This document shows, one piece after another, positions 1 to 64,000 of a DNA stretch of 64,000 nt. Under the pieces are notes generated by a model, which worked only from the letters and a program-made list of their open reading frames with translations, was not told the DNA's origin and did no database searches. This DNA comes from an uncultured Verrucomicrobiota bacterium (GTDB lineage Bacteria; Verrucomicrobiota; Kiritimatiellia; CAIKKV01; CAITUY01). Both the position numbers and the translations under genes were made by a program. Every line of letters starts with the position of its first letter. Positions within the stretch are counted from its first letter, which is position 1. Location: positions 22,582-86,581 of the forward strand of contig CAZTAJ010000002.1 of NCBI GenBank assembly GCA_964611575.1. Reading direction: 5' to 3'.

Positions 1-317
1 CCCACGAGGTCGGAGCCCTCCTTGACCCAACTGATCGAATCATGGGCTTCGGGTCCCTCGCCGTTGTCCATGAGCCGCAGTCCGTCGTTCTGGTTGCGGT
101 AACGCGCCTGCCGCAGTCCGCCGATGAGTTGTTCGATGACGAAATCGCCGTGGTGAAGATCCTGGCTCAGGGCTGTGCCCCGCTGCCAGGCCTTGGTCAC
201 GGTGGCGAAGATGCCGAAGGTGATGGAGGACACCATCACCAGGATGGCCACGGCCACAAGCAGTTCGACGATCGTAAACCCGGCGCCGACGAAGCGGCGC
301 CCTCCATCGGGCGTCAT
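1..317 (-). CDS. Minor pseudopilin (prepilin-type N-terminal cleavage/methylation domain), 3'-partial at window edge
   Basis: Reverse-complement translation from the ATG at 317 gives MTPDGGRRFVGAGFTIVELLVAVAILVMVSSITFGIF..., a canonical GFT(L/I)xE prepilin leader followed by a hydrophobic helix. It has no stop codon inside the window, so the ORF track does not list it. It is the last gene of the minus-strand gsp operon. Confidence 0.6.
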   Translation of the reverse strand, partial: MTPDGGRRFVGAGFTIVELLVAVAILVMVSSITFGIFATVTKAWQRGTALSQDLHHGDFVIEQLIGGLRQARYRNQNDGLRLMDNGEGPEAHDSISWVKEGSDLV

Positions 318-448
318 CGAGACTTGCGGGAGGATTCTCTTGGAGGGGCACGCTCTGTCGTGCCCGCGCGGGACTGGAGGGCATGGGGCGTCGCCGGGTC
401 GTCGTCTCGTTTCTGGGTCAGGATTCTCGATGGGGGGGCACGTCATGC

Positions 449-1048
449 TCATGGTGCCTCCAGATCGTTGGTGTAATAGAGGTAGGAGGTGACCTCCTCG
501 AACGACTCGCGCCCGCGGGCCGACCACCCGACGCGGGTTTTGACGACCACCAGATCCTTGAGCGTCGTGCTGCGTTCTCCCGAACGGGTGAAGGTGTAGG
601 CGTCGTAGTCGATCGGGCCGATATCCAGGTTGATGGCCTTGTCCTGGCCGGTGAGCGGGTCCTTCGCCACCAGCAGCGGGTGGTCGAGTTCGCCCAGGTC
701 GAGAATGCGGCGGGCGTCATAGTAGTTCTTGGCCAGCCGCACCACGGCCAGGCAGCGCGAGACGGCGGTCATGAGGACGCCGGCAGTGGCGCCGAGGATG
801 GCCAGTGCCAGGAGCACCTCGATCAGCGTGAGGCCGGCGCGGCGGGAAGCAGGTGGGAGGCGGGAGGTGTTAGGTGGGAGGTGTTGGGTGGGAGGTGGAG
901 GGGATCGGTCAGGACGCGAGCCGAACGTCCAATGGCCAACGCCCAACGCCCAACGCCCAAGTGCGGCTGGTCTTCTGTTGGGTGTTGGGCGTTGGGTGTT
1001 GTTTCTCAACCCTGAACCCTGAACCCTGAACCCTGAACCCTCTTTCAT
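449..1048 (-). CDS. Minor pseudopilin (GspI/J-like) with unusually long N-terminal extension
   Basis: It contains the motif RRAGLTLIEVLLALAILGATAG, a prepilin cleavage/methylation signal plus TM helix. The annotated ATG at 1048 overlaps the upstream stop by 4 bp (ATGA). The first 60 or so codons run through a repeat element (836-1040), so the true start is uncertain. Confidence 0.55.
   Translation of the reverse strand: MKEGSGFRVQGSGLRNNTQRPTPNRRPAALGRWALGVGHWTFGSRPDRSPPPPTQHLPPNTSRLPPASRRAGLTLIEVLLALAILGATAGVLMTAVSRCLAVVRLAKNYYDARRILDLGELDHPLLVAKDPLTGQDKAINLDIGPIDYDAYTFTRSGERSTTLKDLVVVKTRVGWSARGRESFEEVTSYLYYTNDLEAP
836..1040. repeat. Composite repeat: G-rich GGTGGGAGG array (851-903) + hairpin CCAACGCCCAACGCCCAA..TTGGGCGTTGGG (936-1000) + (AACCCTG)4-5 microsatellite (1007-1040)
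   Basis: Read directly from the sequence. The same G-rich array plus CCAACGCCCAACGCCCAAGTGCGG hairpin recurs at 33520-33700. Confidence 0.7.
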
Positions 1049-1632
1049 CGGTCGTCCCGTTGGGAGTTGGGGGTGGAAAGGGCGTCGACGCGAGTGAGTG
1101 TTGCGCTGCCGAACTGGTCGACCAGTCGCACGACGTAAGGCGTGCAGCGACCGTTGCTGCGATACACGATCGTGACTTTGCCGGAGGTTTCGCGATCGCG
1201 GTGTTCGACCTCGACGTATTCAATGCGCACCGCATCCAGCGGGCGCACCACGGTCAGCCCGGGTGAGAACGGCGCGGGCGCGTCATTGGTGTCCGCCGGG
1301 GCGGGGCTGTCCGCCGGCTCCGGAACCGGTGCGGCGGCAGGGGGGGTGTCGTAGCGGGGCTCCACCCGTATGGCCGGCTGGTTGATATCGAGGGTCAACA
1401 GCATGTCCCGCTGGCCGAGCAGCGCCATGCTGCGGGCATAGCGGCCGGCCCGGACGATCGTGTTCGTGGACACCCGCAGGCGATTGCCGCGGATGGATTG
1501 GACCAGGTAGGGCATGGTCACCAGGGTCAGGATCCCCATGATGGCCAGGACCATCAGGACTTCGACGAGGGTGAAGGCCCGGCGGCGGGGAACGGTTTCA
1601 TTGGGGATTGGGTTCATTGGGACCCTGTGCAA
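1045..1632 (-). CDS. Pseudopilin (GspH-like), prepilin-type N-terminal domain
   Basis: N-terminus MHRVPMNPIPNETVPRRRAFTLVEVLMVLAIMGILTLV. It lies in the gsp operon downstream of gspG. Confidence 0.65.
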   Translation of the reverse strand: MHRVPMNPIPNETVPRRRAFTLVEVLMVLAIMGILTLVTMPYLVQSIRGNRLRVSTNTIVRAGRYARSMALLGQRDMLLTLDINQPAIRVEPRYDTPPAAAPVPEPADSPAPADTNDAPAPFSPGLTVVRPLDAVRIEYVEVEHRDRETSGKVTIVYRSNGRCTPYVVRLVDQFGSATLTRVDALSTPNSQRDDR

Positions 1633-1674
1633 GCCGATTCATGCTCCCACGGCCGAATCGACCCAATCTCCTGT

Positions 1675-2103
1675 TCAATTCGTAATGTCGTCCGAGGTGC
1701 CGACCTGATTGTCGGGGCCGCCCGAACGCAACTCGACGCTGCCTTCCTTGGCCGCGTACTGGAAGTCGTTGCCCCAGGCGTCCTTCGGCATGCGGCCGTC
1801 ACGCAGGTAGGGGCCGCTCCAGTTGTTCTCGCTGCCGCGCGTGACCAGATTCTGCAGGCCGGCGGGATACCCGCCGTTATCGACTTCGTACATGTCGATG
1901 GCGGTCAGGATGGCCCCGATGCTCGTGCGCGTGGCGGCAATGTTCGCCTTCTTGGTCTTGCCGCTGACGCTGACCACGGCCACGCCGGCCAGGATGCCCA
2001 GGATGGCGACCACCAATAGGATTTCCACCAACGTAAAACCGGCGCGGGAATCACGTGCGTCGGACCGGAGCAGCAGCATCGACTTGAGTGAGTGCTTGTT
2101 CAT
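1675..2103 (-). CDS. gspG: Type II secretion major pseudopilin GspG
   Basis: 142 aa with leader ...GFTLVEILLVVAILGILAGVA. The motif VDNGGYPAGLQNLVT is typical of GspG. It lies directly downstream of gspF. Confidence 0.85.
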   Translation of the reverse strand: MNKHSLKSMLLLRSDARDSRAGFTLVEILLVVAILGILAGVAVVSVSGKTKKANIAATRTSIGAILTAIDMYEVDNGGYPAGLQNLVTRGSENNWSGPYLRDGRMPKDAWGNDFQYAAKEGSVELRSGGPDNQVGTSDDITN

Positions 2104-2255
2104 GGGATGTTCCTTTCAATTAGCCTTACAATCATAGCACATGCCACCTGACGCAACAATGCATTGGGAACGAGATAGGCTCTGGGCGGGCCGGTGTGTC
2201 CCCGTCCGCGACGCGCAGCATACGCGCCCTCCCACCCACCACCTTCCACCCTTCC

Positions 2256-3536
2256 TCAGACGCCCAGCCCATTGGTCATGTTGAACACCGCCATCACGAT
2301 GCTGACGGCGACGAACCCGACCAGGACGGCCACCAAAACGATCAAGATGGGTTCCAGCGCCGTGGTGAACACCTTGACGTTGCGGCTGAGTTCATTTTCA
2401 TAGCGGCGGGCAATATGTTTGAGCGCGCCGGCCATGTCGCCGGTCTGCTCGCCGATGGCGAGCATGTCGGTCATGAGCGGCGGGAAGACCTTGCCGGCCG
2501 CCAGCGGGCCCGAAATGGTGGTGCCATCGGTCACTCGATCGCGGGCCTTGCGGATCTCGTCGGCGATGATGACGTTGCCGATCGTGTTCTCCACAATGCC
2601 GAGGGCCTGCAGCACGGGCACGCCGTTGGTGAGCAGCGTGCTGAGGGTGCGCGCGAAATTGGCGTAGGTGCTGGAGGCGACGATGCCGCGGAGAAAAGGC
2701 GTCTTGAGCTGGAGGCGATGCCACCGTTCGCGGGCCTTGCCGTGCTGCACGGCCCGGTTGAGCGCGATGCCGCCGCCGACCAGTATGCCGATCATCAGCC
2801 AGCCGTAACGCAGCAGTCCGCCGCTCAAGGCGATCAGCATGCGCGTGGGCAGCGGCAATGCCGCGTTGCCCAGTTCCTCGAAGATTGCCGAGAACTTCGG
2901 GATCACGTAAACCATCGAGAAGATCATGGTGGCGAATCCCATGACCAGCACGATGACGGGGTAGACCAGCGCCGTGACCACCTTCTCCTTCAAATCCTGG
3001 ATGCGTTCGAAATGCTCCACCAGGCGGGTCATGACCTCGGATAGCGCGCCGCTGGCCTCGCCGACGCGGATCATGCTGACGTAAAGCGGCGAAAACGAGG
3101 CGGGCTGCCTGGCCAGCGCGTCGGAAAGGCTGACGCCCTGGATGATCTGGTCGCGCAGTTCGCGGGTGATCTCGTCCGTGGCCGTGCCGGTCTTGCGTCC
3201 GGCGAGGGTGGAGAGTGCATGGCCGAGAGTCATGCCCGATGCCAGCAGGTCGCTCAGTTCGGTCGAGAAGGTCAGGACATCCCGTGTTTTCATGCGGCGG
3301 GGGCCGCGCCCGAACGTGAATTTGAACCCGCCCGACCCGCCTGACCCGCCCGGCCGGGCCGGCCGGGTCGCCTCGCCGACGGCGACGGGCGCCGAGGGAC
3401 CGCCGGCCTGGATGGCGATGGGGACGAGGCCGAGCTTTTCAACCTGGCGCGTCGCGGCGACACGGTCGTTGGCATCGACCGTGCCTTCGACCCGCTGGCC
3501 CGCCTTGTCCCTGGCTTTATAGGTGAAGAGAGGCAC
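2256..3536 (-). CDS. gspF: Type II secretion system inner-membrane platform protein GspF
   Basis: 426 aa with two GspF-type domains and three TM segments. Its position between gspE and gspG fits. Confidence 0.9.
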   Translation of the reverse strand: MPLFTYKARDKAGQRVEGTVDANDRVAATRQVEKLGLVPIAIQAGGPSAPVAVGEATRPARPGGSGGSGGFKFTFGRGPRRMKTRDVLTFSTELSDLLASGMTLGHALSTLAGRKTGTATDEITRELRDQIIQGVSLSDALARQPASFSPLYVSMIRVGEASGALSEVMTRLVEHFERIQDLKEKVVTALVYPVIVLVMGFATMIFSMVYVIPKFSAIFEELGNAALPLPTRMLIALSGGLLRYGWLMIGILVGGGIALNRAVQHGKARERWHRLQLKTPFLRGIVASSTYANFARTLSTLLTNGVPVLQALGIVENTIGNVIIADEIRKARDRVTDGTTISGPLAAGKVFPPLMTDMLAIGEQTGDMAGALKHIARRYENELSRNVKVFTTALEPILIVLVAVLVGFVAVSIVMAVFNMTNGLGV

Positions 3537-3539
3537 TGC

Positions 3540-5246
3540 CTAATCCGCTTCCTCGGTGACGCGCAGGACTTCCTCGACGGTGGTCTGGCCGTCGAGCACC
3601 TTGCCCCAGCCGTCGTCGCGCAGTGTCATCATGCCTTCGGCCACGGCCTTCTGTTTAATCGCGTTGGACGATGACCGCTGGAGAATGAGGGGTTCGATCC
3701 CCTCGGTGATCTGGAGCACCTCGTAGATGCCCATCCGGCCGCGGAAGCCGGTGGACCGGCACTTCTCGCAGCCTGCGCCTTCGTAGACGCCCTCTGATCC
3801 AAGGCGTTCCACCGGGAAACCCGCGCCCTTCAGGAGTGCCTCGTCCGGCGTTGAAGGGCGCCGGCAGGCCTGGCACAGGCGGCGCACCAGGCGCTGGGCC
3901 ACGACGGCTTCGAGCGACGAGGCGACGAGGAACGGCTCCACGCCCATGTCGAGCAGGCGGGTGACCGCGCCGGCGGCGTCGTTGGTGTGCAGCGTGCTGA
4001 AGACCAGGTGACCGGTCAGCGACGCGCGAATCGCAATTTCAGCCGTCTCGAAATCGCGGATTTCCCCGATCATGATGATGTCGGGATCCTGGCGCAGAAT
4101 GTGGCGCAGGGCTGTGGCGAACGTGAGCCCGATGTCGGCCTTCACATTGATCTGGTTGATGCCGGCCATTTCGTATTCGATCGGGTCCTCGACCGTGATG
4201 ATGCGCTGGTCGATGGTGTTGATCTCGTGGAGGTAGGCATACAGCGACGTCGATTTGCCCGACCCTGTCGGGCCGGTGACGAGGATGATGCCGTTCGGGC
4301 GCTCGATCAGCTTGCGCATGATCTTCTCATCGCGTTCCCGCAGCCCGAGTTGGCGGAAGCCGATGAATTCCTTGCCGCGCATCAGCAGCCGAAGGCTGAC
4401 GCTTTCGCCGTAGACGGTCGGCATCGTGGACACGCGGATGTCGATATCCTCGCCCTGGATCCGCATGCCGATGCGGCCGTCCTGCGGCAGGCGCTTCTCG
4501 GCAATGTCCATGTTGGCCATGACCTTGATGCGCGAAAGGATGGCCGCCTGGAAGCGGGTGAGTTGGGCGGGCAGGGGCGTCTGGTGCAGAACCCCGTCCA
4601 CACGGTAGCGGATGCGGAGCTGGTTCTCCATGGGCTCCAGGTGAATATCGGTCGCACGTTCCTGGTAGGCCTCCCAGATGATCTGGTTGACGAACCGGAC
4701 GATCGACGCCTCCTGGTCGAGTTCGCTGAGATCGGTCTTGAGCAGGGTCTCTTCGGGCGCGACTTCGATGCGGCTGCCGTCCTGCATCAGCTTCTCGACC
4801 GTATCCGCGCCGACGCCGTAAAACCGCTTGATGGCCGCGCCGATGTCGGCGTTCAGCGCCAGGGCCAGTTTGACGCGCATGCCCGACGCCAGGCGCAACG
4901 CATCCATCAGGCCGGGGTCAAAGGGGTCGTTGGTGGCCACTTGGAGGGCGCCGTTCTGGATGGCAAGCGGGATGACGTTATACTGGAACACGGCGCGGGT
5001 GGGGAGTTTCTCTAAAATCGCCGCGTCGATGGTCAACGATCCGAGCCTGGCGAACGGCACGTTCAAGACCGCGGCCAGCGCCTCAAGGAAGGCGTCCTCG
5101 GCCACGAACCCCTGGGCGAGCGCGGCGCGGGTGATGGGCATGTCGTTCTGCTGCGCATGCAGTAGGAGCGCGGCAATCTGTGCGTCCGACAGCAGCCCGG
5201 TGCGTTTCAACAGACTCGTCAGGCTGGTTGGCAATGAAGCGGTCAT
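3540..5246 (-). CDS. gspE: Type II secretion ATPase GspE
   Basis: 568 aa. Walker A is GPTGSGKST. It has the Asp and His boxes and a C-terminal tetracysteine motif (CQAC...CEKC). It also has an N-terminal GSPII_E_N-like domain. Confidence 0.9.
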   Translation of the reverse strand: MTASLPTSLTSLLKRTGLLSDAQIAALLLHAQQNDMPITRAALAQGFVAEDAFLEALAAVLNVPFARLGSLTIDAAILEKLPTRAVFQYNVIPLAIQNGALQVATNDPFDPGLMDALRLASGMRVKLALALNADIGAAIKRFYGVGADTVEKLMQDGSRIEVAPEETLLKTDLSELDQEASIVRFVNQIIWEAYQERATDIHLEPMENQLRIRYRVDGVLHQTPLPAQLTRFQAAILSRIKVMANMDIAEKRLPQDGRIGMRIQGEDIDIRVSTMPTVYGESVSLRLLMRGKEFIGFRQLGLRERDEKIMRKLIERPNGIILVTGPTGSGKSTSLYAYLHEINTIDQRIITVEDPIEYEMAGINQINVKADIGLTFATALRHILRQDPDIIMIGEIRDFETAEIAIRASLTGHLVFSTLHTNDAAGAVTRLLDMGVEPFLVASSLEAVVAQRLVRRLCQACRRPSTPDEALLKGAGFPVERLGSEGVYEGAGCEKCRSTGFRGRMGIYEVLQITEGIEPLILQRSSSNAIKQKAVAEGMMTLRDDGWGKVLDGQTTVEEVLRVTEEAD

Positions 5247-5385
5247 GCGTGCAATCAGAATAAGCCGGACAGGGGGGGCAAGTCAACGCCTCTGCCAGCC
5301 GGTTGGCACCGTGATTCAGCGAGGTTGCGCGGGCGCTGCCGGGTGTTTACTATAGTCAAGTGGCCTGAACTGGAGCCCCCTTCCT

Positions 5386-6636
5386 ATGAATGCCGTGATT
5401 CTCTCTGTGGGCGATGAACTGATCCTCGGTCAGACGGTGGACACCAATTCCGCCTGGCTCAGCGCACAACTGGTGCTTCAAGGGGTCATGGTCGCTTACC
5501 ACAAGACGGTGGCTGACGACCAGGCTGTCATTGCTGCGGCCATTCGCGAAGCGGCCGCGGCTGTCCCGCTGGTGATCGTGACCGGCGGCTTGGGACCCAC
5601 CGCGGATGATTTGACGCGTCAGGCCCTGGCCGATGTGGTCGGTAAGCCGCTGGATCTGCACCCGCCGTCACTCGAGCGCATCCGCGCGTTCTTCAAATCG
5701 CTGGGCCGCGAGATGCCGGCGACCAACCGTATCCAGGCCATGGTGCCCCGCGGTTGCGAGATGCTCGAGAACGACTGGGGTACGGCGCCCGGTCTCAAGG
5801 TCCGGACCGGCCGGGCGACGGTATTCGCGTTTCCCGGCGTGCCGCGTGAGATGGAGCCCATGTACGGGAGGCATGTGCTTCCGACGCTGGCCCGGAAGTC
5901 GGGGCGCACGCTGCTCACGGAAACCGTGCGCACCTTCGGTTTGGGCGAATCGTTGGTGGCGGAAAAGCTGGGCGATCTAATGAAGCGCGATCGCAACCCG
6001 ACGGTTGGAACCACCGTTTCGGGCGGCATTGTCTCGGTGCGCATCCGCAGCGATTTTCCTGACGCCGGCCCGGCGCGGCTGCAACTCGATCGTACTGTCG
6101 AGGCGGTGGAGACGCGGCTCGGATCCCTGGTGTTCGGTCGCGGGGCGGAGACGTTGCCAGCCGTGGTCGGGCGGCGCCTGCGGGAGACCGGCCGGACGGT
6201 AGCCACGGCCGAGAGTTGCACGGGCGGCGGGCTGGCCCAACTTCTGACCGGGATCCCCGGCGCGAGCCTGTATTTTCCCGGCGGGTGGGTGGTTTACTCC
6301 AATGCGTTGAAACACCGGGAACTGGGGGTGCCCGAGGCCATCCTGGCGCAGCACGGCGCGGTCAGCGAGGAGACGGTTCGCCTGCTTGCCGCCCATGCGC
6401 TCGAAAAGGCCGGCGCCCACCATGCCCTCGCGGTGTCCGGTGTGGCGGGCCCGGACGGCGGGTCGGACGACAAGCCGGTCGGCACGGTCTGGATTGCTTT
6501 AGCATCCGTGCAGGACGCCGGCACGAAGGTGGTCGCCGAGCGTTTTCAATTTCCGGGCGACCGGGAGATGGTGCGCGACCGCGCGGCCAAGACGGCGCTC
6601 AACATGCTCCGCCTGGAATTGGGCGGGTCGGCGTAG
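5386..6636 (+). CDS. cinA: Competence/damage-inducible protein CinA (MoCF-binding domain + nicotinamide-nucleotide amidohydrolase PncC domain)
   Basis: 416 aa. The N-terminus LSVGDELILGQTVDTNSAWL and the C-terminal motif ESCTGGGLAQ are typical of CinA. Confidence 0.9.
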   Translation: MNAVILSVGDELILGQTVDTNSAWLSAQLVLQGVMVAYHKTVADDQAVIAAAIREAAAAVPLVIVTGGLGPTADDLTRQALADVVGKPLDLHPPSLERIRAFFKSLGREMPATNRIQAMVPRGCEMLENDWGTAPGLKVRTGRATVFAFPGVPREMEPMYGRHVLPTLARKSGRTLLTETVRTFGLGESLVAEKLGDLMKRDRNPTVGTTVSGGIVSVRIRSDFPDAGPARLQLDRTVEAVETRLGSLVFGRGAETLPAVVGRRLRETGRTVATAESCTGGGLAQLLTGIPGASLYFPGGWVVYSNALKHRELGVPEAILAQHGAVSEETVRLLAAHALEKAGAHHALAVSGVAGPDGGSDDKPVGTVWIALASVQDAGTKVVAERFQFPGDREMVRDRAAKTALNMLRLELGGSA

Positions 6637-6644
6637 GCGGCGTT

Positions 6645-7622
6645 CTAGCGCGCGACGCTCTCGGGGTGCGCCTGGGCGCGTTCAACTTGCAAAAGACGGT
6701 GGGCCTCCACGATGTCTTTGGGAAGCATCCACTCGCGCATCCGCGTCTGCATGAGGACGGCGGGTGTGCTGCCCAGTTCGGAGGCCTTCTCGGCCCAGAC
6801 ATAGGCGAGAATGGAGTCCTTCGGCACGCCCTGGCCCCGCTCGTACATGAATGCCAGGTTGAAGGCGGCCGCGGCAACCCCTTGATCGGCCGCTTTCCGA
6901 TACCATTGCGCGGCATCCGTGAACGAGACATCGACGCCTTCGCCCGTGGCATAGAGGACCCCCAGTTCATACTGGGCGGGCGCGAGCCCGGCTTCGGCGG
7001 CGGAACGGAACCAGGCGGCTGACTTCATGCTGTCTTGCGGGACGCCGCACCCTTCAGCATGCAGTAGAGCCAATTCGTATTGGGCGTCCGGCATGCCCTG
7101 CAAGGCGGCCTTCTGGAGCCAGCGTGCCGCTTCGACGGCATTCGTCCTGACACCATTGCCTGTGACCAACATGAGGGCGAAAACATACTGGGCCTGGGCG
7201 GCCCCCTGCTCAGCGGCGCTTTGGTACCAGTGCGCCGCCTCCACAAGGTCGCGGGGCGTCCCGTCGCCCGAGGCGAGGCTTACGGCCAGGTCAAGCTGCG
7301 CCGTGAGCAGTCCCTGCCGGGCAGCCAGGCGGTACCACTTGACCGCCTCGGCGGTGTCACCCCGGACGCCGATTCCTTCGTCATAGAGGACGGCCATCAG
7401 GTACTGCGCTTCGGCATCACCGCGCTCGGCCTGCCGTCGGACCCGGTCGATATCGTCTTTCAAAGCGGGGCGTTGCAGGTGTTGCCGGGGGGCGGCCGGC
7501 GGGATCGTGGACAAGGTGGCGGGGCCGGCCTTGATCGCGGGCGTCAAGACGAGCAGGGCCAGAGGGAGGGCGGCGGCAACGAAGAACCCGGCACAGGCGG
7601 GTCTAGGGTTGCATGGCTTCAT
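6645..7622 (-). CDS. Secreted Sel1-repeat (TPR-like) protein
   Basis: It has an N-terminal signal peptide and about seven repeats of the Sel1 signature AxAQYxLGxxYxxGxGVxxDxxxAxxWYxKAA. Confidence 0.8.
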   Translation of the reverse strand: MKPCNPRPACAGFFVAAALPLALLVLTPAIKAGPATLSTIPPAAPRQHLQRPALKDDIDRVRRQAERGDAEAQYLMAVLYDEGIGVRGDTAEAVKWYRLAARQGLLTAQLDLAVSLASGDGTPRDLVEAAHWYQSAAEQGAAQAQYVFALMLVTGNGVRTNAVEAARWLQKAALQGMPDAQYELALLHAEGCGVPQDSMKSAAWFRSAAEAGLAPAQYELGVLYATGEGVDVSFTDAAQWYRKAADQGVAAAAFNLAFMYERGQGVPKDSILAYVWAEKASELGSTPAVLMQTRMREWMLPKDIVEAHRLLQVERAQAHPESVAR

Positions 7623-7842
7623 TGACGTCGCGCTGCTCCTGTTTGCCGATCACGGTGATCTGGTCGCGCGCCTTCTTCCCGGCCTCCACCGCCGCCTTGC
7701 CGGTGATGCCGTTAATGACGGTGCTGACCGTCGACTGGGGCGCCTCTGGCGATGAGGATGGAGTGTGCGGCGCTGGCGTCGGGTTCCGACCGCAACCGAT
7801 GGCGGTCGCCGCCAGGATGGCAAATCCCCAGGCGATCCTCAT
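7603..7842 (-). CDS. Small secreted protein / lipoprotein candidate
   Basis: 79 aa. The N-terminal MRIAWGFAILAATAIGCGRNPTP has a signal peptide and a Cys, so a lipobox is possible. It overlaps the Sel1 gene by 20 bp. Confidence 0.35.
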   Translation of the reverse strand: MRIAWGFAILAATAIGCGRNPTPAPHTPSSSPEAPQSTVSTVINGITGKAAVEAGKKARDQITVIGKQEQRDVNEAMQP

Positions 7843-8678
7843 GGCCTGGCCACCCCGGTGGCATTCGTGAGAGCTGCGCGCTTGAGCCGGATCGATTGAA
7901 TGGTGCGCTCGACATCGGCCAGGGTGTCGGTCAGACGTGTCCCGACAGCGGCCGGTGGCGGGGCGGCCACGCGGTTCGTCTTGTCGGGCGGGGGTGGCGG
8001 CACTGCCGGTGAGGAACTCAGCGCCCGGAACAGGTCAGGCGCCGTCGCTTCAACGCGGGCGGGGGCGTTTGTGGCGGGCGCCGCGGCCGGTGACGCCACC
8101 CCCTTGCTTGAGGCCGCCGCCGGCGGCTCGACTGTCGATTTTCCGGGAACCGGGAGGCTTGGCGTGGCCCCTTCCGGGCCGGCGGCCGGGGGCGGTGCGA
8201 CAGGCATCGATGGACTTGCCGTGATCCTGGCGGAGTCAACCGTGGGGAGAGTCGCAGGAGTCGCCGCCGGCGGAGGGATCTGCCGACACATTTCCAATGT
8301 CGTCCGCAAATCGCGCGAGGCCTCCGACAGCACGTTTATGCTCTCGTTCAAGGCCCGTTCCACGCGTTCCAGGGACTGCCGCTCGGCCGCCATGCGTCGT
8401 TCGGACTGCTCGATGTATGTCTGCATGATGTGCAGGGGGCCCCAGATGAACAGGGCCAGCACCAGGATGGTTCCGGCGCCCAGGATCAGGGTGCGCAACC
8501 GGTTGCGACGCCGTTCGGCCTCAAGCAGGTCGCGAAAACTTCCCATCAGCGGCACGAAATGGGGAGAAGCTGCCAAGTCGGAGACCTGTTTCTCCAGTTC
8601 GGCCGCAGCGGGCTCCATCGTGGCGTTGCCGTTTGAGGTAACAGCCGTTTCGGCGTTGTCGTGTCCCGTCCTGTCCAT
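7839..8678 (-). CDS. Membrane-anchored coiled-coil / Pro-Ala-rich hypothetical protein
   Basis: 279 aa with one TM segment (LILGAGTILVLALFIWGPL), a coiled-coil segment, then a long P/A-rich low-complexity tail. Its start overlaps the next gene by ATGA. Confidence 0.5.
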   Translation of the reverse strand: MDRTGHDNAETAVTSNGNATMEPAAAELEKQVSDLAASPHFVPLMGSFRDLLEAERRRNRLRTLILGAGTILVLALFIWGPLHIMQTYIEQSERRMAAERQSLERVERALNESINVLSEASRDLRTTLEMCRQIPPPAATPATLPTVDSARITASPSMPVAPPPAAGPEGATPSLPVPGKSTVEPPAAASSKGVASPAAAPATNAPARVEATAPDLFRALSSSPAVPPPPPDKTNRVAAPPPAAVGTRLTDTLADVERTIQSIRLKRAALTNATGVARP

Positions 8679-8716
8679 GGTGTCTCCTATTCGTCCTGTC
8701 GCCGCGCCAGGCGCGG

Positions 8717-11700
8717 TCAGGGCTTGTCCGTGTCCGTGGGGCGATCTTTCACCCCCAGCCAGTTCTTCATCTTCGAGAGTGTCCCGGCGCCGGCCTTGTC
8801 CTTCTGCTGTTGGTCCCAGGACTGCAGTTCCGCCTGGAGTTGGTTCTCCAATTTACCCAGGGTTTGCTGCGGAGGGCGGCTGGCGCTGCGTGGGCGAGGC
8901 GGATGGGCGGCGCGCGGCGCAGCGCCCGCGGTCGTCCTGGCCAGGGACGGGCTGGAAACGATCTCCGCCTGCACCACATCCGCGGCAGGTTCGGGAGCCG
9001 GGGCCTCCGGTTCGGAGGCCTTGGCGGTTCCCCGGGGGATTTCGATTACGGTGGCCCGCGGGACATCGCGCGCGGCCGCAGCCCGCTGCTGGCGCAGGTT
9101 GCGGAGTTGCTCCTCCTGCATATCAACGCGGCGGCGCGCCTCGGTCAGTTGCACGCCGGCGGCGCGGACATCGCTTTTCAGTCGCTCAATCTGGCGCAGC
9201 AGGTTCTGCTCGTTCTGGGCGGCATCCTGTCGCAGGGTGCGCTGCTGTTCCTCGGCCGCTTCCAACTTGCGGCGGGCATCCTTGATGCTCCGCTCCTGTT
9301 CCTCGGCATTCTGGGTCAGGACCTGGATGCGTGCCTGGGCATCCGCCTGGGCCCGGCTGCCATCGTCCTTCAGTTGCGTCTGGGCTTGGCGTGACTCATC
9401 GAGTTGACGCTGGGCCGCCTTGAGTTCCTCGGTGGTCAGTGCGGCGCGGGCATCGACCTGCTGGATCTGGTTCTGCCAGTCCGCGGCGAGTTGCTGGGCC
9501 GCCTGTTCGGAGTCGGTCAGCCGGCGGCGAAGGTCGTTCAGTTCCGATTCCTTCTCCTCGGCGAACTGCTCCACACGCTGGCGGAGTTCCGTTTCCCATT
9601 GGTCGCGCCGGGCGACATCGGCCTGCTGGCGTTTGCGTTCGGCTTCAGCCATTTGGCGTGCTTCGGCCAGTTCGGCCTGCAGCGCGGCGGTCTGGCCCTG
9701 GGCGCGGGCCCGTTCCTCCGAGGCGGTGCGCGCAAGCTGGACGGTTTCGGCGGTGCGGGCGTCGAGTTGTGCCTGAAGGGCCAGGAGTGCGCGGTGGGCG
9801 CTCTCGGCGGTTTCGGTTTTTTCGCGTCGCGCGGCCTCAAGGTCGGCCTGCACGCGCGCCAGCATGGCGGCGCGGCGTTCGTTGTCCCCGGCGACTTGCT
9901 CCACACGCAGGCGGAGTTCCTGTTCCGCCTGGTCGCGCCGGGCGGCGGCGGTCTGTTGGCGCTTACGTTCGGCTTCCGCTGCCTGTCGCGTTTCGGCGAG
10001 TTCGGCCTGGGCCTGCTGGAGGCGGGTTTCGCGATTTTCGGCCTCCTGGGAGAGCGCCGCCAGCGAGGCGTGGCTCTGGGCCAGTTCGGCCTGCAGCGCG
10101 GCGGTCTGCCCCTGGGCGCGGGCGCGTTCCTCCGAGGCGGTGCGCGTAAGCTGGGCGGTCTCGGCGGTGCGGGCATCGAGTTGCGCCCGGAGGGCCAGGA
10201 GCGCGCGGTGGGCGGTTTCGGCGGCCTCGGTCTTCTCGTGCCGGGCGGCTTCAAGATCGGCCTGCAGGCGCGCCAGCATGGCGACGTGGCGTTCGTTGTC
10301 CCCGGCGACTTGCTCCACGCGCTGGCGGAGTTCCTGTTCCGTCTGGTCGCGCTGGGCGGCAGCGGCCTGTTGGCGCTTGCGTTCGGCCTCCAGCGTCTGT
10401 CGCATCTCGGCGAGTTCGGCCTGGCTCTGCTGGAGGCGGGCCTGGCGCTCCTCGGCCTCCTGAGAGAGCGCCGCCAGCGCGGCGTGGCCCCGGGCCAGTT
10501 CGGCCTGCAGCGCGGCGGTCTGACCCTGGGCGCGGGCGCGTTCCTCCGAGGCGGTGCGCGCAAGCTGGACGGTTTCGGCGGTGCGGGCGTCGAGTTGTGC
10601 CTGAAGGGCCAGGAGTGCGCGGTGGGCGCTCTCGGCGGTTTCGGTTTTTTCGCGTCGCGCGGCCTCAAGGTCGGCCTGCACGCGCGCCAGCATGGCGGCG
10701 CGGCGTTCGTTGTCCCCGGCGACTTGCTCCACGCGCTGGCGGAGTTCCTGTTCCGTCTGGTCGCGCTGGGCGGCAGCGGCCTGTTGGCGCTTGCGTTCGG
10801 CCTCCAGCGTCTGTCGCATCTCGGCGAGTTCGGCCTGGCTCTGCTGGAGGCGGGCTTCGCGATTCTCGGCCTCCTGAGAGAGCGCCGTCAGCGAGGCGTG
10901 GCCCCGGGCCAGTTCGGCCTGCAGCGCGGCAGTCTGGCCCTGGGCGCGGGTGCGTTCCTCCGAGGCGGCGCGCGCGAGCTGGGCGGCCTCGGCGGTGCGG
11001 GCGTCGAGTTGTGTCTGGAGGGCCAGGAGTGCGCGCTGGGCGGTTTCGGCGGCCTCGGCCTTTTCACGGCCCAGGGCCTCGACCCGGTCGCGCCATTGCG
11101 TGAGCGCGGCCCCGGCGATTTCGACGTCGCGTCGGGCGGCTTCGCCATCGGCCAGTCGCTTCTGCCGTTCGCTCTCGGCATCGCGGCGCAAGGCTTCGAG
11201 GTCGGTCTGTGCCCGCGCGAGCATGGTCGTTCGTTCGTCAAGGTCGTGGTGCAGGGTATCGATGATGCTGCGGGCTTCCTCGATCGTGGCCTGGTGCTCG
11301 GACTGCAGCGTGGCGTGGTCGTGGGCCAGCGCATCCCGTTCCCGGCGCAAGGCCTCATGGCGCTCATGGGCGTCAGTGAGCGCGGCGGCGGATTCGGCTA
11401 TCCGGCCTTGCAGGCGTTCGGTTTCGGCGCGGGCGGTCTCCGTGAGAGCGGTTTTCTCGGCGCGCAGGGTGTCGGCCAGGGCCGTCATCTGTTCGGCCGT
11501 GCCGCGGACGGCGGCCAGTTCCTTCCGGAGCGAGCTGGATTCGGATTCCTGGAGTTTGCCGTTCTGGTTCCGTTCGGCGAGCAGTTCGGAAAGCTGGTAC
11601 TTCAAACCGTCCAAGGCCTGCCGCGAGTCGTCGAGGGTGGTCGTGAGTTCGTCCTGCCGCTGACGGGCGGCGATCTGCGCCTCTTCATAGGCCGCCTTGA

Positions 11701-13297
11701 GGCGGGTGAATTGCTGCTGTACGCCGGCCAGGCGCGAGATGGCATCCGCCGCCCTGGCCTTGGCCGCCTCGTTTTCGGCTTCCAGTTCCGCCAGGCACCC
11801 GTCGGGGGGCTGCCTCGCGGGTTGCTTGGCCCGCTCAGCCTCCAGCAGGGTCTGAAGTTGGACGGCCAGTTCGGAATTGTGCTGTGATTCCGCCGACAGG
11901 CGGGCGACGACCTGGTTGAGCCTCTCGCGTTCGCGGGCGAAATCGGCCTCCTGCTTGAGAAGGCGTTCGTTCTCGTCGTTGGCCTGGAGTTCATGCTGGG
12001 TGGTTTGGGCGCGGACTTCTTGGAGTTCGCCGGTCAGTTGCTGCACATAGGCCTGCAGACCCTGCTCGCGTTGGGCGGCCTGGAGAAGGCGGGCCTGTTC
12101 GTCCTTCAAGGTTCCCCGGGTGTCGTCGAGGGCCTGACTGGCCGCGGTCAACTCGCTGCGCAGGGCCGCGACCCGATCGGTCAATTCGCGGCGCAAGGCC
12201 TCCATGGCCTGGGCTTGCGTGGTTTCGGCCTCGGCCTGGGCTTCCGACGCCTGGCGGAGCTGCCGCAAATCATTCTCGACACGGTCGGCTTCCTCGGCGC
12301 GGGCGGCCAGCCCTTTCTCGCGTCGTTGCAGGACTTCCAGTTCGGCATCGCGGGCCGCCAGTGCGGCCTCCGCGGCCGCCAATTGTGTCAGGGTCTGATC
12401 GCGTTCGGCCTCCAGCCGGTCCTGGGTTTTTGCCAGGGCGGCGAGGGTCTGCTCCGCCTTCCGGGCGCGCTCGGCCTCGTCCTTCCGCTGTTCGTCGCGC
12501 GTGTGCTGGTCGGCAATCGTGCGGTTCTCCGTGTCGACCCGTTGGTCCTGCAACTGCTGTTCGGCGTCTGCCAGCCGGCCCGTGAGGTCGGCGACCGCCG
12601 TCTCGCGGTCGCTTAACGCTGTTTCCAGTTCGGTCAGTCGCCCGGCCAGTCCGGTCTTCGCCTCTTCAAGCGCGAGCAATTGACGGGCGATGTCGCTCTC
12701 GCGGCTCTGCCAGAGCTTCAGTTCGGCGGCGTGGTCACGGTGGGCGGCGGCCAGTGTGGCGGTGGCGTAGGAGGCGGCATCCTCGGACTGCTTGCGCCCG
12801 CGTTCCAGTTCGCGGATCCGGTCGAGCAGGGACTGTTCCCGGTTCTTGCTCTGTGTGCGGATCTGGTTATAGACGGCCGTGATCTCGTTCAGTTTGCGGT
12901 CGAGGGACTCGGCCGTGGCCTGGGACCGATTGCGGTCGGCGCGGGCGGCCTCCAGGTCGGCGGTCAGGGCGGTCGTGGTGCCGGTTTCGGCGACTCGTGC
13001 GGAGAGCGCTTCATGCTCGCGGGCCAGTTCAGCCAGGCGGGATTCGAAGGCGGCCTGATCGCCCCGGCGGGCCTGCTGTTCCTGATCCAGGGTCGACTGC
13101 AGACGGCGGGCGAGGGCGGTTTCCCGGGCCGCCTCGGCGCTGCGCTGTTCAACGCGGGCGGACAGATTGACAAGCATCCGAACGAGGATTTCCCGGTCCA
13201 GTTCATCGTACAGCACGGGCTGCGGGGTCACGTGCTCCGTCTTACGGCGTGATGCGAAATCCCACATCGAACGTCTCATCATGTTCCTCCAAGGCAT
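8717..13297 (-). CDS. Giant coiled-coil protein (1526 aa) with four near-identical ~138-aa tandem repeats
   Basis: A continuous 4.58-kb ORF rich in E/R/Q/A/L, with coiled-coil heptads. DNA segments at 9690-9900, 10100-10320 and 10515-10740 are nearly identical. The antisense ORFs are G/L/F-rich junk. Confidence 0.7.
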   Translation of the reverse strand: MPWRNMMRRSMWDFASRRKTEHVTPQPVLYDELDREILVRMLVNLSARVEQRSAEAARETALARRLQSTLDQEQQARRGDQAAFESRLAELAREHEALSARVAETGTTTALTADLEAARADRNRSQATAESLDRKLNEITAVYNQIRTQSKNREQSLLDRIRELERGRKQSEDAASYATATLAAAHRDHAAELKLWQSRESDIARQLLALEEAKTGLAGRLTELETALSDRETAVADLTGRLADAEQQLQDQRVDTENRTIADQHTRDEQRKDEAERARKAEQTLAALAKTQDRLEAERDQTLTQLAAAEAALAARDAELEVLQRREKGLAARAEEADRVENDLRQLRQASEAQAEAETTQAQAMEALRRELTDRVAALRSELTAASQALDDTRGTLKDEQARLLQAAQREQGLQAYVQQLTGELQEVRAQTTQHELQANDENERLLKQEADFARERERLNQVVARLSAESQHNSELAVQLQTLLEAERAKQPARQPPDGCLAELEAENEAAKARAADAISRLAGVQQQFTRLKAAYEEAQIAARQRQDELTTTLDDSRQALDGLKYQLSELLAERNQNGKLQESESSSLRKELAAVRGTAEQMTALADTLRAEKTALTETARAETERLQGRIAESAAALTDAHERHEALRRERDALAHDHATLQSEHQATIEEARSIIDTLHHDLDERTTMLARAQTDLEALRRDAESERQKRLADGEAARRDVEIAGAALTQWRDRVEALGREKAEAAETAQRALLALQTQLDARTAEAAQLARAASEERTRAQGQTAALQAELARGHASLTALSQEAENREARLQQSQAELAEMRQTLEAERKRQQAAAAQRDQTEQELRQRVEQVAGDNERRAAMLARVQADLEAARREKTETAESAHRALLALQAQLDARTAETVQLARTASEERARAQGQTAALQAELARGHAALAALSQEAEERQARLQQSQAELAEMRQTLEAERKRQQAAAAQRDQTEQELRQRVEQVAGDNERHVAMLARLQADLEAARHEKTEAAETAHRALLALRAQLDARTAETAQLTRTASEERARAQGQTAALQAELAQSHASLAALSQEAENRETRLQQAQAELAETRQAAEAERKRQQTAAARRDQAEQELRLRVEQVAGDNERRAAMLARVQADLEAARREKTETAESAHRALLALQAQLDARTAETVQLARTASEERARAQGQTAALQAELAEARQMAEAERKRQQADVARRDQWETELRQRVEQFAEEKESELNDLRRRLTDSEQAAQQLAADWQNQIQQVDARAALTTEELKAAQRQLDESRQAQTQLKDDGSRAQADAQARIQVLTQNAEEQERSIKDARRKLEAAEEQQRTLRQDAAQNEQNLLRQIERLKSDVRAAGVQLTEARRRVDMQEEQLRNLRQQRAAAARDVPRATVIEIPRGTAKASEPEAPAPEPAADVVQAEIVSSPSLARTTAGAAPRAAHPPRPRSASRPPQQTLGKLENQLQAELQSWDQQQKDKAGAGTLSKMKNWLGVKDRPTDTDKP

Positions 13298-13574
13298 CCC
13301 GACCGGTGGTCATGGGGGCTGGCATGCCGTGTGTGGCGAGTGATAGTAGCGGACCGGAGAAGGGTTTCCAAGCGCGTTGTCAAAGGTTGTGCCAAGGTCG
13401 TGCACACCTCCCGATCCGAGTCACAGTGGGGTTGCACACCCGTCCGCGCCGCAGGCGTCGCGCTTGTATGCGGCCTGGGGACATTCGCATCCCTCCTTGC
13501 GTCGGGGGATGGCTGGCGGTAGGGTGATGCCGTTTTGAGGGCCTGGAAGACCTGGGCGGGGTGGCGGGGGCGCT

Positions 13575-14444
13575 ATGACAAATGTATGGTTTGCTTTCGG
13601 GCTCACGGCTTTTGCCGGCATGGCCACGGGCATCGGCAGCGCGCTGGCCTTCTTCACGCAGCGCACCAACTACCGCTTCCTGTCCGTCTCAACTGGCTTC
13701 TCCGCCGGCGTCATGCTCTATGTGTCGTTTGTGGAAATCCTCGCCAAGGGGCTTGACGCCCTCGTGCCGCGGTTCGGCGAGCACGGGGCCCACTGGATCA
13801 ATGCCGCCTCGTTCTTCGGCGGCATTCTCCTGATCGGGTTGATCGACAACCTCATCCCCGCGGCGGAGAACCCGCATGAGTTGCACTCGGAGACGGAAAC
13901 CCAGCCGCTTCATCTCCGTCCTCCGGCTGGCTCCCCGGTCGCCGGGCTGCATCCCGACAGCGCCCATCACAAGAAGCTGATGCGCATGGGCCTGTTCACG
14001 GCTCTGGCCATCGCCATCCACAATTTCCCCGAGGGTCTGGCCACCTTCCTGGCGGCCCTGCACAACCCCTCCCTTGGCATCGCCATCGCGGTCGCGATTG
14101 CCCTGCACAACATTCCCGAGGGCATCAGCGTGGCCGTGCCGATCTATTTCGCGACCGGCAACCGCAGGAAGGCGTTCACCTACTCCCTCCTCAGCGGCAT
14201 GGCCGAACCCGTCGGGGCGGGCATCGCCTACCTGGTGCTGCGCCTGCTGGTGGGTAATGGGAACGGCGGCATCCCCTTGTCCATCATGGGCATCCTCTTC
14301 GGCGGGGTGGCCGGCATCATGGTGTACATCAGTCTCGACGAGCTTCTGCCGACCAGTCGGGCCTACGGCAAGGGACACGACAGCTTGCTCGGCCTGGTCG
14401 CCGGCATGGCGGTCATGGCGCTGAGTCTGTTGCTGATGCTGTGA
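13575..14444 (+). CDS. zupT: ZIP-family zinc transporter ZupT
   Basis: 289 aa with about eight TM helices. It carries the ZIP motifs HNFPEGLA and [10 protein letters not shown]. Confidence 0.9.
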
Positions 14445-14462
14445 CGGACCGGCGCGCGGGCG

Positions 14463-16400
14463 TCACCGCATCTGCTGGCGGTTCAGCCGGGCGTAGAAGC
14501 CGCCCGCCTTTGCCAGTTCATCGTGCGTGCCGGCCTCGGCCACCACCCCGCCGTTGAGCACATAGATGTGCTGACAGCGCATCGCCATCGATACGCGCTG
14601 CGAGACAATTACGGCCGTGCGGCCGGTCAGGATCTTCACCAGCGTGGCCTGGATGCGGCGTTCCGTCTCGGCGTCCAGCGCCGACATGCAGTCGTCGAGC
14701 AGCAACACGTCGGGTTGCGTGAGCAGGGCGCGGGCCAGCGTGATGCGCTGGCGCTGCCCGCCCGAGAGGGTCATGCCTTTTTCGCCGATCAGCGTCTCGT
14801 ATTTCACCGGCAGTTCCATGATCAGGTCGTGGATCTCGGCCGCCTTGGCGGCGGCCACGATGTCGTTCGGGCTGGCGTCGGGGTTGCCGTAACAGATGTT
14901 GTCCCGGATGGAACCGCCGAAGATCTGCGGTTCCTGCGGCACCAGCACCACGCGGCGGCGCAGGTCGTTGAAGCGGATCCGGTTGAGCGGCACATGATCG
15001 AAGAAGATGCCGCCGGTCACCGGTTCGTAGAGCCGGCTGATGAGGTAAAGCAGCGTGCTCTTGCCGCACCCGCTCGACCCCATCACGCAGGCCCAGGACC
15101 CGGCGGGGATGTGCAGGGTGATATCCTCCAGCACGGCGTCGGTCTGCTGCTCGTACCGGAAATGCACGTTCAGCAGGGTGGTGCCGCGCTTGAGCGGCAC
15201 CGGGAAGGCCAGCGCGTCGGGCGCCTCGACGATGGTCTCCTTTTCGTCGAGCACCTGGCTCAGGCGCTGCAGGACGATCAGCAGCTTGGAGAAGGTGACG
15301 TTAAGCTGGCTGAGCTGGATGACCGGGCCGAACAGCACGCCCGCCACGCCGTTGGCGTACATCAGGGTGCCGAGGGTCATGTCGCCGGCCAGCACGCGCA
15401 TCGTGCCGAACAGGAATAAGCCGCACATGCCGATCGCCGCAATGACCGTGCACAGGGCGCCCAGGCCCGCGCTGACGTGCTGTTGCAGCATCGTGTCGCG
15501 GAGAAAGCACGCGGACAAGCGGTGGAAGTTCAGGTCCTCGTGGGGTTCGCGGCCGTAGGCCTGGATGGCCTTGATGCTGTCCAGTTTCTGTGACGCCAGG
15601 GAGTACATCCAGGAGTTGGTGTGCCGCAGTTCGGCGTTGACCTCCTTCAGGACGCGGCGTGACCGGCGATAGACCATCGTGTAGGCCGGCAGCGTCAGCA
15701 GCGCGATGACGCCGAAGCGCCAGTCGATCACGAACAGGATCGCCAGCCCCGTCGTGATGCTGGTGAGGACGCTCAACAACGTCAGGAACGACACGTAAAG
15801 CTGGTCCTGCACCTCGCCGACATCCGACAGGATGCGGGACATCAGGCGGCCCGGCGCGTGCGATTTATGGTAGGCCAGCGACAGGCGCATGACCTTCTGG
15901 TGCAGGTCCTCCCGCAGCCGTCCCGTGAGCCGCTGGCTGATCCGGATCCGGGCGCGGGCCTCCATCCGCGATCCCACGTTGGACAGGATCAGCGTGGCCA
16001 GGTAGATCCCGAAGAGCAGGCCCAGGGTGCCCATCGCGCCCGCGGGGCGGACGGACAGGCCGGGACCGCGGTCACGGTCGAGCCCGCTCCGCGCGCGGGC
16101 GGCCTCGGGCATGCGGTCTGCGCGCAGCGACGGCGCGTCCCGGGCGGCCAGGGCGGTGGCGGGCGTATCCGCGGTCGTGTTGACGACCAGGATCGAATCG
16201 ACCACCACCCGTCCGTACCAGGCCATCAGGAAGGGCGCGTCCGCATTGATAATCCACCAGATGGCGATGGCCAGAAGCACGCGCCGGTGAGGCCACACGT
16301 ATTCGCGCACGAAGCGGAAATAGAGCGCCACATGCCCGGCCTCCGGCGCGTATTCGCGGCGCGGCGGGCGGAAGCGGATGTTGCGGTGGTGCGTCTTCAT
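14463..16400 (-). CDS. ABC transporter ATP-binding/permease protein (exporter half-transporter)
   Basis: 645 aa with an N-terminal TMD and a C-terminal NBD. Walker A is GSSGCGKST, the signature is LSGGQRQRITLARAL, and Walker B is LLLDD. Confidence 0.9.
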   Translation of the reverse strand: MKTHHRNIRFRPPRREYAPEAGHVALYFRFVREYVWPHRRVLLAIAIWWIINADAPFLMAWYGRVVVDSILVVNTTADTPATALAARDAPSLRADRMPEAARARSGLDRDRGPGLSVRPAGAMGTLGLLFGIYLATLILSNVGSRMEARARIRISQRLTGRLREDLHQKVMRLSLAYHKSHAPGRLMSRILSDVGEVQDQLYVSFLTLLSVLTSITTGLAILFVIDWRFGVIALLTLPAYTMVYRRSRRVLKEVNAELRHTNSWMYSLASQKLDSIKAIQAYGREPHEDLNFHRLSACFLRDTMLQQHVSAGLGALCTVIAAIGMCGLFLFGTMRVLAGDMTLGTLMYANGVAGVLFGPVIQLSQLNVTFSKLLIVLQRLSQVLDEKETIVEAPDALAFPVPLKRGTTLLNVHFRYEQQTDAVLEDITLHIPAGSWACVMGSSGCGKSTLLYLISRLYEPVTGGIFFDHVPLNRIRFNDLRRRVVLVPQEPQIFGGSIRDNICYGNPDASPNDIVAAAKAAEIHDLIMELPVKYETLIGEKGMTLSGGQRQRITLARALLTQPDVLLLDDCMSALDAETERRIQATLVKILTGRTAVIVSQRVSMAMRCQHIYVLNGGVVAEAGTHDELAKAGGFYARLNRQQMR

Positions 16401-16404
16401 GGCG

Positions 16405-18180
16405 TCATCCCGGAATGCCCGCCACCACCGTCTGGGATTCGTCCAGGGTGCCGCGGCCCATGAACTTGGCGTAGATGGCCGCGTAATGCCCGCCCGGGAT
16501 CTTCATGAGATCGTCGTGGCAGCCCTGTTCCACGATGCGGCCCTGGCTCATCAGCACAATGACATCGGCGGTCCGGATGGTGCTGAGGCGGTGCGCCACG
16601 ATGAAGGCGGTCCGGTTCTTCAGCACGCGTTCCATGGCGACCTGGATGGCGCGTTCGGACTCGCTGTCCAGCGCGCTGGTGGCCTCGTCCATGATCAGGA
16701 TGGCCGGATCGGCCGCGACCGCGCGCGCAATGGTGATGCGCTGCTTCTGCCCGGTGGACAGTTGCGTGCCCTCGACGCCGATGACCGTCTCGTACCCCTG
16801 CGGCAGGGTCATGATGAAGTCGTGAATCTCGGCGACACGCGCGGCGGTCTCGATGTCCGCCTGCGTGGCGCCCGGCCGCGCGTAGCGGATGTTGTTGGCG
16901 ATCGTGGCCGTGAACAGTTGCGGCTCCTGGAGCACAATGCCGAACTGGCGCCGCAACTGCTTCAGCCGGAGCGTGCGCACGTCATGCCCGTCGAGGCGCA
17001 GCTCGCCCCCGGTGACATCGTAGAAACGCAGCAGCAGCGAGAGCAGGGTGCTCTTGCCGCACCCCGTGGGCCCGATCAGCGCCACCGTCTGGCCGGGCTC
17101 GACATGCAGGCTGAAATCGCGGATGACCGGCTTGTCCGGCGCGTAATGGAAGCTGACCTTGTCGAAATCGACCCGGCCGGTCAGGCGGGGCGCCACGTGC
17201 GCGGCGGGATCGTCGCGGATTTCCGGCGTTTCCGTGAACAGTTCGGTGAGCCGGTCGGCGGCCACGCCCACATCCTGGATCTGCTTGGCCAGCAGCGAGA
17301 ACCGCACGGACGGCCAGAGGAGCTGCATGGTGTACGTGGTGAACGCCAGCACGTCGCCGTACGTCATCAGGTCCATGAGCACCAGCGCGCAACCGGCGAA
17401 GTAGATCGCCGTACGGCCGGCCTCCGCCAGGAGCTGGGTGTTCATCCAGAACGTGTTATTGGTGACCTGCAGTTCGCGAACCTGCTGCAGGCTGGCGACC
17501 GATTGCGACTGGAACACGCCTTGTTCGCGCACCTCGGCGCCGTAGCTCTTGACGACCAGGTTCGTCATGAGACGGTCCTGCAGCCCGGCCGACAGGCGGT
17601 CCATCGACCGCTGGTACGTGCGGTTGATCTGGCGCAGGGAGCCCATGTTGAGGCGCACGTTGAGCACGAACACCGCGCTCAGGGCCACAATCACGAGGGC
17701 CAGGCGCCAGTTGATCAGGAAGGTGGCCGTGATGGCAAAGGCGGCGCAGACCAGGTCGGACAGGATGCTGATCGTCTGGGCGGTCAGCAGGTTCTGCACC
17801 GCGCCCGTGTCGCCCATGAGGCGGTTGACCAGCATGCCGACGCCGGTTTTGCCGAAGAACCGCATGGAGAGGCGCAGGAGATGCCGGTAGAGACTCTGGC
17901 GCATGTCGAAAACGAACTTCTGGCCGACATAGGTGATGCCCAGCGTCTGCAGGTAGGAACACAGGGCATTGACCAGCGGCAGCAGAACCATGGCCAGGCC
18001 CAGCATGAACAGCGGGGTCCGGTCGCCGCGCGTGATCACGCGGTCCACGATCGCCCGCAGCACCAGCGGGGGCAGCATGGCCAGCACCGACAGCAGGATG
18101 GTCAGCGCCAGCAGGACCAGCAGACGGCGCCGGTGCGGCGCCAGAAGCGGGACGAAGAATCGCAGTCGGGCGAAGATCAT
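16405..18180 (-). CDS. ABC transporter ATP-binding/permease protein (exporter half-transporter)
   Basis: 591 aa with a 6-TM TMD and an NBD (GPTGCGKST, LSTGQKQRITIARAV, ILIMDEATSALD). It is probably the heterodimer partner of the downstream ABC gene. Confidence 0.9.
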   Translation of the reverse strand: MIFARLRFFVPLLAPHRRRLLVLLALTILLSVLAMLPPLVLRAIVDRVITRGDRTPLFMLGLAMVLLPLVNALCSYLQTLGITYVGQKFVFDMRQSLYRHLLRLSMRFFGKTGVGMLVNRLMGDTGAVQNLLTAQTISILSDLVCAAFAITATFLINWRLALVIVALSAVFVLNVRLNMGSLRQINRTYQRSMDRLSAGLQDRLMTNLVVKSYGAEVREQGVFQSQSVASLQQVRELQVTNNTFWMNTQLLAEAGRTAIYFAGCALVLMDLMTYGDVLAFTTYTMQLLWPSVRFSLLAKQIQDVGVAADRLTELFTETPEIRDDPAAHVAPRLTGRVDFDKVSFHYAPDKPVIRDFSLHVEPGQTVALIGPTGCGKSTLLSLLLRFYDVTGGELRLDGHDVRTLRLKQLRRQFGIVLQEPQLFTATIANNIRYARPGATQADIETAARVAEIHDFIMTLPQGYETVIGVEGTQLSTGQKQRITIARAVAADPAILIMDEATSALDSESERAIQVAMERVLKNRTAFIVAHRLSTIRTADVIVLMSQGRIVEQGCHDDLMKIPGGHYAAIYAKFMGRGTLDESQTVVAGIPG

Positions 18181-18196
18181 GCGGCGCCTCGCCGCC

Positions 18197-19234
18197 TTAC
18201 AAATCCAGCAGGTACTGCCACAGGCTCACCTTGCCGTAGTAGACGCGCGCTTCAGCCGAGGTGCCTGGCGACACCTTGCGGCCGCCGGTAGTGAAGTCGC
18301 CGTAGGCCACCCGGTACGTCTTCAGGCCTTCCGCCTGGATGGCATTCCGCAGGCTTTCGATCCGGCCCGTGAACCAGACTGGTTTCAGGCCGCCGTAGGA
18401 GGTCAGGCGCGCCTCGTAGCGCTGGCCTTCCGCCACCCGCGCCGCGTAGCGCTCGGGGATGCGCAGTTTGAGCACCAGACGGTCGCCGCCGAAGACCTCG
18501 TACAGGACGCTCTCCGGGCGCACCAGTTCCCCGGCCACGAACTCGTAACGCAGCACCTGGCCGGACACCGGTGCCCGCACGAATTTCAGATTCAGGCGGG
18601 CGGCGGCGCGCGCCAGGGCCTCGCCCCGCGCCGCCAGTTCCTGACGCCGCGCCGCCAGTTCCTTCTCGGCGACGGTCGGGTCTTTCTTGAGCAGCGAGTC
18701 CAGTTCGGCGTCGGCGAGTTGCCCCGCCAGCGTGACGTCCTCCATCGCGCTGCCGGCGAGGAGTCCCTTGGCCAGCAGTTCGTGCGCCCGGGCGAGTTTG
18801 GCGGCGGTGTTCTGGACGCGCAGACGGGCGATGGCAATCTGCTCCTGGTGGCGGCGCTGTTCTTCGCCGATCTCCGCCTGCCGCCGGGCGAGTTCGGATT
18901 CCATCTGCAGCACCAGGCTCTGGGCCTCGTCAACGGCGGCCTGTTCCTCGGCCATGTCCAGGCGCACCAGCACCTGCCCCTGCGTGACCACGGACCCCGT
19001 CTTGACCAGGATGTCCGCGACGGCGCCGACGGTGGACGGACGCACCTCGGCATAGACTTCGGTTGTCACGTAGCCGGTGGCCAGGAAACGCCGGTCCAGA
19101 CGGATGAGGCCCCCGGCGGCGGCCAGGGCGACCCCGATGACCAGAACCAGCGCCAGCCGCCGGATCCTGTGGCGGCGGGCCTCCCGTGCGGAGGTCAGCG
19201 CAGGTTCGCCTGTTGTGGTACGATATTCTCCCAT
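18197..19234 (-). CDS. HlyD-family membrane fusion (periplasmic adaptor) protein
   Basis: 345 aa with an N-terminal TM anchor, a long coiled-coil hairpin and flanking beta-barrel/lipoyl-like segments. Confidence 0.85.
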   Translation of the reverse strand: MGEYRTTTGEPALTSAREARRHRIRRLALVLVIGVALAAAGGLIRLDRRFLATGYVTTEVYAEVRPSTVGAVADILVKTGSVVTQGQVLVRLDMAEEQAAVDEAQSLVLQMESELARRQAEIGEEQRRHQEQIAIARLRVQNTAAKLARAHELLAKGLLAGSAMEDVTLAGQLADAELDSLLKKDPTVAEKELAARRQELAARGEALARAAARLNLKFVRAPVSGQVLRYEFVAGELVRPESVLYEVFGGDRLVLKLRIPERYAARVAEGQRYEARLTSYGGLKPVWFTGRIESLRNAIQAEGLKTYRVAYGDFTTGGRKVSPGTSAEARVYYGKVSLWQYLLDL

Positions 19235-19239
19235 GGGCG

Positions 19240-19653
19240 TCAGACTTTCTCGGGTGCGTGGGTCGTCCGTTTCTCGTCGTCCTTCTCCGGCAGGCGGAAC
19301 CCGTCGGACTCATCGGCATACCGCTTGATGCAGAAATGGCAGTCGGTGCACTTCCGTTCGTAACAGTTGCGGTGCACCCGCGCGGGGTACAGGCGGCGGA
19401 AGGCTTCGTAGCACTCATCGGAACAGAAGCAATGGCGCTCCTGGGTGGCGCCGAGCGCGATATGCACCAGGTGGAACCCGTCTTTCGCGGGATCGCACGT
19501 CTTCTCGCACCAGGCGCAGGGCTGCTCGACGTCTTGTTCCGGCGTCTCCGGCTTGAGATCGGGGATGATCTGCTTCTCCACGGCGAGTTCCAGGTCCTCG
19601 GACTTGTCCTCGCCCAGTCCCAGCAGGTCCTTGATTCTACCGATATCCAACAT
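19240..19653 (-). CDS. Small Cys-rich (10 Cys) hypothetical protein, putative metal-binding
   Basis: 137 aa with an acidic N-terminal half. Its C-terminal half has the motif CAWCEKTC...HCFCSDEC...CYERKCTDCHFC. It sits between the TolC-like and HlyD genes and overlaps TolC by 17 bp. Confidence 0.5.
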   Translation of the reverse strand: MLDIGRIKDLLGLGEDKSEDLELAVEKQIIPDLKPETPEQDVEQPCAWCEKTCDPAKDGFHLVHIALGATQERHCFCSDECYEAFRRLYPARVHRNCYERKCTDCHFCIKRYADESDGFRLPEKDDEKRTTHAPEKV

Positions 19654-21169
19654 GGTCGTCTCCCAGGGGCGGCACGCCCGCCGCCCGGCTGTCGTCAGGG
19701 TTGTAGCCGGCAGCGTACAGGAAATCCGAATGTCCCCGCAACAGCGCCGCCACGATGGCGTTGCGGGTCCGGTAGGTCTTGGTCAGGTCGTTCTGGGCGT
19801 CGAGCACGTTGCGGCTGCGCCCGTCCCCGAGCCGGAACCGCTCGGCCTCGGCCTCGAGCGACCGGCGGGCCTGCTCGACGGCCGTGGTGATTTCCTCGAA
19901 CCGCTGGCGGGCGCCGGTGAAAGCGCGGTGCGCGGCGGCCAGGTCGGCGGCCAGCCGGTTGTTCAAATCGCGGCGGAGTTCGGCCAGTTCCGTTTCGCGG
20001 GCGCGCGCCTCGCGGAGCCGGGCGCGGGGGCCCGTCTGATGCCAGGGACGCGTCCAGACCAGCACGGCGGCGGCCGACGCTTCATCGCCACCCTCGATCA
20101 ACACCCCGTCGCCGGGCGGCGTCGCCGCATCCTCGGCCTGCCAGACGCCGCGCACGGCCAGCGCCAGGTCGGGGCGCAGCCGGTCGTCGAACGTGCGGGT
20201 CCCGGCGGCGGCGGCCTGCGCCAGGGCGTCCAACTCGCGGGCGGCCCCGCGGGCGCTGACGGCGCGATCGGCCGCCGGCGCGGCGGGCAGTTGTGCCGCC
20301 GCGGCGCGTTCGATAAGGATGCCGGCGTTCGTGGTCAGGACGGCGGGCGGCACGCCGCCCAGCACCTGCACCAGGCGCAGCCGGGCCGTGTCGGTCGCCT
20401 GGGCGGCGGTACGCGCCTCCTCGCGGCGGAGCGCCACTTCCAGCCGCGCCGGCGCCAGTTGGTACTCGGGCACCACCTTGAGCCGCACGAGTTCCTCCGC
20501 TTCCTTGAGCAGTTGCTGGGCGCGGTCGGTGGCGGAGGCCGAAGTCGCGTCGTTCGCGATGGCCTCCAGATAGTCAATGTACGATTGTTCGACGGCATGC
20601 CGGACGGCCTGGCGCGCCTCGAGCAGGCGGGCGGCGGCGGCCTCCCGCAGTCCCGTCAGGCGGGCGCGGTCCTGCTTCCAGAGACTGAACCCGCGGTCCT
20701 GGAGCAGCGGGATCCGGAGCTGTGCGCCGACCAGGGTGCGATACACGTGGTCCAGGTCGCCGGGCGGATTGATCAGGAATTGCTCAGAGGCGCCCACCCC
20801 GGCGTAGACGCCCGGACGGATCGGGACCTCGACTGCCGCCGAGGCGCCGTAGGCATCGGCCGACGGCAGTCCCGCCGGGGCCGCCAGCAGCGGGGGGGCG
20901 GCATCGCCGGCCGTGCGGCCCGCGGCCGCCGCCGTGCCCGGGTCCAGGAATTCGTCGACCGCGTCCCGCGCCGCGACCGCCTGGCCAACGCCTTCCCGTG
21001 CCGCCTGCAGTACGGGACTGTTGCTGAAGGCCAGGGTGATGAGGGCGTCCAGTTCGTCCGCGCGGCCGGCAGTGGATGCGGCGATCGCCAGGCACACGGC
21101 GACTGCAGCGGCATGACGGTGGACGCCATGCCGGATCACATGCCGATCCCGCCCCCGAAATGAGTTCAT
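19637..21169 (-). CDS. TolC-family outer membrane efflux protein
   Basis: 510 aa with a signal peptide and two TolC-type repeats of alternating beta-strand and coiled-coil segments. It is the first gene of the efflux operon. Confidence 0.8.
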   Translation of the reverse strand: MNSFRGRDRHVIRHGVHRHAAAVAVCLAIAASTAGRADELDALITLAFSNSPVLQAAREGVGQAVAARDAVDEFLDPGTAAAAGRTAGDAAPPLLAAPAGLPSADAYGASAAVEVPIRPGVYAGVGASEQFLINPPGDLDHVYRTLVGAQLRIPLLQDRGFSLWKQDRARLTGLREAAAARLLEARQAVRHAVEQSYIDYLEAIANDATSASATDRAQQLLKEAEELVRLKVVPEYQLAPARLEVALRREEARTAAQATDTARLRLVQVLGGVPPAVLTTNAGILIERAAAAQLPAAPAADRAVSARGAARELDALAQAAAAGTRTFDDRLRPDLALAVRGVWQAEDAATPPGDGVLIEGGDEASAAAVLVWTRPWHQTGPRARLREARARETELAELRRDLNNRLAADLAAAHRAFTGARQRFEEITTAVEQARRSLEAEAERFRLGDGRSRNVLDAQNDLTKTYRTRNAIVAALLRGHSDFLYAAGYNPDDSRAAGVPPLGDDHVGYR

Positions 21170-21206
21170 CTGCGCGACCTTGGCATCCCTGGGGGACGCC
21201 GTGACT

Positions 21207-21497
21207 TCACTTCACCGGCCAGACCGAGGGATCGGCTTTGTAGAAGGAGAATTCCATGAACTGCAGGACCAGCAGGGCGATGATGCAGAAGGTGGCGACG
21301 AGGCCGAGGATGGCGAAGACCGTGTAGCGTTTCGCCGACACACCACCAGCCGCTGCCACCGCTTCCGGTTCAGCGGCCGACGGCTCCGTTGTGAGGCCGG
21401 GCGGCGCGTCGGGCGTTGCGTCCGCCGGCGTCGCTTCCGCTTCCGGCCGCTTCTTTCTGATCGTCAGCATGATTCGTCTCCGTAAAGATGCAAGCAA
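21207..21497 (-). CDS. Small single-pass membrane protein (hypothetical)
   Basis: 96 aa with a hydrophobic segment YTVFAILGLVATFCIIALLVLQF. It sits directly upstream of and co-oriented with the TolC-like gene. Confidence 0.35.
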   Translation of the reverse strand: MLASLRRRIMLTIRKKRPEAEATPADATPDAPPGLTTEPSAAEPEAVAAAGGVSAKRYTVFAILGLVATFCIIALLVLQFMEFSFYKADPSVWPVK

Positions 21498-21948
21498 GGC
21501 TAGAACACCCCCCGTCCCCGCTCAAGCTCTTTCTTGCCCGATCTCCCGGCCGGGCGCATCTGCGAGTCGTTGTAGGCACGCCGCTCTGCGGCGTGTCTTC
21601 GCGTCGCGCAGCGACGCGTCTACAACAGATGCACCGAATTGCAGATGCGCCCTCCCGGCCTGCGGTCCTTCTTTACCCCCTGGAGGGGCAAGCTTGCGAG
21701 CCCGCTTTTCGCCCTGACGTCGAGTCAGCGCAGACTCAAAACCCGCACATCGTACACCTCCGTCTGCTGCGCCGAAATCGCAATAATCCTGTTAATCCTC
21801 AAATCGGTTCCCGGGGTGGTACCCACAGAGGATCCTTCACGTTGAGCCCCTGGCCCTGTGCGAGTTTTTCGTTGCATTCGGGCTGGGGGGCGGGGATAAT
21901 AGAACATAACCGGTTACGAGAGGGAACACTGAGCTTGGAGGGGATGCC

Positions 21949-24204
21949 ATGCAGAAGTCTATGGTTCTTGTGTGTGTTCTGGCGGTGATGGTGTGGCTGT
22001 GCCCGGGCGTGAGTCCGGCGGCGATCCGCATCTGGGACGGCGGGGCCGTGACCAACCTGGCCAGCAACCCGACCAACTGGGACGGGGATGCCTCGGCGCC
22101 CATCGCAGGCGATGACATCGTGCTGAATTCCACGTCCAGTCGCGATTTGCTCTGGAACCTGACGAACGTTGCGTCCATCGGGTCGTGGCTCCAGACGGTG
22201 GACTACACCGGCACGGTGACCGTCTATACGGTCTATCCCGGTGTTGCCGCCTACACCAACCTCCTCATCACCGGCAATGTGGCCATCAGTAATGGCATGT
22301 GGACCCATCAGCCGAATCCTTCCGGCGCGACGGAGGTCAACCGGCTGTGTGTGTCGATCAACGGCAACCTGACTCTGCAGGCGCCCGGCAGAATTGACGT
22401 GACTGGCCGGGGATACGCCACCGGAGTCGGGCCAGGTTCTGCCGGCTTGGCACCCCCCCGTCAGGCCGCGAGCTATGGCGGAGAGGGTGGCATCAACGCT
22501 ACCTTCGCCTACACCAACCAGACCTTGCCGTGCCCGACATATGGATCGATCAAAGCCCCCATCCGGCTGGGTAGTGGATCGGCGGAGGGGCCCGGCGGTG
22601 GCGCGGTGTACATCACGGTGGCCGGCCAAACGACGCACAACGGGACCATCGTGGCCAGGGGCGGCCCCGGTGGCCAAGGCGGCGGTCCGTCGGGCGGTTC
22701 GATCTATCTGGTGACGGACACGCTCGTCGGCAGCGGTACGAACGACGCGTCGGGCGGGGCAACCATCAACCGCGGCGGCGGCGGCGGCGGGCGCGTGGCC
22801 GTGGTACTGAAGTCCGGCAACTTGTTTGATGCCGTAACGTCGGTCGCCACGGGAACAGTAAGCGGGCAGGGCACCTATGGGGCAGGGGGAACGGTTTATC
22901 TGGAGAAACAGAACCAGGCCGGTGCCGGAACGCTCATCATCAATGGAGGGGGCATCTTGCCGCAGGACTCGAGTAGTATCACCCTTATGCCGGCTGACAA
23001 TCCCGTGAACTTGAACACGGATTTCAGCGAAATCATCCTGACGAACCGTGCCAATCTTGGGGTCAACACGAATACGACGTTGAACCTGGGGGACCTCAGC
23101 AAGTTTAAGTTGTACGGCGCCAGCCAATCCTCGATCACCCTGCGCGGGACGAACCTGGTGACGATTCCCAGTCCGTTGGTCGTTAGCAACTACACGCTCG
23201 TCGTTGAACGGCCGATGACTTTGAATGGCGACGTCCTGATCGCCACCAACAGCGCGCTGTCCCACACGAGAGATTTCGAGATACAGAGATACGGGATCAA
23301 CTTGACCATCAACGGCAACCTGACCGTGGCGCTCGGTGGCGCTATCTCCGCGGATTATTGCGGCTATTGGTTGGGGCAAGGACCAGGCAAGGGGATAGGG
23401 AACGTGCCGCAGCGCGTTGACCGGGGAGGGTCCTACGGAGGCGAAAGCGGTTCCCGCAGTTGGGGCACGACCAATACTTGCATCACCTATGGCTCCGCAC
23501 TGGCACCCACCAATCTCGGAAGTGGCGGTACGGCAAACTCGGGTGGCGGCGCGGTGAGACTGGTCGTCACCGGTGAAACGAAACTGGACGGTCGCATCTC
23601 GGCCAATGGCAACGGGACCGCCTCATCCGGCTCCGGCGGGTCGATCTATCTGACCACCTCCAATCTGACCGGCAGCGGGAAGATGGATGCATCGGGTGCG
23701 CCAGGGACAACATTGTCCAACGGGGGCGGGGGCGGGGGCCGCGTCGCCGTGATCCTGACGTCCGGCGATACCTTTGGGACGGTCAGCATGACGGCGACGG
23801 GAGGCGTCGCGGGCGCCAGTTCCGGGGCGGCGGGCACCGTGTACAAACAGACCGCCACCCAAGGCGCGGGGAAAGGGATCCTTGTCGTAGATAACGCGGC
23901 CGTCCCCTGGCCGACCGTACAGACCAACGTCACATGCGTACCGGCGCGCACGAACAGCAGCGCGACGGAACTGCTCAATGTGACGCTGATCGTCACCAAT
24001 ACCGCGATGGTCCAACTCACGACCAATATCGGTTTGGATAATCTGTATGTGGGTTCCGCGACGTCGCGCCTGGATTTGGCCTACTTCACCATAACGATCC
24101 CCCGGGCGCAGCATTCGCTGGGGCTGGGCTCCAACTCCGTGATCAACTACGGCAGCATCATATGGGTCCCCCCCATGCGCGGCTCCGTTCTTTACGTGCG
24201 CTAG
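21949..24204 (+). CDS. Secreted beta-helix/Gly-rich repeat protein with internal duplication
   Basis: 751 aa with signal peptide MQKSMVLVCVLAVMVWLCPGVSPAA. It has two homologous roughly 100-aa blocks (...GGSIYL(V/T)T..L.GSG..DASG....NGGGGGGRVAV(V/I)L.SG..F..V...ATG.V.G...G.AGTVY...), which are parallel beta-helix-like. The antisense ORF at 21799-23379 was rejected. Confidence 0.65.
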   Translation: MQKSMVLVCVLAVMVWLCPGVSPAAIRIWDGGAVTNLASNPTNWDGDASAPIAGDDIVLNSTSSRDLLWNLTNVASIGSWLQTVDYTGTVTVYTVYPGVAAYTNLLITGNVAISNGMWTHQPNPSGATEVNRLCVSINGNLTLQAPGRIDVTGRGYATGVGPGSAGLAPPRQAASYGGEGGINATFAYTNQTLPCPTYGSIKAPIRLGSGSAEGPGGGAVYITVAGQTTHNGTIVARGGPGGQGGGPSGGSIYLVTDTLVGSGTNDASGGATINRGGGGGGRVAVVLKSGNLFDAVTSVATGTVSGQGTYGAGGTVYLEKQNQAGAGTLIINGGGILPQDSSSITLMPADNPVNLNTDFSEIILTNRANLGVNTNTTLNLGDLSKFKLYGASQSSITLRGTNLVTIPSPLVVSNYTLVVERPMTLNGDVLIATNSALSHTRDFEIQRYGINLTINGNLTVALGGAISADYCGYWLGQGPGKGIGNVPQRVDRGGSYGGESGSRSWGTTNTCITYGSALAPTNLGSGGTANSGGGAVRLVVTGETKLDGRISANGNGTASSGSGGSIYLTTSNLTGSGKMDASGAPGTTLSNGGGGGGRVAVILTSGDTFGTVSMTATGGVAGASSGAAGTVYKQTATQGAGKGILVVDNAAVPWPTVQTNVTCVPARTNSSATELLNVTLIVTNTAMVQLTTNIGLDNLYVGSATSRLDLAYFTITIPRAQHSLGLGSNSVINYGSIIWVPPMRGSVLYVR

Positions 24205-24234
24205 GAGTCGGTCGGGCTTGACATGCGCGAGGGT

Positions 24235-24347
24235 CAAACCGGCGGAGGACCGCCGGCTCCAGGCGGATTGCGAACTTTGGAACAAACCGGCGGAGGACCG
24301 CCGGCTCCAGGGGGATTGCGAATTTTGGAGCCGGCCGTCCCGGCCGG
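24235..24347. repeat. Tandem 48-bp repeat x2, each containing a CCGGCGG-AGGA-CCGCCGG hairpin, followed by a CCGGCCG..CGGCCGG palindrome; probable terminator/REP-like element
   Basis: Units at 24235-24282 and 24283-24330 differ at 3 positions. They are intergenic between the co-oriented genes 21949-24204 and 24496-25758. Confidence 0.6.
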
Positions 24348-24495
24348 TGGAGGTTGCGGGGGCTCCATGAGATCGCGGATGGCCGCGAAGACGGCGCGGA
24401 AACTGGCATCGTACTTGTTTTCGAGAACCGCGACCTTGCGGGCGAGGCCTTCGCGGCATTTCAGGTTGATTTGAGGGCCTGCGCCGCGTATTCCT

Positions 24496-25758
24496 TTGCG
24501 CCCTATGGGCGTGTTTCAGTCAGATCCCGTGTTCCGGCGGCGCTTGGGGCGGCTACTGGTCACGGAGTTCGTGTGGGGGGTGGGAACCTTCTTCGTGCTC
24601 CCGGCCACCACGGTGCCGGCGTTCCTGACCGCGCGCGGCGCTTCGCCGATGGCGGTGGGCCTGATGGCCGTGGCCATGGGCGCCCTGCCGCTGTTATGCC
24701 AGTTCTTCGGACGGAGCGTGCTGGACCGATTCCGTGACCGGCGCCTCGGGGTGATCTGCCTGCACGTCCCCGTGGTCCTGCCCTACGCTCTGGTGGCGGC
24801 GGCTGACGTCCTGCTGCCCGGATACCCGCTGGCGGTAGCGGGCCTGTGCATCGGCCTGCTCGGGGTGTCGCAAATCGCACTGGGGATCGTGACGCCGGTG
24901 TGGCTCGACATGATCAGCCGGCTCATTCCCCTGGAGTGGCGGGGGCGTTACTTCGGGTTCTCCTCCGGCGCGTTTGCGCTGGGCGGCATTGTCGGGAGTT
25001 CCGCGCTGTACGGTCTTGAACGCATGGCAGGCGCGTTTGTGTTCCCGGCCGCCTTCGCGATCGCCACCGCGTGTTTCCTGGTGTCCATGAGCGTGTTTGC
25101 CACCGTGCCGGTGCCGGCGTCGATGTTTCAGCACCCGGCTGAGGGGCCTCTGTCGGCGCGCGTGCGGAATGCGGTGCGGGCGTGCGGTTGGCGAACGAAT
25201 TTCGGCCGGCTGATCGGGAGTTATGCCGGCGTGCTGATGGCGGCGGCTGTGGCGCCGTTCATTGTGGTGTACGCCATGGACGCCACGCATGGCCTCGGGT
25301 ATCCGTCCAACGTCTTTGCGCGCCTGACGGTGCTGCAAGCCGTCGGCGGGGCGGTGGGCGCCGTGGCCCTGGGCTGGATGGTGGACCACCACGGGCCGCG
25401 CTGGCCCTGGGTGTTCGCGACGCTGGTGGTTCCGCTGGTGGTCGTCTTGCTGCCCCACGGCGGATACTGGCCGGTGCTGGCCCTGTGCGCCGCGCTGGGG
25501 GGCGTGTTGAGTACGCATTGGTCGGTCAGTGCGCCCGCGCTGCTCGAGTTCTCGCCGGCGGGCGACAAGAGCGCGTATGTGGCGGTGGCCAACCTGGTGG
25601 CGTTCGTGCCGGCGTCGCTCGGGCCGCTGGTATACGGCGGGTTGATCCAGAGGGTGGGTTTCGAGCCGGCCTTCTGGGTGGCGGGCGCAATCGGCCTGGC
25701 CGCCGCTGTGCCGGCGTTGATGCTTCGGCGACGCGAGTCCTCCGCGCCGGTGGATTAA
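24496..25758 (+). CDS. MFS transporter
   Basis: 420 aa with about 12 predicted TM helices. It is typical MFS architecture with no substrate-specific motif recognised. Confidence 0.85.
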   Translation: MRPMGVFQSDPVFRRRLGRLLVTEFVWGVGTFFVLPATTVPAFLTARGASPMAVGLMAVAMGALPLLCQFFGRSVLDRFRDRRLGVICLHVPVVLPYALVAAADVLLPGYPLAVAGLCIGLLGVSQIALGIVTPVWLDMISRLIPLEWRGRYFGFSSGAFALGGIVGSSALYGLERMAGAFVFPAAFAIATACFLVSMSVFATVPVPASMFQHPAEGPLSARVRNAVRACGWRTNFGRLIGSYAGVLMAAAVAPFIVVYAMDATHGLGYPSNVFARLTVLQAVGGAVGAVALGWMVDHHGPRWPWVFATLVVPLVVVLLPHGGYWPVLALCAALGGVLSTHWSVSAPALLEFSPAGDKSAYVAVANLVAFVPASLGPLVYGGLIQRVGFEPAFWVAGAIGLAAAVPALMLRRRESSAPVD

Positions 25759-26051
25759 CGGGGTGCGGGGGTAAGCCACTGCTTCGTCTGGCCTCTCTTC
25801 AAGGTCGCAAATTGCGACCTTGAATGTTGGGCTTCTGCAGGGGTGAGTTGAAAAACGAAGTCTTCCGGGAATCTCTTAATATTGCGGCGGACCTGCTCGT
25901 TGAGTCGCTTGACGGTGACGCCGTAGAGGGCGGCGAGGTCGGAATCGAGAATGACGGCCTGTCCGCGAAGGCGGACAATGGCGTCCTGGGGCGTGAGGCC
26001 GAGAGGCCCGTCGATGCGCGTGCCCTGAGTTTCCGCTTTGCCTGTGAGCAT
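25755..26051 (-). CDS. ORF6N (KilA-N-like) domain protein, probably truncated
   Basis: 98 aa. The motif VILDSDLAALYGVTVKRLNEQVRRNIKRFPEDFVFQLT matches the conserved core of ORF6N/antirepressor-type domains. It ends abruptly where family members usually continue and abuts the MFS gene stop. Confidence 0.5.
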   Translation of the reverse strand: MLTGKAETQGTRIDGPLGLTPQDAIVRLRGQAVILDSDLAALYGVTVKRLNEQVRRNIKRFPEDFVFQLTPAEAQHSRSQFATLKRGQTKQWLTPAPR

Positions 26052-26105
26052 GCTGAATCATAGCCGATCAAGACTACATATGTCTATATAGACACGCATT
26101 ATGTG

Positions 26106-27044
26106 TTAACCGGTGGCATTCGCATCCGGGCAGGCGCGCCGGGCGTTGGCTTGCCAGCGTGCCAGTCCCTTGGCGGTTTCAGGAATGTACCCGAACAGCG
26201 GATGCACGACGTTCCGATACGTTGATTCATCCATCGTCGCCAGCGCCGCCGGCGTGAGCCGGTCGGCCGCCGCCTCCAGCCACGGGGCTTCCTCCTGCTC
26301 TCGCCATTTCCCGGCATTGAGCGGGCAGGCGTCCTGGCAGGTGTCGCATCCATAGATCCAGCCGCCCATTTGCGCCCGCAACTCCGGCGCCGCCGGCTCC
26401 GGCCCGCCGTATGTCAGATACGCCACGCAGCGGTCCATGCGCATCACATACGGTTCGACGATAGCCCCGGTCGGACAGGCATCCAGGCAGGCGCGGCAAT
26501 CGGGTGGACAGAGCGGTTCCGGATCGGGTGCATCGGGCGGGAGTTCGGCGTCGACCCGCCAGGCTTCGATGTTGATCCAGGAACCGTGCTCGCGGGTGTA
26601 GGCGAAACTGTTGCGGCCGATGCGGACGAGACCGCATCGCGCCGCCGCCGCGCGGCAGGGCACCCCGCCCATTTTCGCGCGAATTCCCAGAGCCACCAGG
26701 CCTTCCTTCATCCGCTTCGGCATTACGGCGTCGGGACAGGCGGGGATGCGTCGGTCGGCCAGGTAATTTCGGCCGATATGTCCGGCCAGTCCTGGTGGCA
26801 GGCGGTACTTCCCGTAAGCGCGTACGGCCACGATCACGGAGCGCGCCCAGGGCGCCGACCCGCGCGGATCGACCCGCACCCGCATGGCGGCGTAGAGGGC
26901 CGCCGCCTCGGGGAATTGACGCTGCCGCTCCTCGATCGCATGCCGGTAATCCTCGAACGGCTCGGCCGTGGTGAACCGGCAGTCGGCATAGCCGCAGGTA
27001 CGCGCAAGGTCACGGATCTGGGAGGCAAGGCTCATGGTGACCAC
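26106..27044 (-). CDS. queG: Epoxyqueuosine reductase QueG
   Basis: 312 aa with two 4Fe-4S ferredoxin motifs (CPPDCRACLDACPTGAI and CDTCQDACPLN) in the QueG-specific context. Confidence 0.85.
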   Translation of the reverse strand: MVTMSLASQIRDLARTCGYADCRFTTAEPFEDYRHAIEERQRQFPEAAALYAAMRVRVDPRGSAPWARSVIVAVRAYGKYRLPPGLAGHIGRNYLADRRIPACPDAVMPKRMKEGLVALGIRAKMGGVPCRAAAARCGLVRIGRNSFAYTREHGSWINIEAWRVDAELPPDAPDPEPLCPPDCRACLDACPTGAIVEPYVMRMDRCVAYLTYGGPEPAAPELRAQMGGWIYGCDTCQDACPLNAGKWREQEEAPWLEAAADRLTPAALATMDESTYRNVVHPLFGYIPETAKGLARWQANARRACPDANATG

Positions 27045-27402
27045 TCAGGAGACAGAATTCAGGAGTCAGGATCCAGAATGGAATGCAGATAGGTTTCCTG
27101 GATCTTGTTGCTCTGTTCGTTCATGCATTCTCAAAGGCATCTTCATTCTGACTTCCAATAGCATCCCATGGAATAGTGGAGTGATGGAGTATTGGGGCAA
27201 ACAGGCCAAGCAGAATCGGCTGACCTGCGAAGCATGGATATCGGAAATCCCTTGTTCCGCGTAAGGGTGAACAGAATGTGTAAGTCACAGTCTGGCAACA
27301 CCTCAATACTCCCATACTCCACTACTCCGCGTTCCCGTGGGACGCCACTGTCTGACTTCTGGATTCTGTCTTCTGACTTCACTGGCGTGCCTGTGGCACG
27401 CC

Positions 27403-27951
27403 CTATTCCCGGAACACCCGTTCGACCCAGTACATGGCGTTTTCCAGGATCGGTTTCTCGCGCTCGATGCGGTCCCGGATGCCGCCCAGCAGGGCGAGAT
27501 ACTTGTGGAGCACCTGGCCGATATTCTCGCCCATCTCGTTTCCGGTGAAGAGCTCGGGATGCCGCTCGCCGAAATCGAGCGTGGGCTGGACGGAGTCCGT
27601 GTCAGGGGCGAATCCGAGACGATGACCGCTCAGCAGCAGGCGGTCCGCCTGCGGTTCCTCGACGCCGAGGCTGGTGCAGTCGTCCAGGTACCAGGTGGGC
27701 GATGACGTCAGCGAGTCGACGTGCAGCAGGCAGAGCAGTTTCTTTTCCGCCTCGAACAGATCGCGGATCGCCTCCAGCGGCACATGGAAGGCCCGCAACG
27801 AAATCACTTTTTCGAGGAACAGGGCGTAACTCTGGGGATAGGCGTCGTTCGCTCCCGGGATATGGAGGTGGAGCTGCTTCTGGATATGGCGGACCACGAC
27901 GGCGTCCTTGCCGACCATCTGGCACAGTTCGCCGAACTTCAAACCGTTCAT
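27403..27951 (-). CDS. Hypothetical protein (possible HTH regulator)
   Basis: The ORF 27403-28122 is trimmed to the internal Met (MNGLKFGELCQMVGKDAVVVRHIQKQL...) to avoid a large overlap with metH. No recognised catalytic motif. Confidence 0.4.
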   Translation of the reverse strand: MNGLKFGELCQMVGKDAVVVRHIQKQLHLHIPGANDAYPQSYALFLEKVISLRAFHVPLEAIRDLFEAEKKLLCLLHVDSLTSSPTWYLDDCTSLGVEEPQADRLLLSGHRLGFAPDTDSVQPTLDFGERHPELFTGNEMGENIGQVLHKYLALLGGIRDRIEREKPILENAMYWVERVFRE

Positions 27952-28108
27952 GGCCGCAGTATGTCCCGCCGCGAGGCGCGAGGCAAGCGGCGAGGGAGGA
28001 CGGAAGGTGGGAGGTGGGAGGGAGGCGGATGGCCGACTCGGTCCGCTTGACACGGCGGGAGAGGCTGAGACACAATCTTCACGCCGGAAGGGCGAAGGAA
28101 TCGAGACC

Positions 28109-31100
28109 GTGCCGAAATCCACACTCCAGGATCACGAACTGCTGATTGTCGATGGCGCCTGCGGGACCAACCTGCAGGCCATGGACATCCCGGTCTCGGC
28201 CTGGCAGGGGAAGGACGGCTGCAACGAGTGGCTGAATGTTTCCTCACCGGGCGCCATCGTCGATCTGCACACGGCTTTTGTTGAGGCCGGCGCACAGATC
28301 CTGGAGACCAACACCTTCGGCGCCACGGGGATTGTGCTGGCCGAGTACGGTCTGGAGCGGGAGGTCGCCCGCATCAACACGGCGGCGGTTGCGAATGCCC
28401 GGCAGGCCGCCGGCGGGCGGCCCGGCGTATTCGTGGCCGGTTCGCTGGGGCCCACCACGAAACTGGTCTCGCTGGGCCACATCACGCGCGATGCGCTGTT
28501 CGCAACCTATGCGGAACAGGTGCGGGCCTTAATCGACGCCGGCGTCGATCTACTGATCGTCGAAACGTGCCAGGATCTCCTGCAGATCAAAACCGCCCTG
28601 GCCGCCTGCTTCGAGACCGCAGCCAAAGCCGGGCGCGACGTGCCCGTCATGGTTTCCGTGACCGTCGAACGCACCGGCACCCTGCTGGTCGGCACCGACA
28701 TTGCCGCCGCCGCCGCCGCGCTGGCGCCGTTCCCCCTGTTCTCATTCGGGTTGAACTGTGCGACCGGGCCGGCCGATATGGTCTCGCACATCCGCTACCT
28801 CAGTCAACACTGGACGGGCCGCATCTCCTGCATCCCCAACCAGGGCCTGCCCGAGGTGGTGGACGGCCGGACCATGTATCCGCTGAGTCCCGACGAGTAC
28901 GCGCGCCAGATGCGCGGCTTCGTTGAAGAGCACGGGGTCAGCCTTGTCGGCGGCTGCTGCGGCACGACCCCGGCCCACACGCGACGCCTGGCGGAAACCC
29001 TGCGCGGGGTGCGGCCCGCCCCGCGGACGCCGAGCCCCGCGCCCGCCGTGGCAAGCCTCTACCAGGCGGTGGAACTCCGGCAGGAGATCCCGCCGCTCCT
29101 GATCGGCGAGAAGACCAACGCCAACGGGTCGAGGAAATTCCGCGAACGCCTCCTGGCCGAGGACTTCCAGGGCTGCCTGCAACTCGCCCTGGAACAGGAA
29201 GCCGACGGCGCCCATGTGCTCGACGTCTGCGCCGCCTACGCCGGCCGCGAGGAAACACGCGACATGCTCGAGCTTGTGCGGCTTTTCGCGCGGTCGGTGA
29301 AGATTCCGCTGGTGATCGATTCCACCACGCCGGAGTGCATTGAGGACTGCCTCAAGATCTATCCCGGCCGCGCCATCGTCAATTCGATCAATCTGGAGGA
29401 TGGCGGCGCCTACCTGCGGCGGGTGTGCGGCCTGCTGAAGACGTACGGGGCCGCGGCCGTGGCGCTGACGATCAACGAAAAAGGCATGGCCATGACCGCG
29501 CGGGAGAAGATCGAGACCGCCCGCCGCATCCACGACATCGCGGTCGGCGAATTCGGGCTGAGCCCGTCCGACCTGCTGTTCGATCCGCTGACGTTCACGA
29601 TCGGTTCCGGCGACGCGACACTGCGGGACGCGGCGGTCCAGACGCTGGAAGCGATCCGCGGCATCAAGGCGGCCCTGCCCGGCGTCGGCACCATCCTGGG
29701 CGTCAGCAACATTTCCTTCGGCCTGGCGCCGGCGTCGCGCCGCATCCTGAATTCCGTCTTCCTCCACGAGGCGGTGGGGGCCGGACTGGACGCCGCCATT
29801 GTGGATGCAGGCAAGGTGCTGCCGCTGGCCCGGATCCCGGAGGCGGATCGCGTCATCTGCCTGGACCTGTTGTACGACCGCGGCGAAAGAGAGGGCCGGA
29901 CGCCGCTCACGCGCTTTATCGAGCACTTCCGTGACGCCGGCCGGACTCCGGCGGCATCGGACGAGCCGGCTGACGAGGCGCGCACCGCCGAACAGGTGCT
30001 GTTCGACATGGTCGAGGGCGGGCGGAAAGAGGGGCTCGAGGACCAGTTGACGATTCTGCTGAGCCGGTTTGCCCCCATGGCCATCATCAATCAGATCCTG
30101 GTGCCGGCCATGCGGCACGTCGGCGAACTGTTCGGCAAAGGGGAAATTTTGCTGCCGTTCGTGCTGCAATCCGCCGAGGTCATGAAGCAGGCCGTGTCGT
30201 TCCTGGAGCCGCTGCTCGACAAGGCCGATACGCGCAGCGCCACCAAGGTCGTGCTGGCCACCGTGCAGGGCGACGTGCATGACATCGGGAAGAACCTGGT
30301 GGACATCATTCTCTCGAACAACGGCTACAAGGTGTACAACCTGGGCATCAAGGTGCCGGCCGAGACGATCATCGCAAAGGCGCGCGAGCTCAAGGTCGAC
30401 ATCATCGGCCTGAGCGGGCTGCTGGTGAAATCGGCGATCGTGATGAAGGAGAGCCTGCCCCAGTACCAGGCGGCGGGCCTGAACTGCCCCATCCTGCTCG
30501 GCGGGGCGGCGCTGACGCGCAAGTATGTCGCGGAGGCCTGCGTGCCGCGCTACGGCGGGCCGGTGGTTTACTGTGCCGACGCGTTTGCGGGACTCAAGGC
30601 GGCGCGCGAGTTCGAGGAAGGCCGGCTGAAGGCCACCACGTATGAGGCGGGGGCGGCGGCCGCGGCGCTCAAGCCGGGCGTGAAGAATCTCGATATCAGT
30701 CGCGAGGTGCCCGTGCCGGCGCCGCCCTTCGTGGGCTGGCGCCACGTGACGGACCTCGACCCGCGCCGGGTCTTTCCCCTGATCAACGAACAGGCGCTCT
30801 TCCGCGGCCGCTGGGGCTACCGCCGCGCCAAGATGGGCGCGGCCGAATACGACGACCTGATCGCCACCCGCGTGCGGCCGCTGTTCGAAGGCTTCATCCG
30901 CGCCGGGAGCGAGGAAGGGCTCATCCAGCCGAAGGTTGCCTACGGCTACTTTCCCTGTCACAGCGAGGGGGACGTGCTGATCGTGCACGACGGGGACCGG
31001 CGGCAGGCCTTTCCGTTTCCGCGCCAGGCCGAGCCCCCCTTCCAGTGCATCGCCGATTTCTTCAAGACCGAGTCCGAGGGCGGCGATCGGGTCGGGTTCT

Positions 31101-31492
31101 TCGTCGCCACGATCGGTGAGGCCATCGGGCGGCGCACGCATGCGCTCTACGACGCGAACCGCTATCACGATTACGTCATGCTGCACGGGTTCAGCGTGGA
31201 GGTCACCGATGCGCTGGCCGAATACTGGCACCAGGTCATGCGCCGCGAGTGGGGCATCGCCACCGGCGAGCCCGAGTCGCCGGGCGGCTACGTGACGCAG
31301 GCCTACCGCGGGTCGCGCTACGGCTTCGGCTATCCCGCGTGCCCGGATCTCGACGCGCACCGGCCGCTGTTCGAACTGCTGCGGCCGGAGGCCATCGGCG
31401 TCACGCTGACCGAGTCCATGGAGATGGTGCCGGAACAGAGCACCTCGGCCATCGTCGTCCATCATCCGCAGGCCAAGTATTTCTCCGTGTGA
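28109..31492 (+). CDS. metH: Cobalamin-dependent methionine synthase MetH (full length: Hcy-binding, pterin-binding, B12-binding, AdoMet-reactivation domains)
   Basis: The ORF starts at 27908. The likely true start is the GTG at 28109 with a GAAGGA Shine-Dalgarno (VPKSTLQDHELLIVDGACGTNLQ). The B12-binding motif is GDVHDIGKNLV and there is a C-terminal activation domain. Confidence 0.9.
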   Translation: MPKSTLQDHELLIVDGACGTNLQAMDIPVSAWQGKDGCNEWLNVSSPGAIVDLHTAFVEAGAQILETNTFGATGIVLAEYGLEREVARINTAAVANARQAAGGRPGVFVAGSLGPTTKLVSLGHITRDALFATYAEQVRALIDAGVDLLIVETCQDLLQIKTALAACFETAAKAGRDVPVMVSVTVERTGTLLVGTDIAAAAAALAPFPLFSFGLNCATGPADMVSHIRYLSQHWTGRISCIPNQGLPEVVDGRTMYPLSPDEYARQMRGFVEEHGVSLVGGCCGTTPAHTRRLAETLRGVRPAPRTPSPAPAVASLYQAVELRQEIPPLLIGEKTNANGSRKFRERLLAEDFQGCLQLALEQEADGAHVLDVCAAYAGREETRDMLELVRLFARSVKIPLVIDSTTPECIEDCLKIYPGRAIVNSINLEDGGAYLRRVCGLLKTYGAAAVALTINEKGMAMTAREKIETARRIHDIAVGEFGLSPSDLLFDPLTFTIGSGDATLRDAAVQTLEAIRGIKAALPGVGTILGVSNISFGLAPASRRILNSVFLHEAVGAGLDAAIVDAGKVLPLARIPEADRVICLDLLYDRGEREGRTPLTRFIEHFRDAGRTPAASDEPADEARTAEQVLFDMVEGGRKEGLEDQLTILLSRFAPMAIINQILVPAMRHVGELFGKGEILLPFVLQSAEVMKQAVSFLEPLLDKADTRSATKVVLATVQGDVHDIGKNLVDIILSNNGYKVYNLGIKVPAETIIAKARELKVDIIGLSGLLVKSAIVMKESLPQYQAAGLNCPILLGGAALTRKYVAEACVPRYGGPVVYCADAFAGLKAAREFEEGRLKATTYEAGAAAAALKPGVKNLDISREVPVPAPPFVGWRHVTDLDPRRVFPLINEQALFRGRWGYRRAKMGAAEYDDLIATRVRPLFEGFIRAGSEEGLIQPKVAYGYFPCHSEGDVLIVHDGDRRQAFPFPRQAEPPFQCIADFFKTESEGGDRVGFFVATIGEAIGRRTHALYDANRYHDYVMLHGFSVEVTDALAEYWHQVMRREWGIATGEPESPGGYVTQAYRGSRYGFGYPACPDLDAHRPLFELLRPEAIGVTLTESMEMVPEQSTSAIVVHHPQAKYFSV

Positions 31493-31499
31493 GTACGCC

Positions 31500-31676
31500 A
31501 TGAACGACCCCTCTTCCGTCCGGTATGTGTGCATTAATTGCGGGTATGTGTACGATCCCGCGCAGGGCGACGCGTTGAACAACGTGCCGCCCGGCACGGC
31601 GTTCGACGCCCTGCCGGAGGGGTGGGTGTGTCCGCTGTGCTATGCGGACAAGGACAAGTTCGATCCCGTGGATTGA
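31500..31676 (+). CDS. Rubredoxin (58 aa; below the ORF-track size cutoff)
   Basis: Manual translation gives MNDPSSVRYVCINCGYVYDPAQGDALNNVPPGTAFDALPEGWVCPLCYADKDKFDPVD. This matches the canonical rubredoxin pattern of CxxCG..YDP and WxCPxC plus a short tail. It lies 8 bp after the metH stop. Confidence 0.8.
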   Translation: MNDPSSVRYVCINCGYVYDPAQGDALNNVPPGTAFDALPEGWVCPLCYADKDKFDPVD

Positions 31677-31692
31677 GGGACGGAGGAGCACC

Positions 31693-33519
31693 ATGGAGAA
31701 TATTCTGGAACGACTCAAGCGGGCGCCGCTCATGTTTGACGGCGCCATGGGAACCGTCATCTACGGCAAAGGTGTTTTCATCAACACCTGCTACGACGAA
31801 CTCAATGTCACGCGGCCGGACCTCATCCGGGAGATTCATCGCGAGTACGTGGCGGCGGGCGCCGACGTCATCGAAACCAACACCTACGGCGCCAACCGCG
31901 TCAAATTGCGCGGCCACGGGCTGGCCGACAAGGTGCAAGCCATCAACGTCGCGGCCGTCCGTCTGGCCCGCGCGGAGGCGGGCGATGACGTGTATGTGGC
32001 CGGGTCGGTCGGGCCGTGCCTGGTATCGGGCCAGATGTGGAGTGACGACAAGGTGACTGACCTGCGGACGGCGTTCGAGGAGCAGATCGGCGCGCTGGCC
32101 GAAGCCGGCGTGGACCTGATTCAGTTGGAGACGTTTGTTTTCCTGGAAGAGTTGAAGCTGGCTGCCGGGGTGGCCCGCGCCGCCGGGCTCCCGGTGCTGG
32201 CGTGTTTTTCGGTACGTTCCGGCGAGGAGACGGCGCTCGGGTCGCCGGTCGAGGCCTTTGCGGCGGCGTTGAACGGGGATCCTGACGTGGACGCCATCGG
32301 CCTCAATTGCGGTGTGGGCCCGGCGCAGGTCTACGATGCGGCGGAACGCATTCTGCCGCTGCTGTCGAAACCGTTGATCTGCCTGCCGAATGCGGGGCTG
32401 CCCCGGGACGTGGACGGGCGGATGATGTACCTGTCCAGCCCCGAGTATTTCACCAAGTACGCCAAGAAGCTCATCGAAATGGGCGTGCGGGGGGTGGGCG
32501 GCTGCTGCGGCACGACGCCGGAGCACATTCGCGTGGCGGCCCGCGCGGTGAAGACGCTGAGCGGCGTGAAGCAGCACGCCCGGATCCAGGTCTACCAGCC
32601 CGACCAGATCACCGTCCGGGTCACGCCGCCGGTGCAGAAGTCGCGTTTCGCCGAACGGCTGCTGTCCGGCGCGCGGGTGACCTCCATCGAGCTGCTGCCG
32701 CCGAAGGCCTGCGACGTATCGGGCCTGGTCGAGAAGGCGCGCCAGTGCCGCGAGCGCGGCATCGATGCCATCAATATTCCGGACGGGCCGCGCGCCAGCG
32801 CGCGCGTTTCGCCGATGGTGGCGGCACTGGCCGTGCTGCAGCAGGCCGGCATCGAGCCGGTGCTGCACTACTGCTGCCGTGACCGCAACCTGATCGGCAT
32901 GCAGTCGGACCTGCTCGGCGCGCAGGTGGCGGGGCTGCGGAACATTTTGATCATCACCGGCGATCCGCCGAAACTGGGCGACTATCCCGACGTGACCGGC
33001 GTCTTCGATGTGGATGCGATCGGGTTGACCCAGGTGGCGGCGAACCTCAATCGCGGCCGCGACATTGGCGGCAATCTGGTGGACCCGCCGACGGCCCTGT
33101 TCATCGGGGTGGGGGCCAATCCGGTGGCGGTGTCGCCCGAGCAGGAGGTGCAGCGGTTCGGGGCCAAGCTGGAGGCCGGCGCGGAGTTTGCCATCACGCA
33201 GCCGATTTTCGATGCCGACTCGCTGTTCCGGTTCCTTGACCGTATCGAGGCGCTGCCGCGCCGCGTGCCCGTCGTGGCCGGGGTCTGGCCGCTGGTGAGT
33301 TTCAAGAACGCCGAATTCATGCGCAACGAGGTGCCGGGGGTAACCGTACCCGACGGGATCATGGAGCGCATGGCGTGCTGCCGGACCAAGGAGGAGGGCA
33401 TCGACGCCGGCATCGGCATCGCGCGGGATATCTGCGAGGCGATCGCCGCGCGCGTCGCCGGCTACCAGGTCAGCGCGCCGCTCGGTAAACTCGATATTGC
33501 GTTAAGGGTGCTGGCCTGA
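31693..33519 (+). CDS. Bifunctional homocysteine S-methyltransferase / 5,10-methylenetetrahydrofolate reductase
   Basis: The start is an ATG with a GGAGGAG Shine-Dalgarno at 31683. It has an N-terminal Hcy-binding domain with zinc ligands (C at LNCG and GCCGTTP) and a C-terminal MetF/MTHFR TIM barrel (ILIITGDPP.). Confidence 0.85.
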   Translation: MENILERLKRAPLMFDGAMGTVIYGKGVFINTCYDELNVTRPDLIREIHREYVAAGADVIETNTYGANRVKLRGHGLADKVQAINVAAVRLARAEAGDDVYVAGSVGPCLVSGQMWSDDKVTDLRTAFEEQIGALAEAGVDLIQLETFVFLEELKLAAGVARAAGLPVLACFSVRSGEETALGSPVEAFAAALNGDPDVDAIGLNCGVGPAQVYDAAERILPLLSKPLICLPNAGLPRDVDGRMMYLSSPEYFTKYAKKLIEMGVRGVGGCCGTTPEHIRVAARAVKTLSGVKQHARIQVYQPDQITVRVTPPVQKSRFAERLLSGARVTSIELLPPKACDVSGLVEKARQCRERGIDAINIPDGPRASARVSPMVAALAVLQQAGIEPVLHYCCRDRNLIGMQSDLLGAQVAGLRNILIITGDPPKLGDYPDVTGVFDVDAIGLTQVAANLNRGRDIGGNLVDPPTALFIGVGANPVAVSPEQEVQRFGAKLEAGAEFAITQPIFDADSLFRFLDRIEALPRRVPVVAGVWPLVSFKNAEFMRNEVPGVTVPDGIMERMACCRTKEEGIDAGIGIARDICEAIAARVAGYQVSAPLGKLDIALRVLA

Positions 33520-34442
33520 TGGGATTGGAAGGTGGGAGGCAGGAGTTGGAAGGTGGGAGGCAGGAGTTGGAAGGTGGGAGGGGGAAGGTGGGAGGGGGAA
33601 CCGTCAACAACCGACAGCCAACGCCCAACGCCCAAGTGCGGGCAGGATACTCTCTGGACCGTGGACGTGGGTTGTGGGTTGTTGGTTGTTGGGCGTTGGC
33701 GCTTGCGCTGCCAGCCGTGTGGGCGGCCGATACGGGCGACTGGGAGGTTGTGAAATCCCGGCATTTCCTTGTCATGCATACGGGCGACGCGCCGTTCGCG
33801 GAACGGGCGGCCCGGGTCGCGGAGACCCACTACCACGCCATTGCCGAGGATCTGGGCTACTCGCGCACGTCGGGGTTCTGGACCTGGGACAACCGTGTGA
33901 GGATCATGATCCATCCCACGGCGGAGTCGTTTCGCGCCGCCTTTCAGGCCCCGGGCTGGGCGGCCGGCGGGGCCAGCATCCAGCGGCATGAGATAGCCGG
34001 GTGCCGGCCGGATGGCGAGGGTTTTCTATCCACCATCCTGCCGCACGAAATGGCGCATCTGGTGCTGAGCGATTTTGTGGGAGCGCGGCAGGTGCCCGGC
34101 TGGCTGGCGGAAGGCTTTGCGCAGTGGGAGCAGGACGGCCGGAAAAGCAGCCGGATGCTTCTCGGGAGAGACCCGGGGTATGCCTTGCGCGACCTCATGT
34201 CCATGGACATCCGGCAGGAGCGGGACACGGCGCGGGTCCACCTGTACTACGCCCAGTGTGCCAGCCTGGTCGGTTTCCTGATCGGTTCGGGCGGCGGCGA
34301 CCGGTTCGGTCGCTTCTGCCGCCTGCTGCGCGACGGCAAGCCCTGCGTCGAGGCGCTGGCGTCCGCCTATCCGGACCTTGCGGCCACGGTGGAGGATCTC
34401 GAACGCGCCTGGCGCAAGTCGCTGAAGGATGCAGCGCGGTAG
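33519..34442 (+). CDS. Putative secreted zinc metallopeptidase (HEMAH motif)
   Basis: It has HEMAHLV followed by EGFAQWE, an HExxH...E gluzincin-like arrangement. A signal-peptide-like segment WVVGCWALALALPAVWAAD is encoded inside the repeat hairpin. The true start is probably internal, TTG or GTG near 33670. Confidence 0.55.
   Translation: MGLEGGRQELEGGRQELEGGRGKVGGGTVNNRQPTPNAQVRAGYSLDRGRGLWVVGCWALALALPAVWAADTGDWEVVKSRHFLVMHTGDAPFAERAARVAETHYHAIAEDLGYSRTSGFWTWDNRVRIMIHPTAESFRAAFQAPGWAAGGASIQRHEIAGCRPDGEGFLSTILPHEMAHLVLSDFVGARQVPGWLAEGFAQWEQDGRKSSRMLLGRDPGYALRDLMSMDIRQERDTARVHLYYAQCASLVGFLIGSGGGDRFGRFCRLLRDGKPCVEALASAYPDLAATVEDLERAWRKSLKDAAR
33520..33700. repeat. Second copy of composite repeat: (GGAAGGTGGGAGGCAGGAGTT)x2-3 G-rich array + CCAACGCCCAACGCCCAAGTGCGG hairpin
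   Basis: It shares the G-rich GGTGGGAGG motifs and the hairpin arm sequence with 836-1000. It overlaps the 5' end of the downstream ORF. Confidence 0.7.
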
Positions 34443-34534
34443 GTGCGCACGGCGCGGCCGGAGGCCGTCGCCCCACCGGGGACCGCCGGACAGGCACGGC
34501 GCGGGCGTCCTCGCCCCGCCGGCAACAGACCCGT

Positions 34535-35662
34535 TCACAGCCAGCCGGTGGCTTCGGCAAGGCATTTGACGTAGTGGGTGTAGTCCGGCCAAGCCACGTC
34601 CGCCGGCACGCCGTGGTCGCAGCTCGGGATGAAGCCGCCGTCGCGGATGACCGGGCGGATACGGTCGATCTCGCGCTCGATCACCCGGCCGCCCCTGGCC
34701 ATGGCGCGTTTGTCGACTCCGCCGCGGTAGGCCATGTTGCGCCCGAATTGCCTGCGGAAAGCCACGATGTCGTTGCCCGCCGCCACCTCCATGGGGTCGC
34801 AGACGGTGATGCCGGACTCAATCCACAGGGGAATCAGTTCACCGACGTGTCCATCCGAATCCATGCTGTAGAGCGGGACGCCGGCCTTGTGCACGATCTC
34901 GCCCCACCGTTTCCAGGTCGGCATCAGGAACTCCCGCGCCATCTGCGGGGAAATCATGGAATGTTCCTTGTATGCCATGTCCTCCGACAGGTGGACGCTG
35001 TCCGGGGTGAACAGCGCCAGCGCCCGTTCGAGCAGGCGGGCGACATGGTTCTCCCAGAACCGGATCATTTCCGTTGTCAGTGCGGGATCGTCATAGAACA
35101 GCGTGCAGAGGTTTTCGAACCCGACCCACTCGCGCAGTTGCCAGAAGGGGCCGGAGAAATGCAGCTCCACGAACCAGGAACGGTCCCGCAGGCGGACGCC
35201 GAGCGCGGCGGCGTCGGCGTCGAGACGGGAGGGGTCGTTGGCGTCGTAGCGGCGCTGCATGTCCGCCCAATCCTGGCGATTCTCCACCGGGCATTTGATC
35301 CACTTGCGGGTGACGAAGTCGATGGCGTTGCGCAAATACTCGGGTGAGAACTCGCGGCCGATCTCGCAGACGTTGCCCTTCCAGTCCTGGACCACCCGTG
35401 AGGTCGGCCGTTCCTCCACGACCTTCTCCTCGAACTGAGGAATCATGCGTTCGTTGACGGGGAAGCCCGGGCCGCCTTCCGGCCACGGCAGCGTTCCGCC
35501 GGCGAGGCGGTAGGCCAGTTCGTTGTAGTTCCGCACCTCGGCGGGCAGTCCCTGGCGATGCCAGACCTCCAGGGTCGAGCGACGGCCGCCGCCCGGGGAC
35601 AGGGGTACGCGGTCGGCGGTCTGGAAACGCAATACGGCGAGCTCACGTTCACGAGGGGTCAT
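34535..35662 (-). CDS. Uroporphyrinogen decarboxylase (URO-D) family protein / MtaA-CmuA-like methyltransferase
   Basis: 375 aa with a URO-D-like TIM-barrel fold signature and conserved C-terminal ...GFIPSCDHGVP. No specific family assignment made. Confidence 0.75.
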   Translation of the reverse strand: MTPRERELAVLRFQTADRVPLSPGGGRRSTLEVWHRQGLPAEVRNYNELAYRLAGGTLPWPEGGPGFPVNERMIPQFEEKVVEERPTSRVVQDWKGNVCEIGREFSPEYLRNAIDFVTRKWIKCPVENRQDWADMQRRYDANDPSRLDADAAALGVRLRDRSWFVELHFSGPFWQLREWVGFENLCTLFYDDPALTTEMIRFWENHVARLLERALALFTPDSVHLSEDMAYKEHSMISPQMAREFLMPTWKRWGEIVHKAGVPLYSMDSDGHVGELIPLWIESGITVCDPMEVAAGNDIVAFRRQFGRNMAYRGGVDKRAMARGGRVIEREIDRIRPVIRDGGFIPSCDHGVPADVAWPDYTHYVKCLAEATGWL

Positions 35663-35725
35663 GGTGCAAATTCTCCATTACGATCATTTCAGGCAGAAGA
35701 ATGACAGTGGAATGCAAAGCTGGCA

Positions 35726-36622
35726 ATGGACAGTCCATGCGTGATTATGGATAATTCGCTCATGGGCAGATACCGGATTTATCGGGAGACGCGGTTTCGG
35801 ACGCCGAGCCGGACGGAGCGGGAGATCGGGTTATGGGCGGACCGGATTGGCGGCGGAGCGGTGCTGGCCGGCGCCCCGGCACCGCGCGGTCTGCGCTTGC
35901 TCGGGCAGTATGCGGCCGTGGCGGTTGAAACCGGGGCCGGCCGGTTGATCACGGCGCAGGGCGGGGCGTTGCCCGTGACGGCCGGCGATGTGATCCTGGT
36001 CTTCCCCGAGGAACCCACGGCCTACCATCCCGACCCGGCGTGGACCTCGCGCTGGGTGGTGTGGAACGGGCCGGAAGCCGGGCGGCTGGCACGGCTGGGC
36101 TATCTGTCGCGGCAACGTCCCGTGGTCCCGGCGGCTGCGGCGGTTCGGGAGGCGTACGAGCGCCTGTTCCGCCTGATGGAGCGGGAGGATGCGGCGTCGG
36201 TCCTGGAGCGCAAGGAGGTGCTGCTGCGCCTGATTCTTGAACTGCACCGGGCGGCCGAGCGGCGGCATCCGCCGAGTCCGGCGCAACGGCGGATGGCGGA
36301 GGCGGTGGACTATCTCCGGCAGCATGCGGCGGAGGGGGGGCGCGTGCCGGAACTGGCGCGCCGGTTCGGGTTGAGCCCGGCGCATCTCCGGCGTCTCTTT
36401 CGCGAGGGCACCGGGTGGAGTCCCGTGGCGTTTGTGACGGGGCTGCGCATGGCGCGGGCGCGTGAACTGCTCTCGATGGGGATCCCGGTCAAGGAAGCGG
36501 CGGACCGTGTCGGGTACGCGGACCTGTTCTATTTCATGCGCGTGTTCAAGAAGACGCACGGGGTGTCGCCCGGCCGTTTTCTCAAACGATTGACGATGGG
36601 GACAACCGGCGTACGCACCTGA
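35726..36622 (+). CDS. AraC-family transcriptional regulator
   Basis: It has a C-terminal AraC HTH (RVPELARRFGLSPAHLRRLFREGTGWSPVAFVTGLRMARARELL) and an N-terminal cupin-like sensor domain. Confidence 0.85.
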   Translation: MDSPCVIMDNSLMGRYRIYRETRFRTPSRTEREIGLWADRIGGGAVLAGAPAPRGLRLLGQYAAVAVETGAGRLITAQGGALPVTAGDVILVFPEEPTAYHPDPAWTSRWVVWNGPEAGRLARLGYLSRQRPVVPAAAAVREAYERLFRLMEREDAASVLERKEVLLRLILELHRAAERRHPPSPAQRRMAEAVDYLRQHAAEGGRVPELARRFGLSPAHLRRLFREGTGWSPVAFVTGLRMARARELLSMGIPVKEAADRVGYADLFYFMRVFKKTHGVSPGRFLKRLTMGTTGVRT

Positions 36623-36628
36623 GCGCCA

Positions 36629-37501
36629 TCACGGCTGGCGGCCGGCGGCAGTGCTTTCGATCTGTGCCGAGAATTTGCCTTCCGGTTCGGGTGACACCCG
36701 GATGAGCGTCCTCATCCCGCTGGCGGGGCGGCTCGCGCCCGATCCGGGGTATGACGTGAAGCGGTCCACAATGGCGGCGGCGTCCAGGGCGTTGCTGCCG
36801 ATGATAAACAGCCGGCCGGGCTGCGCGGCGCATCCCAGGATCGACAGATCCTCGAGCGAACGCACGCCGCTCACATAAAGGATTTCCGGGGCGAACATCA
36901 AGAGACTCTCCACCCCGTCCTTGATGCTGTCGCAGTCGCTGCCCACCTCGCATTGCACAATGATCGAGCTGCGGTGGGCCATGAGGTAGGTGAGGGGGTT
37001 TTCGACGATCCCCACGATGCGGCGGGAGGTCTGGTTGAGCGCATCGAGGACGGCATAGACGAGGGTGCCGATCAGCACGGGGTCCGGCCCCGACACGCCC
37101 ACGATGCCGCCCTGGTCCGACTGGGTCACCTGCCGCAGGGCGGCAATCGTGGCGGGATCATCGCACAGCGACTCCAGGGCCGGGATGACGAAGGGAATGC
37201 GGGTGACGCTTACCACCTTGCTGCCGCGTTGCGTCAGGTACGTCACGCGGATACGGCCCACCTTGCGCAGGCCGAAGGAAAAGCCGCCGAACATCGAGGT
37301 CGCGTCCAGTTCGCGTTTGGGCGACTGGGTCTTGAGCGCCTGCAGGGTATCGAAGACGTCGCCGGAACTCAGCACCATGCTGAGAATGACGCGCACTTCG
37401 CCTGCCGCATGCACGACGGGTGGGGCATTGGGCGCAAGCACCACGGTGCAGGGTTTGGCATCGCCAGACAGGTACTCCAGGATTTCCTGCGCTCGATTCA
37501 T
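36629..37501 (-). CDS. PilT/GspE-family ATPase paralog with degenerate catalytic motifs (pseudo-ATPase)
   Basis: 290 aa that aligns to the PilT core, but Walker A is replaced by GVSGPDPVLIGT (no GxxGxGKST) and the His box GHLVFGTLHT is replaced by GRLFIIGSNAL. Confidence 0.6.
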   Translation of the reverse strand: MNRAQEILEYLSGDAKPCTVVLAPNAPPVVHAAGEVRVILSMVLSSGDVFDTLQALKTQSPKRELDATSMFGGFSFGLRKVGRIRVTYLTQRGSKVVSVTRIPFVIPALESLCDDPATIAALRQVTQSDQGGIVGVSGPDPVLIGTLVYAVLDALNQTSRRIVGIVENPLTYLMAHRSSIIVQCEVGSDCDSIKDGVESLLMFAPEILYVSGVRSLEDLSILGCAAQPGRLFIIGSNALDAAAIVDRFTSYPGSGASRPASGMRTLIRVSPEPEGKFSAQIESTAAGRQP

Positions 37502-37508
37502 CTAGGTG

Positions 37509-37541
37509 TGGAGCGTGCGACCGGGTTCGAGCCGGCGACCA
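37509..37541 (-). other. tRNA 3'-end-like fragment (variable loop, T-arm, acceptor 3' strand, discriminator, encoded CCA) without a 5' half
   Basis: The minus strand reads tggtc-GCCGG-CTCGAAC-CCGGT-CGCACGC-T-CCA. No complementary 5' acceptor strand (GCGTGCG) or anticodon arm is present upstream. It lies 7 nt upstream of the PilT-like start, at the onset of the lower-GC region. Confidence 0.35.
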
Positions 37542-37859
37542 TCGGCTTTACAAATGGAGCACATTACAGCTAATGACCAATGAATAAAGGTTTTACTATC
37601 TTTGTTCGCCCAGAAGTTTGATGCTTGTTTGACGACCGCGCCGTTTTCGCCGATGATGCTCGCGTGTGATTGAGTGAGCGGTTTCGGCGTTGCTGACATG
37701 GGTCGGCTCCTATTTCTTACTCATACCTAGCACCCGCACGGAACCCACGTCAATAGAAACCGTTCGGCCCGTAAACCGGCCCGTAAACCGCTCATTGGGA
37801 GGGTCTGTCATGCCTCTCGAACCAAGGCACATGAGGCCGTACGCCGGCGCAGCCATCGC

Positions 37860-40800
37860 TCAGAGTGTTATCGGCAGACTGTCTCTGGCGCATTCAGCCT
37901 GCACAGCGCCCGGCAGGCGGAGAACCGTAGCGAAGTTATAGCCGACATCGCTGCTGGCGAGGGCGAGAATGATGTCCGGCGGTTTGGCCAGAGTTCGGAC
38001 GTCGAGTTCGCTGATCCCGGTCTTCTGAGGCCAGAGTTCGGTCTTTCCGTCTTTGAGAGCCTCCAGGGCCGCCACCAGACTCACAAGGATGGAGGCGGAT
38101 GCAATGTGGCCGGTGTTGAACGTCGTGGTGACCAGGGGCACTTCAGCGGATCGCTCGCCGAGGAGTTCGTCGACGATATCCGTGACTTTCAGGTCCACAC
38201 AGTTTCCCATGGGAGCCCAGACAATCAGTCCGATGTCTGCAGTCACGATGCCGGCGCGATCCATTGCCGATTTCACGGCGTGGCGCAGCCCATCACGGCC
38301 GAGGTTCTGGCCGGAAAACTGCTCTGCGTCCATGCTCATGCCGTAGCTCAGAATCTCCGCCAAGACGTTTGCGCCACGCTCTTTTGCGGACCCCAGAGGT
38401 TCAAGCACCAGCATCGCGGCGCCTTCTCCGAGCACTCGCTCTTGGCAGCGGTCGACTCGCAGCCGGTAATCAGCCTCTTCCTCCCCGCGGTAGAGGTAGC
38501 CGAACCGGTCGTAGTTCGCATAGGTCTGACCGTACACTTCGTCCGAAGCCCCCGCGAGAATGGCCTTGGCGCGGCCGTCTGAGATCATCTCACAAGCGTA
38601 GGCCAGACTCTGCAAGCCCGCGTGTGGACCGGGACTGAGCGACATGTTGACGCCCTTGAGGCACAGTCGCGCCGATACGTAACCGGCTGTGGAATTGGCG
38701 GTCACGGACGAAAATCCGGTGATGTCGGCCACGTGGTTGTCGCTGGTGAAAACACTGTCCATGTGCGCCATTTCTGACGCTCCGCAGCAGACGCCCATAA
38801 CAACGCCTACGTCGTCTGCGTTTTTCGGGCTGACCTTCAGGCTGGCATCTCGGAGAGCGAAACTGGATGCGGCAACGGCCAGCCTGCCGATGTCGGTCAA
38901 TCCCGAAAAGTCCAGCCGACGGTCGACTGCTGACGCTGCAAAGGCCTCGACGAGGCCCGCCAGGCGGGACTGCACATTGTCAAGCGCGAGCCTGTCGATG
39001 GGGCGCAGGCCCACCTTGCCGGCGCGCAGGGCCTGCAACGTTGTTTGTGAGGTAAGTCCCAGCGAGGTGACCAGGCCGGTGCCGGTAATGACAACGCGCT
39101 CCTCGCGGCGCGCGAGTGGCCGGATAGGAGCATCGCGGCCGGCGATGACCACCGCAGCGTTGTTGCCGCCAAAGGCGTAGTTCGCGGAAAGGAAGGCATG
39201 GTAGTTCTTGCTCCGCGCCTGGTTGGGAACATGGTCGAGGGGGCAGCCGGGGCGTGGGGAGGAGAAATTGATGGTCGGCGGGATGAATCCCTCGTTCATG
39301 GCGAACACATTGCACGTTGCTTCCAGGATTCCCGTCGCTCCCATGCAGTGCCCGAAGAACGACTTAAGCGAGACGGTCGGCAGGGGGGTATCCCCGAGAA
39401 ACCCTGCGATGCCTTTCGATTCCGCAACATCGTTGGCGGCGGTCCCTGTGCCGTGGGCGTTGATGCAGCCGAGGTCCCCTAACTCGAACCCGGAATCTCG
39501 GAGCGCATTGTGCAGGGTTCTCGACACGCCGCTCCCGCGGGGGTCGGGCGAGGTCGGATGGTAGGCGTCGGACGTCGTGGAGTTCCCTGCGATTCTTGCC
39601 GTCCAACGACCGTGTCGCAGCAGCACATGTTCCATGCTCTCCACAACCCAGAAACCGGCTCCTTCGCCGATGTTCAACCCTATGGGAAGTGAGAAGGGCG
39701 CCGTGCGCTCACTGGACATCGCTTTCAATGCGTCAAACCCGGACATATTGGCCAGGCAAAGAGCATCGGAGCCTCCGACAATCACCGTGCTGCAGCGGCC
39801 ACGGGCAATCAAATTTTGGGCCAGACCGAGCGCCCCGGTGGTTGAGGAGCAGGCTGTGGTGACGATCCATGTTTCGCCGCCCACGCCCAGCGCTCTGGCC
39901 ATGGCCTTCCCGAAACCGTAGAGTTCGGCCTGTGTGTTCAGTTTTTCGTCGGCGACCCTGGCGCTCTTTCCGTGTTTCCAGGCGTATTCCTGTTCGGCTG
40001 AGAGCAGGCCTCCGTTGCAGGTTCCGAGGACAAGGGCCACGTCACGCCGAACGGCGCCACCGGGCCAGTCAAGGCCCGAGTCCTTGATAGCCATTCTGGC
40101 TGCAGCGATCGCATAGAGAAGGTAGCGGTCATCGTACTCGGCGATTTCCGCATCGGTCAGCCATTCAAGCGGCTCGAAATCGTCGATTTGCCCGCCCAGT
40201 GACGAGCGAAAATGCGAGGTGTCAAAGCGGGTGATCGTGCGGATTCCGTGCCGGCCGTCTCTGAGCGCCTTGGTGACCGTGTCCCGGTCGTTTCCGATAG
40301 GACTGAGAATGCCGATTCCCGTGACGACCGCATGGCTATTGACGCCCTGTTTCTGTAAAGGCTTGCCTAGGATCTGGGCATTGTTCTCCCATGTTGCCGG
40401 CTCAAGGCTGGCAACGTGTTGGTCCTTCTTTAGCGCAAAGAAACCATTCCACACCTTCAGGAACTGCTCGTTGAGCTCATCAGGGGTCATGGTCTGAGGC
40501 CGGAAAACTACGTGTGCGCCATTGTAATGACTCCAATCCCGGTCGATGATCCGGTTCTGCCTCTCCATGCGTTCCCATAAAGGAGCCCCCGGGTATGGCG
40601 TGAAAATGAAGAACTCCGACGTGTGGATGTTGGCCTCGACGAAGAGCGAGAGGATGCGGTCGGCGATGCTGGTATCGTCCCAATCTCTACCCATTGCACA
40701 GGATCCGAAGAAACGGATATCCCGGTCCTCCAGTTTCTTGACGAGATCGATGAGAACCTGGCGAGCATTCTTGTCGCCCTGTAAGGCCCTGATGGAGATC

Positions 40801-41657
40801 GGGTCGACATTCATGGTGCAGTAGAAGTTCCGCACGCCGGCTTCTGCAATCAGGTCCAGGAACGAGGCATCGATGTTCAATGCCAGCGTCGAGGAAACAA
40901 AGTACTTCTTGTTGAGAGGCTTCAGTGCCGTGAAGAGTTCTCTGGCGTAGTCCTTGACCTGGCGCTGCGTGAAGAACAAGGAATCATCGGCCAGATAGAC
41001 GTTTTCATACTTGAGGGTCTTGATTTCCCGTACAACGTGCTCGACGGGACGGAAGCGCATGCGGTTGCCCATGTGCGCCGGGATCGCGCACATGGCGCAG
41101 GCGTACGAGCAGCCACGGGAGACCTGCACCAGGTCCTCATCCCAGTCGTAGGAGTCCTTGCTGTAGAAGATCTCACGTTTGGGGATGGGAAGCTTCGCAA
41201 GATCGAACCGGCATCCGCCGATGTACTTGCGTTTGAGCTGCCCCTGCCGGGCGTCCGCTAGAATGGTTTCCCATACGGGCTCGACTTCTCCCACGTTGAC
41301 GGCGTCGGCATGCTTCAAACACTCGTCAGGCATTGTGGACGGAAAGAACCCGCCCATAATGACCTGTTTGCCGTGCCGGCGAAAGCCGTCCGCGATCTCA
41401 AAGGCCCGAGTTGCCTGCGGAGTGAAACAGTTGATGGCCACCAGGTCGGTGTCGGCGGCGTAGTCAATGGCGTCGCCCCCGTTGTCGTCAATCAGTTCGA
41501 CATCGATCGACTCCGGCGTCAGGGCTGCCATGATCGGAATGCCAAGAGACGGCGGCGTCGTGAAATTGCCGAGAAAATAGCTGACCAGATCGCTATCCAG
41601 ATCCTTGCGAGATTCCAGAAACTTGGTGAATCGAGGATAGACGAAAGAAACCTTCAT
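37860..41657 (-). CDS. Tri-domain fusion: B12-binding radical SAM domain + beta-ketoacyl synthase (KS) + KS-like/chain-length-factor domain
   Basis: 1265 aa. The N-terminal 430 aa form a B12-binding domain plus a radical SAM domain (CSYACAMC = CxxxCxxC). The middle is a full KS (TTACSST active-site Cys, NAHGTGT, GHCMGATG). The C-terminal domain is a KS-fold without the canonical Cys-His-His triad, so it is CLF-like. Confidence 0.8.
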   Translation of the reverse strand: MKVSFVYPRFTKFLESRKDLDSDLVSYFLGNFTTPPSLGIPIMAALTPESIDVELIDDNGGDAIDYAADTDLVAINCFTPQATRAFEIADGFRRHGKQVIMGGFFPSTMPDECLKHADAVNVGEVEPVWETILADARQGQLKRKYIGGCRFDLAKLPIPKREIFYSKDSYDWDEDLVQVSRGCSYACAMCAIPAHMGNRMRFRPVEHVVREIKTLKYENVYLADDSLFFTQRQVKDYARELFTALKPLNKKYFVSSTLALNIDASFLDLIAEAGVRNFYCTMNVDPISIRALQGDKNARQVLIDLVKKLEDRDIRFFGSCAMGRDWDDTSIADRILSLFVEANIHTSEFFIFTPYPGAPLWERMERQNRIIDRDWSHYNGAHVVFRPQTMTPDELNEQFLKVWNGFFALKKDQHVASLEPATWENNAQILGKPLQKQGVNSHAVVTGIGILSPIGNDRDTVTKALRDGRHGIRTITRFDTSHFRSSLGGQIDDFEPLEWLTDAEIAEYDDRYLLYAIAAARMAIKDSGLDWPGGAVRRDVALVLGTCNGGLLSAEQEYAWKHGKSARVADEKLNTQAELYGFGKAMARALGVGGETWIVTTACSSTTGALGLAQNLIARGRCSTVIVGGSDALCLANMSGFDALKAMSSERTAPFSLPIGLNIGEGAGFWVVESMEHVLLRHGRWTARIAGNSTTSDAYHPTSPDPRGSGVSRTLHNALRDSGFELGDLGCINAHGTGTAANDVAESKGIAGFLGDTPLPTVSLKSFFGHCMGATGILEATCNVFAMNEGFIPPTINFSSPRPGCPLDHVPNQARSKNYHAFLSANYAFGGNNAAVVIAGRDAPIRPLARREERVVITGTGLVTSLGLTSQTTLQALRAGKVGLRPIDRLALDNVQSRLAGLVEAFAASAVDRRLDFSGLTDIGRLAVAASSFALRDASLKVSPKNADDVGVVMGVCCGASEMAHMDSVFTSDNHVADITGFSSVTANSTAGYVSARLCLKGVNMSLSPGPHAGLQSLAYACEMISDGRAKAILAGASDEVYGQTYANYDRFGYLYRGEEEADYRLRVDRCQERVLGEGAAMLVLEPLGSAKERGANVLAEILSYGMSMDAEQFSGQNLGRDGLRHAVKSAMDRAGIVTADIGLIVWAPMGNCVDLKVTDIVDELLGERSAEVPLVTTTFNTGHIASASILVSLVAALEALKDGKTELWPQKTGISELDVRTLAKPPDIILALASSDVGYNFATVLRLPGAVQAECARDSLPITL

Positions 41658-41725
41658 TGCGGCAAACGAGTATCACAAGACCCCTGGGTAGTCAATTGGG
41701 GGGAGCGGGTCAACTCCCCCTTCAC

Positions 41726-43171
41726 CTAATCCTTGGTCATTTTTCTGCCTGCCATGGCAAATCGAACGAAGTTGGCGAGATTCAGCACGAATCGCCGCCA
41801 ACTATCCGGTGAGCTCCAGAGCATGGCGAGATACCCTAGCCACACCTTGGGCCGCCGGTAATGCATCTGATAGAATCGGCCGTACAGTTGCTCGATGCGA
41901 GCCTTGGTGAACCCGGTGGGCACAAAAACGAAATGCATGCAATCCATCTGGGCCGGATCTTCATCGAAGGTCCCGAATTCCCCGATGTTCTCGTGGATTG
42001 GCGAGCCGGGAAACGGCGTGAACTTTGTCAGATTGAAGTCGTCGACCGGAAGCGAGAAAACGTACTTCATGCTGCGCTCGATGCTCTCCTCCGTTTCACC
42101 GGGTAACCCCATCATCAGCAAGCCCTTGGTCCTGATTCCCGCCTTCTTGATGTCGCGAATCCTCTGGGCCAGCAACTCAAGATCTGCGTTCTGGCGATGT
42201 TGCGACAGAAGATCAGGGTCGCCGGTTTCAATGCCCAGGCTGATCATCCAACACCCCGCCGCCTTCATTTGGCGCAACAGGTCCGGGTCAACGTGTTCGG
42301 CCCGCACGGCGCAATTGAACGTCATGCCCAGCGGTTTGTTGAGCAACAGGCTGCAGAAATCCCGGACTCTCTGCCGATGGAAGGTGAACTGGTCGTCGTA
42401 GAAGTTGACGTGGCGAATGTGCCATCGCTCCTTGAGGTAAAGCAGGTGTTCGTACAGGTACTCCGCCGAGTTAAAACGGAAGCTCTTTCGGAAGACGGAC
42501 CGGTCGCAGTAGCTGCACTCGTAAGGGCAGCCTCGACTTGAAATGCAGCTCGCGTTCGGAGCGCGCGGATAGTTAAAAATAGGCAGTTTGTAAACGTCGG
42601 GATACCCCGCCAGCTTCTCGTAGGCCGGAAAGGGAAGGCTGTCCAGATCGACTCCGTGCTGCCTGAATCCGGAGAAAGCGACCGTGTGCCCGTCGCGGTA
42701 GGTCAAGCCGGGTATGAGCCCGGGATTCGAATGACCGCTGCGCATTAACGCTTCGAGCGTTTCTTCTCCCTCGCCGACGACGGTGTAGTCGACCTCAGGG
42801 TTCTCCTCCAGGATTCGTTCGCGCAACGCCGACACATGCGGCCCGCCGAGAACCCCCTTGATTCCTGGCATCTCAACCTTGGCCAGCTTGATGATCTGCG
42901 TTGCATCGTGGAACCCGAACGTCGTGCAACCGACGCCGATGAATCCCGGTCGCCGGTCGCGTAGCAGTTCACGGATGAGCCCGCCCGAATCGGGCCACGC
43001 CACGCAATCGACGATATCCGCACGCAGCCCTTTTGATTCCAGGTAGGCGGCGATGCTGGCCATGCCCAGCGGGGGCATCAGGTTGGCGATGCGCGTGATG
43101 TCGCCACGTGCCTCTTCCGGACGATAGCCCAACGGATGAACCAGCAGAATGCGATTCTGATCAAGCGGCAT
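41726..43171 (-). CDS. B12-binding radical SAM protein (class B rSAM)
   Basis: 481 aa with an N-terminal cobalamin-binding Rossmann domain (GFIGVGCTTFGFHDATQIIKLAK) and a CPYECSYC radical SAM cluster motif. Confidence 0.85.
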   Translation of the reverse strand: MPLDQNRILLVHPLGYRPEEARGDITRIANLMPPLGMASIAAYLESKGLRADIVDCVAWPDSGGLIRELLRDRRPGFIGVGCTTFGFHDATQIIKLAKVEMPGIKGVLGGPHVSALRERILEENPEVDYTVVGEGEETLEALMRSGHSNPGLIPGLTYRDGHTVAFSGFRQHGVDLDSLPFPAYEKLAGYPDVYKLPIFNYPRAPNASCISSRGCPYECSYCDRSVFRKSFRFNSAEYLYEHLLYLKERWHIRHVNFYDDQFTFHRQRVRDFCSLLLNKPLGMTFNCAVRAEHVDPDLLRQMKAAGCWMISLGIETGDPDLLSQHRQNADLELLAQRIRDIKKAGIRTKGLLMMGLPGETEESIERSMKYVFSLPVDDFNLTKFTPFPGSPIHENIGEFGTFDEDPAQMDCMHFVFVPTGFTKARIEQLYGRFYQMHYRRPKVWLGYLAMLWSSPDSWRRFVLNLANFVRFAMAGRKMTKD

Positions 43172-43431
43172 GCGCCACTATAACACGATCCGAAGGGTGA
43201 CAGTCAACGCTGTGGAGCTATCGCGTTTGGCCTTTCCTCGGATGCCGGGAACGACTCCCTGCTTGCGCCCATCCCCGAGCTTTCGTAGCATTCCGATACG
43301 AAAGCATTCCTTACAGTCGTCCTCACGGGACGTGTGCCCCAACCGCAGGGAAGGCGAATCCTTATCTATTAGGGCTTTGCCTCGACGCAGATTTACCCAG
43401 AGGCGTTTGCCGCGACCGGGCATGAGGAACG

Positions 43432-44607
43432 ATGAAACCGCACAACGTCCAGTTCGACAATCTGATCGCACCCGGGCCTCCCCTGAAGAATGTGGTCGGC
43501 ACATATCCCGGCATTGGCGTCATGTCGGAACTGGTCGACGGTGTGGATGAGGTGGTGGATTTCAAGGGACGTCTCATCCGGCCGAACCCTAACCGCATGT
43601 CGACGCTGGATCTGGGGACCCAGTTCGCCCCCGAAGGGGCGTGTCTCCCGTTCAAGCTGATCATGGGTAACGTGATGGAGTCCCTCAATCGGGGCGCCAA
43701 CACGGTGGGAATGATTACAGAAAATGGGCCTTGCCGGTTGGGGTTCTACAGCCTCGGGATGCGATTGATCTTCAGTGACTTGGGTTTGGGGAACGGGTGG
43801 CTGGAATTCGACAATGCCAGTGTGAGCCGGGGTTACATCAAGTATTTCAGAGAGGCGTACCGGGAGACGCATGGAAAGGAACTCAGCGTCTGGAAGGTTG
43901 GCCAGGGCTTCTGGGTTGGCTTCAGCCGCATTACCGCCGTGGAGAAGCTCCAGGAAGAACGAAATCGCCTGTTAGCCTACGAGAGGGACGCGGGCAGTAT
44001 CAAGGCAGCCTACGACGAAGGGCTTGCGCTGATTCGCGCGGTGCAATCCCCGCTTGCCATGAGGGGGGCCGTCCGGAAGGCGATGCAGAAACTGCACGCC
44101 GTGCCGATCGACCGGTCGCGGGATACGGTCCGTGTGGCTATCACCGGCGAGGTTTACTGCGTGGTGGATCCCTTCGCCAACTCGGACGTGGAGATGCGAT
44201 TGGCGCGCTTGGGGGCGGAGCCGTTGCGCGTCATCTGGCAGGTGAACTATCTTCGCCACAAACTGCACTTGGACCATTTCAGGAAGATCAGCCACGGCCG
44301 GGCGGTGCGCGCGGCCAGGAAATACGTGGGGGAAGACATCGGCGGCGACTGCAACTCCAACATCGGCCATGCGGTTCTGGCTCACCAACGGGGAGATGAT
44401 GGCATGGTCCACGTGAAGCCATTTGGCTGCATGCTGGAGTTCGTGTCCGAGAATTTGCTGCAGAAGGTTGAGGAGGATCTGGACTTCCCCATTCTCAGTC
44501 TCACGCTTGACGATCTGTCGGGTGAGGAGCGGATCAATGTCCGGCTTCAGGCCTTTGTGGACAACCTGTTCCGCCGGAAACACAATCGCATGAAGGGGGG
44601 GCGGTAA
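43432..44607 (+). CDS. 2-hydroxyacyl-CoA dehydratase-like / acyl-CoA dehydratase activase-related protein (DUF2229/HGD-D family)
   Basis: 391 aa resembling the partner subunits of BadF/BcrA-type activases. No cysteine-cluster motif typical of HgdAB was confirmed. Confidence 0.6.
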   Translation: MKPHNVQFDNLIAPGPPLKNVVGTYPGIGVMSELVDGVDEVVDFKGRLIRPNPNRMSTLDLGTQFAPEGACLPFKLIMGNVMESLNRGANTVGMITENGPCRLGFYSLGMRLIFSDLGLGNGWLEFDNASVSRGYIKYFREAYRETHGKELSVWKVGQGFWVGFSRITAVEKLQEERNRLLAYERDAGSIKAAYDEGLALIRAVQSPLAMRGAVRKAMQKLHAVPIDRSRDTVRVAITGEVYCVVDPFANSDVEMRLARLGAEPLRVIWQVNYLRHKLHLDHFRKISHGRAVRAARKYVGEDIGGDCNSNIGHAVLAHQRGDDGMVHVKPFGCMLEFVSENLLQKVEEDLDFPILSLTLDDLSGEERINVRLQAFVDNLFRRKHNRMKGGR

Positions 44608-44608
44608 C

Positions 44609-45682
44609 TTGCCACGTCGCCTGGGCATCCTGCGCAGCCTGCTCTATTACCCCTTCTACCCGTTCTGGCACGCGTTCTTCGAGGATCTTGGGTTCTCCAT
44701 CGTCGTGTCCCCACCCCTGTCGAAGGATGATTTTGACCAGCGCCATCGTCATTTCGTAGGCGACATATGTCTCCCGATCGAATCGGCATTTTATCATGTC
44801 GAGGCCATCAAAGACCGTGTGGACATTCTCTTTCTTCCCCGCAACAATCGGATTCACAGAGATACTTATGTATGCCCTGCCTGTGCGGGCTTTCCATACG
44901 TGGTGATGCATAGGGTGCCCCAGTTACCGGATCTGCTGACGATTAACCTGACGCCTTTCCGGCCGCCGGACCGGAGCGACTGTCGGCGTCTCAGGGAGTT
45001 GGGGTGTTCCTCGGGCCAGGTGAAGGCGGCTTATCGAAACGCGCAGCACCGATATCGCGATTTCATCGATTCCTTGTCCGAGCATCCACACCTTGATCAA
45101 GCGATCGACCGATTTGTTGCCGTAGCCTCGGAGTTGCCCGCGCGCCGTCCAACTGCGCCCAGAAACACGGGTGCGCACATTCTCCTGTTGGGCATGCCAT
45201 ACGTGCTGGCTGATCCCTTTGTGAACCAGAGCATCCTGTCAACCCTTGAAAGTTTCGGGTGCCGGGTGTCCACTCCCATGATGCAAGTGCCGGAGTTGGC
45301 ATCGCAGGAGGTTATGATTGAGGGGTACGCCATCTATTGGAGTTTTGCGGGGATGAGTGTCGCCGCACTGGAGAAGTCGCTGCATGCGCGCGACGTGGAT
45401 GCGGTCGTTTACTGTTCATCCTTTGCCTGCGGCGTGGATAGTCTGATCACCCCGATCATTCAGTCCGCCTGTCAACGCTGCTATGACATTCCCCTCTGTA
45501 TTCTCACGATGGATGAGCATTCGGAGGGCTCTTACCTGAATGTTCGAATGGAAGCCTTTCTTGATTGCGTCAACTCCCGGCTTGCCCAACGGACTGACGC
45601 CGCAGAGACTCAGCCCGTACCGCAAGCCTCAGAGGCCAATGCACAGGATGCCCGTCATGATAGATACAACCGAGATGGCTGA
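44609..45682 (+). CDS. Acyl-CoA dehydratase activase-related protein, second DUF2229/HGD-D-like subunit
   Basis: 357 aa. The N-terminus LGILRSLLYYPFYPFWHAFFEDLGFSIVVSP is characteristic of this family. It abuts the previous gene with a 1-bp gap. Confidence 0.6.
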   Translation: MPRRLGILRSLLYYPFYPFWHAFFEDLGFSIVVSPPLSKDDFDQRHRHFVGDICLPIESAFYHVEAIKDRVDILFLPRNNRIHRDTYVCPACAGFPYVVMHRVPQLPDLLTINLTPFRPPDRSDCRRLRELGCSSGQVKAAYRNAQHRYRDFIDSLSEHPHLDQAIDRFVAVASELPARRPTAPRNTGAHILLLGMPYVLADPFVNQSILSTLESFGCRVSTPMMQVPELASQEVMIEGYAIYWSFAGMSVAALEKSLHARDVDAVVYCSSFACGVDSLITPIIQSACQRCYDIPLCILTMDEHSEGSYLNVRMEAFLDCVNSRLAQRTDAAETQPVPQASEANAQDARHDRYNRDG

Positions 45683-46649
45683 TCAGCCGGAATGCAGTCG
45701 CCAGGAATGGAGTCTGGGTGTTGATATTGGCTCCGTCACCATCAAGTTCGTTCTGATGGACGCGGCCGGAGAGGTGCGCTACGACTCGTATGCTCGCACG
45801 GAAGGCTCCCCGGTCCATGCGCTGTCTGTTGGCGCGAGACAGGTGCGGGAGCAACTCCCCAAGGGCACGGAGATCGGTGCCGTGGGCACGACGGGGAGCG
45901 GTCGGTTCCTGGCGGGCGCGTTTCTGGGCGCGGATGTCGTGAAGAACGAGATCACTGCGCATGCCGTGGGCACGCTTCATTGGCGAAACGATATTGCCAC
46001 CATTATCGAGATCGGCGGCCAGGACTCCAAGATTATCCATCTCCGCGATGGGATGGTCCGTGATTTTGCAATGAACACGGTCTGTGCAGCAGGCACAGGC
46101 GCTTTTCTCGACCAGCAGGCCTTTCGGCTCAAGATCCCCATTGACGAGTTTGGCCCCTTCTCTCTTAAGGCGGAGAGACCGTTGAGGATCGCGGGCCGAT
46201 GCTCGGTCTTCGCGGAATCCGACATGATCCACTACCAGCAGACGGGGCATGAGAAGGCCGATATCTGCATGGGGCTTTGCCAGGCACTGGTCCGAAACTA
46301 CCTTAATAACGTTGCGCGGGGGAAGGCCATCCGGGGGCCGGTGTCGTTTCAGGGTGGGGTCGCCTTCAACCCGGCCATCCTCAAGTGCTTCCGGGACGCG
46401 TTGCCTGGGCGGGAGATCGTGACCCCGCCGCATTCGACGGGTTGTGGCGCCATGGGTGCGGCCCTGCTGGCCCGCGAGGCCGTCGGCGATGGCCGAACCG
46501 CATTCCGCGGCTGGCAGGAGGGTGACTTCCGCATTAGCCAGGGAACCTGTCCGCATTGTGGCAACCAATGCAAGATCTGCAGCCTGAACGGTGAGCAAGG
46601 AGCACTTGCCCGGTGGGGCGGCCGCTGCGATCGTGGGAATGCGCTATGA
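45675..46649 (+). CDS. CoA-substrate-specific enzyme activase (BadF/BadG/BcrA/BcrD ATPase family, HgdC-like)
   Basis: It has ASKHA-fold motifs LGVDIGSVTIKFVLMD and IEIGGQDSKII, plus a conserved Cys pair for a bridging [4Fe-4S]. The ORF begins at 45540. The preferred start at 45675 overlaps the upstream stop (ATGGCTGA). Confidence 0.75.
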   Translation: MADQPECSRQEWSLGVDIGSVTIKFVLMDAAGEVRYDSYARTEGSPVHALSVGARQVREQLPKGTEIGAVGTTGSGRFLAGAFLGADVVKNEITAHAVGTLHWRNDIATIIEIGGQDSKIIHLRDGMVRDFAMNTVCAAGTGAFLDQQAFRLKIPIDEFGPFSLKAERPLRIAGRCSVFAESDMIHYQQTGHEKADICMGLCQALVRNYLNNVARGKAIRGPVSFQGGVAFNPAILKCFRDALPGREIVTPPHSTGCGAMGAALLAREAVGDGRTAFRGWQEGDFRISQGTCPHCGNQCKICSLNGEQGALARWGGRCDRGNAL

Positions 46650-48073
46650 AGAGAATCCTGCTGGTCAAACCCGATTCCGAGTTGACGGTCGTGAAGCGGC
46701 TGCGGGCCTTTCTCCATCTCGAGCCGCTGGAGCTTGAGCACCTGGCCGGAGCCGTGCCGCCGGGACATGATGTGCGCATCCTCGACATGACGGTCGAGAC
46801 ATGGCCTCTGCGGGCCCTGCGACGAACCGTCCGTTGTGACCGGCCGCACCTGGTCGGGGTGACCGCCTACAGCAACCAGCGGGCGCGGGTGGCCGCTTGC
46901 ATCCGTATCATCAGGGAGGAAGCCCCGGATGCGTTGATCGTGCTGGGCGGTCACCACGCCACCATCATGCCGCACGATTGCCGGATTCCGCACCTCGACG
47001 CGATCGTGCGTGGCGAAGGGTGCGCGACCTTCCGGAAGATGATTGAGGTGCTGGGCGCCGGTAGGGACGCGGTCCTGGCGATACCCAATGTCTACGCCCC
47101 GGATGCAGCGGATTTCGGGGAGGTGCCGCCCTATCCCGGCATCGACACTCTGCCGCTGCCCCGGCGTGATCTCGTGGATGGACGAAAGTACTTTTGCGCT
47201 TGGAGCACCCCCAACAAGGCCGCCAACGCGTCCATCCTGCCGGTGGTGGCCAGTATGCGAACGTCCTTCGGCTGCGCTTACCAGTGCAGTTTCTGCATCG
47301 TGCCGGAGCTCTGCGGCCGGAAGTACTTCCCGAGGAACATCGACAGCATTGTCGATGAGCTCGAATCGCTGGCCACCGATTACGTCTACTTCGTCGATGA
47401 CGAGACGTTTCTCTCGCCCCGCCACATGTGGGACCTGGGCAGGAAGATTCAGGAACGCGGCATCAAGAAGCATTACGTCTCCTGGGCCAGGAGCAATACC
47501 GTCACCACGAACCCGGATCTGTTCAAGTTCTGGCACGAGATCGGGCTCGACATCGTCTATGTGGGCCTGGAAAGCATCAATGATGCGACCCTCATGAGTC
47601 TCAATAAGAAGGCGACCCTCGCGCAGAACGAAGAGGCCATCCGAATCCTCCACGAGTGTGGAATCACGCTCCATCCGGCGTTCATGGTCATGCCGGAGTT
47701 CACTGCCGAGGATTTCCGAGCGCTCAATGACTACGTTCAGGCCATGCCGCCCGTGGAGGCGACGTTCACGGTCTACTCGCCGTCGCCGGGAACCGAAGAC
47801 TGGAAGAGACATGCCGACGACTTCATCTGCGATCCCATCCGGTTCTACGACTGCATGCATACGATTTTGCCCACCCGTTTGCCGTTGAAGGAGTTTTATC
47901 GGCACTTCGCGCAACTCACCGTCCGAGCCCTGAACCGGAACCCTGTGCGGGTGAACAGGACCAGGGTGAAGTTCCGGGAACTCCTGAAGATCGTGTGGAT
48001 GACGGGCCGCTATATTCGGACCCAGCGCAACATGTGGCGTGACTACCGGGGAGTTCGAGCGGGTGGTGCGTGA
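46646..48073 (+). CDS. B12-binding radical SAM protein (class B rSAM), second copy
   Basis: It has an N-terminal B12-binding domain and a CAYQCSFC radical SAM motif. Its start overlaps the activase stop (ATGA). Confidence 0.85.
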   Translation: MKRILLVKPDSELTVVKRLRAFLHLEPLELEHLAGAVPPGHDVRILDMTVETWPLRALRRTVRCDRPHLVGVTAYSNQRARVAACIRIIREEAPDALIVLGGHHATIMPHDCRIPHLDAIVRGEGCATFRKMIEVLGAGRDAVLAIPNVYAPDAADFGEVPPYPGIDTLPLPRRDLVDGRKYFCAWSTPNKAANASILPVVASMRTSFGCAYQCSFCIVPELCGRKYFPRNIDSIVDELESLATDYVYFVDDETFLSPRHMWDLGRKIQERGIKKHYVSWARSNTVTTNPDLFKFWHEIGLDIVYVGLESINDATLMSLNKKATLAQNEEAIRILHECGITLHPAFMVMPEFTAEDFRALNDYVQAMPPVEATFTVYSPSPGTEDWKRHADDFICDPIRFYDCMHTILPTRLPLKEFYRHFAQLTVRALNRNPVRVNRTRVKFRELLKIVWMTGRYIRTQRNMWRDYRGVRAGGA

Positions 48074-48447
48074 GGCGACGACCAAGGCAGTGAATCGCGC
48101 CGCTCAGGACTTCGCCTCAGAGGAGTTCCACAGCAAAGCGATCCTGAAACAATAACGGCTCTGTTCGTGAGCGGACTGCAACGCGGCGATCACACTATTG
48201 CGGCGCGGGTGATTGTCGCAGGCGATGTCCTCGTGCGACAAACGCATCGCGGGGTAGCTTGCATGGCGAGCCCCGGAGCATGAAACGCTGCCTGATCGTT
48301 TTGGCGAATGGCTCGCTGACTGCTGTGGTCATGGGTTGCGCACAGCCATCCGTGTGATTCGTAAAGCAACGCGATGCAGAAGGCGTTATTCCGCGAGTCG
48401 CACCGCGTTGCCCTATTCATATTGCGAAAGTTCGCGTTGCATTCCGT

Positions 48448-49086
48448 TTAGAATACCGCGCGAACACTCACTAACACTCCGCCGGGGGTTACCTTTTCCT
48501 CCCTTGAGTATGAACGATAACCGTAATGATAGTCGTAATCACCAGAGTCCCGTTTCAGGGTAACTTCTGAGGAGTCATATCCGATTTCAGCCTGAATGCC
48601 GACTTTCTTTTTGCGCAAGAGTTCGACACCCACAGCAGCATATGCGCCGGGGGTGGAACCCTCCACGTTGTCCCCGCCGGCAAAGTGGTATTTAGCGCCA
48701 ATCCGAGCATAGGGCGATACGGATCCATGCGGGATAAAATTGAATCCGTATGAAAGCGCTGCAGGGACGTCCCAATAGAATGCGTCTGCTCCCCCGGTGA
48801 CGATCACAATCCCGGCAGGGCCGAGATCAAACCCGATCCGGGATCCATGGGCAAACTGGTAGTATGGAGTACAAGAGAGACCGATGGGAACAAAGCCACT
48901 CGCATCAGCCCCATACTCATCTTCATAAAAGCTAACAATATCCGAAAACCCCGAAATGTAGCTTATCCCGACCGGGAAACGCCACTGGGCGAAGTCGAAT
49001 TGAGCCACATTGTCGTCAGCTTGCGACAACACTCCAGCCAAGACAGCCACCACACACACGATGCCCAACAAAATTCTATTCCTCAT
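48448..49086 (-). CDS. Outer-membrane beta-barrel protein (OmpW/porin-like)
   Basis: It has a signal peptide MRNRILLGIVCVVAVLAGVLSQA, alternating amphipathic strands with aromatic residues, and a C-terminal Phe. Start trimmed to Met17 of the ORF. Confidence 0.6.
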   Translation of the reverse strand: MRNRILLGIVCVVAVLAGVLSQADDNVAQFDFAQWRFPVGISYISGFSDIVSFYEDEYGADASGFVPIGLSCTPYYQFAHGSRIGFDLGPAGIVIVTGGADAFYWDVPAALSYGFNFIPHGSVSPYARIGAKYHFAGGDNVEGSTPGAYAAVGVELLRKKKVGIQAEIGYDSSEVTLKRDSGDYDYHYGYRSYSREEKVTPGGVLVSVRAVF

Positions 49087-49495
49087 AGTATTCGATCCTT
49101 CTGCAAAACGTCCTCTTTGAGGCTCGCCCATCACTCTTCAGGTCAGTCCTGCCAAGCACAGTCTTGAATTGTGTTTCGATTCCACTCATTTTCTCAGGAG
49201 GAAAACGTCATACGTTACACCCCTTTCGCTTTGCTTGTTCTCGCCGCAGTGTCGAACCCATCTCGCTGAATTGCCCTATATCAAATATTCCGGGAGTGAC
49301 AAGAACATTGTTCTGGTTTTCGCATGGGGTTTTCGCTTGTCGGGCGTATCGGCGCTGTGACAGCATGGCAGTGTTGATGCTCCAACCGAGTCTTGGACTG
49401 GGCTTAGGGACGACGGCCCGATAATGGAGGCAGTTGCATGTTCCCGCTGGGTGCTGCAAAGGCGATCAAGGCGGCGCGTTCGATCATATGAATTC

Positions 49496-50947
49496 ATGAT
49501 GAATCTCGCTGACTTGCTGCAACATGCTGCCGCGCGATATCCCGAAAACATTGCGGTTTCGGATGGTGAGCGTGCGCTGACCTATGCAGAACTGTGGCAG
49601 GAGGTTTGCCGTGCCGCCGGGGAACTGGAGGCCGTGGGGATCGGTCGCGGCCGGATGGCGGGCCTTCAGTTGGGGAACAGCATTGCATTCATCATACTGA
49701 CCTATGCGTTGTGGCGCTGTGGGGCGGTGGTTGTCCCTATTCCCATGGAGATGCGGGAGTCGGAGAGAACCGAATTGCTCCGCACGATGGACTTGGCCGC
49801 CGTGTTGTCGAGTACGGCACCGGTGGGTGAGCACGCGACCGTGGCAATCGATGTCGCGGGCACAGCCATAACGGGCACCGTATTCCATAGGGGCAGCGCG
49901 CCGATCAGGGACAAGGTCAATGCCGCCATGGTGCGGTTCACATCAGGAACAACCAACGCCAACAAGGGGGTTGTGCTTTCTCACGAGGGCATACTGGAAC
50001 GCATCACGGCCGCGAACAATGCGTTGCATATTGGCCCGGGCGACACCGTAATGTGGTGCCTCCCCATGGCTCACCACTTCGTGGTTACGATCATCCAGTA
50101 CCTTTGGCAGGGGGCGAAAATCGTTCTCATCAGGAACACGGCAGGCCAACCCTTCCTTGATGCGATCATCGAGAACCGGGGCACAGTCTTGTACGCATCG
50201 CCGTTTCACTACGATGCGCTTTCACAAGACGCGTCGGGACGTGGGATCTCGTCTGTGCGCATGGCCATCTCAACGACCACGGCCCTTCCGGCCGATACGG
50301 CGCTCCGTTTCTTCGATCGGTACGGCCTGCACCTCATCCAAGCCTACGGAATCATTGAACTCGGGCTGGCTTGCGTCAATGTCGATGATCCGGCCGGCCG
50401 GCCGACATCGGTCGGGCAGCCGACCCCGGGATTCAGGTTGCGGCTTGCCAACGGAGAGCAGTACATCGGGCTTGGCGAGGGATGTGGCGAAATCGAGGTC
50501 TCCGGCCCCGGGTTCTTCGCGGCCTATTATCATCCGTGGGTTGCCGCCCGCGACGTCATGGATGGCCCGTGGTTTCACACTGGTGACGTGGGCAGAATCG
50601 ACAGCGACGGGTTCCTCTTCCTCTACAGTCGGGTCAACAGCGTCATCAATATCGCGGGAATGAAGGTTTTTCCGGAAGAAATTGAGCACGTACTGGACTC
50701 GCACGACTTCGTGAAGGAGTCGCGGGCCTACGCGGTGAAGCATGCCCACCTGGGGGAGGTCGTCCAGGCCGATGTTGTGCTGCGCCACGGCGTTGCAGCG
50801 GTGTCTGAGGATGACCTCCGAACGCATTGCGCGCAGCGACTCTCTTCTTTCAAGGTGCCGAACAGGATTCGATTCCTGGACGGCATTGACAGGACATCGA
50901 CCACCCTCAAGATCAAACGACACACAGCACCGGAGTCGGCCACTTGA
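49496..50947 (+). CDS. AMP-dependent synthetase/ligase (fatty-acyl or aryl-AMP ligase; ApeH-like starter-loading enzyme)
   Basis: It has an adenylation core A3-like motif FTSGTTNANKGVVLSH and an A8-like GWFHTGDVGRIDSDGFLFL. Start trimmed to MMNLADLL. Confidence 0.8.
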   Translation: MMNLADLLQHAAARYPENIAVSDGERALTYAELWQEVCRAAGELEAVGIGRGRMAGLQLGNSIAFIILTYALWRCGAVVVPIPMEMRESERTELLRTMDLAAVLSSTAPVGEHATVAIDVAGTAITGTVFHRGSAPIRDKVNAAMVRFTSGTTNANKGVVLSHEGILERITAANNALHIGPGDTVMWCLPMAHHFVVTIIQYLWQGAKIVLIRNTAGQPFLDAIIENRGTVLYASPFHYDALSQDASGRGISSVRMAISTTTALPADTALRFFDRYGLHLIQAYGIIELGLACVNVDDPAGRPTSVGQPTPGFRLRLANGEQYIGLGEGCGEIEVSGPGFFAAYYHPWVAARDVMDGPWFHTGDVGRIDSDGFLFLYSRVNSVINIAGMKVFPEEIEHVLDSHDFVKESRAYAVKHAHLGEVVQADVVLRHGVAAVSEDDLRTHCAQRLSSFKVPNRIRFLDGIDRTSTTLKIKRHTAPESAT

Positions 50948-51939
50948 GCGAACCGACGACAACAAGTGATGCCATTTCCTCCGTCGGCTCATCGGAGACG
51001 GTGCGGCGCGAGGCTGCGGCGGCGACCCAAGCCGCCTATCGATCATCCAAGTGGTCCGGAAAGACCAGGGGTGGATCCCTGGGCAACTGGTACTTCCTGC
51101 AAGTGATAAGGCTCCTGGGAATACGGGCGGCGTACGTTGCCCTTGTGCCCATCGCGGCATATTATCTGATTGCGAGTCCCCGGAGCGTAAAGAACTCCCG
51201 CCGTTATCTCCGGCGTGTGTTGGGGCCGAAGTCGTTCTGGCGATGGCCCTTCCTGGTATATGGTCACTTCTTCTCCTTGGGCATGAGTCTGCTTGACCGG
51301 TCCGCCATGCTGATGGGGCGCAAGGAGTTTACATGCACCTACGATGGAGAGGGCAGAATCGCGAACGCGCTTGCCTATGGGAAAGGCGTCATTCTAGTCA
51401 GCGCTCATGTCGGGAACTGGGCGGCCGGCGGGCATCTTCTCCGGCGTTTGAACACGCGCGTCAACATGGTGGCGCTGGAGAACGAGGTCAAGAGCATCCA
51501 GCGGATGTTTGACCGGGCATTTCCGGACAAGGGATTCGGGGTTCTCTCCTCCAGTCCCGATCTCACATCAAGCATGGCGATCATGGATGCCTTGCGGCGA
51601 GGGGAGATCGTGGCATTCAATGGCGACCGGACGGTTGAAGGCGCGGCCAGCGTAGAGACGACCTTTTTCGGGGACGTGGCCGATTTTCCGGTGGGTCCCT
51701 ACCTGCTGGCGTCGGTGACCGGGTCGCCGGTGATCCACGTTTTTGCCATGCGGGACGGGGTTGATCGGTATAGATTCTTCTGCTCGACAGCCAGGTTTGT
51801 CGAGAGGACTTCCAGGCAAAAGCGGCAGGAAGTGGTGAGGGCCGTTGCAGGGGGCTTTGCACACGATCTGGAAACGGTGCTCAGAAGGTATCCGTTCCAG
51901 TGGTACAATTTCTACCCGTTCTGGAAGAAGGAAACCTGA
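50944..51939 (+). CDS. Lipid A biosynthesis (LpxL/HtrB)-like lysophospholipid acyltransferase (ApeD-like)
   Basis: 331 aa in the LPLAT/HtrB family. Its start overlaps the upstream stop. Confidence 0.7.
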   Translation: MSEPTTTSDAISSVGSSETVRREAAAATQAAYRSSKWSGKTRGGSLGNWYFLQVIRLLGIRAAYVALVPIAAYYLIASPRSVKNSRRYLRRVLGPKSFWRWPFLVYGHFFSLGMSLLDRSAMLMGRKEFTCTYDGEGRIANALAYGKGVILVSAHVGNWAAGGHLLRRLNTRVNMVALENEVKSIQRMFDRAFPDKGFGVLSSSPDLTSSMAIMDALRRGEIVAFNGDRTVEGAASVETTFFGDVADFPVGPYLLASVTGSPVIHVFAMRDGVDRYRFFCSTARFVERTSRQKRQEVVRAVAGGFAHDLETVLRRYPFQWYNFYPFWKKET

Positions 51940-51972
51940 TCTCTGGCGGGCTGAACACCGAGAGGAATCCGC

Positions 51973-52395
51973 ATGGAATTGATGGACATCGAAGAGGTTA
52001 TACCGCATCGGCCGCCGATGCGGATGATCGATGCCTTGACGGAGTGGAGTGACGACTCCGCGAGCGGGGTCGTCGTCTTCGATGGAAATCACATGGCGGT
52101 GCATGACGGCCTGGTTGTTGAGTCGGCGCTTGTCGAATGCATTGCCCAGACAGTTGCCGCGATGGAGGGCGCCAAGCGGGTTGCCTGCGAAAGCCCGCGT
52201 GGTCCTGCCGGGGAGCAGGTGGGCATGCTGTGCGGGGTGTCTGATTTTGCTGTCGTCAGGCGGCCGCGAGCGGGGGATCGGTTGGAGATCCGGGTTCAAG
52301 TCCGCAAGAGGCTTGGACCGATGCTGCTTGCAGACGGCCAGGTCTTGTGTAATGGACACATCGCGGCTGCAGGATCGTTGAAACTTTCAGGCTAA
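51973..52395 (+). CDS. FabA/FabZ-like 3-hydroxyacyl-ACP dehydratase (hotdog fold)
   Basis: 140 aa. The N-terminus IPHRPPMRMID matches the FabZ-like IPHRxPxxxxD signature. Confidence 0.7.
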   Translation: MELMDIEEVIPHRPPMRMIDALTEWSDDSASGVVVFDGNHMAVHDGLVVESALVECIAQTVAAMEGAKRVACESPRGPAGEQVGMLCGVSDFAVVRRPRAGDRLEIRVQVRKRLGPMLLADGQVLCNGHIAAAGSLKLSG

Positions 52396-52413
52396 ACGCT
52401 TGGCGCAGAGCCC

Positions 52414-52908
52414 TTGGGAGACGACACAATGGGAGTCAGGAGAAAACGGAGGCGGCGCTCTATCGAGGAGGCCCGCAGCTATCTGTCCGAGGAGACGCAA
52501 GTGCGCGTGCGTTTCCATGAGGTGGATTCCATGCGTATTGTCTGGCATGGACACTATGTGACCTACTTCGAGGATGCGCGACGGGCCTTCGGACGTCGCT
52601 ACGGGCTCGACTATCCCGTCTTTCTTGAAAACAACATCGGCGCGCCGGTGGTGAGCGTGTGGGTCGATTTTCTCTCTCCGGCCTTGGGGAACGACCTGTT
52701 GGAGGTGGAGGCGCGCCTGTACAAGTCGGAAGGCGCCCAGCTCGAATTCAGCTACGAGGTGAAGCGCGCCCAAACGGGCGTTCTGCTCGCCAGCGGCGGC
52801 AGCGTGCAGGTGTTCACCACATTGAAGGGAGAATTGTTGCTGACTTGGCCGGCTCTGATGCTCGAGCGCTATGAGGCATGGAAAGACTTATGGATCCCCT
52901 CCGCTTGA
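52414..52908 (+). CDS. Acyl-CoA/acyl-ACP thioesterase (4HBT/YbgC-like hotdog)
   Basis: 164 aa with the motif FHEVDSMRIVWHGHYVTYFEDAR, typical of 4HBT thioesterases. Confidence 0.7.
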   Translation: MGDDTMGVRRKRRRRSIEEARSYLSEETQVRVRFHEVDSMRIVWHGHYVTYFEDARRAFGRRYGLDYPVFLENNIGAPVVSVWVDFLSPALGNDLLEVEARLYKSEGAQLEFSYEVKRAQTGVLLASGGSVQVFTTLKGELLLTWPALMLERYEAWKDLWIPSA

Positions 52909-54089
52909 AGGGAGCCGTGGCCGTTGCCGGCCTGGGGGTGGTGTCTGCCGCCGGAGACGGCGCCGACGCCACGTTGCTGTCCATTAAGGCAAACAGCGTG
53001 GAACTGCACGAGTGCGTCAGATATCGCGACGCCCTTTACATGACGAATCGCGTGGGGGCGGTGTCTGATCGCGTCTGGAGTTTGCTTGGCGGACCGGACG
53101 CCGGGCCCGCCGATTCCCGCACCTTTCAACTGGCGAATCGTGCGCTGGTCGAGGCGGTTCGGCAGGCGGGCCCGCAACTGGCCGATGTTGACGCCCAGCG
53201 AGTGGGCTTGGTGTTGTCCACGACCAAGGCCGAGATCGACGCGTTGGGTTCTCTCGTGGCCGGTGGCCATTGCAGTGACCGGTCGCGGCGGCATATCCTC
53301 GCGTCTCAACTCGCGGCTGACTTGGCTTCCGCCAACCACGCGTTCGGACCGCTTCAGTGTGTCTCCGTCGCCTGTATATCCGGTCTGCTGGCGATCCAGC
53401 AGGGGGTGCGGTTGATTCTTGCCGGCATCGCCGATGCGGTGCTCGTCGTTGGAGCCGACGTACTTTCGCACTTTGTCCTTGCGGGATTTAGCGCCTTGAA
53501 ATCTCTCGACCCTTGCGGATGCCGCCCCTTTGACAAGGATCGACAGGGCTTGAGCCTGGGCGAAGGCGCTGGCGCACTGGTGCTGGTTCGGTCAGATCTG
53601 GTTTCCGCTCCGCTGGCGACGATCACGGGATGGGGCGTTAGCAATGATGCCAATCATCTGACAGGTCCTTCCCGGGACGGCTCGGGACTGGCGCTCGCCA
53701 TTAAGCGAGCCTTGCGCATGGCCAACCGGACTCCCGACTCCATTGAGTATATCAACGCCCATGGAACCGGTACGGTCTACAACGACAGGATGGAAGCGCT
53801 GGCTTTCAGGACGGTCTTCGGTAGCCGCTCGCCTTGGGTCACCTCCTGCAAGGGATTGCTCGGGCACACGCTGGGAGCGGCCGGAGTTATCGAGAGCGCC
53901 ATCTGCATTCTGGCTGCCCGCGCTCAGGTCATGCCGGGGACGCCTGGATTCAGCCGTCCGGATGAGGAGGCTCCCGTTCGCGTGGCGGCCACCCCGCGGT
54001 GTTCGGTTTCCTACAGTCGAATCTTGAAGACCAACGCCGGGTTTGGCGGCACGAACAGCGCACTGGTTCTGGAGGTGCCCCCCCCATGA
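52890..54089 (+). CDS. Beta-ketoacyl-ACP synthase (KS, FabF-like; ApeO-like)
   Basis: It has the active-site Cys (SVACISGL), NAHGTGT and GHTLGAAG. The ORF starts at 52878 and is trimmed to MDPLRL. Confidence 0.85.
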   Translation: MDPLRLKGAVAVAGLGVVSAAGDGADATLLSIKANSVELHECVRYRDALYMTNRVGAVSDRVWSLLGGPDAGPADSRTFQLANRALVEAVRQAGPQLADVDAQRVGLVLSTTKAEIDALGSLVAGGHCSDRSRRHILASQLAADLASANHAFGPLQCVSVACISGLLAIQQGVRLILAGIADAVLVVGADVLSHFVLAGFSALKSLDPCGCRPFDKDRQGLSLGEGAGALVLVRSDLVSAPLATITGWGVSNDANHLTGPSRDGSGLALAIKRALRMANRTPDSIEYINAHGTGTVYNDRMEALAFRTVFGSRSPWVTSCKGLLGHTLGAAGVIESAICILAARAQVMPGTPGFSRPDEEAPVRVAATPRCSVSYSRILKTNAGFGGTNSALVLEVPPP

Positions 54090-54796
54090 CACGTGAAGTG
54101 ATTGCCGTTGCGGCCAGCTACATGACGCCCGAAGGCTACGGTAGCAGCGCCTTTGGCCGTCGTCCATGGAGGGATGGCCATGGGGAGCCGTGCGAACAAA
54201 AAGAGTTGATGGGCATACCCTGGTTGTCGCTGTTCTCGGTGCCGTGTCCTCGATTCGGCCGGATGTCCCCGCTCACCAGACTAGGTTTGATGGCGGTCGA
54301 ACTGCTCGACGTTGGCTTTGCCGATATGACTGAGGAGCAGAGGACGGACACAGGCCTCTGCATGCTCAGTCCTTTTGGGTCCATGGCGACGGACATCGAG
54401 TTCCTGAGGGAACCCGGCCCCGCCTCCTTCGCCTACACGCTGCCCAGTAGCGTGATCGGAGAGGTGTCCATACGACACCGGCTGCGGGGGCCCGGTCTGT
54501 GCCTGATGTCCGCGGGAAACACGGGGCGCAGCATTGTCGAAGAAGCATCGGAGCGGATCGCGATGGGGGAAGCCGAGTCCATGTTGTGCCTTTTCTGTGA
54601 CGCGCAGGGGGATGAGACTCGCGATCTCCTCAAGTATACACTTGATCGGGATGACAAGTTCTGCTGGTATGCCTACGCATTGTACCTTGTGCGGAAAGGC
54701 CCCGTTCCAGGCCCAGGCAAGACTGTCGCGGGAGGGGTGTTCGCATCCGGTACGGATATCTGTGGGATGTGTCTGGATCTGTGCGGGAATAAGTGA
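54086..54796 (+). CDS. Chain-length-factor-like small KS-fold protein (ApeC-like)
   Basis: About 236 aa with a KS N-terminal-like fold lacking the catalytic Cys. Its start overlaps the KS stop (ATGA), consistent with a KS/CLF heterodimer. Confidence 0.6.
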   Translation: MTREVIAVAASYMTPEGYGSSAFGRRPWRDGHGEPCEQKELMGIPWLSLFSVPCPRFGRMSPLTRLGLMAVELLDVGFADMTEEQRTDTGLCMLSPFGSMATDIEFLREPGPASFAYTLPSSVIGEVSIRHRLRGPGLCLMSAGNTGRSIVEEASERIAMGEAESMLCLFCDAQGDETRDLLKYTLDRDDKFCWYAYALYLVRKGPVPGPGKTVAGGVFASGTDICGMCLDLCGNK

Positions 54797-54866
54797 CGTA
54801 GGCCGGGAGATATGGCGTGTGGGGTCCGGTGGGTGCCTCACGTGATCGAACATTTGGAGATGGACC

Positions 54867-55130
54867 ATGTCGATTGAAGAACGAATAGAGGATCTCAAGG
54901 GCAAGATTATCGCGGCTCTTGACCTGGAAGACGTCACTCCCGAGGACATCGATCCGGATGCGCCGTTGTTCCAGGAGGGCCTGGGGCTCGACTCCATCGA
55001 CGCGCTGGAACTCGTGGTGATGCTCGAAAAGGAGTACGGAATCTCCGTCAAGGACATCGAGGTGACGAAGAAGGCGTTTGCATCGGTTCGAGCTCTGGCA
55101 ATCTTCATTGCGGAGAACCATGCTCCATGA
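54867..55130 (+). CDS. Acyl carrier protein
   Basis: 87 aa with the phosphopantetheine attachment motif GLDSIDALEL. Confidence 0.85.
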   Translation: MSIEERIEDLKGKIIAALDLEDVTPEDIDPDAPLFQEGLGLDSIDALELVVMLEKEYGISVKDIEVTKKAFASVRALAIFIAENHAP

Positions 55131-57544
55131 GCGAACGCGTTCCTGTCGTAACGGGAACCGGTGTCATTTGTTCCGTTGGCTGCGACAGTGAGAGTGTCTG
55201 GCAGTCCCTGATCAGGGGCAACTCCGGCCTTGCGCCCTTGACTCTCTTCCACTCCGCCCGCCACGGGCAGGCGCCGGTGGCCGAAGTGGTTGCCGACGTG
55301 GACCAGCTCTGCGGAAGTGCGATCAGGGGATCGCGTTCCGACAAACTTGCCTACATCGCTGTCCGGCAGGCATTGGCCGCCGCGGGCCTGGAAGAGGCCA
55401 TCGGCAGTTTCGGGAACCGCGCGGGTGTCGTGTTGGGGGCCACGGTTGGAGGGGTCCGGGGAACCGAACAATTTCTGGACAGCCTTCTACGCGGAAACGT
55501 CCGCAGGTACGGGCTGCTTCGTTATCACGAGTGCGCCGCTGCGACGGATTTGTGTGCAAAGGCTTTCCGGTGTTTCGGCCCGACAACGACCGTTTCGACC
55601 GCCTGTTCGGGCGGCGCCATGGCAATCGCCATGGCAGGGAGGCTTATCGAGAGCGGTGCTGCTGACATCATGATCGCCGGCGGATGCGATTCGCTATGCC
55701 GCCTGACGGTCAATGGCTTCGGTTCTCTCCTGTTGCTTGACCCCGAGGGGTGCCGGCCTTTCGACGTGAATCGAGCGGGAATCAGCCTTGGCGAGGGAGC
55801 GGCGGCGTTGGTCATCGAGAGTGCGCAATCAGCCGCCAGACGAGGGGTTCCGGTTCTTGCCGTCCTGTCAGGGTGGGGTTGCACCTGCGATGCATTTCAC
55901 GCGACCGCGCCTGACAGCAATGGTGACGGGGCGTACCGGGCCATGTCCGGGGCTCTCCGTCGAGCCGGCCTCGTGCCTGCCTCGATCAGCCACGTCAATG
56001 CGCACGGCACGGGCACTCCCGGCAATGACCTGGCCGAATCCAAGGCCATCAAACGGTTGTTCAGCGAAGTCATGCCCCCCGTACTTTCAACAAAGGGACT
56101 TCTGGGTCACACCCTGGCCGCCAGCGGCGCCATCGATTCCGTGATTTGTGTAAAGTCGATGGAACACGGGGGCCCGCCCAGGAGCCCGAGGTTTGAAGCC
56201 GTGGATCCCGACATCGGGTTTGAACCCGTGCGGAAGACTTCCGCAGAGCCTCAGTCTCATGTCATGAACAACGCTTTCGGATTTGGCGGCAACAACGTCT
56301 CGCTCGTCTTTTCTCGGGCGGTCGACGAGGCATCACATCCAATATCCATGGGTGGGGCGTCCTCGACGGTTCGGACGAGCCGGTTTTCGATTGCGGGCGT
56401 CGGGGTCGTTTCGCCCATGGGTAACACGGCGGAAAGCCTGTTTGTCGCCTGTTCCTCCGCGGGTGCGACGGCATCTCCGCGGGAGATTGATGCGCCGTTG
56501 CCGCTAAAACGAGTCCGCGTCTATTGCTGTTCCGACGACTTCGGCGCCAGGGAAGAAATTGCCGCCGGACGCCGTCGGAGACTGGAGCGGATTCAGTTGA
56601 TGACGCTGGTGGCCGCCAAGAGAAGCTGCCGAGGCCTGTCGCTGGAGGCTGTCGACGGAGAGCGGATCTGTGTGGCCATGGGAACCGGACTCGGCGCCGC
56701 CTCAGCTACGGCCGCCTTTGTCGAGCCCGTGGTGGCCGATGATAATGCCGCGCCGTCGCCGCAGAAATTCACCAATGCGGTGCACAATGCACTGGCATCG
56801 TCGGTGGCTATGGAAATCGCTGCTCGTGGCCTCAACTCCACCGTCACGCATCGCGAGATCTCATTTGAATCCGCCTTGTGGCATGGCACGCAGGAGATTG
56901 TCACGGGGAATTCGGACTACGCGATCGTGGGCGGAGCCGACGAACTGACTCCGTACTTGCTCAGCGCCGGCGCCCGCTGGGGTTGGTGGGATGAGAACAC
57001 CCTGCCACTCCGCCCTTTGTCAGCCAACTTGACTCGCCGACAGAGGGCAATGCCCGGGGAAGGCGCGGTGGTCTTCTGTCTGACCCGGAGCCGTGGCGAT
57101 CGCCCTGCGCTTGCCGAAGTGGCCTGCGTTTCTTTCGGCCGATTTGCCACGGACGAAGACGGGAAGATCGCTGCAGATCGGGAAGCCGGATGGATTGAGG
57201 CCGAACTTACGGGCCATGGCGTATCCCTAGCACAGATCGACATGGTCCTTACAGGGGCAAACGGGCTCCCGTCCCTTGACGACATGTACATTGCCGTCGT
57301 GGCAGCGCTCGGGCGGAGGGTGGGTAGGGACATCCGCCATGGCTGCTACAAGCATCTCTGCGGAGAATATCACACCGCATCCGCATTTGGGATGGCTATG
57401 GCGGTGGGCCTGGTATCAGAGAGCGTGTCTCCCGACTCGCTGCTTTCTGCTGGTGGCCGTTGCCGTGTGGTGCTCATCTACACTCTATCGGGCGATGGCA
57501 CGCGAGCCGTGGTATGTGTTACCCGGCCGGGAGCGATTCCATGA
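55127..57544 (+). CDS. KS fused to a C-terminal KS-like/CLF domain (didomain condensing enzyme)
   Basis: 805 aa. The N-terminal domain is a full KS (TACSGGA, NAHGTGTPGND, GHTLAASG). The C-terminal 380 aa or so is a second thiolase-fold domain without the catalytic triad. Confidence 0.8.
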   Translation: MSERVPVVTGTGVICSVGCDSESVWQSLIRGNSGLAPLTLFHSARHGQAPVAEVVADVDQLCGSAIRGSRSDKLAYIAVRQALAAAGLEEAIGSFGNRAGVVLGATVGGVRGTEQFLDSLLRGNVRRYGLLRYHECAAATDLCAKAFRCFGPTTTVSTACSGGAMAIAMAGRLIESGAADIMIAGGCDSLCRLTVNGFGSLLLLDPEGCRPFDVNRAGISLGEGAAALVIESAQSAARRGVPVLAVLSGWGCTCDAFHATAPDSNGDGAYRAMSGALRRAGLVPASISHVNAHGTGTPGNDLAESKAIKRLFSEVMPPVLSTKGLLGHTLAASGAIDSVICVKSMEHGGPPRSPRFEAVDPDIGFEPVRKTSAEPQSHVMNNAFGFGGNNVSLVFSRAVDEASHPISMGGASSTVRTSRFSIAGVGVVSPMGNTAESLFVACSSAGATASPREIDAPLPLKRVRVYCCSDDFGAREEIAAGRRRRLERIQLMTLVAAKRSCRGLSLEAVDGERICVAMGTGLGAASATAAFVEPVVADDNAAPSPQKFTNAVHNALASSVAMEIAARGLNSTVTHREISFESALWHGTQEIVTGNSDYAIVGGADELTPYLLSAGARWGWWDENTLPLRPLSANLTRRQRAMPGEGAVVFCLTRSRGDRPALAEVACVSFGRFATDEDGKIAADREAGWIEAELTGHGVSLAQIDMVLTGANGLPSLDDMYIAVVAALGRRVGRDIRHGCYKHLCGEYHTASAFGMAMAVGLVSESVSPDSLLSAGGRCRVVLIYTLSGDGTRAVVCVTRPGAIP

Positions 57545-57584
57545 GAAACGATCGACGCCTGAAGCGCAAGGGGGTACCACTCGG

Positions 57585-57980
57585 ATGAGGCCTTGCGTTG
57601 AACGATCCCTGCTGCGTTGCGAATGCGGAGATTCGACCGGGGAATTTTTCTTTTCGTTTTCGGCATCGGAAGGCACATTCAAGGGGCATTTTCCGAGGCA
57701 TCCGATTCTGCCGGGGGTGTTCCAACTGGAGATGGCCAAGTTTGCATGTGAACGGGTGACGGGCAGGCGTCTTGAGATTGAGAAGATCGAAAGAGCCAAG
57801 TTTTCCCGGCCGATCCTGCCGGAAGAAGAGATCCGTCTGTCGGTGAAGATTCAATCGGGTGAAGGCATTCTGCATGCCCAAGCGATTGTTTTTGTATCCA
57901 GCGAGCAGGCGGGAGGTGTCAGCCTGGTTCTGCGCAGCCGGGGGACTCGGGAGCGGGGGGCAGGCGGCTCAAACGCTTGA
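57585..57980 (+). CDS. Hotdog-fold dehydratase (FabA/FabZ-like; ApeP-like)
   Basis: The motif FKGHFPRHPILPGVFQLEMAKFA is characteristic of FabZ-like dehydratases. It is trimmed from ORF 57276-57980 to the first Met after the upstream stop. Confidence 0.6.
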   Translation: MRPCVERSLLRCECGDSTGEFFFSFSASEGTFKGHFPRHPILPGVFQLEMAKFACERVTGRRLEIEKIERAKFSRPILPEEEIRLSVKIQSGEGILHAQAIVFVSSEQAGGVSLVLRSRGTRERGAGGSNA

Positions 57981-58058
57981 CGAGACGAGCGTATCTCCAT
58001 AATCTAAGATCACGCTTTCAGAAAGCTTGACGCATAACACATCAGGGAGGGTCCAGAA

Positions 58059-58634
58059 ATGAAGAAGGAATGGGTAAAGGCTGGAATCGTGGCGGCGGTG
58101 TTTTTCTGCTCTCTGTTGACGTTTGCTCAAGGGGGGACGACAGACGCGGTCAAGGGAACTATTATGGAGGGCGGATTCAACAAGTTCAAACTGCAGGACA
58201 AGAGCGGCACAAGCTGGCTGTTTTACCCCTCCCAGAAGGCTACCGGCTACGAGCCTGCCGACTGGCGGCCGAACGAGGGCGACGAGGTTGCGGTGGCCTC
58301 CATCGAAGTGAAGCGACGGGATGCCACGATTCTACAGGCGAACCAGATCACACTACTCAAAGCCGGACCCAATACGTTCAGGTTCAAGAGCCCGGTGGAG
58401 GTGGAAATCGTCGAAGCCGGTCGCAGTGGGTACAGGGCCAAGGTCCTGTCCGTTGGCGCCACGGTGAAGTTCGGAAACCAGCGCGGCATGCAAATGGTTC
58501 CGGCGGGTTGGCTCCCTGCCATGGGTGAGAGGGCCATCATAACCTTCATCACCAAACCCATCCCGATCGGCTACTCGATGGGTTACTACATAGTGAAGAT
58601 GGAGAAGGTCGATACCGGCAAGAAGGCTGAGTGA
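58059..58634 (+). CDS. Secreted hypothetical protein (signal peptide)
   Basis: 191 aa with signal peptide MKKEWVKAGIVAAVFFCSLLTFAQG. It is beta-rich and has no recognisable motif. Confidence 0.5.
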   Translation: MKKEWVKAGIVAAVFFCSLLTFAQGGTTDAVKGTIMEGGFNKFKLQDKSGTSWLFYPSQKATGYEPADWRPNEGDEVAVASIEVKRRDATILQANQITLLKAGPNTFRFKSPVEVEIVEAGRSGYRAKVLSVGATVKFGNQRGMQMVPAGWLPAMGERAIITFITKPIPIGYSMGYYIVKMEKVDTGKKAE

Positions 58635-58665
58635 GGCGACGAAGGAGAGGACCCGCTGGCTGACG

Positions 58666-59868
58666 ATGAATCGGGTTCTCATTTTTCCTAACACGCATAC
58701 GCTCTCCCACCTGGCCCGTGCCTTGGCTGTGGCGGACTGGCTGGATGGTGCGGGTTGGGAGAGCCATCTTGGAGTCTCGGCGTTGCGTTTGGAGTGGGCC
58801 GCACGGTTCCATTCCCGATGCCACGTTGTGTCGGAACTGTGGGAACCCTCGGGCACTCCGCACCCTTGCGTGAAGTGGTTCCATGATGCGAAGCACGTGA
58901 CGAGGTGCATCGATTCCCAGGAGCGGCTCATCCGCAGCATCTCCCCCTCCCTGATTGTCGGGATTTTTGATTTTCCCTCGGCCGTGAGCGCCGGCAACAT
59001 TCCCCGTCTCAGCATCAATGGCGGGTGCATGCTGCCGTTCTACCCAGGGGTGCTCGGATACGACGCGACTCCATCCTCTCAGCAGACGCTTCAGAAAACG
59101 GTGTTGGATCGCTTCTGGGCCTTCGCCGGACGAGCCTTTAACACCGCTCTGTGCGATCACAGACAGGAGCCAGTCGCGAGCGTGCTCGATCTCCTGGTGG
59201 GCGACGTGAATTTGATCTACGAAATCGACGAGATCTGTCGGCTCCCCAGCTTGTCACCCAACTATCACATGGTCGGTCCGATTGCCTGGGACGGGTGGGA
59301 AGTGATGGGTGAATGCGTATCTCCGTGGCGGAGGGATGACTCAAAACGGACTGTGTATCTCAACTGCGGATCGCTGGCAAGAAACGGACGGGTAAGGACG
59401 AGAATCATGGAGGCGTGCCTCCGGCAGTGCGACCGCCTGCTGGTCAGTACGGGTCTGAACGGTGGCGGGGATGTGAAGTCGGACCGGGTTCAGATCAGGC
59501 CGTTTCTTTCCCCGGCGGGCGCCACTGCCGTCGCTGACGTCGTGGTCTGCACGGGCGGGGTCGGCGCCTGTTACACCAACCTGTTGCATGGAGTTCCGTC
59601 CCTGGTGGTGCCAATGCAGCCCGAACAGGAAACGAACGGCATCAACTTGGAGCGAGCGGGATGCGGCAGGGTCCTGAGGGCGAACCTTGTCTTTCTTGGC
59701 GATCCGCGACAGTACGAAGAGTCGCTCGACTATGGATACTTGGAGGAAACACTGCACGAGATGCTGGCAACGCAAGACCTCGAACAGGGGTGCGAGCAGG
59801 TCCGGGAGCGGCTCTTGAAGTGCCGGACTCGCGAGGCGGTCATTGATCTTGCCGGGAGTCTGCAATGA
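58666..59868 (+). CDS. GT1-family (MGT/UDP-glycosyltransferase-like) glycosyltransferase
   Basis: 400 aa with a GT-B fold. The C-terminal nucleotide-sugar motif is VVCTGGVGACYTNLLHGVPSLVVPMQPEQETNG. Confidence 0.7.
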   Translation: MNRVLIFPNTHTLSHLARALAVADWLDGAGWESHLGVSALRLEWAARFHSRCHVVSELWEPSGTPHPCVKWFHDAKHVTRCIDSQERLIRSISPSLIVGIFDFPSAVSAGNIPRLSINGGCMLPFYPGVLGYDATPSSQQTLQKTVLDRFWAFAGRAFNTALCDHRQEPVASVLDLLVGDVNLIYEIDEICRLPSLSPNYHMVGPIAWDGWEVMGECVSPWRRDDSKRTVYLNCGSLARNGRVRTRIMEACLRQCDRLLVSTGLNGGGDVKSDRVQIRPFLSPAGATAVADVVVCTGGVGACYTNLLHGVPSLVVPMQPEQETNGINLERAGCGRVLRANLVFLGDPRQYEESLDYGYLEETLHEMLATQDLEQGCEQVRERLLKCRTREAVIDLAGSLQ

Positions 59869-61451
59869 AAGGACGGCTGAGAGCGTTTCTGGTGCATGGA
59901 ATGGGAAGCTCGCCGGGATGGTGGAATCCGCTCATCGCCCCGCTTCAGAGCCTGGGACTGGAACCCGCTGCACTGGAAATGCCTTCTCTTGAATCACACG
60001 GCCCGGCGGCATGGGTTGACGCGATTGTGCGGCACGCAGGCCACGCTCCAATCCTTCTGATCGGGCATTCGCTGGGTGCGGCCGTGTGCGTGGTGGCCTC
60101 TCGTCGAATCTCTTGTGTCGGGATCATCCTGCTGGCCTGTCCTCCGTTCTTCGATGACTACCGTCCGTCGCCTCCGGCGGGAACCGGCCTCTCCGTCCGC
60201 GCTGTGACAAGGGTTGGGATGTTCCTGCGCGATGCCGCGCGGGAATCGACTCTGGTGACAACGGATTCCATTCATTTCATCGGTGACGCCGACCCATTCA
60301 TCCCAGCGGAACAGGCGGCGCGCCTGCCCTTTCCCCTGATTGTGATCCCTTCCGCGGACCATGATCCGATGGACTCGATGCGCTTCATGAAAGCGCTGAT
60401 CGAGCACATCGTCAATTCGCGGTTCGGAAAACACTTCCTCGATCCTGCAGTCCGTGCGCCGTCGCGTCTCCGCGCGTCGGACACCCTTGGGGAGGCGATG
60501 GATTTGAATGAAGCCGCACCTCCCCCGGCTCGGATCGATCTGGAGATCACCACCCGCTGCCAGTGCGCCTGTCCGCGATGTGCCAGAACGCTGTTCCCGA
60601 CCTTGGCCCGACCCATGGATATGAGCCGGGTGTTCTTCGAACGAGTGATGGGCGAGTGCTCCGGAGCTGGCGAGATCATTTTCGTTGGGCTGGGCGAACC
60701 GCTGCTTCACCCTGATCTCCCCTTCTTCGTTTCCACGTGCGCGAGACTGCAGATGAACGTCAGTGTGGTCACCAACGGCCTGCTGGCGGAACCCGGTCTG
60801 GTGGAAACGCTATTTGAGGCCGGTCTTGGGGAGATCACGTTCAGCATCGATTCCACCGACCCCGAAAGGTTTCGGTCTCTGCGCGGAGGGGCCGATTTGC
60901 GGCGGGTTCTGGTCAATTTCCGTGCGGTGCGGGCAGGTCGGCATAAATCGATATTCGTGACGCTCTCCCAACAGAATGTGGGAGACCTGCGGGGATTGGT
61001 GGATCTCGCTGCGAGCGAGGGGCTGCGCGCCATTGCGGTCTCTGATGTGAACTTCCCGGAGAATGCCGACGAGTCCCTGCACCAAGCCCAAGCGGAGATG
61101 GATCTGGGTGCCGCCATCGCATACGCGCAGGAACGTAATGTTCTGCTCATTGACCCCAGGTTTCACAACACCGGAGATCCGCGGCGTCATCCTCTTCGTT
61201 GCACGGCAAGAAAGCCTGCGAACATTATGGGAAGATCCTGCCGCCATCGTCATTGCCTGGCCCCCTGGCGCATTGCGGTGGTGGGGGTGAATGGCGACCT
61301 GACGCCGTGCAATTGTGCGCCGAAGGCGGCGGTTGGCAGCCTTGCCCGTGGCTCGATGGCGGATGGATGGAACGGGCCAGACATGGCGAGATGGCGCAAG
61401 GCCGTCATGGGCGGCGAGTGCCAGTCGTGCTTGACCTGTCCCAGGTACTGA
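59865..61451 (+). CDS. Fusion of alpha/beta-hydrolase domain (GHSLG nucleophile elbow) and radical SAM-SPASM domain
   Basis: The N-terminal 190 aa or so have GHSLGA plus an Asp/His-bearing alpha/beta-hydrolase layout. Then comes a radical SAM CxxxCxxC (CQCACPRC). The C-terminal Cys cluster is C..C....C...C.C (SPASM/twitch-like). Confidence 0.75.
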   Translation: MKGRLRAFLVHGMGSSPGWWNPLIAPLQSLGLEPAALEMPSLESHGPAAWVDAIVRHAGHAPILLIGHSLGAAVCVVASRRISCVGIILLACPPFFDDYRPSPPAGTGLSVRAVTRVGMFLRDAARESTLVTTDSIHFIGDADPFIPAEQAARLPFPLIVIPSADHDPMDSMRFMKALIEHIVNSRFGKHFLDPAVRAPSRLRASDTLGEAMDLNEAAPPPARIDLEITTRCQCACPRCARTLFPTLARPMDMSRVFFERVMGECSGAGEIIFVGLGEPLLHPDLPFFVSTCARLQMNVSVVTNGLLAEPGLVETLFEAGLGEITFSIDSTDPERFRSLRGGADLRRVLVNFRAVRAGRHKSIFVTLSQQNVGDLRGLVDLAASEGLRAIAVSDVNFPENADESLHQAQAEMDLGAAIAYAQERNVLLIDPRFHNTGDPRRHPLRCTARKPANIMGRSCRHRHCLAPWRIAVVGVNGDLTPCNCAPKAAVGSLARGSMADGWNGPDMARWRKAVMGGECQSCLTCPRY

Positions 61452-61536
61452 TGATGCACTCGAATCCTCTTTGTGAGGTGGACCGTCCATCCTCACGATT
61501 GACCTCGTGGCCGCTTGATGGCACCATTTCTGACAG

Positions 61537-62340
61537 ATGAGAACATTCCCTGATGCCGGTCACCCCGGACGCGTGCCCGCAGCGCCAGAAGAGCGGCTTC
61601 TTGTCACTTGGGTTCGCAGAATGGTGTTTGGTGTGGTGGGGCTGTGTTCCTATCCGAGTCTGGCCATCATCAACACACTGAAGATATCAGGGACGGAACA
61701 CCTCAGATGCCTGCCAAGGGAAAACGTCCTATTTGTCAGCAACCACCAAACCTACTTTGCCGATGTGATTGCCATTCTGCATATTCTTTGTGCCGTGAGA
61801 GTGGGGAAGACGCGTAGTTTGGGGATTCCGTACTACTTGCTCGCACCCTTTACCCGTGTCAACTATGTGGCATCTGAACAAACCATGAATGGCACTTGGA
61901 TCAGCCGCCTTTTTGCGGTGGCTGGGGCCGTGACGGTAAGAAGAACCTGGAACGCAGAAGCAAAGGAAACCCGCAAGGGCCTTGATCCATCGGATACTCG
62001 GAAGATCACCAGGGCACTTGCCCGGAACTGGGTGATTACTTTTCCCCAGGGAACCACCACACCATTTGCGCCGGGAAGAAGAGGAACGGCACTCATCATC
62101 AAACATAACAGACCCATCGTCATCCCTGTAATTATTGACGGATTTGGGAAAGCTTTCAACAAGACAGGCTTAAAACTCAGGAAGCCAGGAACAATCCTGA
62201 CGGTTCAGTTCAAAAAGGCATTGGATATAGATTATGGTGCCCGATCAGAAGACATGCTTGAGCAGATAATGGGCGCCATTGAGCAAAGCAAGGCGTATGC
62301 GATGCCAGAAGACACAGAACGGACGACGACTCATGAGTAG
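61537..62340 (+). CDS. 1-acyl-sn-glycerol-3-phosphate acyltransferase (PlsC/AGPAT-family)
   Basis: It has the NHQTYFAD (NHxxxxD) catalytic motif and FPQGTT (FPEGT-like) block. The start may be internal. Confidence 0.7.
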   Translation: MRTFPDAGHPGRVPAAPEERLLVTWVRRMVFGVVGLCSYPSLAIINTLKISGTEHLRCLPRENVLFVSNHQTYFADVIAILHILCAVRVGKTRSLGIPYYLLAPFTRVNYVASEQTMNGTWISRLFAVAGAVTVRRTWNAEAKETRKGLDPSDTRKITRALARNWVITFPQGTTTPFAPGRRGTALIIKHNRPIVIPVIIDGFGKAFNKTGLKLRKPGTILTVQFKKALDIDYGARSEDMLEQIMGAIEQSKAYAMPEDTERTTTHE

Positions 62341-62598
62341 AACATAGTTGCTGCGAACGACCGGGCTATGATGCAATATGCATTGGATTAATGGGCGAGA
62401 TCAAGGTCTGGCACGAAAGCAACGGCGCAATGTTCCCGCCAAGCGAAGGACACACCAACAGGACCGGGGGAACTCGCTGATCACACTCGGGAGCACTTCA
62501 TGTCGCAGCAGAAAGCATCGGACGTCGACCATCGAACACGGAATGCCAAAGGAAGGCGGATCCTCTGCCGCCACAGCGCCTCGCCTCGCTGTTGGATC

Positions 62599-63246
62599 AT
62601 GAATCTTCGATATGTGCCGCTGGCCGTTGTATTGCTGCTGCCAATGGCCCCGCTCTGCGCGGAAACGAATACCGCGTTGGCGGTGGAGCGGCTGCGAGGT
62701 ATACAGGAAAGGCTGAGTGCGGTTCGTACGGTGCAGGCGGATTTCGAGCAGGAGAAGGACCTCTCGCTGTTCAAGCAGAAGATCGTTATCGTGGGACGGA
62801 TCTACCTTGAGAACCCCGGTCGGTTCGCCTGGCACGCCGAGAAGCCGGTGCGCTATCGGCTCGTAATCAACGAGGATGATGTCCGGCAATGGGACGAGGA
62901 TACGCGCCAGGCACAGCGACTGCCTGTTGAGGGGAATCCTCTGTTCAAGATGGCGACGGGGCAGATGCGCGACTGCTTTGCCGGGCGTTACGAGGGGATG
63001 CTGAAGGAATGCGACATGACGGTGTCGGGCGTGTCCGCGCTGACGATTCGGTTTGTTCCAAAGCCAGCCGCCCTTACGGCGAAAGCGCTTCGGGCGTTGG
63101 AGGTGACGCTGCAGGGAGATGAGCGATATATTTCCTGCATTCGGTTTGAAGATCTCAACGGAGATGCCACGACGATTCGGTTCAAGAACGCAGTTCTGAA
63201 CGAAGCAATCGACCCCCGGGCCTGGGAGGTCACGCCGCGTGAGTAA
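62599..63246 (+). CDS. LolA-like outer-membrane lipoprotein carrier family protein (ApeM-like)
   Basis: It has signal peptide MNLRYVPLAVVLLLPMAPLCAE and a LolA/LolB-like beta-clam motif VQADFEQEK. Trimmed from ORF 62500. Confidence 0.6.
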   Translation: MNLRYVPLAVVLLLPMAPLCAETNTALAVERLRGIQERLSAVRTVQADFEQEKDLSLFKQKIVIVGRIYLENPGRFAWHAEKPVRYRLVINEDDVRQWDEDTRQAQRLPVEGNPLFKMATGQMRDCFAGRYEGMLKECDMTVSGVSALTIRFVPKPAALTAKALRALEVTLQGDERYISCIRFEDLNGDATTIRFKNAVLNEAIDPRAWEVTPRE

Positions 63247-64000
63247 GCATCCGTTTTTGGGCATCCACGAATTCTGCCGCTGCCATCGGTGGGGGTTGCT
63301 CATGGTCTCCGCAGTGATGACGTTGGCCGCCGGCGTCTCGCTGTGGTTCGTGCAGTACGATAAGACTCTGGATTCCATGCTTCCGGCACGCAGCTCGATC
63401 CCCCGAGTGATGGAGGTGCTTCGGGATGCACGCCTCTCGAATAAGATTGTGGTCAGCGTAGGCTCCGTCGTGGCGGGTGCCACGGCGCATGATGTCATGA
63501 TCGCGGCCGATCAACTGGCGACTTCGCTTGCGCAATCGCCGCTGATCAACCAAGCCACGGCGGATTTCACGCGCATGGCGTCCGTCGACGATATGGCCCT
63601 GTTCTATCAGGCGGCGCCCGAACTCCTGGGGGAAGAGGATGTCCGTGAGATGGGCGTTGCCGTGACGCCGGAAGGGGTGCGCGCCGCTCTCAGGCGGCGA
63701 TACGTGCAACTCATGAAGCCCGAGGGCAACTTCCTCGCTCCCTTGATCCGTGCCGACCCCCTCGATGTCCGCTGGCGGGTCGTGGAACGGCTGCAGGCCG
63801 CGATGTCCTCCTTTGGGTACGATGTCAACATGGTCGAGGGCCACCTCATGAGCCGGGACGGACGGCATTGCATGATTGTGGCCGAGACTCCGATTGCGCC
63901 GACCGACAATGTCGGAGCTATGGCCTTGGTGAAGATGTTGACCGCGAAGATCGGGTCGTTGCCGACAGGTTTCACGGCGGACACGATATGCGGTCACATG
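63239..64000 (+). CDS. MMPL/RND-family exporter, 5'-partial view (continues past window)
   Basis: Manual translation from the GTG at 63239 (alternative ATG at 63302) gives ...MVSAVMTLAAGVSLWFVQYDKTLDSMLP...., an N-terminal TM segment plus a periplasmic domain typical of MMPL/HpnN-like lipid exporters. There is no stop in the window. Its start overlaps the LolA-like stop. Confidence 0.55.
   Translation, partial: MSKHPFLGIHEFCRCHRWGLLMVSAVMTLAAGVSLWFVQYDKTLDSMLPARSSIPRVMEVLRDARLSNKIVVSVGSVVAGATAHDVMIAADQLATSLAQSPLINQATADFTRMASVDDMALFYQAAPELLGEEDVREMGVAVTPEGVRAALRRRYVQLMKPEGNFLAPLIRADPLDVRWRVVERLQAAMSSFGYDVNMVEGHLMSRDGRHCMIVAETPIAPTDNVGAMALVKMLTAKIGSLPTGFTADTICGHM

Follow-up and report, generated by a model that had tools for sequence, protein, structure and literature searches.

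The three genes g1, g2 and g3, which lie in this order in the window (the whole 64,000-nucleotide stretch of DNA that was analysed), encode what is best read as an oxygen-sensitive radical enzyme with three subunits, a member of the benzoyl-CoA reductase / 2-hydroxyacyl-CoA dehydratase (BCR/HAD) superfamily, and the unit conserved in relatives is this trio together with the B12-radical SAM gene directly downstream of it (Table 1). Sequence comparison points to the trio belonging to the DUF2229 branch of the superfamily and not to the acyl-CoA dehydratases; to our knowledge, the only characterised members of that branch are PlsA/PlsR, a plasmalogen synthase, and Ger, a glycerol ester reductase. 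Considering that the characterised enzymes nearest to the trio in domain family produce bacterial ether lipids, and that the trio shares one operon with a B12-radical SAM gene, the two probably tailor an unusual lipid rather than standing in for ordinary fatty-acid reductases. The reading that we favour, at a probability of roughly 40%, has the trio turn a lipid ester into an ether by an ATP-driven reduction of the ester carbonyl, of the ketyl type, alongside B12-radical SAM tailoring.

Table 1. The trio and its surroundings, in coordinates of the window.
Feature	Coordinates	Strand	Description
B12-rSAM/KS fusion	37860-41657	-	1265 aa; B12-rSAM, KS and second KS/CLF-like domain (Pfam, NCBIfam); left end of the lipid island
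B12rSAM_a	41726-43171	-	B12-binding radical SAM enzyme, divergent from g1 (Pfam)
Intergenic region	43172-43431		260 bp, divergent, B12rSAM_a to g1; presumed promoter region
g1	43432-44607	+	391 aa; Red2/PlsR-like catalytic subunit, 'g1-type'
g2	44609-45682	+	357 aa, TTG start; Red1-like catalytic subunit, 'g2-type'
g3	45675-46649	+	324 aa from the ATG at 45675; activase ATPase, ASKHA fold
B12rSAM_b	46646-48073	+	B12-binding radical SAM enzyme (Pfam B12-binding and Radical_SAM); ATGA-coupled to g3
Rest of aryl-polyene/'ladderane-type' lipid cluster	49424-62340	+	In order: AMP-ligase, LpxL-like acyltransferase, ApeP-like dehydratase, 4HBT thioesterase, KS, CLF-like protein, ACP, 805-aa KS, secreted 198-aa protein, GT28-like glycosyltransferase, hydrolase-rSAM-SPASM fusion, PlsC-type acyltransferase (Pfam, NCBIfam including PRK09185/PRK09184, ApeP-like annotation)

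An earlier note on this DNA had described two DUF2229-like genes and an HgdC-family ATPase gene, set in a KS/ACP lipid island with B12-radical SAM genes on both sides, and this description stands: the open reading frames are real, and the family calls agree with Pfam and NCBIfam. Its account of the junctions, as ATGA or 1 bp, is correct for g1/g2, which are separated by a 1-nt spacer (TAA c TTG), but not for g2/g3, which overlap by 8 nt (ATGGCTGA), or by 26 nt if g3 starts at the alternative ATG at 45657; the ATGA overlap, at 46646-46649, is the one that joins g3 to the B12-radical SAM gene after it. In alignment, the TTG start of g2 brings its N-terminus into line with the starts of its homologues. 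The window holds a single trio of this kind; the same gene set was seen again in more than 15 independent contigs, and this recurrence, together with confident AlphaFold2 models of the catalytic subunits (pLDDT 83.4 for g1 and 84.7 for g2), argues against a chance set of reading frames. Within the presumed promoter region, an Rfam search gave no family match, and promoter or terminator signals did not rise above chance.

That g3 is an ATPase of the HgdC/BcrAD family, as had been proposed, is borne out by profiles and motifs alike. It scores 143.2 bits against PF01869 (cutoff 31.5; profile positions 1-271 of 271) and 170.9 bits against TIGR00241 (cutoff 125.4), and among PDB sequences it matches MbdQ best (6e-36), with HgdC at 9e-33 and DCCP-R at 1.4e-21. 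The reference motifs of HgdC for the cysteines that bridge the inter-subunit [4Fe-4S] cluster, two per monomer, are DKCAAGTG and CTVFAESE; in g3, C137 (NTVC137AAGTG) and C176 (RC176SVFAESD) align with the HgdC and MbdQ motifs, and both motifs are kept in all 16 aligned ATPase sequences. Conservation of the cysteine ligands, which had been suggested as a check, extends to the partner subunits, each of which has three invariant cysteines. Beyond the ATPase fold, g3 ends in a module of four cysteines (C292, C295, C299 and C318) that is kept in every trio ATPase examined, and that also forms the linker between activase (Act2) and DUF2229 in B-B-D fusion proteins, where DUF2229 comes after a fused pair of activase domains. 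This tail sets g3 apart from the four solved activators that it matched (HgdC, HadI, MbdQ and DCCP-R), which are only 243-276 aa long and do not contain it.

The other two genes encode paralogous subunits with the HAD/BCR/DCCP fold, which a BLAST matrix divides into separate g1-type and g2-type orthogroups. Against PF09989 (DUF2229), g2 scores 121.6 bits along its full length (profile positions 2-215 of 218), and g1 a marginal 30.6 bits (cutoff 29.4) over positions 133-212 only; both are above cutoff. Against PF06050 (HGD-D), the scores of 17.5 bits for g1 and 23.5 bits for g2, in the C-terminal part only, remain below the cutoff of 28.4. The invariant cysteines are C71 (EGACLPFK), C101 (GPCRLG) and C333 (KPFGCM) in g1, and C54 (GDICLP), C89 (YxCP) and C274 (SFACGxDS) in g2. 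For both models, the top 20 Foldseek matches in the PDB are HAD/BCR/DCCP-type enzymes only, with the HadB/HadC fold recovered at E about 1e-9, TM 0.5-0.6 and probability 1.0; those of g1 are DCCP, HadBC, BzdNO and MbdON (E 1e-9 to 2e-5, TM about 0.5-0.6), with DCCP chain 7yzm_A the best at 1.4e-9. The g2 family profile also matches the C-termini of DCCP and HadC (E 2e-5), and C274 is aligned in each to a cysteine that we take to be a cluster ligand. In fold and in their three invariant cysteines, the partners agree with the dehydratase-like description of the earlier note; HGD-D membership is not supported, DUF2229 being the closer family.

DCCP itself is homodimeric, and six cysteines serve as ligands of its [8Fe-9S] cluster. 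Identity with DCCP was rejected on these grounds, as the trio has two different subunits with only three invariant cysteines each, whilst the fold remains similar and DCCP-R is homologous to g3 (DCCP/DCCP-R; PDB 6ENO, 7YYL). Class I benzoyl-CoA reductases (BcrABCD, BzdNOPQ, MbdONPQ; PDB 8S02, 9G87, 9GAI) resemble the trio in the fold of the catalytic subunits, in their activase and in ATP-coupled low-potential electron transfer; unlike the trio, they use two different ATPase subunits, and no aromatic-degradation genes lie near the trio. A class I assignment was set aside given the single ATPase gene and the scores against the benzoyl-CoA reductase equivalogs, far below cutoff (TIGR02259, 101 against 578; TIGR03192, 93 against 380; TIGR02261, 72 against 313). 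As for the 2-hydroxyacyl-CoA dehydratases (HgdC/HgdAB and HadI/HadBC; PDB 1HUX, 4EHT, 3O3M), they share with the trio a homologous activator, the catalytic fold and the three cysteines per subunit, but the identity is only 12-15%, and their amino-acid fermentation context differs from the lipid and B12-radical SAM context of the trio. Genes for a CoA-transferase and a 2-hydroxyacid dehydrogenase are missing from the island of the window as well as from the related type-A loci defined below, and HGD-D membership of g1 and g2 was rejected on the sub-cutoff scores and the lack of such amino-acid-fermentation operon genes, even if fold and cysteines do fit.

Assignment to the DUF2229 branch follows from the full-length PF09989 match of g2, from fusions of g2 and g1 in that order in other organisms, and from the four-cysteine module that g3 has in common with the B-B-D linker. 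In one such fusion protein (P0090), g2 aligns to the N-terminal half and g1 to the C-terminal half, at 31% identity to each, an arrangement that mirrors the C-terminal part of Ger. Compared with the D domain of a B-B-D fusion, g2 (47-100 bits) comes nearer than g1 (21-32 bits), although similarity is only distant, with the g2 of the window reaching just 47 bits. The DUF2229 family is very large, with 3810 representatives at E<=1e-3, almost wholly uncharacterised.

How well does the trio fit PlsA/PlsR of Clostridium perfringens (CPE1194/1195), or Ger of Thermotoga maritima (Tmari_0479 / AGL49404) and Desulfatibacillum alkenivorans (SHJ90043)? PlsA is composed of Act1-Act2-Red1 and PlsR of Red2, and PF09989 with two PF01869 domains is the published Ger/PlsA architecture; the B-B-D core is kept in all alkyl-ether producers (PMC13159169), and Ger has been delimited by E<=1e-50 and at least 30% coverage of the T. 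maritima protein. Like these enzymes, the trio combines a PF01869 activase and a PF09989 reductase module, with a probable second module only weakly similar to HGD-D/DUF2229, in a lipid and acyltransferase context; g2 would correspond to Red1 and g1 to Red2/PlsR in a two-module reductase, the g1 equivalence drawing on size and order. Where PlsA and Ger have two fused activases, the trio has a single activase with a gene of its own, placed after those of the reductase subunits. The trio has the domains of ether producers without their B-B-D architecture, split and in the order g1-g2-g3. It also differs in being paired with a B12-radical SAM gene, which our limited literature search did not find reported for PlsAR or Ger. 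The proposed link to PlsA and Ger builds on Pfam domains, on published architectures, through which PlsA, PlsR and Ger entered the comparison, and on uncharacterised B-B-D proteins.

We defined the closest orthologues of the trio (type A) by at least 44% identity and the gene order g1-g2-g3; the nearest trios outside this group are only about 30% identical. A four-gene operon, g1-g2-g3 followed by a B12rSAM_b orthologue, is found in the window and in four other loci (L013, L093, L094 and L173), and the B12rSAM_b orthologue lies elsewhere in the cluster in three more (L006, L011 and L015). B12rSAM_a, which scores highest in NCBIfam against BchE and HpnJ but reaches neither cutoff, adjoins the trio in L093 and L094 and is absent in L173. 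A B12-radical SAM gene is present in the flank obtained of all type-A loci but one (L012), where the trio is accompanied by non-B12 radical SAM genes only.

Given this tight association, ATGA coupling included, could the trio be a supplier of ATP-driven, low-potential electrons for its B12-radical SAM neighbours, and not a substrate-transforming enzyme? By analogy with RACE-type corrinoid activators, its target would be the [4Fe-4S] cluster or the cob(II)alamin of the B12-radical SAM enzyme; reduction of cob(II) to cob(I) needs a very low potential, and ASKHA ATPases achieve it in acetogens. We consider this improbable: two HAD-like subunits with three-cysteine, open-site clusters typify substrate-binding catalytic modules and not electron carriers, homologous trios are abundant with no radical SAM gene nearby, and the radical SAM genes beside the L012 trio are all of non-B12 type.

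The wider surroundings of the operon vary. Relatives at 89-94% identity have the trio and its B12-radical SAM gene amid housekeeping genes, the placement found in L093, L094 and L173, and neither KS nor ACP genes occur within 6-10 kb, whilst more distant orthologues lie inside aryl-polyene/'ladderane-type' lipid clusters like that of the window. About ten type-A loci fall within such clusters, with KS, ACP, ApeI/ApeP dehydratases, thioesterase and AMP-ligase, and some of these hold two paralogous trios beside KS genes; the type-A loci in clusters come from several phylum-level groups: Verrucomicrobiota, two unclassified MAGs and unassigned metagenome contigs. Beyond type A, distant homologues of the trio often stand alone, and they are spread through Clostridia and other anaerobes in settings of many kinds: generic trios have no conserved neighbour in common, of the 16 loci flanked by 6 kb or more on each side only one had a lipid-cluster-like match, and the neighbours of a Eubacteriaceae trio are genes for amino acids and transport, not for lipids. 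The possibility, raised earlier as an objection, that the trio is a housekeeping unit found outside biosynthetic contexts is partly borne out, by the 89-94% relatives and by the wider family. One could go further and assign the operon to general anaerobic metabolism, as a housekeeping or catabolic unit (for instance in organic- or amino-acid dehydration) that stands beside the lipid cluster by accident; this we hold to be very improbable, as the type-A orthogroup recurs in the same kind of lipid cluster across those groups, and its B12-radical SAM association is near-universal.

The clusters themselves resemble the non-anammox 'ladderane-type' or aryl-polyene-like class of antiSMASH in their KS/CLF, ACP, ApeI/ApeP dehydratases, thioesterase, LpxL-like acyltransferase, AMP-ligase and B12-radical SAM genes, and those of relatives also contain LolA/MMPL, as ladderane-type clusters do. 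Such clusters have been reported, with unknown products, in Desulfobacterota, Verrucomicrobiota, Planctomycetota and other phyla. The trio is a point of difference from the ladderane cluster, for which Rattray et al. 2009 mention no activase, benzoyl-CoA, hydroxyglutaryl or BadF, and no trio-type gene appears in the account given by a 2026 review of lipid radical SAM enzymes.

In such a setting, the kind of role that the earlier note had in mind is conceivable, if rather unlikely: the substrate of the trio would be an intermediate or starter of the KS/ACP pathway, bound to ACP or CoA as a thioester. A 2-hydroxyacyl thioester could be dehydrated by way of a ketyl radical, a conjugated polyenoyl thioester could be reduced, or an aryl starter that the AMP-ligase had loaded could undergo Birch-type dearomatisation. 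The structurally characterised relatives (HadBC, BzdNO and MbdON) all act on CoA thioesters, the aryl-polyene-like clusters and their paired trios next to KS genes would suit such a role, and the Pfam scan of window-cluster genes turned up neither KR nor ER among those it covered. On the other hand, the operons of the 89-94% relatives have no KS or ACP nearby, g1 and g2 are below cutoff for PF06050, the AMP-ligase resembles fatty-acid ligases and not benzoate-CoA ligases (scores below cutoff), and dienoyl-CoA hydratase is absent, as are CoA-transferase and 2-hydroxyacid dehydrogenase. In the BCR/HAD family, ATP-coupled electron injection serves very low-potential reductions, not beta-keto or enoyl reduction. 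The earlier suggestion that the trio replaces the missing KR/ER functions is thus unlikely, as from family knowledge ATP would be wasted on easy reductions, with no chemical motive for it.

Returning to the reduction of a lipid ester, we picture an enzyme split over three genes, with g1 (Red2/PlsR-like) and g2 (Red1-like) served by the single activase g3. As known from the family, C137 and C176 would bind a [4Fe-4S] cluster that bridges a g3 homodimer; ferredoxin or flavodoxin would reduce it, and ATP hydrolysis would drive the injection of a low-potential electron into the g1/g2 heterodimer. There, each subunit would bind one [4Fe-4S] cluster via its three cysteines, leaving one iron free for the carbonyl oxygen of the substrate, and the carbonyl would become a ketyl radical, followed by reduction or elimination. 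The most likely substrate would be an acyl oxygen-ester of a membrane lipid or glycolipid, with an alk-1-enyl or alkyl ether as the product. The surrounding cluster would build the acyl chain and its two O-acyltransferases, LpxL-like and PlsC-like, would make such esters, whilst the B12-radical SAM enzyme co-transcribed with the trio would tailor that lipid too, by methylation or in another way.

A connection with lipids also surfaces around the trio in several scattered observations, besides the two acyltransferases of the window. One type-A g1, on a single 2.2-kb contig, has a multi-TM VTT/DedA membrane domain fused to it (no VTT gene was found near other trios), and in L093 an ABC exporter gene (ABC_membrane and ABC_tran) lies directly downstream. 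The operon partner B12rSAM_b resembles the lipid methylase HpnR, its best NCBIfam match, at 229 bits and below the cutoff of 650. In Asgard archaea, a PlsC-type acyltransferase gene precedes the homologous trio in 63 of 73 loci.

We class the trio as a radical reductase of the DUF2229 type, split into separate genes with one activase and hard-wired to a B12-binding radical SAM enzyme (B12-rSAM) - a variant within known families, whose family assignment is in itself unsurprising. Its three open reading frames, g1 (a Red2/PlsR-like subunit), g2 (a Red1-like DUF2229 subunit) and g3 (the activase ATPase), are present as the earlier note described, with a B12-rSAM gene on either side; the whole window was searched, and holds one such trio and no second. 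The junctions had been given as ATGA or 1 bp, which is right for the 1-nt spacer between g1 and g2, but g2 and g3 share an 8-nt overlap (ATGGCTGA) and it is g3 and the downstream B12-rSAM gene that are joined by an ATGA overlap. The g2 N-terminus co-aligns with the starts of its homologues, and gene callers set the g3 start on identical contigs at 45648 or 45657. An Rfam search of the whole window returned no riboswitch and no other RNA, and a promoter and terminator scan around the operon gave no signal above chance.

Table. Positions of the operon, of other features of the window and of selected homologous loci (L numbers)
Feature	Locus	Position	Strand	Remarks
g1	window	43432-44607		391 aa
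g2	window	44609-45682		357 aa, TTG start
g3	window	45675-46649		likeliest start, ATG at 45675
4-Cys module of g3	window	46548-46628		g3 residues 292-318
B12-rSAM, one flank	window	41726-43171	minus	
B12-rSAM, other flank	window	46646-48073	plus	downstream of g3
LpxL-like O-acyltransferase	window	50944-51939		
PlsC-like O-acyltransferase	window	61537-62340		
B12-rSAM/KS fusion	window	37860-41657	minus	1265 aa
Hydrolase/rSAM-SPASM fusion	window	59865-61451	plus	528 aa
Long open reading frame	window	8717-13297	minus	1526 aa
Tandem repeat	window	9665-11065		inside the long open reading frame
Type-B trio	L006	4947-7986		beside type A
Type-B trio	L010	145-3099		beside type A
Type-B trio	L174	3315-6246		beside type A
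Type-B trio	L098	3223-6151		beside type A
Asgard B-B-D fusion	L023	11415-14372		

At the superfamily level, the description of an HgdC-type ATPase with two dehydratase-like partners holds, as judged from conserved cysteines and predicted folds. Pfam places g3 in BcrAD_BadFG (PF01869; 143 bits), TIGR00241 (acyl-CoA dehydratase activase) scores it at 171 bits, and the solved structures that match it best are those of MbdQ (6e-36) and HgdC (9e-33), then HadI and DCCP-R. Both cysteines matching the inter-subunit [4Fe-4S] bridge of HgdC are present, C137 (NTVCAAGTG) and C176 (RCSVFAESD). The two partners are paralogues with a mutual BLAST score of ~45 bits, and each family has exactly three invariant cysteines (C71, C101 and C333 in g1; C54, C89 and C274 in g2). 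The g2 family profile matches the C-termini of the double-cubane cluster protein (DCCP) and HadC at E ~2e-5, with C274 opposite a cysteine in each, which in HadBC and DCCP is a cluster ligand. AlphaFold2 models of g2 and g1 are confident (pLDDT 84.7 and 83.4, respectively), and a test for the fold of the catalytic subunits of 2-hydroxyacyl-CoA dehydratase (HAD), benzoyl-CoA reductase (BCR) and DCCP was positive: for each protein, the best 20 Foldseek matches in the PDB are exclusively HadBC, DCCP, BzdNO and MbdON (E 1e-9 to 2e-5, TM ~0.4-0.6, identity 9-15%). No NCBIfam family was returned for g1 or g2, and phmmer found no match to g2 in the PDB even at E<=1. Membership of the DCCP family itself was dropped, each subunit having three cysteines and not six.

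Within this superfamily, domain matches point away from the acyl-CoA dehydratases and towards the DUF2229 branch. Of the families the earlier note had named besides PF01869, DUF2229 (PF09989) covers g2 end to end (121.6 bits) and is barely passed by g1 (30.6 bits, cutoff 29.4), whereas HGD-D (PF06050) is below cutoff in both (17.5 bits in g1, 23.5 in g2). The trio passes the thresholds of PF01869 and PF09989, and lies under the equivalog thresholds for BCR. Two published systems offer the nearest comparison: glycerol ester reductase (Ger), with two PF01869 domains, then PF09989, then short PF09989/PF06050 pieces (BBDHDDH), and plasmalogen synthase, in which PlsA is Act1-Act2-Red1 and PlsR is Red2. 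We liken the trio to them through domain families and published architectures, and their defining fusion of two activase domains with DUF2229 (B-B-D) is absent here, where the genes are split and the activase is single. BLAST resolved two orthogroups: a g1-type, which groups g1 of the window with its homologues from Asgard archaea and Eubacteriaceae and with the HGD-D-like subunit of a second type of trio, and a g2-type, holding the DUF2229 subunits of the corresponding trios. The D domain of one Asgard fusion (L023; Pfam B, B, D) scores 47-100 bits against the g2-type and 21-32 against the g1-type. A 731-aa homologue, P0090, is g2-like in its N-terminal half and g1-like in its C-terminal half, with 31% identity to the window protein in either case, which shows that the g2 and g1 products work together, ordered as in the reductase part of Ger. 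The scores of g3 agree with this placement, at 293-325 bits against other trio ATPases, 195-219 against B-B-D proteins and 117-127 against HgdC and MbdQ.

The activase carries a further mark of this branch: a C-terminal extension of ~50 residues with the motif F(R/K)G ... C-x2-C-x-N-x-C-E ... WGxRC. This 4-Cys module is kept in all the trio ATPases aligned, that is in type A (the orthogroup of the window, with order g1-g2-g3 and g2 at least 44% or g1 at least 48% identical), in the second type (type B), and in Eubacteriaceae and Asgard trios; in B-B-D and B-D fusions such as L023 and P0051, it links the last activase domain to DUF2229. At 243-276 aa, the four matched activator chains of solved structure are too short to hold it. 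From these alignments, we take the module to be a shared derived character of DUF2229-associated activases, and, whichever substrate applies, it is a feature not described before for this branch of enzymes.

What might such an enzyme do? Following the established chemistry of the BCR and HAD families, and given the conserved ligands, a g3 dimer with its bridging [4Fe-4S] cluster would take an electron from ferredoxin or flavodoxin and, upon ATP hydrolysis, inject it into the g1/g2 heterodimer, where clusters each held by three cysteines would leave an Fe site open to a carbonyl oxygen; a ketyl radical would form, followed by reduction or elimination. By analogy with PlsAR and Ger, the reading we favour, at a probability of roughly 0.4, is that the trio would turn an acyl oxygen-ester, carried by a membrane lipid or glycolipid, into an alkenyl or alkyl ether, and that the B12-rSAM would tailor the same lipid. 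Among the links to lipids, the window cluster encodes two O-acyltransferases, one of them LpxL-like and the other PlsC-like. The B12-rSAM of the operon is most similar in NCBIfam to the hopanoid methylase HpnR (229 bits, well below cutoff). One homologue of g1 is itself fused to a membrane domain: P0057, 615 aa, from a 2190-bp JGI metagenome contig, joins an N-terminal VTT/DedA-type domain (transmembrane segments within residues 1-203) in frame to a full-length type-A g1, 59% identical to that of the window. It is a single instance on one short contig, and no VTT/DedA genes were found next to other trios.

A lipid connection also appears in archaea. A scan of GTDB with a mixed alignment and one peptide pattern gave an outcome dominated by Asgard loci (L020-L092), and in 63 of these 73 a ~563-aa PlsC-type acyltransferase, recognised by two matched Pfam stretches and present somewhere in 71, lies directly upstream (<=400 nt) of the g2-like gene. 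A g1-like gene and one ATPase come next in 16/73, and a ~985-aa B-B-D protein takes their place in 9/73; Lokiarchaeum ossiferum is part of the set (L082, CP104013:3414148-3435140). The arrangement suggests a lipid module, conserved in these archaea, that would 'acylate then reduce', and Ger homologues in Asgard archaea have already been reported by Sahonero-Canavesi et al.

In bacteria, around ten type-A loci lie inside aryl-polyene or 'ladderane-type' clusters (the window/L001, L006, L175, L011, L015 and L016 (Verrucomicrobiota), L010, L098, L174 and the contig of P0028). These combine KS/CLF, ACP, ApeI/ApeP-like dehydratases, a 4HBT thioesterase, an LpxL-like acyltransferase, an AMP-ligase, a glycosyltransferase and B12-rSAMs, often with LolA and MMPL. 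L006, L175, L010, L098, L174 and the P0028 contig also hold the paralogous type-B trio (DUF2229, HGD-D-like, ATPase), which shares its gene order with Asgard and Firmicute trios and is missing from the window. Such embedding, along with the use of CoA-thioester substrates by all solved relatives, lends some weight to a rival in which the trio takes its substrate from the KS pathway, as an intermediate bound to ACP or CoA or as an aryl starter; we consider it possible yet unlikely, as the closest relatives carry the operon stand-alone. Replacement of KR/ER functions, which the earlier note had also proposed, is unlikely because easy reductions need no ATP-coupled low-potential electrons. A benzoate-type starter was rejected, since the best matches of the AMP-ligase in the window cluster are fatty-acid ligases. 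Nor do we take this for a genuine ladderane cluster of the anammox kind: the GC content is 56-70%, the paper of Rattray et al. (2009) makes no mention of activase, benzoyl-CoA, hydroxyglutaryl or BadF, and the account of the ladderane cluster in a 2026 review of lipid radical SAM enzymes lists no such gene. 'Ladderane-type' clusters in non-anammox phyla are known through genome mining, without known products.

The stand-alone relatives define the unit. L173, with g1 89% identical and its g1 protein seen on 20 contigs, has the order g1-g2-g3-B12-rSAM between pseudopilin, PilM/N, rubrerythrin, sulfatase and NADH-dehydrogenase-type genes, with no KS or ACP within 10 kb. L093 and L094 (94% identical) have the trio and two B12-rSAMs, with LysRS, MacB-like and thioredoxin-domain genes to one side and an ABC exporter to the other, and L013 (80% identical) is likewise without KS genes. 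L014 (Kiritimatiellae, 8 kb) has only a B12-rSAM beside the trio, and L004 (Planctomycetota) and L012 (Desulfobacteraceae) have no KS in the flanks examined. A B12-rSAM lies directly 3' of g3 in the window, L013, L093, L094 and L173, and inside the examined flank of every type-A locus but L012. The KS-free relatives and the recurrent B12-rSAM together argue that the conserved functional unit is the trio plus B12-rSAM; the KS/ACP cluster is a frequent, non-obligatory neighbour. This partnership could also mean that the trio is an ATP-driven electron supply for the B12-rSAM, which we regard as improbable.

Beyond type A, the family has many members. When the g2 profile was run exhaustively with HMMER, 3810 cluster representatives reached E<=1e-3 and 852 reached E<=1e-30, mostly stand-alone proteins of 300-380 aa with some fusions of 690-770 aa, and a search for g1-type homologues gave 2794 matches, many from cultured Clostridia and named 'CoA protein activase' or 'acyl-CoA dehydratase activase-related protein'. 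Among the best 120 of these 2794 (Firmicute and Asgard queries), Clostridia were found and C. perfringens was not. The generic metagenomic trio, ordered g2-g1-ATPase and 26-32% identical to that of the window, is common and self-contained: of 16 loci flanked by 6 kb or more on either side, one had any match to a gene of the window's lipid cluster, and that a weak one, whilst no neighbour is conserved, the commonest occurring in at most 7 of 34 loci. One Eubacteriaceae trio sits among aminomutase, TRAP-transporter and SHMT genes. That the trio of the window performs some unrelated housekeeping chemistry seems to us the least probable of the readings considered.

If the trio does make ethers from ester-bound acyl chains, PlsA/Ger chemistry comes in a further form, a system of three genes with one activase, hard-wired to a B12-rSAM, which current searches for full-length Ger or PlsA would overlook. 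More bacteria, and possibly Asgard archaea, would then be capable of ether lipids, which bears on the 'lipid divide' and on the producers of branched ether-lipid biomarkers in palaeoclimate work, and one component of the 'ladderane-type' clusters mined in many anaerobic phyla would gain a concrete function. Were the substrate an ACP- or CoA-bound intermediate, the trio would bring an ATP-driven ketyl-radical enzyme into a type II PKS/FAS-like pathway for the first time. The points of note are the operon partnership, the 4-Cys module and the possible tie to orphan ether and branched lipids. As a long shot, the four-gene operon (a split PlsA/Ger-like reductase with a B12-rSAM) might be an unrecognised anaerobic machine for tailoring methyl-branched or radical-modified ether lipids in unclassified MAGs, Verrucomicrobiota, Kiritimatiellae and Desulfobacteraceae, and so a candidate source and pathway for the branched alkyl-glycerol-ether lipids that are orphans in anoxic sediments; or perhaps it supplies a radical step that the 'ladderane-type' clusters, still without a product, are missing, such as a ketyl-radical-initiated transformation of a polyene chain.

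Several further features of these loci were seen. The lipid island (~37.8-62.3 kb) has a GC of 56-62% against 65-70% upstream, a contrast compatible with its horizontal acquisition; the upstream stretch (1-37800) is housekeeping in content, with T2SS/T4P genes, CinA, ABC/HlyD/OEP efflux, MetH and MTHFR. At the left of the island, a 1265-aa protein fuses a B12-binding/radical SAM part (aa 36-323) to a FabF-like ketosynthase (443-838) and a second KS/CLF-like half (853-1205), an architecture that would tie radical chemistry physically to chain elongation. The right end of the cluster holds a fusion of an alpha/beta-hydrolase with radical SAM/SPASM, and in relatives another rSAM-SPASM, fused with an ApeP-like dehydratase, lies directly 3' of the trio. 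On the P0028 contig (ENA ERZ1426830), an 869-aa protein with a hydrazine-synthase-alpha-like domain (PF18582) is encoded just upstream of the type-A/type-B pair, with URO-D, MFS and AraC genes nearby; similar genes lie upstream of the island in the window. Finally, the 1526-aa open reading frame is without a Pfam match, rich in Ala, Glu, Arg and Gln and apparently coiled-coil; it contains a 414-nt tandem repeat (3.4 copies, 90% matches), and the AT skew of its region is strongly negative, from -0.27 to -0.41.

Follow-up and report, generated by a model that had tools for sequence, protein, structure and literature searches.

The 64,000-nucleotide stretch of DNA analysed here (the window), from an uncultured Verrucomicrobiota bacterium, contains two neighbouring ketosynthase (KS)/CLF systems, both of the ApeO lineage, with a single ApeE-type ACP between them. 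We consider it likely, with a probability of about 0.75, that this block is the condensing core of a type II (discrete-enzyme) polyketide/fatty-acid-like pathway of the aryl-polyene (APE)/flexirubin type, making a pigment-like polyene lipid, in a PVC-group, probably anaerobic host. Bases 52878-57980 encode, in order, KS1, CLF1, the ACP, a KS2::CLF2 didomain and an ApeI-like dehydratase. Upstream of KS1 are a thioesterase and, one gene further, an ApeP-like dehydratase. The order KS, CLF, ACP, KS-CLF didomain and dehydratase had been proposed in an earlier sequence-only reading, and every gene was found in its place. The genes of the locus are as follows.

37860..41657, minus strand: B12-binding radical SAM::KS3::CLF3 tridomain protein, 1265 aa (Pfam domains)
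41726..43171, minus strand: B12-binding radical SAM enzyme, BchE/HpnJ-like (below family cut-offs)
43432..46649, plus strand: two DUF2229/HGD-D-like subunits and a BcrAD/HgdC-type ATPase activase (accessory module)
46613..48073, plus strand: B12-binding radical SAM enzyme, best match HpnR (TIGR04367, 228.8 bits, below the cut-off of 650)
49424..50947, plus strand: AMP-dependent ligase (Pfam AMP-binding, 4e-56)
50944..51939, plus strand: LpxL-type (lipid A biosynthesis family) acyltransferase (PF03279, 1e-17)
51973..52395, plus strand: ApeP-like hotdog dehydratase subunit (weak FabZ matches in NCBIfam)
52414..52908, plus strand: 4HBT/YbgC-type thioesterase, ApeK/FlxH-like (PF13279, 47.3 bits; PF03061, 41.5 bits; TIGR00051, 65.9 bits)
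52878..54089, plus strand: KS1, ApeO-lineage ketosynthase (Pfam ketoacyl-synt_C, 5e-31; ketoacyl-synt N-domain, 8e-19)
54086..54796, plus strand: CLF1, half-size CLF-like partner, 236 aa (weak ketoacyl-synt N-domain match only)
54867..55130, plus strand: ApeE-type ACP (PF00550, 3e-12; NF006617, 81.2 bits, cut-off 70)
55127..57544, plus strand: KS2::CLF2 didomain, 805 aa (Pfam domains)
57585..57980 (ORF 57276-57980), plus strand: ApeI-like hotdog dehydratase subunit (PF22818, 32.9 bits, cut-off 28.5; FabA, 29.6 bits)
58059..58634, plus strand: secreted or lipoprotein-like protein, 191 aa (N-terminal signal-like sequence)
58666..59868, plus strand: GT-B (GT28/MGT-like) glycosyltransferase (PF04101, 2.5e-5, 24.8 bits, cut-off 22; weak MGT family match)
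59865..61451, plus strand: alpha/beta-hydrolase fused to a radical SAM/SPASM domain (PF12697, PF04055, PF13186)
61537..62340, plus strand: PlsC-type acyltransferase (PF01553, 30.5 bits, cut-off 23)

KS1, KS2 and KS3 all retain the Cys-His-His triad. At the Cys position, CLF1 has Gly, CLF2 has Glu and CLF3 has Pro, and the first His is likewise missing from CLF2 and CLF3. The catalytic Cys is thus gone from all three CLF-like domains, which are not simply KS paralogues with a full triad. Three distinct KS/CLF units had been proposed, including the one in the upstream radical SAM protein, and this count is confirmed.

KS1 has its best E. coli CFT073 match in ApeO (37% identity, 170 bits versus 134 bits for FabF). 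In a neighbour-joining tree it groups with ApeO and the KS1 orthologues, the node that unites KS1 and ApeO alone having a bootstrap of only 50%. The ATG of CLF1 overlaps the KS1 stop codon as ATGA, which bears out the suggested translational coupling. CLF1 is a single thiolase half with no C-terminal half. Its AF2 model (pLDDT 81, pTM 0.82) was matched by Foldseek to KS N-halves, the Iga12 CLF and Xenorhabdus doucetiae ApeC (6qsp_B; TM 0.57/0.56), and 107 CLF1 homologues of ~230 aa were found. Neither BLASTP (E 2.3) nor profile comparison with hhalign (E 0.06-0.12) significantly related CLF1 to E. coli ApeC, and the ApeC-type family PF13723 was not matched in the Pfam scan. Half-size CLFs are a hallmark of APE KS/CLF pairs (PMC8358021). 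The ACP scores over the cut-off of NF006617 (PRK09184) and is 52% identical to E. coli ApeE; its serine lies in a GLDSID motif.

The start of the didomain overlaps the ACP stop codon in a second ATGA. An active KS (residues 1 to ~400) is joined by a linker (~401-416) to an inactive CLF-like domain (~417-805). Protein search returned at least 119 full-length homologues (~800 aa) with the same KS::CLF fusion, mostly from the PVC group. Across 120 family members, the Cys and both His residues of the KS half are each kept in 120 of 120. The Cys position of CLF2 is occupied by Glu in 103 members and by Asp in 9, never by Cys, and Ala stands at the first-His position in 112. Conservation of the CLF2 domain in the family is strong even though the active-site Cys is absent. 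The AF2 model of the didomain has a pTM of 0.89, with low confidence in the linker (401-416). Its top Foldseek match is the PfaC KS-CLF (6RIW), which covers both halves (TMq 0.76, E 1e-44), and the fold is predicted to be an intramolecular KS/CLF pseudo-heterodimer like that of PfaC.

Of the hotdog genes, two had been read as dehydratases flanking the core. The 3' one holds: it is 31% identical to ApeI, carries the motif HFPxxPILPG and has a likely start at ATG 57585. The one adjoining KS1 at 52414-52908 was rejected as a dehydratase, its PF13279, PF03061, TIGR00051 and ApeK matches (29% identity to E. coli ApeK, E 2e-15; likely start ATG 52429) being those of a 4HBT/YbgC thioesterase. The second dehydratase is instead the gene at 51973-52395, which is 28% identical to E. 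coli ApeP (BLASTP E 1e-4). An ApeI/ApeP-type hotdog pair is therefore present, the ApeI-like member over the PF22818 cut-off and the ApeP-like member weak. The ApeP-like gene of the window had no Pfam match at E<=0.01; its orthologues in the related loci L001, L083 and L084 carry PF22817.

The LpxL-type acyltransferase is 26% identical to residues 244-550, the C-terminal half, of E. coli ApeJ and recurs upstream of the core in L001, L002, L083, L084, L003 and L004. The AMP-ligase adjoins the core also in L001 (73%) and L083 (60%). It had no BLASTP match to E. coli ApeH at E<0.01, and the ligases among its PDB matches are of too many kinds (malonyl-, oxalyl-, feruloyl- and fatty-acyl-CoA) to reveal a substrate. 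By analogy, it is a candidate starter-acid activating enzyme in the role of ApeH or FlxY, not a detectable orthologue of either. Downstream, the 191-aa protein (58059..58634) belongs to no Pfam or NCBIfam family. It fills the slot where relatives carry LolA and a protein of unknown type, LolA following the fusion gene in them. The best NCBIfam matches of the hydrolase::radical SAM protein are SPASM maturases, all under their cut-offs.

Several expected functions were not found in the window. The sequence-only reading had reported no ketoreductase (KR) or ammonia-lyase within 26 kb, and the search extends this to the whole 64 kb: tblastn with E. coli FabG, ApeQ and FabD gave no match, and Pfam scans of all long window ORFs revealed no SDR and no aromatic ammonia-lyase. 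LolA, an MMPL exporter, an ApeR-type KS, an ApeB methyltransferase and MCAT were not found in the window either. The pathway as seen in the window is thus incomplete. In relatives, KR lies with MCAT in an operon headed by the rSAM::KS::CLF gene, and LolA and MMPL are present; the window has acyltransferases and a glycosyltransferase. Many APE clusters normally lack an ammonia-lyase, and the E. coli APE cluster as annotated has none.

The closest likeness is to the flexirubin clusters of Chitinophaga pinensis (flxA-flxY) and Flavobacterium johnsoniae. In the published description (PMC3992019, also the source of the Flx gene roles used here), FlxC, I, L, N and O are the five ketoacyl-synthase genes, and a polysaccharide deacetylase and LolA come after them; the C. 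pinensis locus in our set (L004) agrees with this cluster. FlxH-FlxO present the same block in the same order as the window, from thioesterase to CLF2, and in both an LpxL-type acyltransferase and an ApeP-like dehydratase precede it. KS1, KS2 and CLF2 each form a clade with their Bacteroidota counterpart. Of 33 genome loci, 27-29 retain the thioesterase-KS1-CLF1-ACP-KS2-CLF2 block, which was seen in Verrucomicrobiota, Bacteroidota, Desulfobacterota and Spirochaetota. However, KS2 and CLF2 are fused in the window and separate in most Bacteroidota (separate ORFs in ~30 of 35 loci, fused in 3). The window also lacks the flexirubin FabB-like KS (FlxC), KRs (FlxB, FlxV), tyrosine ammonia-lyase (FlxA), ApeB-type methyltransferase, halogenase, polysaccharide deacetylase, LolA and MMPL exporter. 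In turn it has four radical SAM proteins, the DUF2229/activase module and a third KS/CLF.

The APE clusters of E. coli CFT073, X. doucetiae and Acinetobacter baumannii (ApeA-ApeR) share with the window an ApeO-type KS with a half-size CLF, an ApeE-type ACP, ApeI/ApeP-type dehydratases, an ApeK-type thioesterase, and an acyltransferase and a glycosyltransferase of presumed lipid-anchoring function. Their gene order is different. The window has a second KS/CLF pair where APE clusters have the homodimeric FabB-like ApeR, one ACP instead of two, a CLF1 not recognisable as ApeC by sequence, and no ApeQ KR, ApeB, ApeL, ApeM or ApeN. The proposed kinship with aryl-polyene biosynthesis therefore stands, through the ApeO, ApeE, ApeK, ApeI and ApeJ matches, but the gene order mirrors flexirubin clusters and not E. 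coli APE.

The didomain resembles PfaC KS-CLF of PUFA synthases in that an active KS and an inactive CLF are covalently linked in one chain. The two are only 18% identical. PfaC runs on into two FabA-like dehydratase domains and works in a multidomain type I-like synthase with tandem ACPs, whereas the window didomain ends after CLF2 as a stand-alone type II component, with the ACP and dehydratases as discrete proteins. An aromatic type II PKS would not fit the locus: the Cys position of the CLF-like domains is Gly, Glu or Pro instead of Gln, no cyclase family appeared in the Pfam scans, and the actinorhodin KS scored below FabF and ApeO. In anammox bacteria, the putative ladderane Cluster I encodes amxFabF2/amxFabFmut, a FabF-like KS with a full-length triad-less FabF homologue acting as CLF, beside a dedicated ACP, a FabZ-like dehydratase and a B12-radical-SAM enzyme (bioRxiv 10.64898/2026.05.19.726425). 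The top PDB sequence matches were 9s5h_B for KS1 and KS2 and 9s5h_C for CLF2 (weak, 36.8 bits). We infer that 9S5H/9S5I is the amxFabF2/amxFabFmut structure; the PDB record names 9s5h_C only as 3-oxoacyl-ACP synthase. The anammox proteins differ from the didomain in being encoded by separate genes and in having Val or Thr, not Glu, as the substituting residues. The resemblance is weak, of the kind expected among FabF-like proteins in general.

The sequence-only reading had taken the didomain for a FabB-like ApeR equivalent fused to a CLF-like domain; in this version, a canonical APE cluster would have acquired an architecture peculiar to this locus. In its favour, the KS of the didomain comes after the ACP and second in the core, much as APE clusters have ApeR for their second type of KS, and a stand-alone FabB-like KS does not occur elsewhere in the window. 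We nevertheless regard this version as very unlikely. The KS2 half scores 182 bits against E. coli FabF and 176 against ApeO, but only 131 against ApeR. In the tree, the KS2 sequences form a clade (100% bootstrap) whose sister group is ApeO plus KS1 (90%), and ApeR is placed with FabB and FabF. The FabF/FabB/ApeR set is joined by KS3 with only loose support (44%). None of the window's KS domains clusters with ApeR or FabB, and a FabB-like homodimeric KS (ApeR/FlxC) was not found. In Bacteroidota clusters the KS2/CLF2 pair is accompanied by a separate gene for a FabB-like KS (41-43% identity to E. coli FabB). Because KS2 and CLF2 are usually separate genes beside that KS, the didomain is best explained as the second KS/CLF heterodimer, of ApeO lineage, in fused form, and not as ApeR with an added domain. 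The fusion unites FlxN and FlxO, which are neighbouring but separate genes in most Bacteroidota flexirubin-type clusters. With its at least 119 homologues, it defines a large conserved family and is not an oddity of one locus, the core itself being fairly ordinary. That the block is an ordinary FAS II operon or a set of duplicated housekeeping FabF paralogues is hardly credible, even though every KS domain strongly matches fabF models. The fabF equivalog scores (221-462 bits) are all under the cut-off of 493.75; FabH, FabD, FabG and FabI were not found in the window; three partner domains are without the catalytic Cys; the ACP is ApeE-type, not AcpP-type; and the context is one of acyltransferases, a glycosyltransferase and radical SAM enzymes. 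The earlier exclusion of FAS II is upheld by these missing genes and dead CLF-like domains.

A ladderane-like or other non-polyene lipid pathway, in which a short or partly reduced chain is cyclised or alkylated by B12-rSAM enzymes and the APE likeness stems from shared type II parts, has more to recommend it. The core is flanked by four radical SAM proteins, of which one carries a fused KS/CLF; anammox Cluster I likewise brings together a B12-rSAM, an ACP, a FabZ and a KS/inactive-KS heterodimer; CLF2 has its best PDB match in 9s5h_C, taken as the inactive partner of the anammox FabF heterodimer; and the window encodes no KR. We still judge such a pathway improbable. The window rSAM proteins score 47.9, 86.5 and 66.6 bits against TIGR04072, far from its cut-off of 360. 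The 9s5h_C match is weak, and no phytoene-desaturase homologue was found among the scanned ORFs. The core is syntenic with aryl-polyene-making flexirubin clusters, many relatives with the same core have no nearby rSAM genes, and the ApeI/ApeP-type dehydratases match the polyene-forming ones.

For the preferred aryl-polyene/flexirubin-type pathway, a working sequence can be proposed by analogy. The AMP-ligase would load a carboxylic-acid starter onto the ACP, and both KS/CLF units would carry out iterative decarboxylative condensations with malonyl-ACP. The two units probably serve different chain-length windows, or priming versus elongation. The beta-keto groups would be reduced by a KR encoded elsewhere in the genome, and the ApeI/ApeP-type hotdog pair would dehydrate without enoyl reduction to give a conjugated polyene. 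The thioesterase, the two acyltransferases and the glycosyltransferase may free the chain and couple it to a lipid anchor. The B12-radical-SAM enzymes, including the one fused to the third KS/CLF, probably act on the ACP-bound chain, by alkylation or some other modification. A head group of the aryl kind is conjectural, since orthology with ApeH does not hold for the ligase and its matches disclose no substrate. The literature we found describes no characterised product for any PVC-group member.

The BchE/HpnJ-like radical SAM enzyme (41726..43171) has an 83% identical orthologue at the same position in L001, the closest syntenic relative. The enzyme at 46613..48073, whose best match is the hopanoid C-3 methylase HpnR, has an 87% identical one in that locus, from which the DUF2229/activase module is missing. 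The rSAM::KS3::CLF3 protein belongs to a family of at least 120 90%-identity clusters, with at least 61% identity over the full length. CxxxCxxC and the KS triad are kept in 120-121 of 121 sequences, and the Cys position of CLF3 is Pro in 100 of 121. We found no literature on this family, and the adjacent B12-radical-SAM::KS::CLF protein is the genuinely unstudied element of the locus. More tentatively, and at rather low confidence, the three KS/CLF-type heterodimers at 37.8-62.3 kb, one of them fused to a cobalamin rSAM, could belong to an uncharacterised anaerobic PVC-group pathway that builds a polyene or fatty chain and modifies it before it leaves the ACP; C-alkylation or cyclisation of unactivated carbons would be examples. 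If so, the rSAM::KS::CLF protein would be a natural fused model for the B12-rSAM and KS/CLF chemistry of ladderane-type lipids, which has been proposed and never demonstrated.

The genes that the sequence-only reading had ordered as ketosynthase (KS), CLF (a KS-like partner without the catalytic Cys, with an ATGA overlap), ACP, KS-CLF didomain and dehydratase were all found where that reading had placed them. They lie in a tightly packed run of plus-strand genes from 49.4 to 62.3 kb, whose members are as follows.

Upstream of the core, plus strand: AMP-ligase (Pfam/NCBIfam), substrate not readable from its PDB relatives
Upstream of the core, plus strand: LpxL-type acyltransferase (Pfam/NCBIfam)
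51973-52395, plus strand: FabZ/ApeP-like hotdog protein, weak family match
52414-52908, plus strand: 4HBT/YbgC thioesterase (Pfam/NCBIfam)
52878-54089, plus strand: KS1, strong Pfam and NCBIfam KS matches
54086-54796, plus strand: CLF1, KS-like, 236 aa, its ATG in an ATGA overlap with the KS1 stop
54867-55130, plus strand: ACP, serine motif GLDSID, score exceeding the ApeE-type ACP family cut-off
55127-57544, plus strand: KS2::CLF2 didomain, 805 aa, its start in an ATGA overlap with the ACP stop
57585-57980, plus strand: hotdog protein, 131 aa, matching the ApeI-like and FabA families
Downstream of the core, plus strand: secreted protein, 191 aa
Downstream of the core, plus strand: GT-B glycosyltransferase
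59865-61451, plus strand: alpha/beta-hydrolase::rSAM-SPASM fusion, 528 aa, best family matches to SPASM maturases, all far below the cut-offs
Downstream of the core, plus strand: PlsC-type acyltransferase

In the Pfam and NCBIfam searches, the 805-aa protein gave a strong KS match in its first 400 residues and a weaker second one in its C-terminal half. Two dehydratases had been described as flanking the block. The downstream hotdog protein is indeed ApeI-like; the gene adjoining KS1 is a thioesterase, and the upstream dehydratase lies one gene further out.

To examine the catalytic residues, we aligned the three KS domains with their three partner domains and with solved FabF structures. The third pair, KS3 and CLF3, belongs to a 1265-aa fusion with a B12-binding radical SAM (B12-rSAM) domain. 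Cys-His-His is kept in KS1, KS2 and KS3. The Cys position is occupied by Gly in CLF1, Glu in CLF2 and Pro in CLF3; at the first His, CLF2 carries Ala and CLF3 a deletion, and CLF1 is missing its entire C-terminal thiolase half. The CLF-like domains are thus not KS paralogs with a full triad. All 120 didomain homologues compared retain the KS triad; at the CLF2 Cys position 103 have Glu, 9 have Asp and none has Cys, and the motifs REISFE, LTGANG and YKxxCGE, proper to CLF2, are near-invariant. The CLF-like domains are true partners that do not condense, and they are kept by purifying selection.

We compared the window in both directions by BLAST with the annotated aryl polyene (APE) cluster of E. 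coli CFT073 and with K-12 fabF and fabB. The best match of KS1 was ApeO (37% identity and 170 bits; FabF reached 134 bits), and that of the ACP was ApeE (52%). The thioesterase matched ApeK, the downstream hotdog protein (57585-57980) matched ApeI and the LpxL-type acyltransferase matched the C-terminal half of ApeJ; the upstream hotdog protein (51973-52395) matched ApeP weakly. An ordinary FAS II operon, which the earlier reading had named as an outcome that would refute it, was excluded. Neither FabG, ApeQ nor FabD gave a tblastn match anywhere in the 64-kb window, and no SDR or ammonia-lyase turned up when the other long ORFs were scanned with Pfam. The reported lack of a nearby ketoreductase (KR) or TAL therefore holds for all 64 kb. 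The window also differs from two compared loci in having no ApeB-type methyltransferase. Such a gene, 46-47% identical to E. coli ApeB, occurs with an rSAM::KS::CLF operon in a Chitinivibrionales MAG (L088, 8519-9574) and with the flexirubin-type core of Chitinophaga pinensis (L004, 6748-7815).

In APE systems the CLF is roughly half as large as its KS and comprises one thiolase fold (PMC8358021). CLF1 resembles them in being half-size (236 aa, compared with 240 aa for E. coli ApeC) and translationally coupled to its KS. Its predicted fold (pLDDT 81, pTM 0.82) matched the N-terminal halves of KS proteins, the Iga12 CLF and ApeC (6qsp_B; TM 0.57/0.56). Against E. coli ApeC, CLF1 gave a BLASTP E of 2.3 and an hhalign E of 0.06-0.12, and it did not match PF13723. 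CLF2 likewise showed no significant similarity to E. coli ApeC by sequence or profile, with only a P-x-x-F-x-x-S-V-H-N motif in common; the split CLF2 of Chitinophaga passes PF13723 with 39.8 bits (cut-off 25). Both KS/CLF pairs belong to the ApeO/ApeC lineage, and either could be its strict orthologue.

The sequence-only reading had taken the didomain KS for a FabB-like ApeR equivalent. In BLAST, the KS2 half scored 182 bits with FabF, 176 with ApeO, 150 with FabB and 131 with ApeR. We then built a neighbour-joining tree with bootstrap, which is small and distance-based, so that only its well-supported splits are to be trusted. The didomain KS of Verrucomicrobiota, Desulfobacterota, Spirochaetota and Bacteroidota formed a 100% clade, grouped at 90% with ApeO and the KS1 clade; ApeR was placed with FabB and FabF. 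The phylogeny thus groups KS1 and KS2 with ApeO, and not KS2 with ApeR. In addition, the Bacteroidota loci carry a separate FabB-like KS, with 41-43% identity to the FabB of E. coli, besides KS1/CLF1 and KS2/CLF2. Taken together, the bit scores, the tree and this extra KS indicate that the didomain is no fused ApeR.

Nor is the fusion a peculiarity of this locus. A protein search returned at least 119 fused homologues of about 800 aa with 47-100% identity, the few organism-named ones being from Verrucomicrobiota. Both non-Bacteroidota genome loci examined also carry the fused form (717-722 aa), as do 3 Bacteroidales among the 35 Bacteroidota loci. In about 30 of those 35 the KS2 ORF is only ~400 aa long, so KS2 and CLF2 are separate genes there; in Chitinophaga the two are divided by an in-frame stop, with a new Met two codons further on. 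This Rosetta-stone pattern, fused in some taxa and split in others, argues for KS2 and CLF2 acting as a heterodimer. An AlphaFold2 model of the didomain from a 20-sequence alignment had a pTM of 0.89 and a low-confidence linker at residues 401-416. For two 400-residue domains, such a pTM implies that their mutual arrangement is confidently predicted. The top Foldseek match was the PfaC KS-CLF didomain (6RIW, E 1e-44, TMq 0.76), the only match spanning both halves.

To place the core among relatives, we mapped the block order by tblastn. The order LpxL-type acyltransferase, ApeP-like dehydratase, thioesterase, KS1, CLF1, ACP, KS2, CLF2 is shared by the three closest metagenomic relatives (L001, L083 and L084), by a more distant Verrucomicrobiota contig (L002), and by Chitinophaga pinensis, a Prevotellaceae MAG and Flavobacterium. 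Each element is kept in 27-29 of the 33 genome loci with enough upstream sequence. A contig profile search with the didomain alignment caught generic KS peptide patterns and returned mostly Bacteroidota and housekeeping FabF loci, not close PVC relatives; its Bacteroidota loci served for the flexirubin comparison. In Chitinophaga the block is followed by genes for a polysaccharide deacetylase, LolA, a FabA-like dehydratase and an MMPL-acyltransferase protein, and the locus also has an ApeB-like methyltransferase and a halogenase. It agrees with the published flexirubin cluster, in which five putative ketoacyl synthases, FlxC, I, L, N and O, are followed by the export and anchoring genes flxP-flxU (PMC3992019). 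From gene order, FlxI would correspond to KS1, FlxL to CLF1, FlxN to KS2 and FlxO to CLF2. The didomain is therefore a widespread fusion of the known, biochemically unstudied second KS/CLF pair of flexirubin-type clusters.

Between 37 and 49 kb lie the following genes, the first two diverging from the plus-strand genes.

37860-41657, minus strand: B12-rSAM::KS3::CLF3, 1265 aa, active KS and dead CLF
41726-43171, minus strand: B12-rSAM
43432-46649, plus strand: two DUF2229/HGD-D-like proteins and a BcrAD/HgdC-type ATPase activase, at the head of the plus-strand genes
After this module, plus strand: HpnR-like B12-rSAM
48448-49134, minus strand: OMP-like ORF, 228 aa

The tridomain family comprises at least 120 clusters at 90% identity, with at least 61% identity over 1250 aa. 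Its named sources are Verrucomicrobiota and Chitinivibrionales, and 120-121 of 121 sequences retain the KS triad and the cysteines of the radical SAM domain. Other members head an operon of rSAM::KS::CLF, sometimes a further KS::CLF, then ACP, GCV_T-like, 4HBT, KR and MCAT genes, the set from ACP to MCAT being present in L088-L090. One such operon shares its contig with an APE-like core (L083 and L090). KR and MCAT, absent from the window, must come from elsewhere in the genome, and the relatives' operon indicates where such genes occur. No description of an rSAM-KS fusion was found in the literature searched.

The closest syntenic relative, L001, has the rSAM::KS::CLF, both B12-rSAMs, the ligase and the core in common with the window at 67-88% identity. 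It lacks the DUF2229/activase module, whose architecture is of the ketyl-radical enzyme type (2-hydroxyacyl-CoA dehydratase/benzoyl-CoA reductase-like). That this module makes a cinnamoyl/coumaroyl-type starter by aryl-lactyl-CoA dehydration, as an anaerobic TAL substitute, is speculation that no result supports, and L001 lacks the module. The minus-strand ORF 48448-49134 breaks the plus-strand run between the HpnR-like B12-rSAM and the ligase, where GC dips to 0.556. Its signal peptide and its aromatic residue at the C-terminus suggest a beta-barrel protein of the outer membrane; the plus-strand ORFs 48847-49167 and 49164-49424, which overlap it, look spurious.

Upstream of the cluster is a cobalamin/one-carbon neighbourhood (26106-35662) with a full-length MetH-like methionine synthase (27908-31492), a homocysteine S-methyltransferase::MTHFR fusion (31642-33519), a URO-D/MtaA-like protein and a ferredoxin-like protein. 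This gene set is consistent with a B12-using anaerobe. GC is ~0.56-0.63 across the biosynthetic locus (38001-64000) compared with ~0.63-0.71 in 1-38000, a difference which suggests that the cluster may have been horizontally acquired. A candidate minus-strand ORF of 1526 aa (8717-13297), with no Pfam family, lies in the most GC-rich stretch (0.68-0.71), where AT skew is strongly negative.

The analysis shows directly which parts are present, with their catalytic residues, homology and synteny, and that the didomain has the architecture of a fused heterodimer. By analogy with the APE pathway, the most likely function would be iterative ACP-dependent polyene synthesis; how the steps follow one another, how the two KS/CLF units share the work, the starter and the product are inferred. 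The two KS/CLF heterodimers would split the chain-length range, or priming and elongation. The double bonds would be made by the ApeI/ApeP dehydratases and a trans-acting KR, and attachment of the product to a lipid would fall to the thioesterase, acyltransferases and glycosyltransferase. The strongest competing reading is a non-polyene lipid, ladderane-like or tailored by rSAM enzymes in some other way. In its favour are the presence of four radical SAM proteins and a parallel with anammox Cluster I; however, the rSAM domains all fall well short of the TIGR04072 cut-off, the core shares synteny with genuine producers of aryl polyenes, and we consider this reading unlikely.

The core by itself would not surprise a specialist. 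What the finding shows is that, in flexirubin-type and PVC-type APE clusters, the "extra" KS genes encode a second KS/CLF heterodimer, the natural fusion being Rosetta-stone evidence for FlxN and FlxO as a working pair. Published flexirubin and APE schemes treat these proteins as plain ketoacyl synthases and do not state the FlxN-FlxO pairing. The seemingly missing KR and MCAT sit, in relatives, in a companion operon headed by the B12-radical-SAM::KS::CLF protein. This tridomain family, for which we found no published description, is widespread in uncultivated Verrucomicrobiota and Chitinivibrionales and highly conserved, and it could open radical chemistry on carrier-protein-bound chains.

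Follow-up and report, generated by a model that had tools for sequence, protein, structure and literature searches.

A gene in the window (the whole 64,000-nt stretch of DNA analyzed here) encodes a serine hydrolase-like domain joined to a radical SAM enzyme, and the question raised by this locus is whether the two catalysts form one protein and what they could do together in a lipid cluster. The earlier note had proposed an alpha/beta-hydrolase, a radical SAM and a SPASM domain in that order, and the ORF, the GHSLG motif (residues 67-71) and the CQCACPRC motif (residues 232-239) are all present where it had placed them. Annotation with Pfam confirmed the three-part architecture, with matches to Abhydrolase_6, Radical_SAM and SPASM that all exceed the gathering scores.

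Table 1. Coordinates of the fusion gene, its domains and motifs, and the genes around it in the window
Feature	Position	Strand	Basis or remark
LpxL/PatA-like acyltransferase (Lip_A_acyltrans)	50944..51939	+	PF03279, 1.3e-17
APE-type type II PKS/FAS core: ApeP-like DH, 4HBT thioesterase, KS, KS-like, ACP, KS+KS-like fusion, ApeI-like DH	52049..57980	+	Pfam matches; Pfam annotations of identical locus L086
Partner GT1-family (GT-B) glycosyltransferase	58666..59868	+	Pfam Glyco_tran_28_C, EryCIII-like_C
Whole gene, alpha/beta-hydrolase + radical SAM + Twitch fusion	59865..61451	+	528 aa plus stop, ATG start
N-terminal minimal alpha/beta-hydrolase domain, residues 1-192	59865..60440	+	Abhydrolase_6 and Ser_hydrolase matches
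Nucleophile elbow G67-H-S69-L-G71 (GHSLG)	60063-60077	+	GxSxG
Triad Asp D143	60291-60293	+	Invariant
Triad His H166	60360-60362	+	Invariant
Inter-domain linker, residues 193-220	60441..60524	+	AF2 confidence profile; alignment columns of variable length
Radical SAM core, residues 221-440	60525..61184	+	PF04055 match
CX3CX2C motif C232-x3-C236-x2-C239 within CQCACPRC	60558-60581	+	Invariant in 42/42 sequences
SAM-binding motif G275-LGEPLLH282	60687-60710	+	Invariant in 42 sequences
C-terminal Twitch-type auxiliary Fe-S domain, residues 441-528	61185..61448	+	BtrN cysteine alignment; AF2
Domain cysteines C464, C482 (G477-x4-C482), C484, C522, C525	61254, 61308, 61314, 61428, 61437	+	
PlsC/LPLAT-type acyltransferase (ApeD-like)	61621..62340	+	PF01553; start uncertain, 61537 or 61621
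LolA-like carrier (ApeL-like)	62500..63246	+	PF03548, 3.2e-12
MMPL/RND-type exporter (ApeM-like), N-terminus, 800 aa in full	63239..64000	+	Window ends inside gene

The fusion is genuine. The identical 528-aa sequence occurs in the independent samples SRR12261224 and SRR21424287 and in a 97 kb NCBI contig, and the AF2 model of the protein has a pLDDT of 91.6 and a pTM of 0.88, with high confidence across both domains and pLDDT below 50 at linker residues 204-206. In two MAG loci (L029 and L036) the hydrolase part is out of frame with the radical SAM part, which implies that sequencing frameshifts occur in the fusion family; however, the chance that a frameshift or misassembly joined two separate genes in the window is negligible, and this explanation was rejected on the strength of the independent identical copies and more than 200 colinear fused homologues, with the AF2 confidence also against it.

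The earlier note had considered the fusion unusual and had asked for a comparison of fused and split orthologues. Rarity was not borne out: about 250 clusters at 90% identity share the architecture, in at least 10 phyla and mostly in anaerobes, and 51 clusters of full-length colinear homologues (37-88% identity) carry the same three Pfam domains. Hosts include Desulfobacterota, Geobacteraceae, Holophaga, Nitrospirota, Bacillota, Verrucomicrobiota, Fibrobacterota, Betaproteobacteria and others, among them the cultured Desulfosediminicola flagellatus, Desulforhopalus singaporensis and Propionivibrio soli. When loci cut by a contig end are excluded, the two halves are fused in 48 of 50 family loci. 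Two Desulfocapsaceae genomes and some 13 related clusters have them as neighboring but separate genes; in Desulfosediminicola and Desulforhopalus, adjoining genes encode a glycosyltransferase (GT), a hydrolase of 221 aa and a radical SAM protein of 376-379 aa. The fusion and the adjacency of the split genes together imply, at the level of gene arrangement, that the hydrolase and radical SAM halves are functionally linked. We found neither a curated family model for the fusion nor a paper describing it.

The N-terminal domain has the nucleophile elbow, triad, oxyanion HG motif and fold of alpha/beta-hydrolase serine hydrolases. The Abhydrolase_6 match spans residues 8-108 (E 1e-9, 39.8 bits against a cutoff of 26.3), AF2 places the strands and helices of the fold over residues 6-161 with pLDDT above 90, and the Ser69-Asp143-His166 triad, in canonical order, and the HG motif (H11-G12) do not vary across sets of 25 and of 42 family members. 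Profile and Foldseek matches include RBBP9, YdeN, Est30 (1tqh) and monoacylglycerol lipases, the last two at a Foldseek E of about 1e-7. These small serine hydrolases (RBBP9/YdeN PF06821, Est30-type carboxylesterases, monoacylglycerol lipases and type II thioesterases) share the elbow, triad and HG motif with the fusion, along with a minimal fold some 190 aa long, but the matches are weak (sequence E 1e-5 or worse) and do not reveal the substrate class, the domain being about as weakly similar to thioesterases (ClbQ, CurM TE, PF00975) as to esterases. Unlike the protein studied here, none of the hydrolases compared is joined to a radical SAM domain.

Both the cysteine motif and the PF04055 match (residues 227-381, E 1.2e-13, 52.1 bits against a cutoff of 29.5) place the central domain in the radical SAM superfamily, and AF2 predicts alternating beta/alpha elements of a partial TIM-barrel over residues 223-394. 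Foldseek matches many radical SAM structures with probability 1.00, including BlsE (E 1.7e-12), SkfB, BtrN (E 2.1e-10), PqqE, DesII and MoaA. In the profile search of the PDB, BtrN (1.3e-18) aligned over both the core and the Twitch domain, and PqqE was the best match to the core (8e-19). With catalytic residues invariant in 42 sequences that diverge to about 25% identity, both domains look catalytically active.

The SPASM label given to the C-terminal domain did not hold, and we assign the domain to the Twitch type instead. The SPASM pattern is CX9-15GX4C-gap-CX2CX5CX3C-gap-C (Twitch and SPASM definitions in PMC6231123). A regular-expression search over the protein found neither this 7-Cys motif nor CX2CX5CX3C; CX12GX4C is followed by CX2C and then by the protein terminus (...CPRY), three residues past C525 at residue 528. 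In this domain, only the five cysteines of Table 1 are invariant in 42 sequences, and four of them (C464/C482/C522/C525) align with the BtrN auxiliary ligands C169/C187/C232/C235. A Cys before the hairpin, GX4C after it and CX2C after helix alpha2' are found as in BtrN, and AF2 places a beta-hairpin (E470-473/E478-480) and a helix (505-515) around these cysteines. The domain is thus predicted to have room for a single auxiliary cluster, not two. The Pfam SPASM model still matches residues 464-525 (E 3.3e-8, 34.1 bits against a cutoff of 21.5) because it also spans Twitch-like halves, and we caution that such a match implies neither two auxiliary clusters nor a peptide substrate.

BtrN, the butirosin 2-deoxy-scyllo-inosamine dehydrogenase (PDB 4M7T/4M7S), is the Twitch prototype; it has the same radical SAM core, C-terminal Twitch domain and GX4C hairpin motif and acts on a sugar-like substrate. 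By contrast, it lacks a hydrolase domain, is about 18% identical to the fusion, and lacks the extra invariant C484 and the conserved ...CPR[YF] C-terminus of the fusion family, and the fusion falls outside every BtrN family model. The top Foldseek match is the cytosylglucuronate decarboxylase BlsE (PDB 7VOB; TM 0.67 on the target); the fusion scores 30.9 bits on TIGR04466 rSAM_BlsE, whose cutoff is 400. Neither BlsE nor DesII has a fused hydrolase or lies in a lipid cluster, unlike the fusion; in natural-product pathways, both take sugar derivatives as substrates.

The only invariant neighbor of the fusion is a GT1-type glycosyltransferase gene, which lies directly upstream in all of the loci L001-L056 that have upstream sequence, so that the partnership is obligate; its stop overlaps the start codon of the fusion (ATGA) in these loci, the window included. 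Profile matches of the partner are GT1 enzymes of the YjiC, OleD, UGT and MGT types and a sterol GT, enzymes that typically glycosylate lipophilic small molecules. The LpxL/PatA-like acyltransferase is the most frequent specific partner after the GT and often joins the module as its third gene (22 of 54 loci); its gene is directly upstream of the GT in Chitinispirillaceae, and the best NCBIfam match of the window's copy, under its cutoff, is phosphatidylinositol mannoside acyltransferase. GT2 and polysaccharide deacetylase genes recur with it as carbohydrate-handling genes of the same clusters. The GT and fusion genes also occur as a stand-alone pair with no KS or ACP gene within 10 kb, flanked in L083 by glycogen metabolism/DHFR genes and a response regulator and in L084 within an unrelated neighborhood, and L079 and L080 have an acyltransferase-GT-fusion operon, in L079 likewise with no KS or ACP gene nearby. 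These pairs establish that the module is independent of dedicated FAS/PKS genes, and fatty-acid machinery was rejected as the constant partner.

The lipid-cluster setting assumed in the earlier note proved correct and can be specified as probably aryl polyene-like (APE-type). The cluster shares with the APE clusters of E. coli and Xenorhabdus (gene list in PMC8253772) an acyl-AMP ligase, KS/CLF, ACP, ApeI- and ApeP-like dehydratases, 4HBT thioesterase, LPLAT, LolA-like carrier, MMPL exporter and DUF3261 protein; in the identical locus L086 the exporter gene is full-length, has a PF03176 MMPL match and is followed by the DUF3261 (ApeN-like) gene. Of the APE core genes listed in 10.1101/2020.12.19.423268 (KS, CLF, ACP, ApeI and ApeP dehydratases, KR and MMPL transporter), KR (adh_short) was found neither within the window nor over the next 10 kb, as read in L086, and no aryl-starter genes were identified in the cluster. 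The E. coli APE gene table has no radical SAM, alpha/beta-hydrolase or GT1 gene (PMC8253772, which also describes the role of ApeD). Compared with E. coli, the window cluster further adds three B12-radical SAM genes (one fused to KS), a BcrAD-type ATPase and an HGD-like protein. In L088 the GT-fusion pair is added to an otherwise canonical APE-type set (MMPL, DUF3261, ApeP-like DH, KR and three KS). Kuenenia, Desulfotalea, Geobacter and Pelobacter have extended FASII clusters of the "ladderane type" (Rattray et al., 2009; PMC2649909) with the same mix of genes: FabF paralogues, ACP, dehydratase, radical SAM/B12 enzymes, acyl-CoA ligase and glycosyltransferase. However, homology searches and a genome scan found no fusion-family member in anammox bacteria or Desulfotalea, and the window's B12-radical SAM proteins score 48-87 bits on TIGR04072 rSAM_ladder_B12, against a cutoff of 360.

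From these observations we infer a substrate, an order of steps and a chemical outcome, and we tentatively favor, at somewhat less than even confidence, a bifunctional tailoring enzyme whose substrate is the lipid that the partner GT has glycosylated, with an ester cleaved or transferred by one domain and a radical oxidation or coupling carried out by the other. The fusion would be one half of a conserved two-gene module and the GT1-type enzyme the other. The GT would add a sugar to a lipophilic acceptor, here a polyene or fatty-acyl lipid of the surrounding APE-type cluster. The C232/C236/C239 cluster would then cleave SAM reductively, and a hydrogen atom would be taken from the glycosyl part or a neighboring atom. 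The single, fully Cys-ligated Twitch cluster would accept an electron from the substrate radical, and we propose that this leads to an oxidative outcome, either dehydrogenation or oxidative C-C or C-O coupling; fully ligated auxiliary clusters, such as those of BtrN and anSME, have been proposed to oxidize radical intermediates (PMC6231123). Finally, the Ser69-Asp143-His166 domain would form or cleave an ester on the same molecule, by removing an O-acyl group from the sugar or moving an acyl group onto or off it, and the fusion would pass the intermediate between the two sites. In APE lipids the polyene acyl chain is ester-linked to O-6 of a GalNAc-phosphate-glycerolipid (bioRxiv 10.1101/2020.12.19.423268), and acyltransferase and glycosyltransferase genes are credited with attaching it (PMC8253772); sugar esters are established chemistry in APE-type clusters, which counts for this tailoring role. 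The nearest solved radical SAM relatives by Foldseek and PDB profile include Twitch-bearing sugar/cyclitol enzymes, but the peptide maturases SkfB, SuiB and PqqE have about equal Foldseek scores, and within the SPASM/Twitch group structural and sequence similarity does not predict function (PMC6231123).

The earlier note had suggested that release or transfer of an acyl intermediate is coupled to radical chemistry. In this rather unlikely alternative, the hydrolase would be a thioesterase or transacylase that takes the completed acyl or polyene chain from ACP onto Ser69, the radical SAM domain would couple C-C bonds in, desaturate, cyclize or otherwise modify the chain while it is held or freshly released, and the GT would glycosylate it afterwards. 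Of 54 loci, 33 have KS genes within 10 kb, and this and the frequent ACP, 4HBT and ApeI/ApeP-like dehydratase neighbors lend weight to an acyl-directed role, as do weak Thioesterase (PF00975) matches here and in many family members, and ClbQ, the CurM TE and the lipid-acting radical SAM enzyme GDGT-MAS among the Foldseek and profile matches. However, the invariant partner is the GT rather than an ACP, the pairs in L083, L084 and L079 have no ACP or KS nearby, the clusters already contain a separate ApeK-like 4HBT thioesterase, and the closest Twitch relatives that align over their full length have polar, sugar-like substrates. This coupling is not where the comparative data point.

It is also unlikely that the pair is a self-contained small-molecule pathway that makes a modified sugar, glycoside or cofactor-like metabolite and is often recruited to lipid clusters. 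The two-gene units that stand alone in L083 and L084 count for it, and so does the pairing of radical SAM enzymes with sugar-handling enzymes in nucleoside and aminoglycoside antibiotic pathways, where BlsE serves blasticidin S and BtrN butirosin biosynthesis. Against it, about three quarters of complete loci have the pair within APE/KS/acyltransferase clusters, the GT1 group typically uses lipophilic acceptors, and the next commonest specific partner is a lipid acyltransferase of the LpxL/PatA type.

A maturase that cross-links or oxidizes a ribosomal peptide or partner protein is very improbable: the Pfam SPASM match, the place of SkfB, SuiB, PqqE and anSME among the structural neighbors, and best NCBIfam matches to the putative metalloenzyme maturases TIGR04317 (W_rSAM_matur) and TIGR04311 (rSAM_Geo_metal) would favor it, but those matches reach 93.2 and 89.9 bits against cutoffs of 380 and 400. 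The fusion shares a superfamily branch with the SPASM maturases (PqqE, anSME, SuiB and CteB) and the Twitch sactisynthase SkfB; it lacks the 7-Cys motif, Aux II and an RRE, and its N-terminal domain is instead a hydrolase of catalytic type. A check for a precursor peptide suggested in the earlier note found none, nor any conserved peptide-recognition domain; conserved small ORFs in the flanks form only clade-specific groups of at most five loci each, one of which is an ACP, and L084 has almost no space for a precursor gene.

A bolder form of the tailoring proposal, which we consider improbable, is that this is the first radical SAM enzyme to exchange substrate with a covalently fused catalytic serine hydrolase, making a new, radical-derived linkage or oxidation at the sugar-lipid junction. 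With its dedicated GT, it could act on outer-membrane polyene or fatty-acyl glycolipids of anaerobes, and candidates for the linkage are a C-glycosidic or ether bond and a carbocyclic head group. If true, this would be oxygen-independent head-group chemistry akin to the cyclitol-ether and calditol head groups of hopanoid and archaeal lipids. The APE lipid anchor itself was solved only recently, for a single organism. The finding defines a compact, portable two-gene add-on of a GT1 enzyme and a hydrolase-Twitch radical SAM enzyme, and because the two genes can be expressed heterologously, it offers an entry point to new anaerobic glycolipid chemistry and a test case for the coupling of radical SAM enzymes with conventional hydrolytic catalysis. 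The family, often found in pigment-like membrane-lipid clusters of anaerobic bacteria, probably tailors a sugar-bearing lipid.

The hydrolase-radical SAM (rSAM) fusion gene is an ORF of 528 codons with an ATG start, at the position that the earlier note had given, and its three domains all exceed the Pfam gathering scores (see the table). The GHSLG motif occupies residues 67-71 (60063-60077), and CQCACPRC spans residues 232-239 (60558-60581) and holds the canonical C232x3C236x2C239 motif. Independent assemblies and >200 colinear homologues exclude a frameshift or assembly error, which that note had raised as a possible origin of the join, and the chance that the fusion is an artefact is negligible. 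Contigs assembled independently from two or more sequencing runs, as well as a 97-kb NCBI contig, encode the identical protein, and colinear homologues in 51 clusters (524-584 aa; 37-88% identity) share its architecture. With 25 of these homologues as input, AlphaFold2 modelled both domains confidently (mean pLDDT 91.6; pTM 0.88), with pLDDT <50 only at linker residues 204-206.

The C-terminal domain is a Twitch domain. SPASM domains carry a seven-Cys motif (CX9-15GX4C-gap-CX2CX5CX3C-gap-C) and bind two clusters, whereas Twitch is a shortened form that binds one (PMC6231123). At the C-terminus of the fusion, the seven-Cys motif is reduced to CX12GX4C (C464...G477...C482) and a terminal CX2C (C522 and C525), and the polypeptide stops three residues past C525. 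The family profile aligns to the core and C-terminal part of BtrN, where C169, C187, C232, and C235 coincide exactly with C464, C482, C522, and C525, which are four of the five invariant C-terminal cysteines; the fifth is C484. In the AlphaFold2 model, a beta-hairpin (470-473/478-480) and a helix (505-515) lie at the positions that the Twitch fold requires. Together, the Cys pattern, BtrN alignment, and model elements predict that the domain should bind a single, fully Cys-ligated auxiliary cluster. The pattern of conserved cysteines, the alignment to BtrN, and the point at which the protein ends rule out a full SPASM domain, so that the initial assignment of a SPASM/twitch-like cluster stands for Twitch and falls for SPASM.

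Conservation was counted across 42 family sequences, down to ≈25% identity. Residues invariant in the hydrolase half are H11-G12 (oxyanion), G67, S69, G71, D143, and H166; in the rSAM half, C232, C236, C239, GLGEPLLH (275-282), T303, S327, D329, R340, N396, and N400; and in the C-terminal domain, C464, W468, G477, C482, C484, R511, C522, C525, P526, and R527. As far as sequence can show, both halves appear to be catalytically competent. The nearest solved structures in Foldseek were BlsE, SkfB, BtrN, SuiB, GDGT-MAS, PqqE, DesII, and MoaA for the rSAM part, and Est30 carboxylesterase, monoacylglycerol lipases, and ClbQ for the hydrolase part. Membership in the curated NCBIfam rSAM families is ruled out, as even the best scores (93 and 90 bits) lie far below the respective cutoffs (380 and 400), and full-text literature searches found no description of a hydrolase-rSAM fusion or of a glycosyltransferase-hydrolase-rSAM module. 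Each domain is nevertheless of a known kind, and public databases already list fused proteins with generic names.

When one genome per species was scanned, 78 loci were recovered. The ≈527-aa form, as in the window, is present in nine of these, from a Deltaproteobacteria MAG, Verrucomicrobiia, Fibrobacterota, Chitinispirillaceae, and Chitinivibrionales. Apparent "rSAM only" matches are mostly ORFs of 580-610 aa that are really fused: GHSTGG is at about residue 77, CX3CX2C at about residue 283, and the C-terminus ends in CPRF. These features indicate the same fusion, in which the hydrolase domain is somewhat larger. Such forms occur in Geobacteraceae, Holophaga, Propionivibrio soli, Accumulibacter, Thiobacillus, Nitrospirota, Thermodesulfovibrionia, Bacillota, Methylomirabilia, Elusimicrobia, and others. 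With the Propionivibrio protein as query, 189 more clusters at 90% identity were recovered; their source names are no more specific than "radical SAM protein" or "alpha/beta fold hydrolase." Among 1.84 billion representatives searched exhaustively, 69 matched at E ≤1e-30, beyond which scores fall to those of generic SPASM/Twitch proteins (≈90-100 bits).

Comparison of fused and split orthologues, as had been suggested, revealed a true split version in Desulfosediminicola flagellatus and, in the same gene arrangement, in Desulforhopalus singaporensis. This split clade comprises ≈13 clusters with fused relatives all around. Among 54 family loci, 48 are fused, 2 split, and 2 frameshifted, and the remainder are truncated by contig ends; the short versions at loci L029 and L036 are fused genes with frameshifts. 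The 7-kb separation of the hydrolase and rSAM pieces at locus L010 is probably a MAG misassembly. An apparent triple fusion of glycosyltransferase, hydrolase, and rSAM at locus L028 (965-aa ORF) was discounted: the recorded product for that contig (P0268) is 580 aa, and the longer ORF was taken as an artefact of extending ORFs upstream in GC-rich DNA. Fusion and fission of adjacent genes, which is classical evidence, imply that the hydrolase and rSAM halves act together.

Neighbours were compared by tblastn of all cluster proteins of the window against all loci and by clustering of all neighbouring ORFs. The sole invariant partner is a glycosyltransferase (GT) of ≈400 aa. Wherever a family locus includes upstream sequence, the GT gene lies directly upstream of the fusion, usually with its stop codon overlapping the start of the fusion (ATGA in the window). 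A profile from ten partner GTs matches GT1 (GT-B) enzymes that glycosylate lipophilic small molecules, such as YjiC, OleD, the MGT family, UGTs, and sterol glucosyltransferase. The fusion can be described as a Twitch radical SAM enzyme that carries a serine-hydrolase domain and is locked to a GT1 partner. Other neighbours are less constant: ketosynthase (KS) genes occur in 33 of the 54 loci, an LpxL/PatA-like acyltransferase in 22, and B12-radical SAM genes in 19. At locus L083, the pair is flanked by glycogen/DHFR genes on one side and a response regulator on the other; at locus L084, it has an unrelated neighbourhood near PagL; and in Chitinispirillaceae, it is part of an acyltransferase-GT-fusion three-gene operon among glycoside hydrolase genes. 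Because the pair is also found without KS, acyltransferase, or B12-rSAM neighbours, the GT and hydrolase-rSAM form a portable module.

At L084, the PagL-family lipid A deacylase gene (6792-7349) is ≈1.4 kb upstream of the stand-alone pair on the same strand, with two unannotated opposite-strand genes in between; this proximity may hint at lipid A-like glycolipids as relevant substrates. In a relative at ≈50% identity (L081, 7650-12930, and L082), the pair is followed by a B12-KS fusion, acyl carrier protein (ACP), a GCV_T (folate-binding aminomethyltransferase-like) protein, 4HBT, ketoreductase (KR), and malonyl-CoA:ACP transacylase, together with a protein that joins a FeeM-like N-acyl synthase to an aminotransferase (alpha-oxoamine synthase-like). 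Here, the lipid chemistry around the shared module is a different one.

Locations of the genes and domains discussed (window positions unless stated otherwise)
Feature	Location	Strand	Remark
GT1-type glycosyltransferase	58666-59868	+	
Hydrolase-rSAM fusion	59865-61451	+	528 aa
Abhydrolase_6 domain of fusion	residues 8-108		Pfam, over gathering score
Radical_SAM domain of fusion	residues 227-381		Pfam, over gathering score
SPASM model match in fusion (Twitch domain)	residues 464-525		Pfam, over gathering score
B12-binding/radical SAM + FabF-like KS + second KS-like (CLF-like) domain	37860-41657	-	1264 aa
Further B12-binding radical SAM gene	41726-43171	-	
DUF2229/HGD-D-like protein	43432-44607	+	
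BcrAD_BadFG "acyl-CoA dehydratase activase" ATPase	45540-46649	+	
Further B12-binding radical SAM gene	46613-48073	+	
Complete KS + second KS-like half (KS/CLF-type pair, one chain)	55127-57544	+	805 aa
Further B12-binding radical SAM genes	L086 18349-21052		L086, locus identical to the window, extending past its end
D. flagellatus GT	7788-9164		
D. flagellatus separate hydrolase	9161-9826		221 aa, GHSLGG
D. flagellatus separate rSAM	9830-10969		379 aa

In the window, the pair belongs to a large lipid cluster that runs from ≈37.8 kb, a point at which GC drops from ≈0.66 to ≈0.59, to the window end and beyond. GC content drops at ≈38000-40000, from ≈0.65-0.70 in the first 38 kb, which holds housekeeping genes (MetH, MTHFR, T2SS/T4P, ABC exporters, and TolC-like), to ≈0.56-0.62 across the cluster; this step suggests possible horizontal acquisition of the cluster as an island. 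In the high-GC part, a 1525-aa ORF (8717-13297, minus strand) has no Pfam match at E ≤1e-5, and the region that contains it (window positions 8-14 kb) has a strongly negative AT skew (-0.27 to -0.41). Also there, a homocysteine S-methyltransferase domain is joined to a methylenetetrahydrofolate reductase domain (31642-33519, plus strand), immediately downstream of a full-length B12-dependent methionine synthase gene, metH (27908-31492).

The 1264-aa B12-rSAM-KS protein has homologues at 60-67% identity that adjoin the pair in Verrucomicrobiia (L002, L004, and L010), and L081 has a 1251-aa version; this joining of a radical SAM domain to a ketosynthase seems no less unusual than the hydrolase-rSAM fusion. 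At least five B12-binding radical SAM genes lie in or beside the one cluster. One best matches the hopanoid C-3 methylase HpnR, below threshold (229 bits; cutoff 650), and all score far under the cutoff of the "ladderane" model TIGR04072. The HGD-like and BcrAD proteins make up an ATP-driven ketyl-radical or reductase-type system, of the kind represented by 2-hydroxyacyl-CoA dehydratase, benzoyl-CoA reductase, or plasmalogen synthase. The cluster also encodes an acyl-AMP ligase, LpxL/PatA-like acyltransferase, ApeP-like and ApeI-like dehydratases, 4HBT thioesterase, KS, a KS-like protein, ACP, and the KS+KS-like fusion, whose start overlaps the ACP gene immediately before it. A 191-aa cluster protein has, from its translation, an apparently hydrophobic, signal-peptide-like N-terminus. 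The ≈1.3 kb (48073-49424) that separate a B12-rSAM gene from the acyl-AMP ligase gene contain no convincing gene, and two small plus-strand ORFs there (48847-49167 and 49164-49424) have no Pfam match. Genes for a PlsC-type acyltransferase (LPLAT) and a LolA-like protein lie beside the GT and fusion, and an MMPL protein gene runs off the window, followed by DUF3261, polysaccharide deacetylase, and two more B12-rSAM genes.

The LPLAT, LolA-like, MMPL, DUF3261, and thioesterase proteins, which form the attachment and export part of the cluster, match the E. coli aryl polyene (APE) gene set (PMC8253772), as do the ApeI/ApeP dehydratases. Known APE clusters lack the HGD-like/BcrAD system. At locus L088, the pair is added onto an otherwise canonical APE-type set (MMPL, DUF3261, ApeP-like dehydratase, KR, and three KS genes). 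In the only APE lipid with a solved structure, the polyene acyl chain is ester-linked to O-6 of a GalNAc-phosphate-glycerolipid (10.1101/2020.12.19.423268), which makes sugar esters bona fide intermediates and products of this cluster type. The "ladderane-type" clusters of anammox bacteria and Desulfotalea (Rattray et al., PMC2649909) have a gene mix like that of the window, but a link to them was rejected, as neither homology searches nor the genome scan returned a family member from those organisms.

Domain identities, residue conservation, the fused and split gene forms, the GT linkage, and the APE setting are observed; the substrate, order of steps, and outcome are inferred. We tentatively favour the fusion as a bifunctional tailoring enzyme for a glycosylated lipid made by the partner GT. 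Hydrogen-atom abstraction by the rSAM domain would occur at the glycosyl moiety or its junction, and the fully ligated Twitch cluster would accept an electron, as has been proposed for the auxiliary clusters of BtrN and anSME (PMC6231123). The outcome would be dehydrogenation or oxidative coupling, and the Ser-Asp-His domain would break or transfer an ester on the same molecule. Action on an acyl-ACP or acyl chain, as the earlier note had imagined, is consistent with the frequent KS and ACP neighbours and with the weak similarity of the hydrolase to thioesterases, but it is rather unlikely given the stand-alone pairs and the separate thioesterase in the cluster. That the pair is a self-contained small-molecule glycoside pathway we regard as distinctly doubtful. 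A peptide or protein maturase is highly improbable: there is no RRE; peptide maturases carry a recognition domain where the fusion has a catalytic serine-hydrolase domain; and clustering of all ATG-starting ORFs of 20-90 aa in the flanks of ≈50 loci found none conserved beyond clade-specific groups of ≤5 loci, one of them ACP, on which basis a RiPP maturase was rejected, in agreement with the initial impression that no precursor peptide is encoded nearby. Under the favoured role in glycolipid tailoring, the fusion/GT pair provides a compact, experimentally tractable handle on anaerobic glycolipid chemistry in a very widespread class of clusters.
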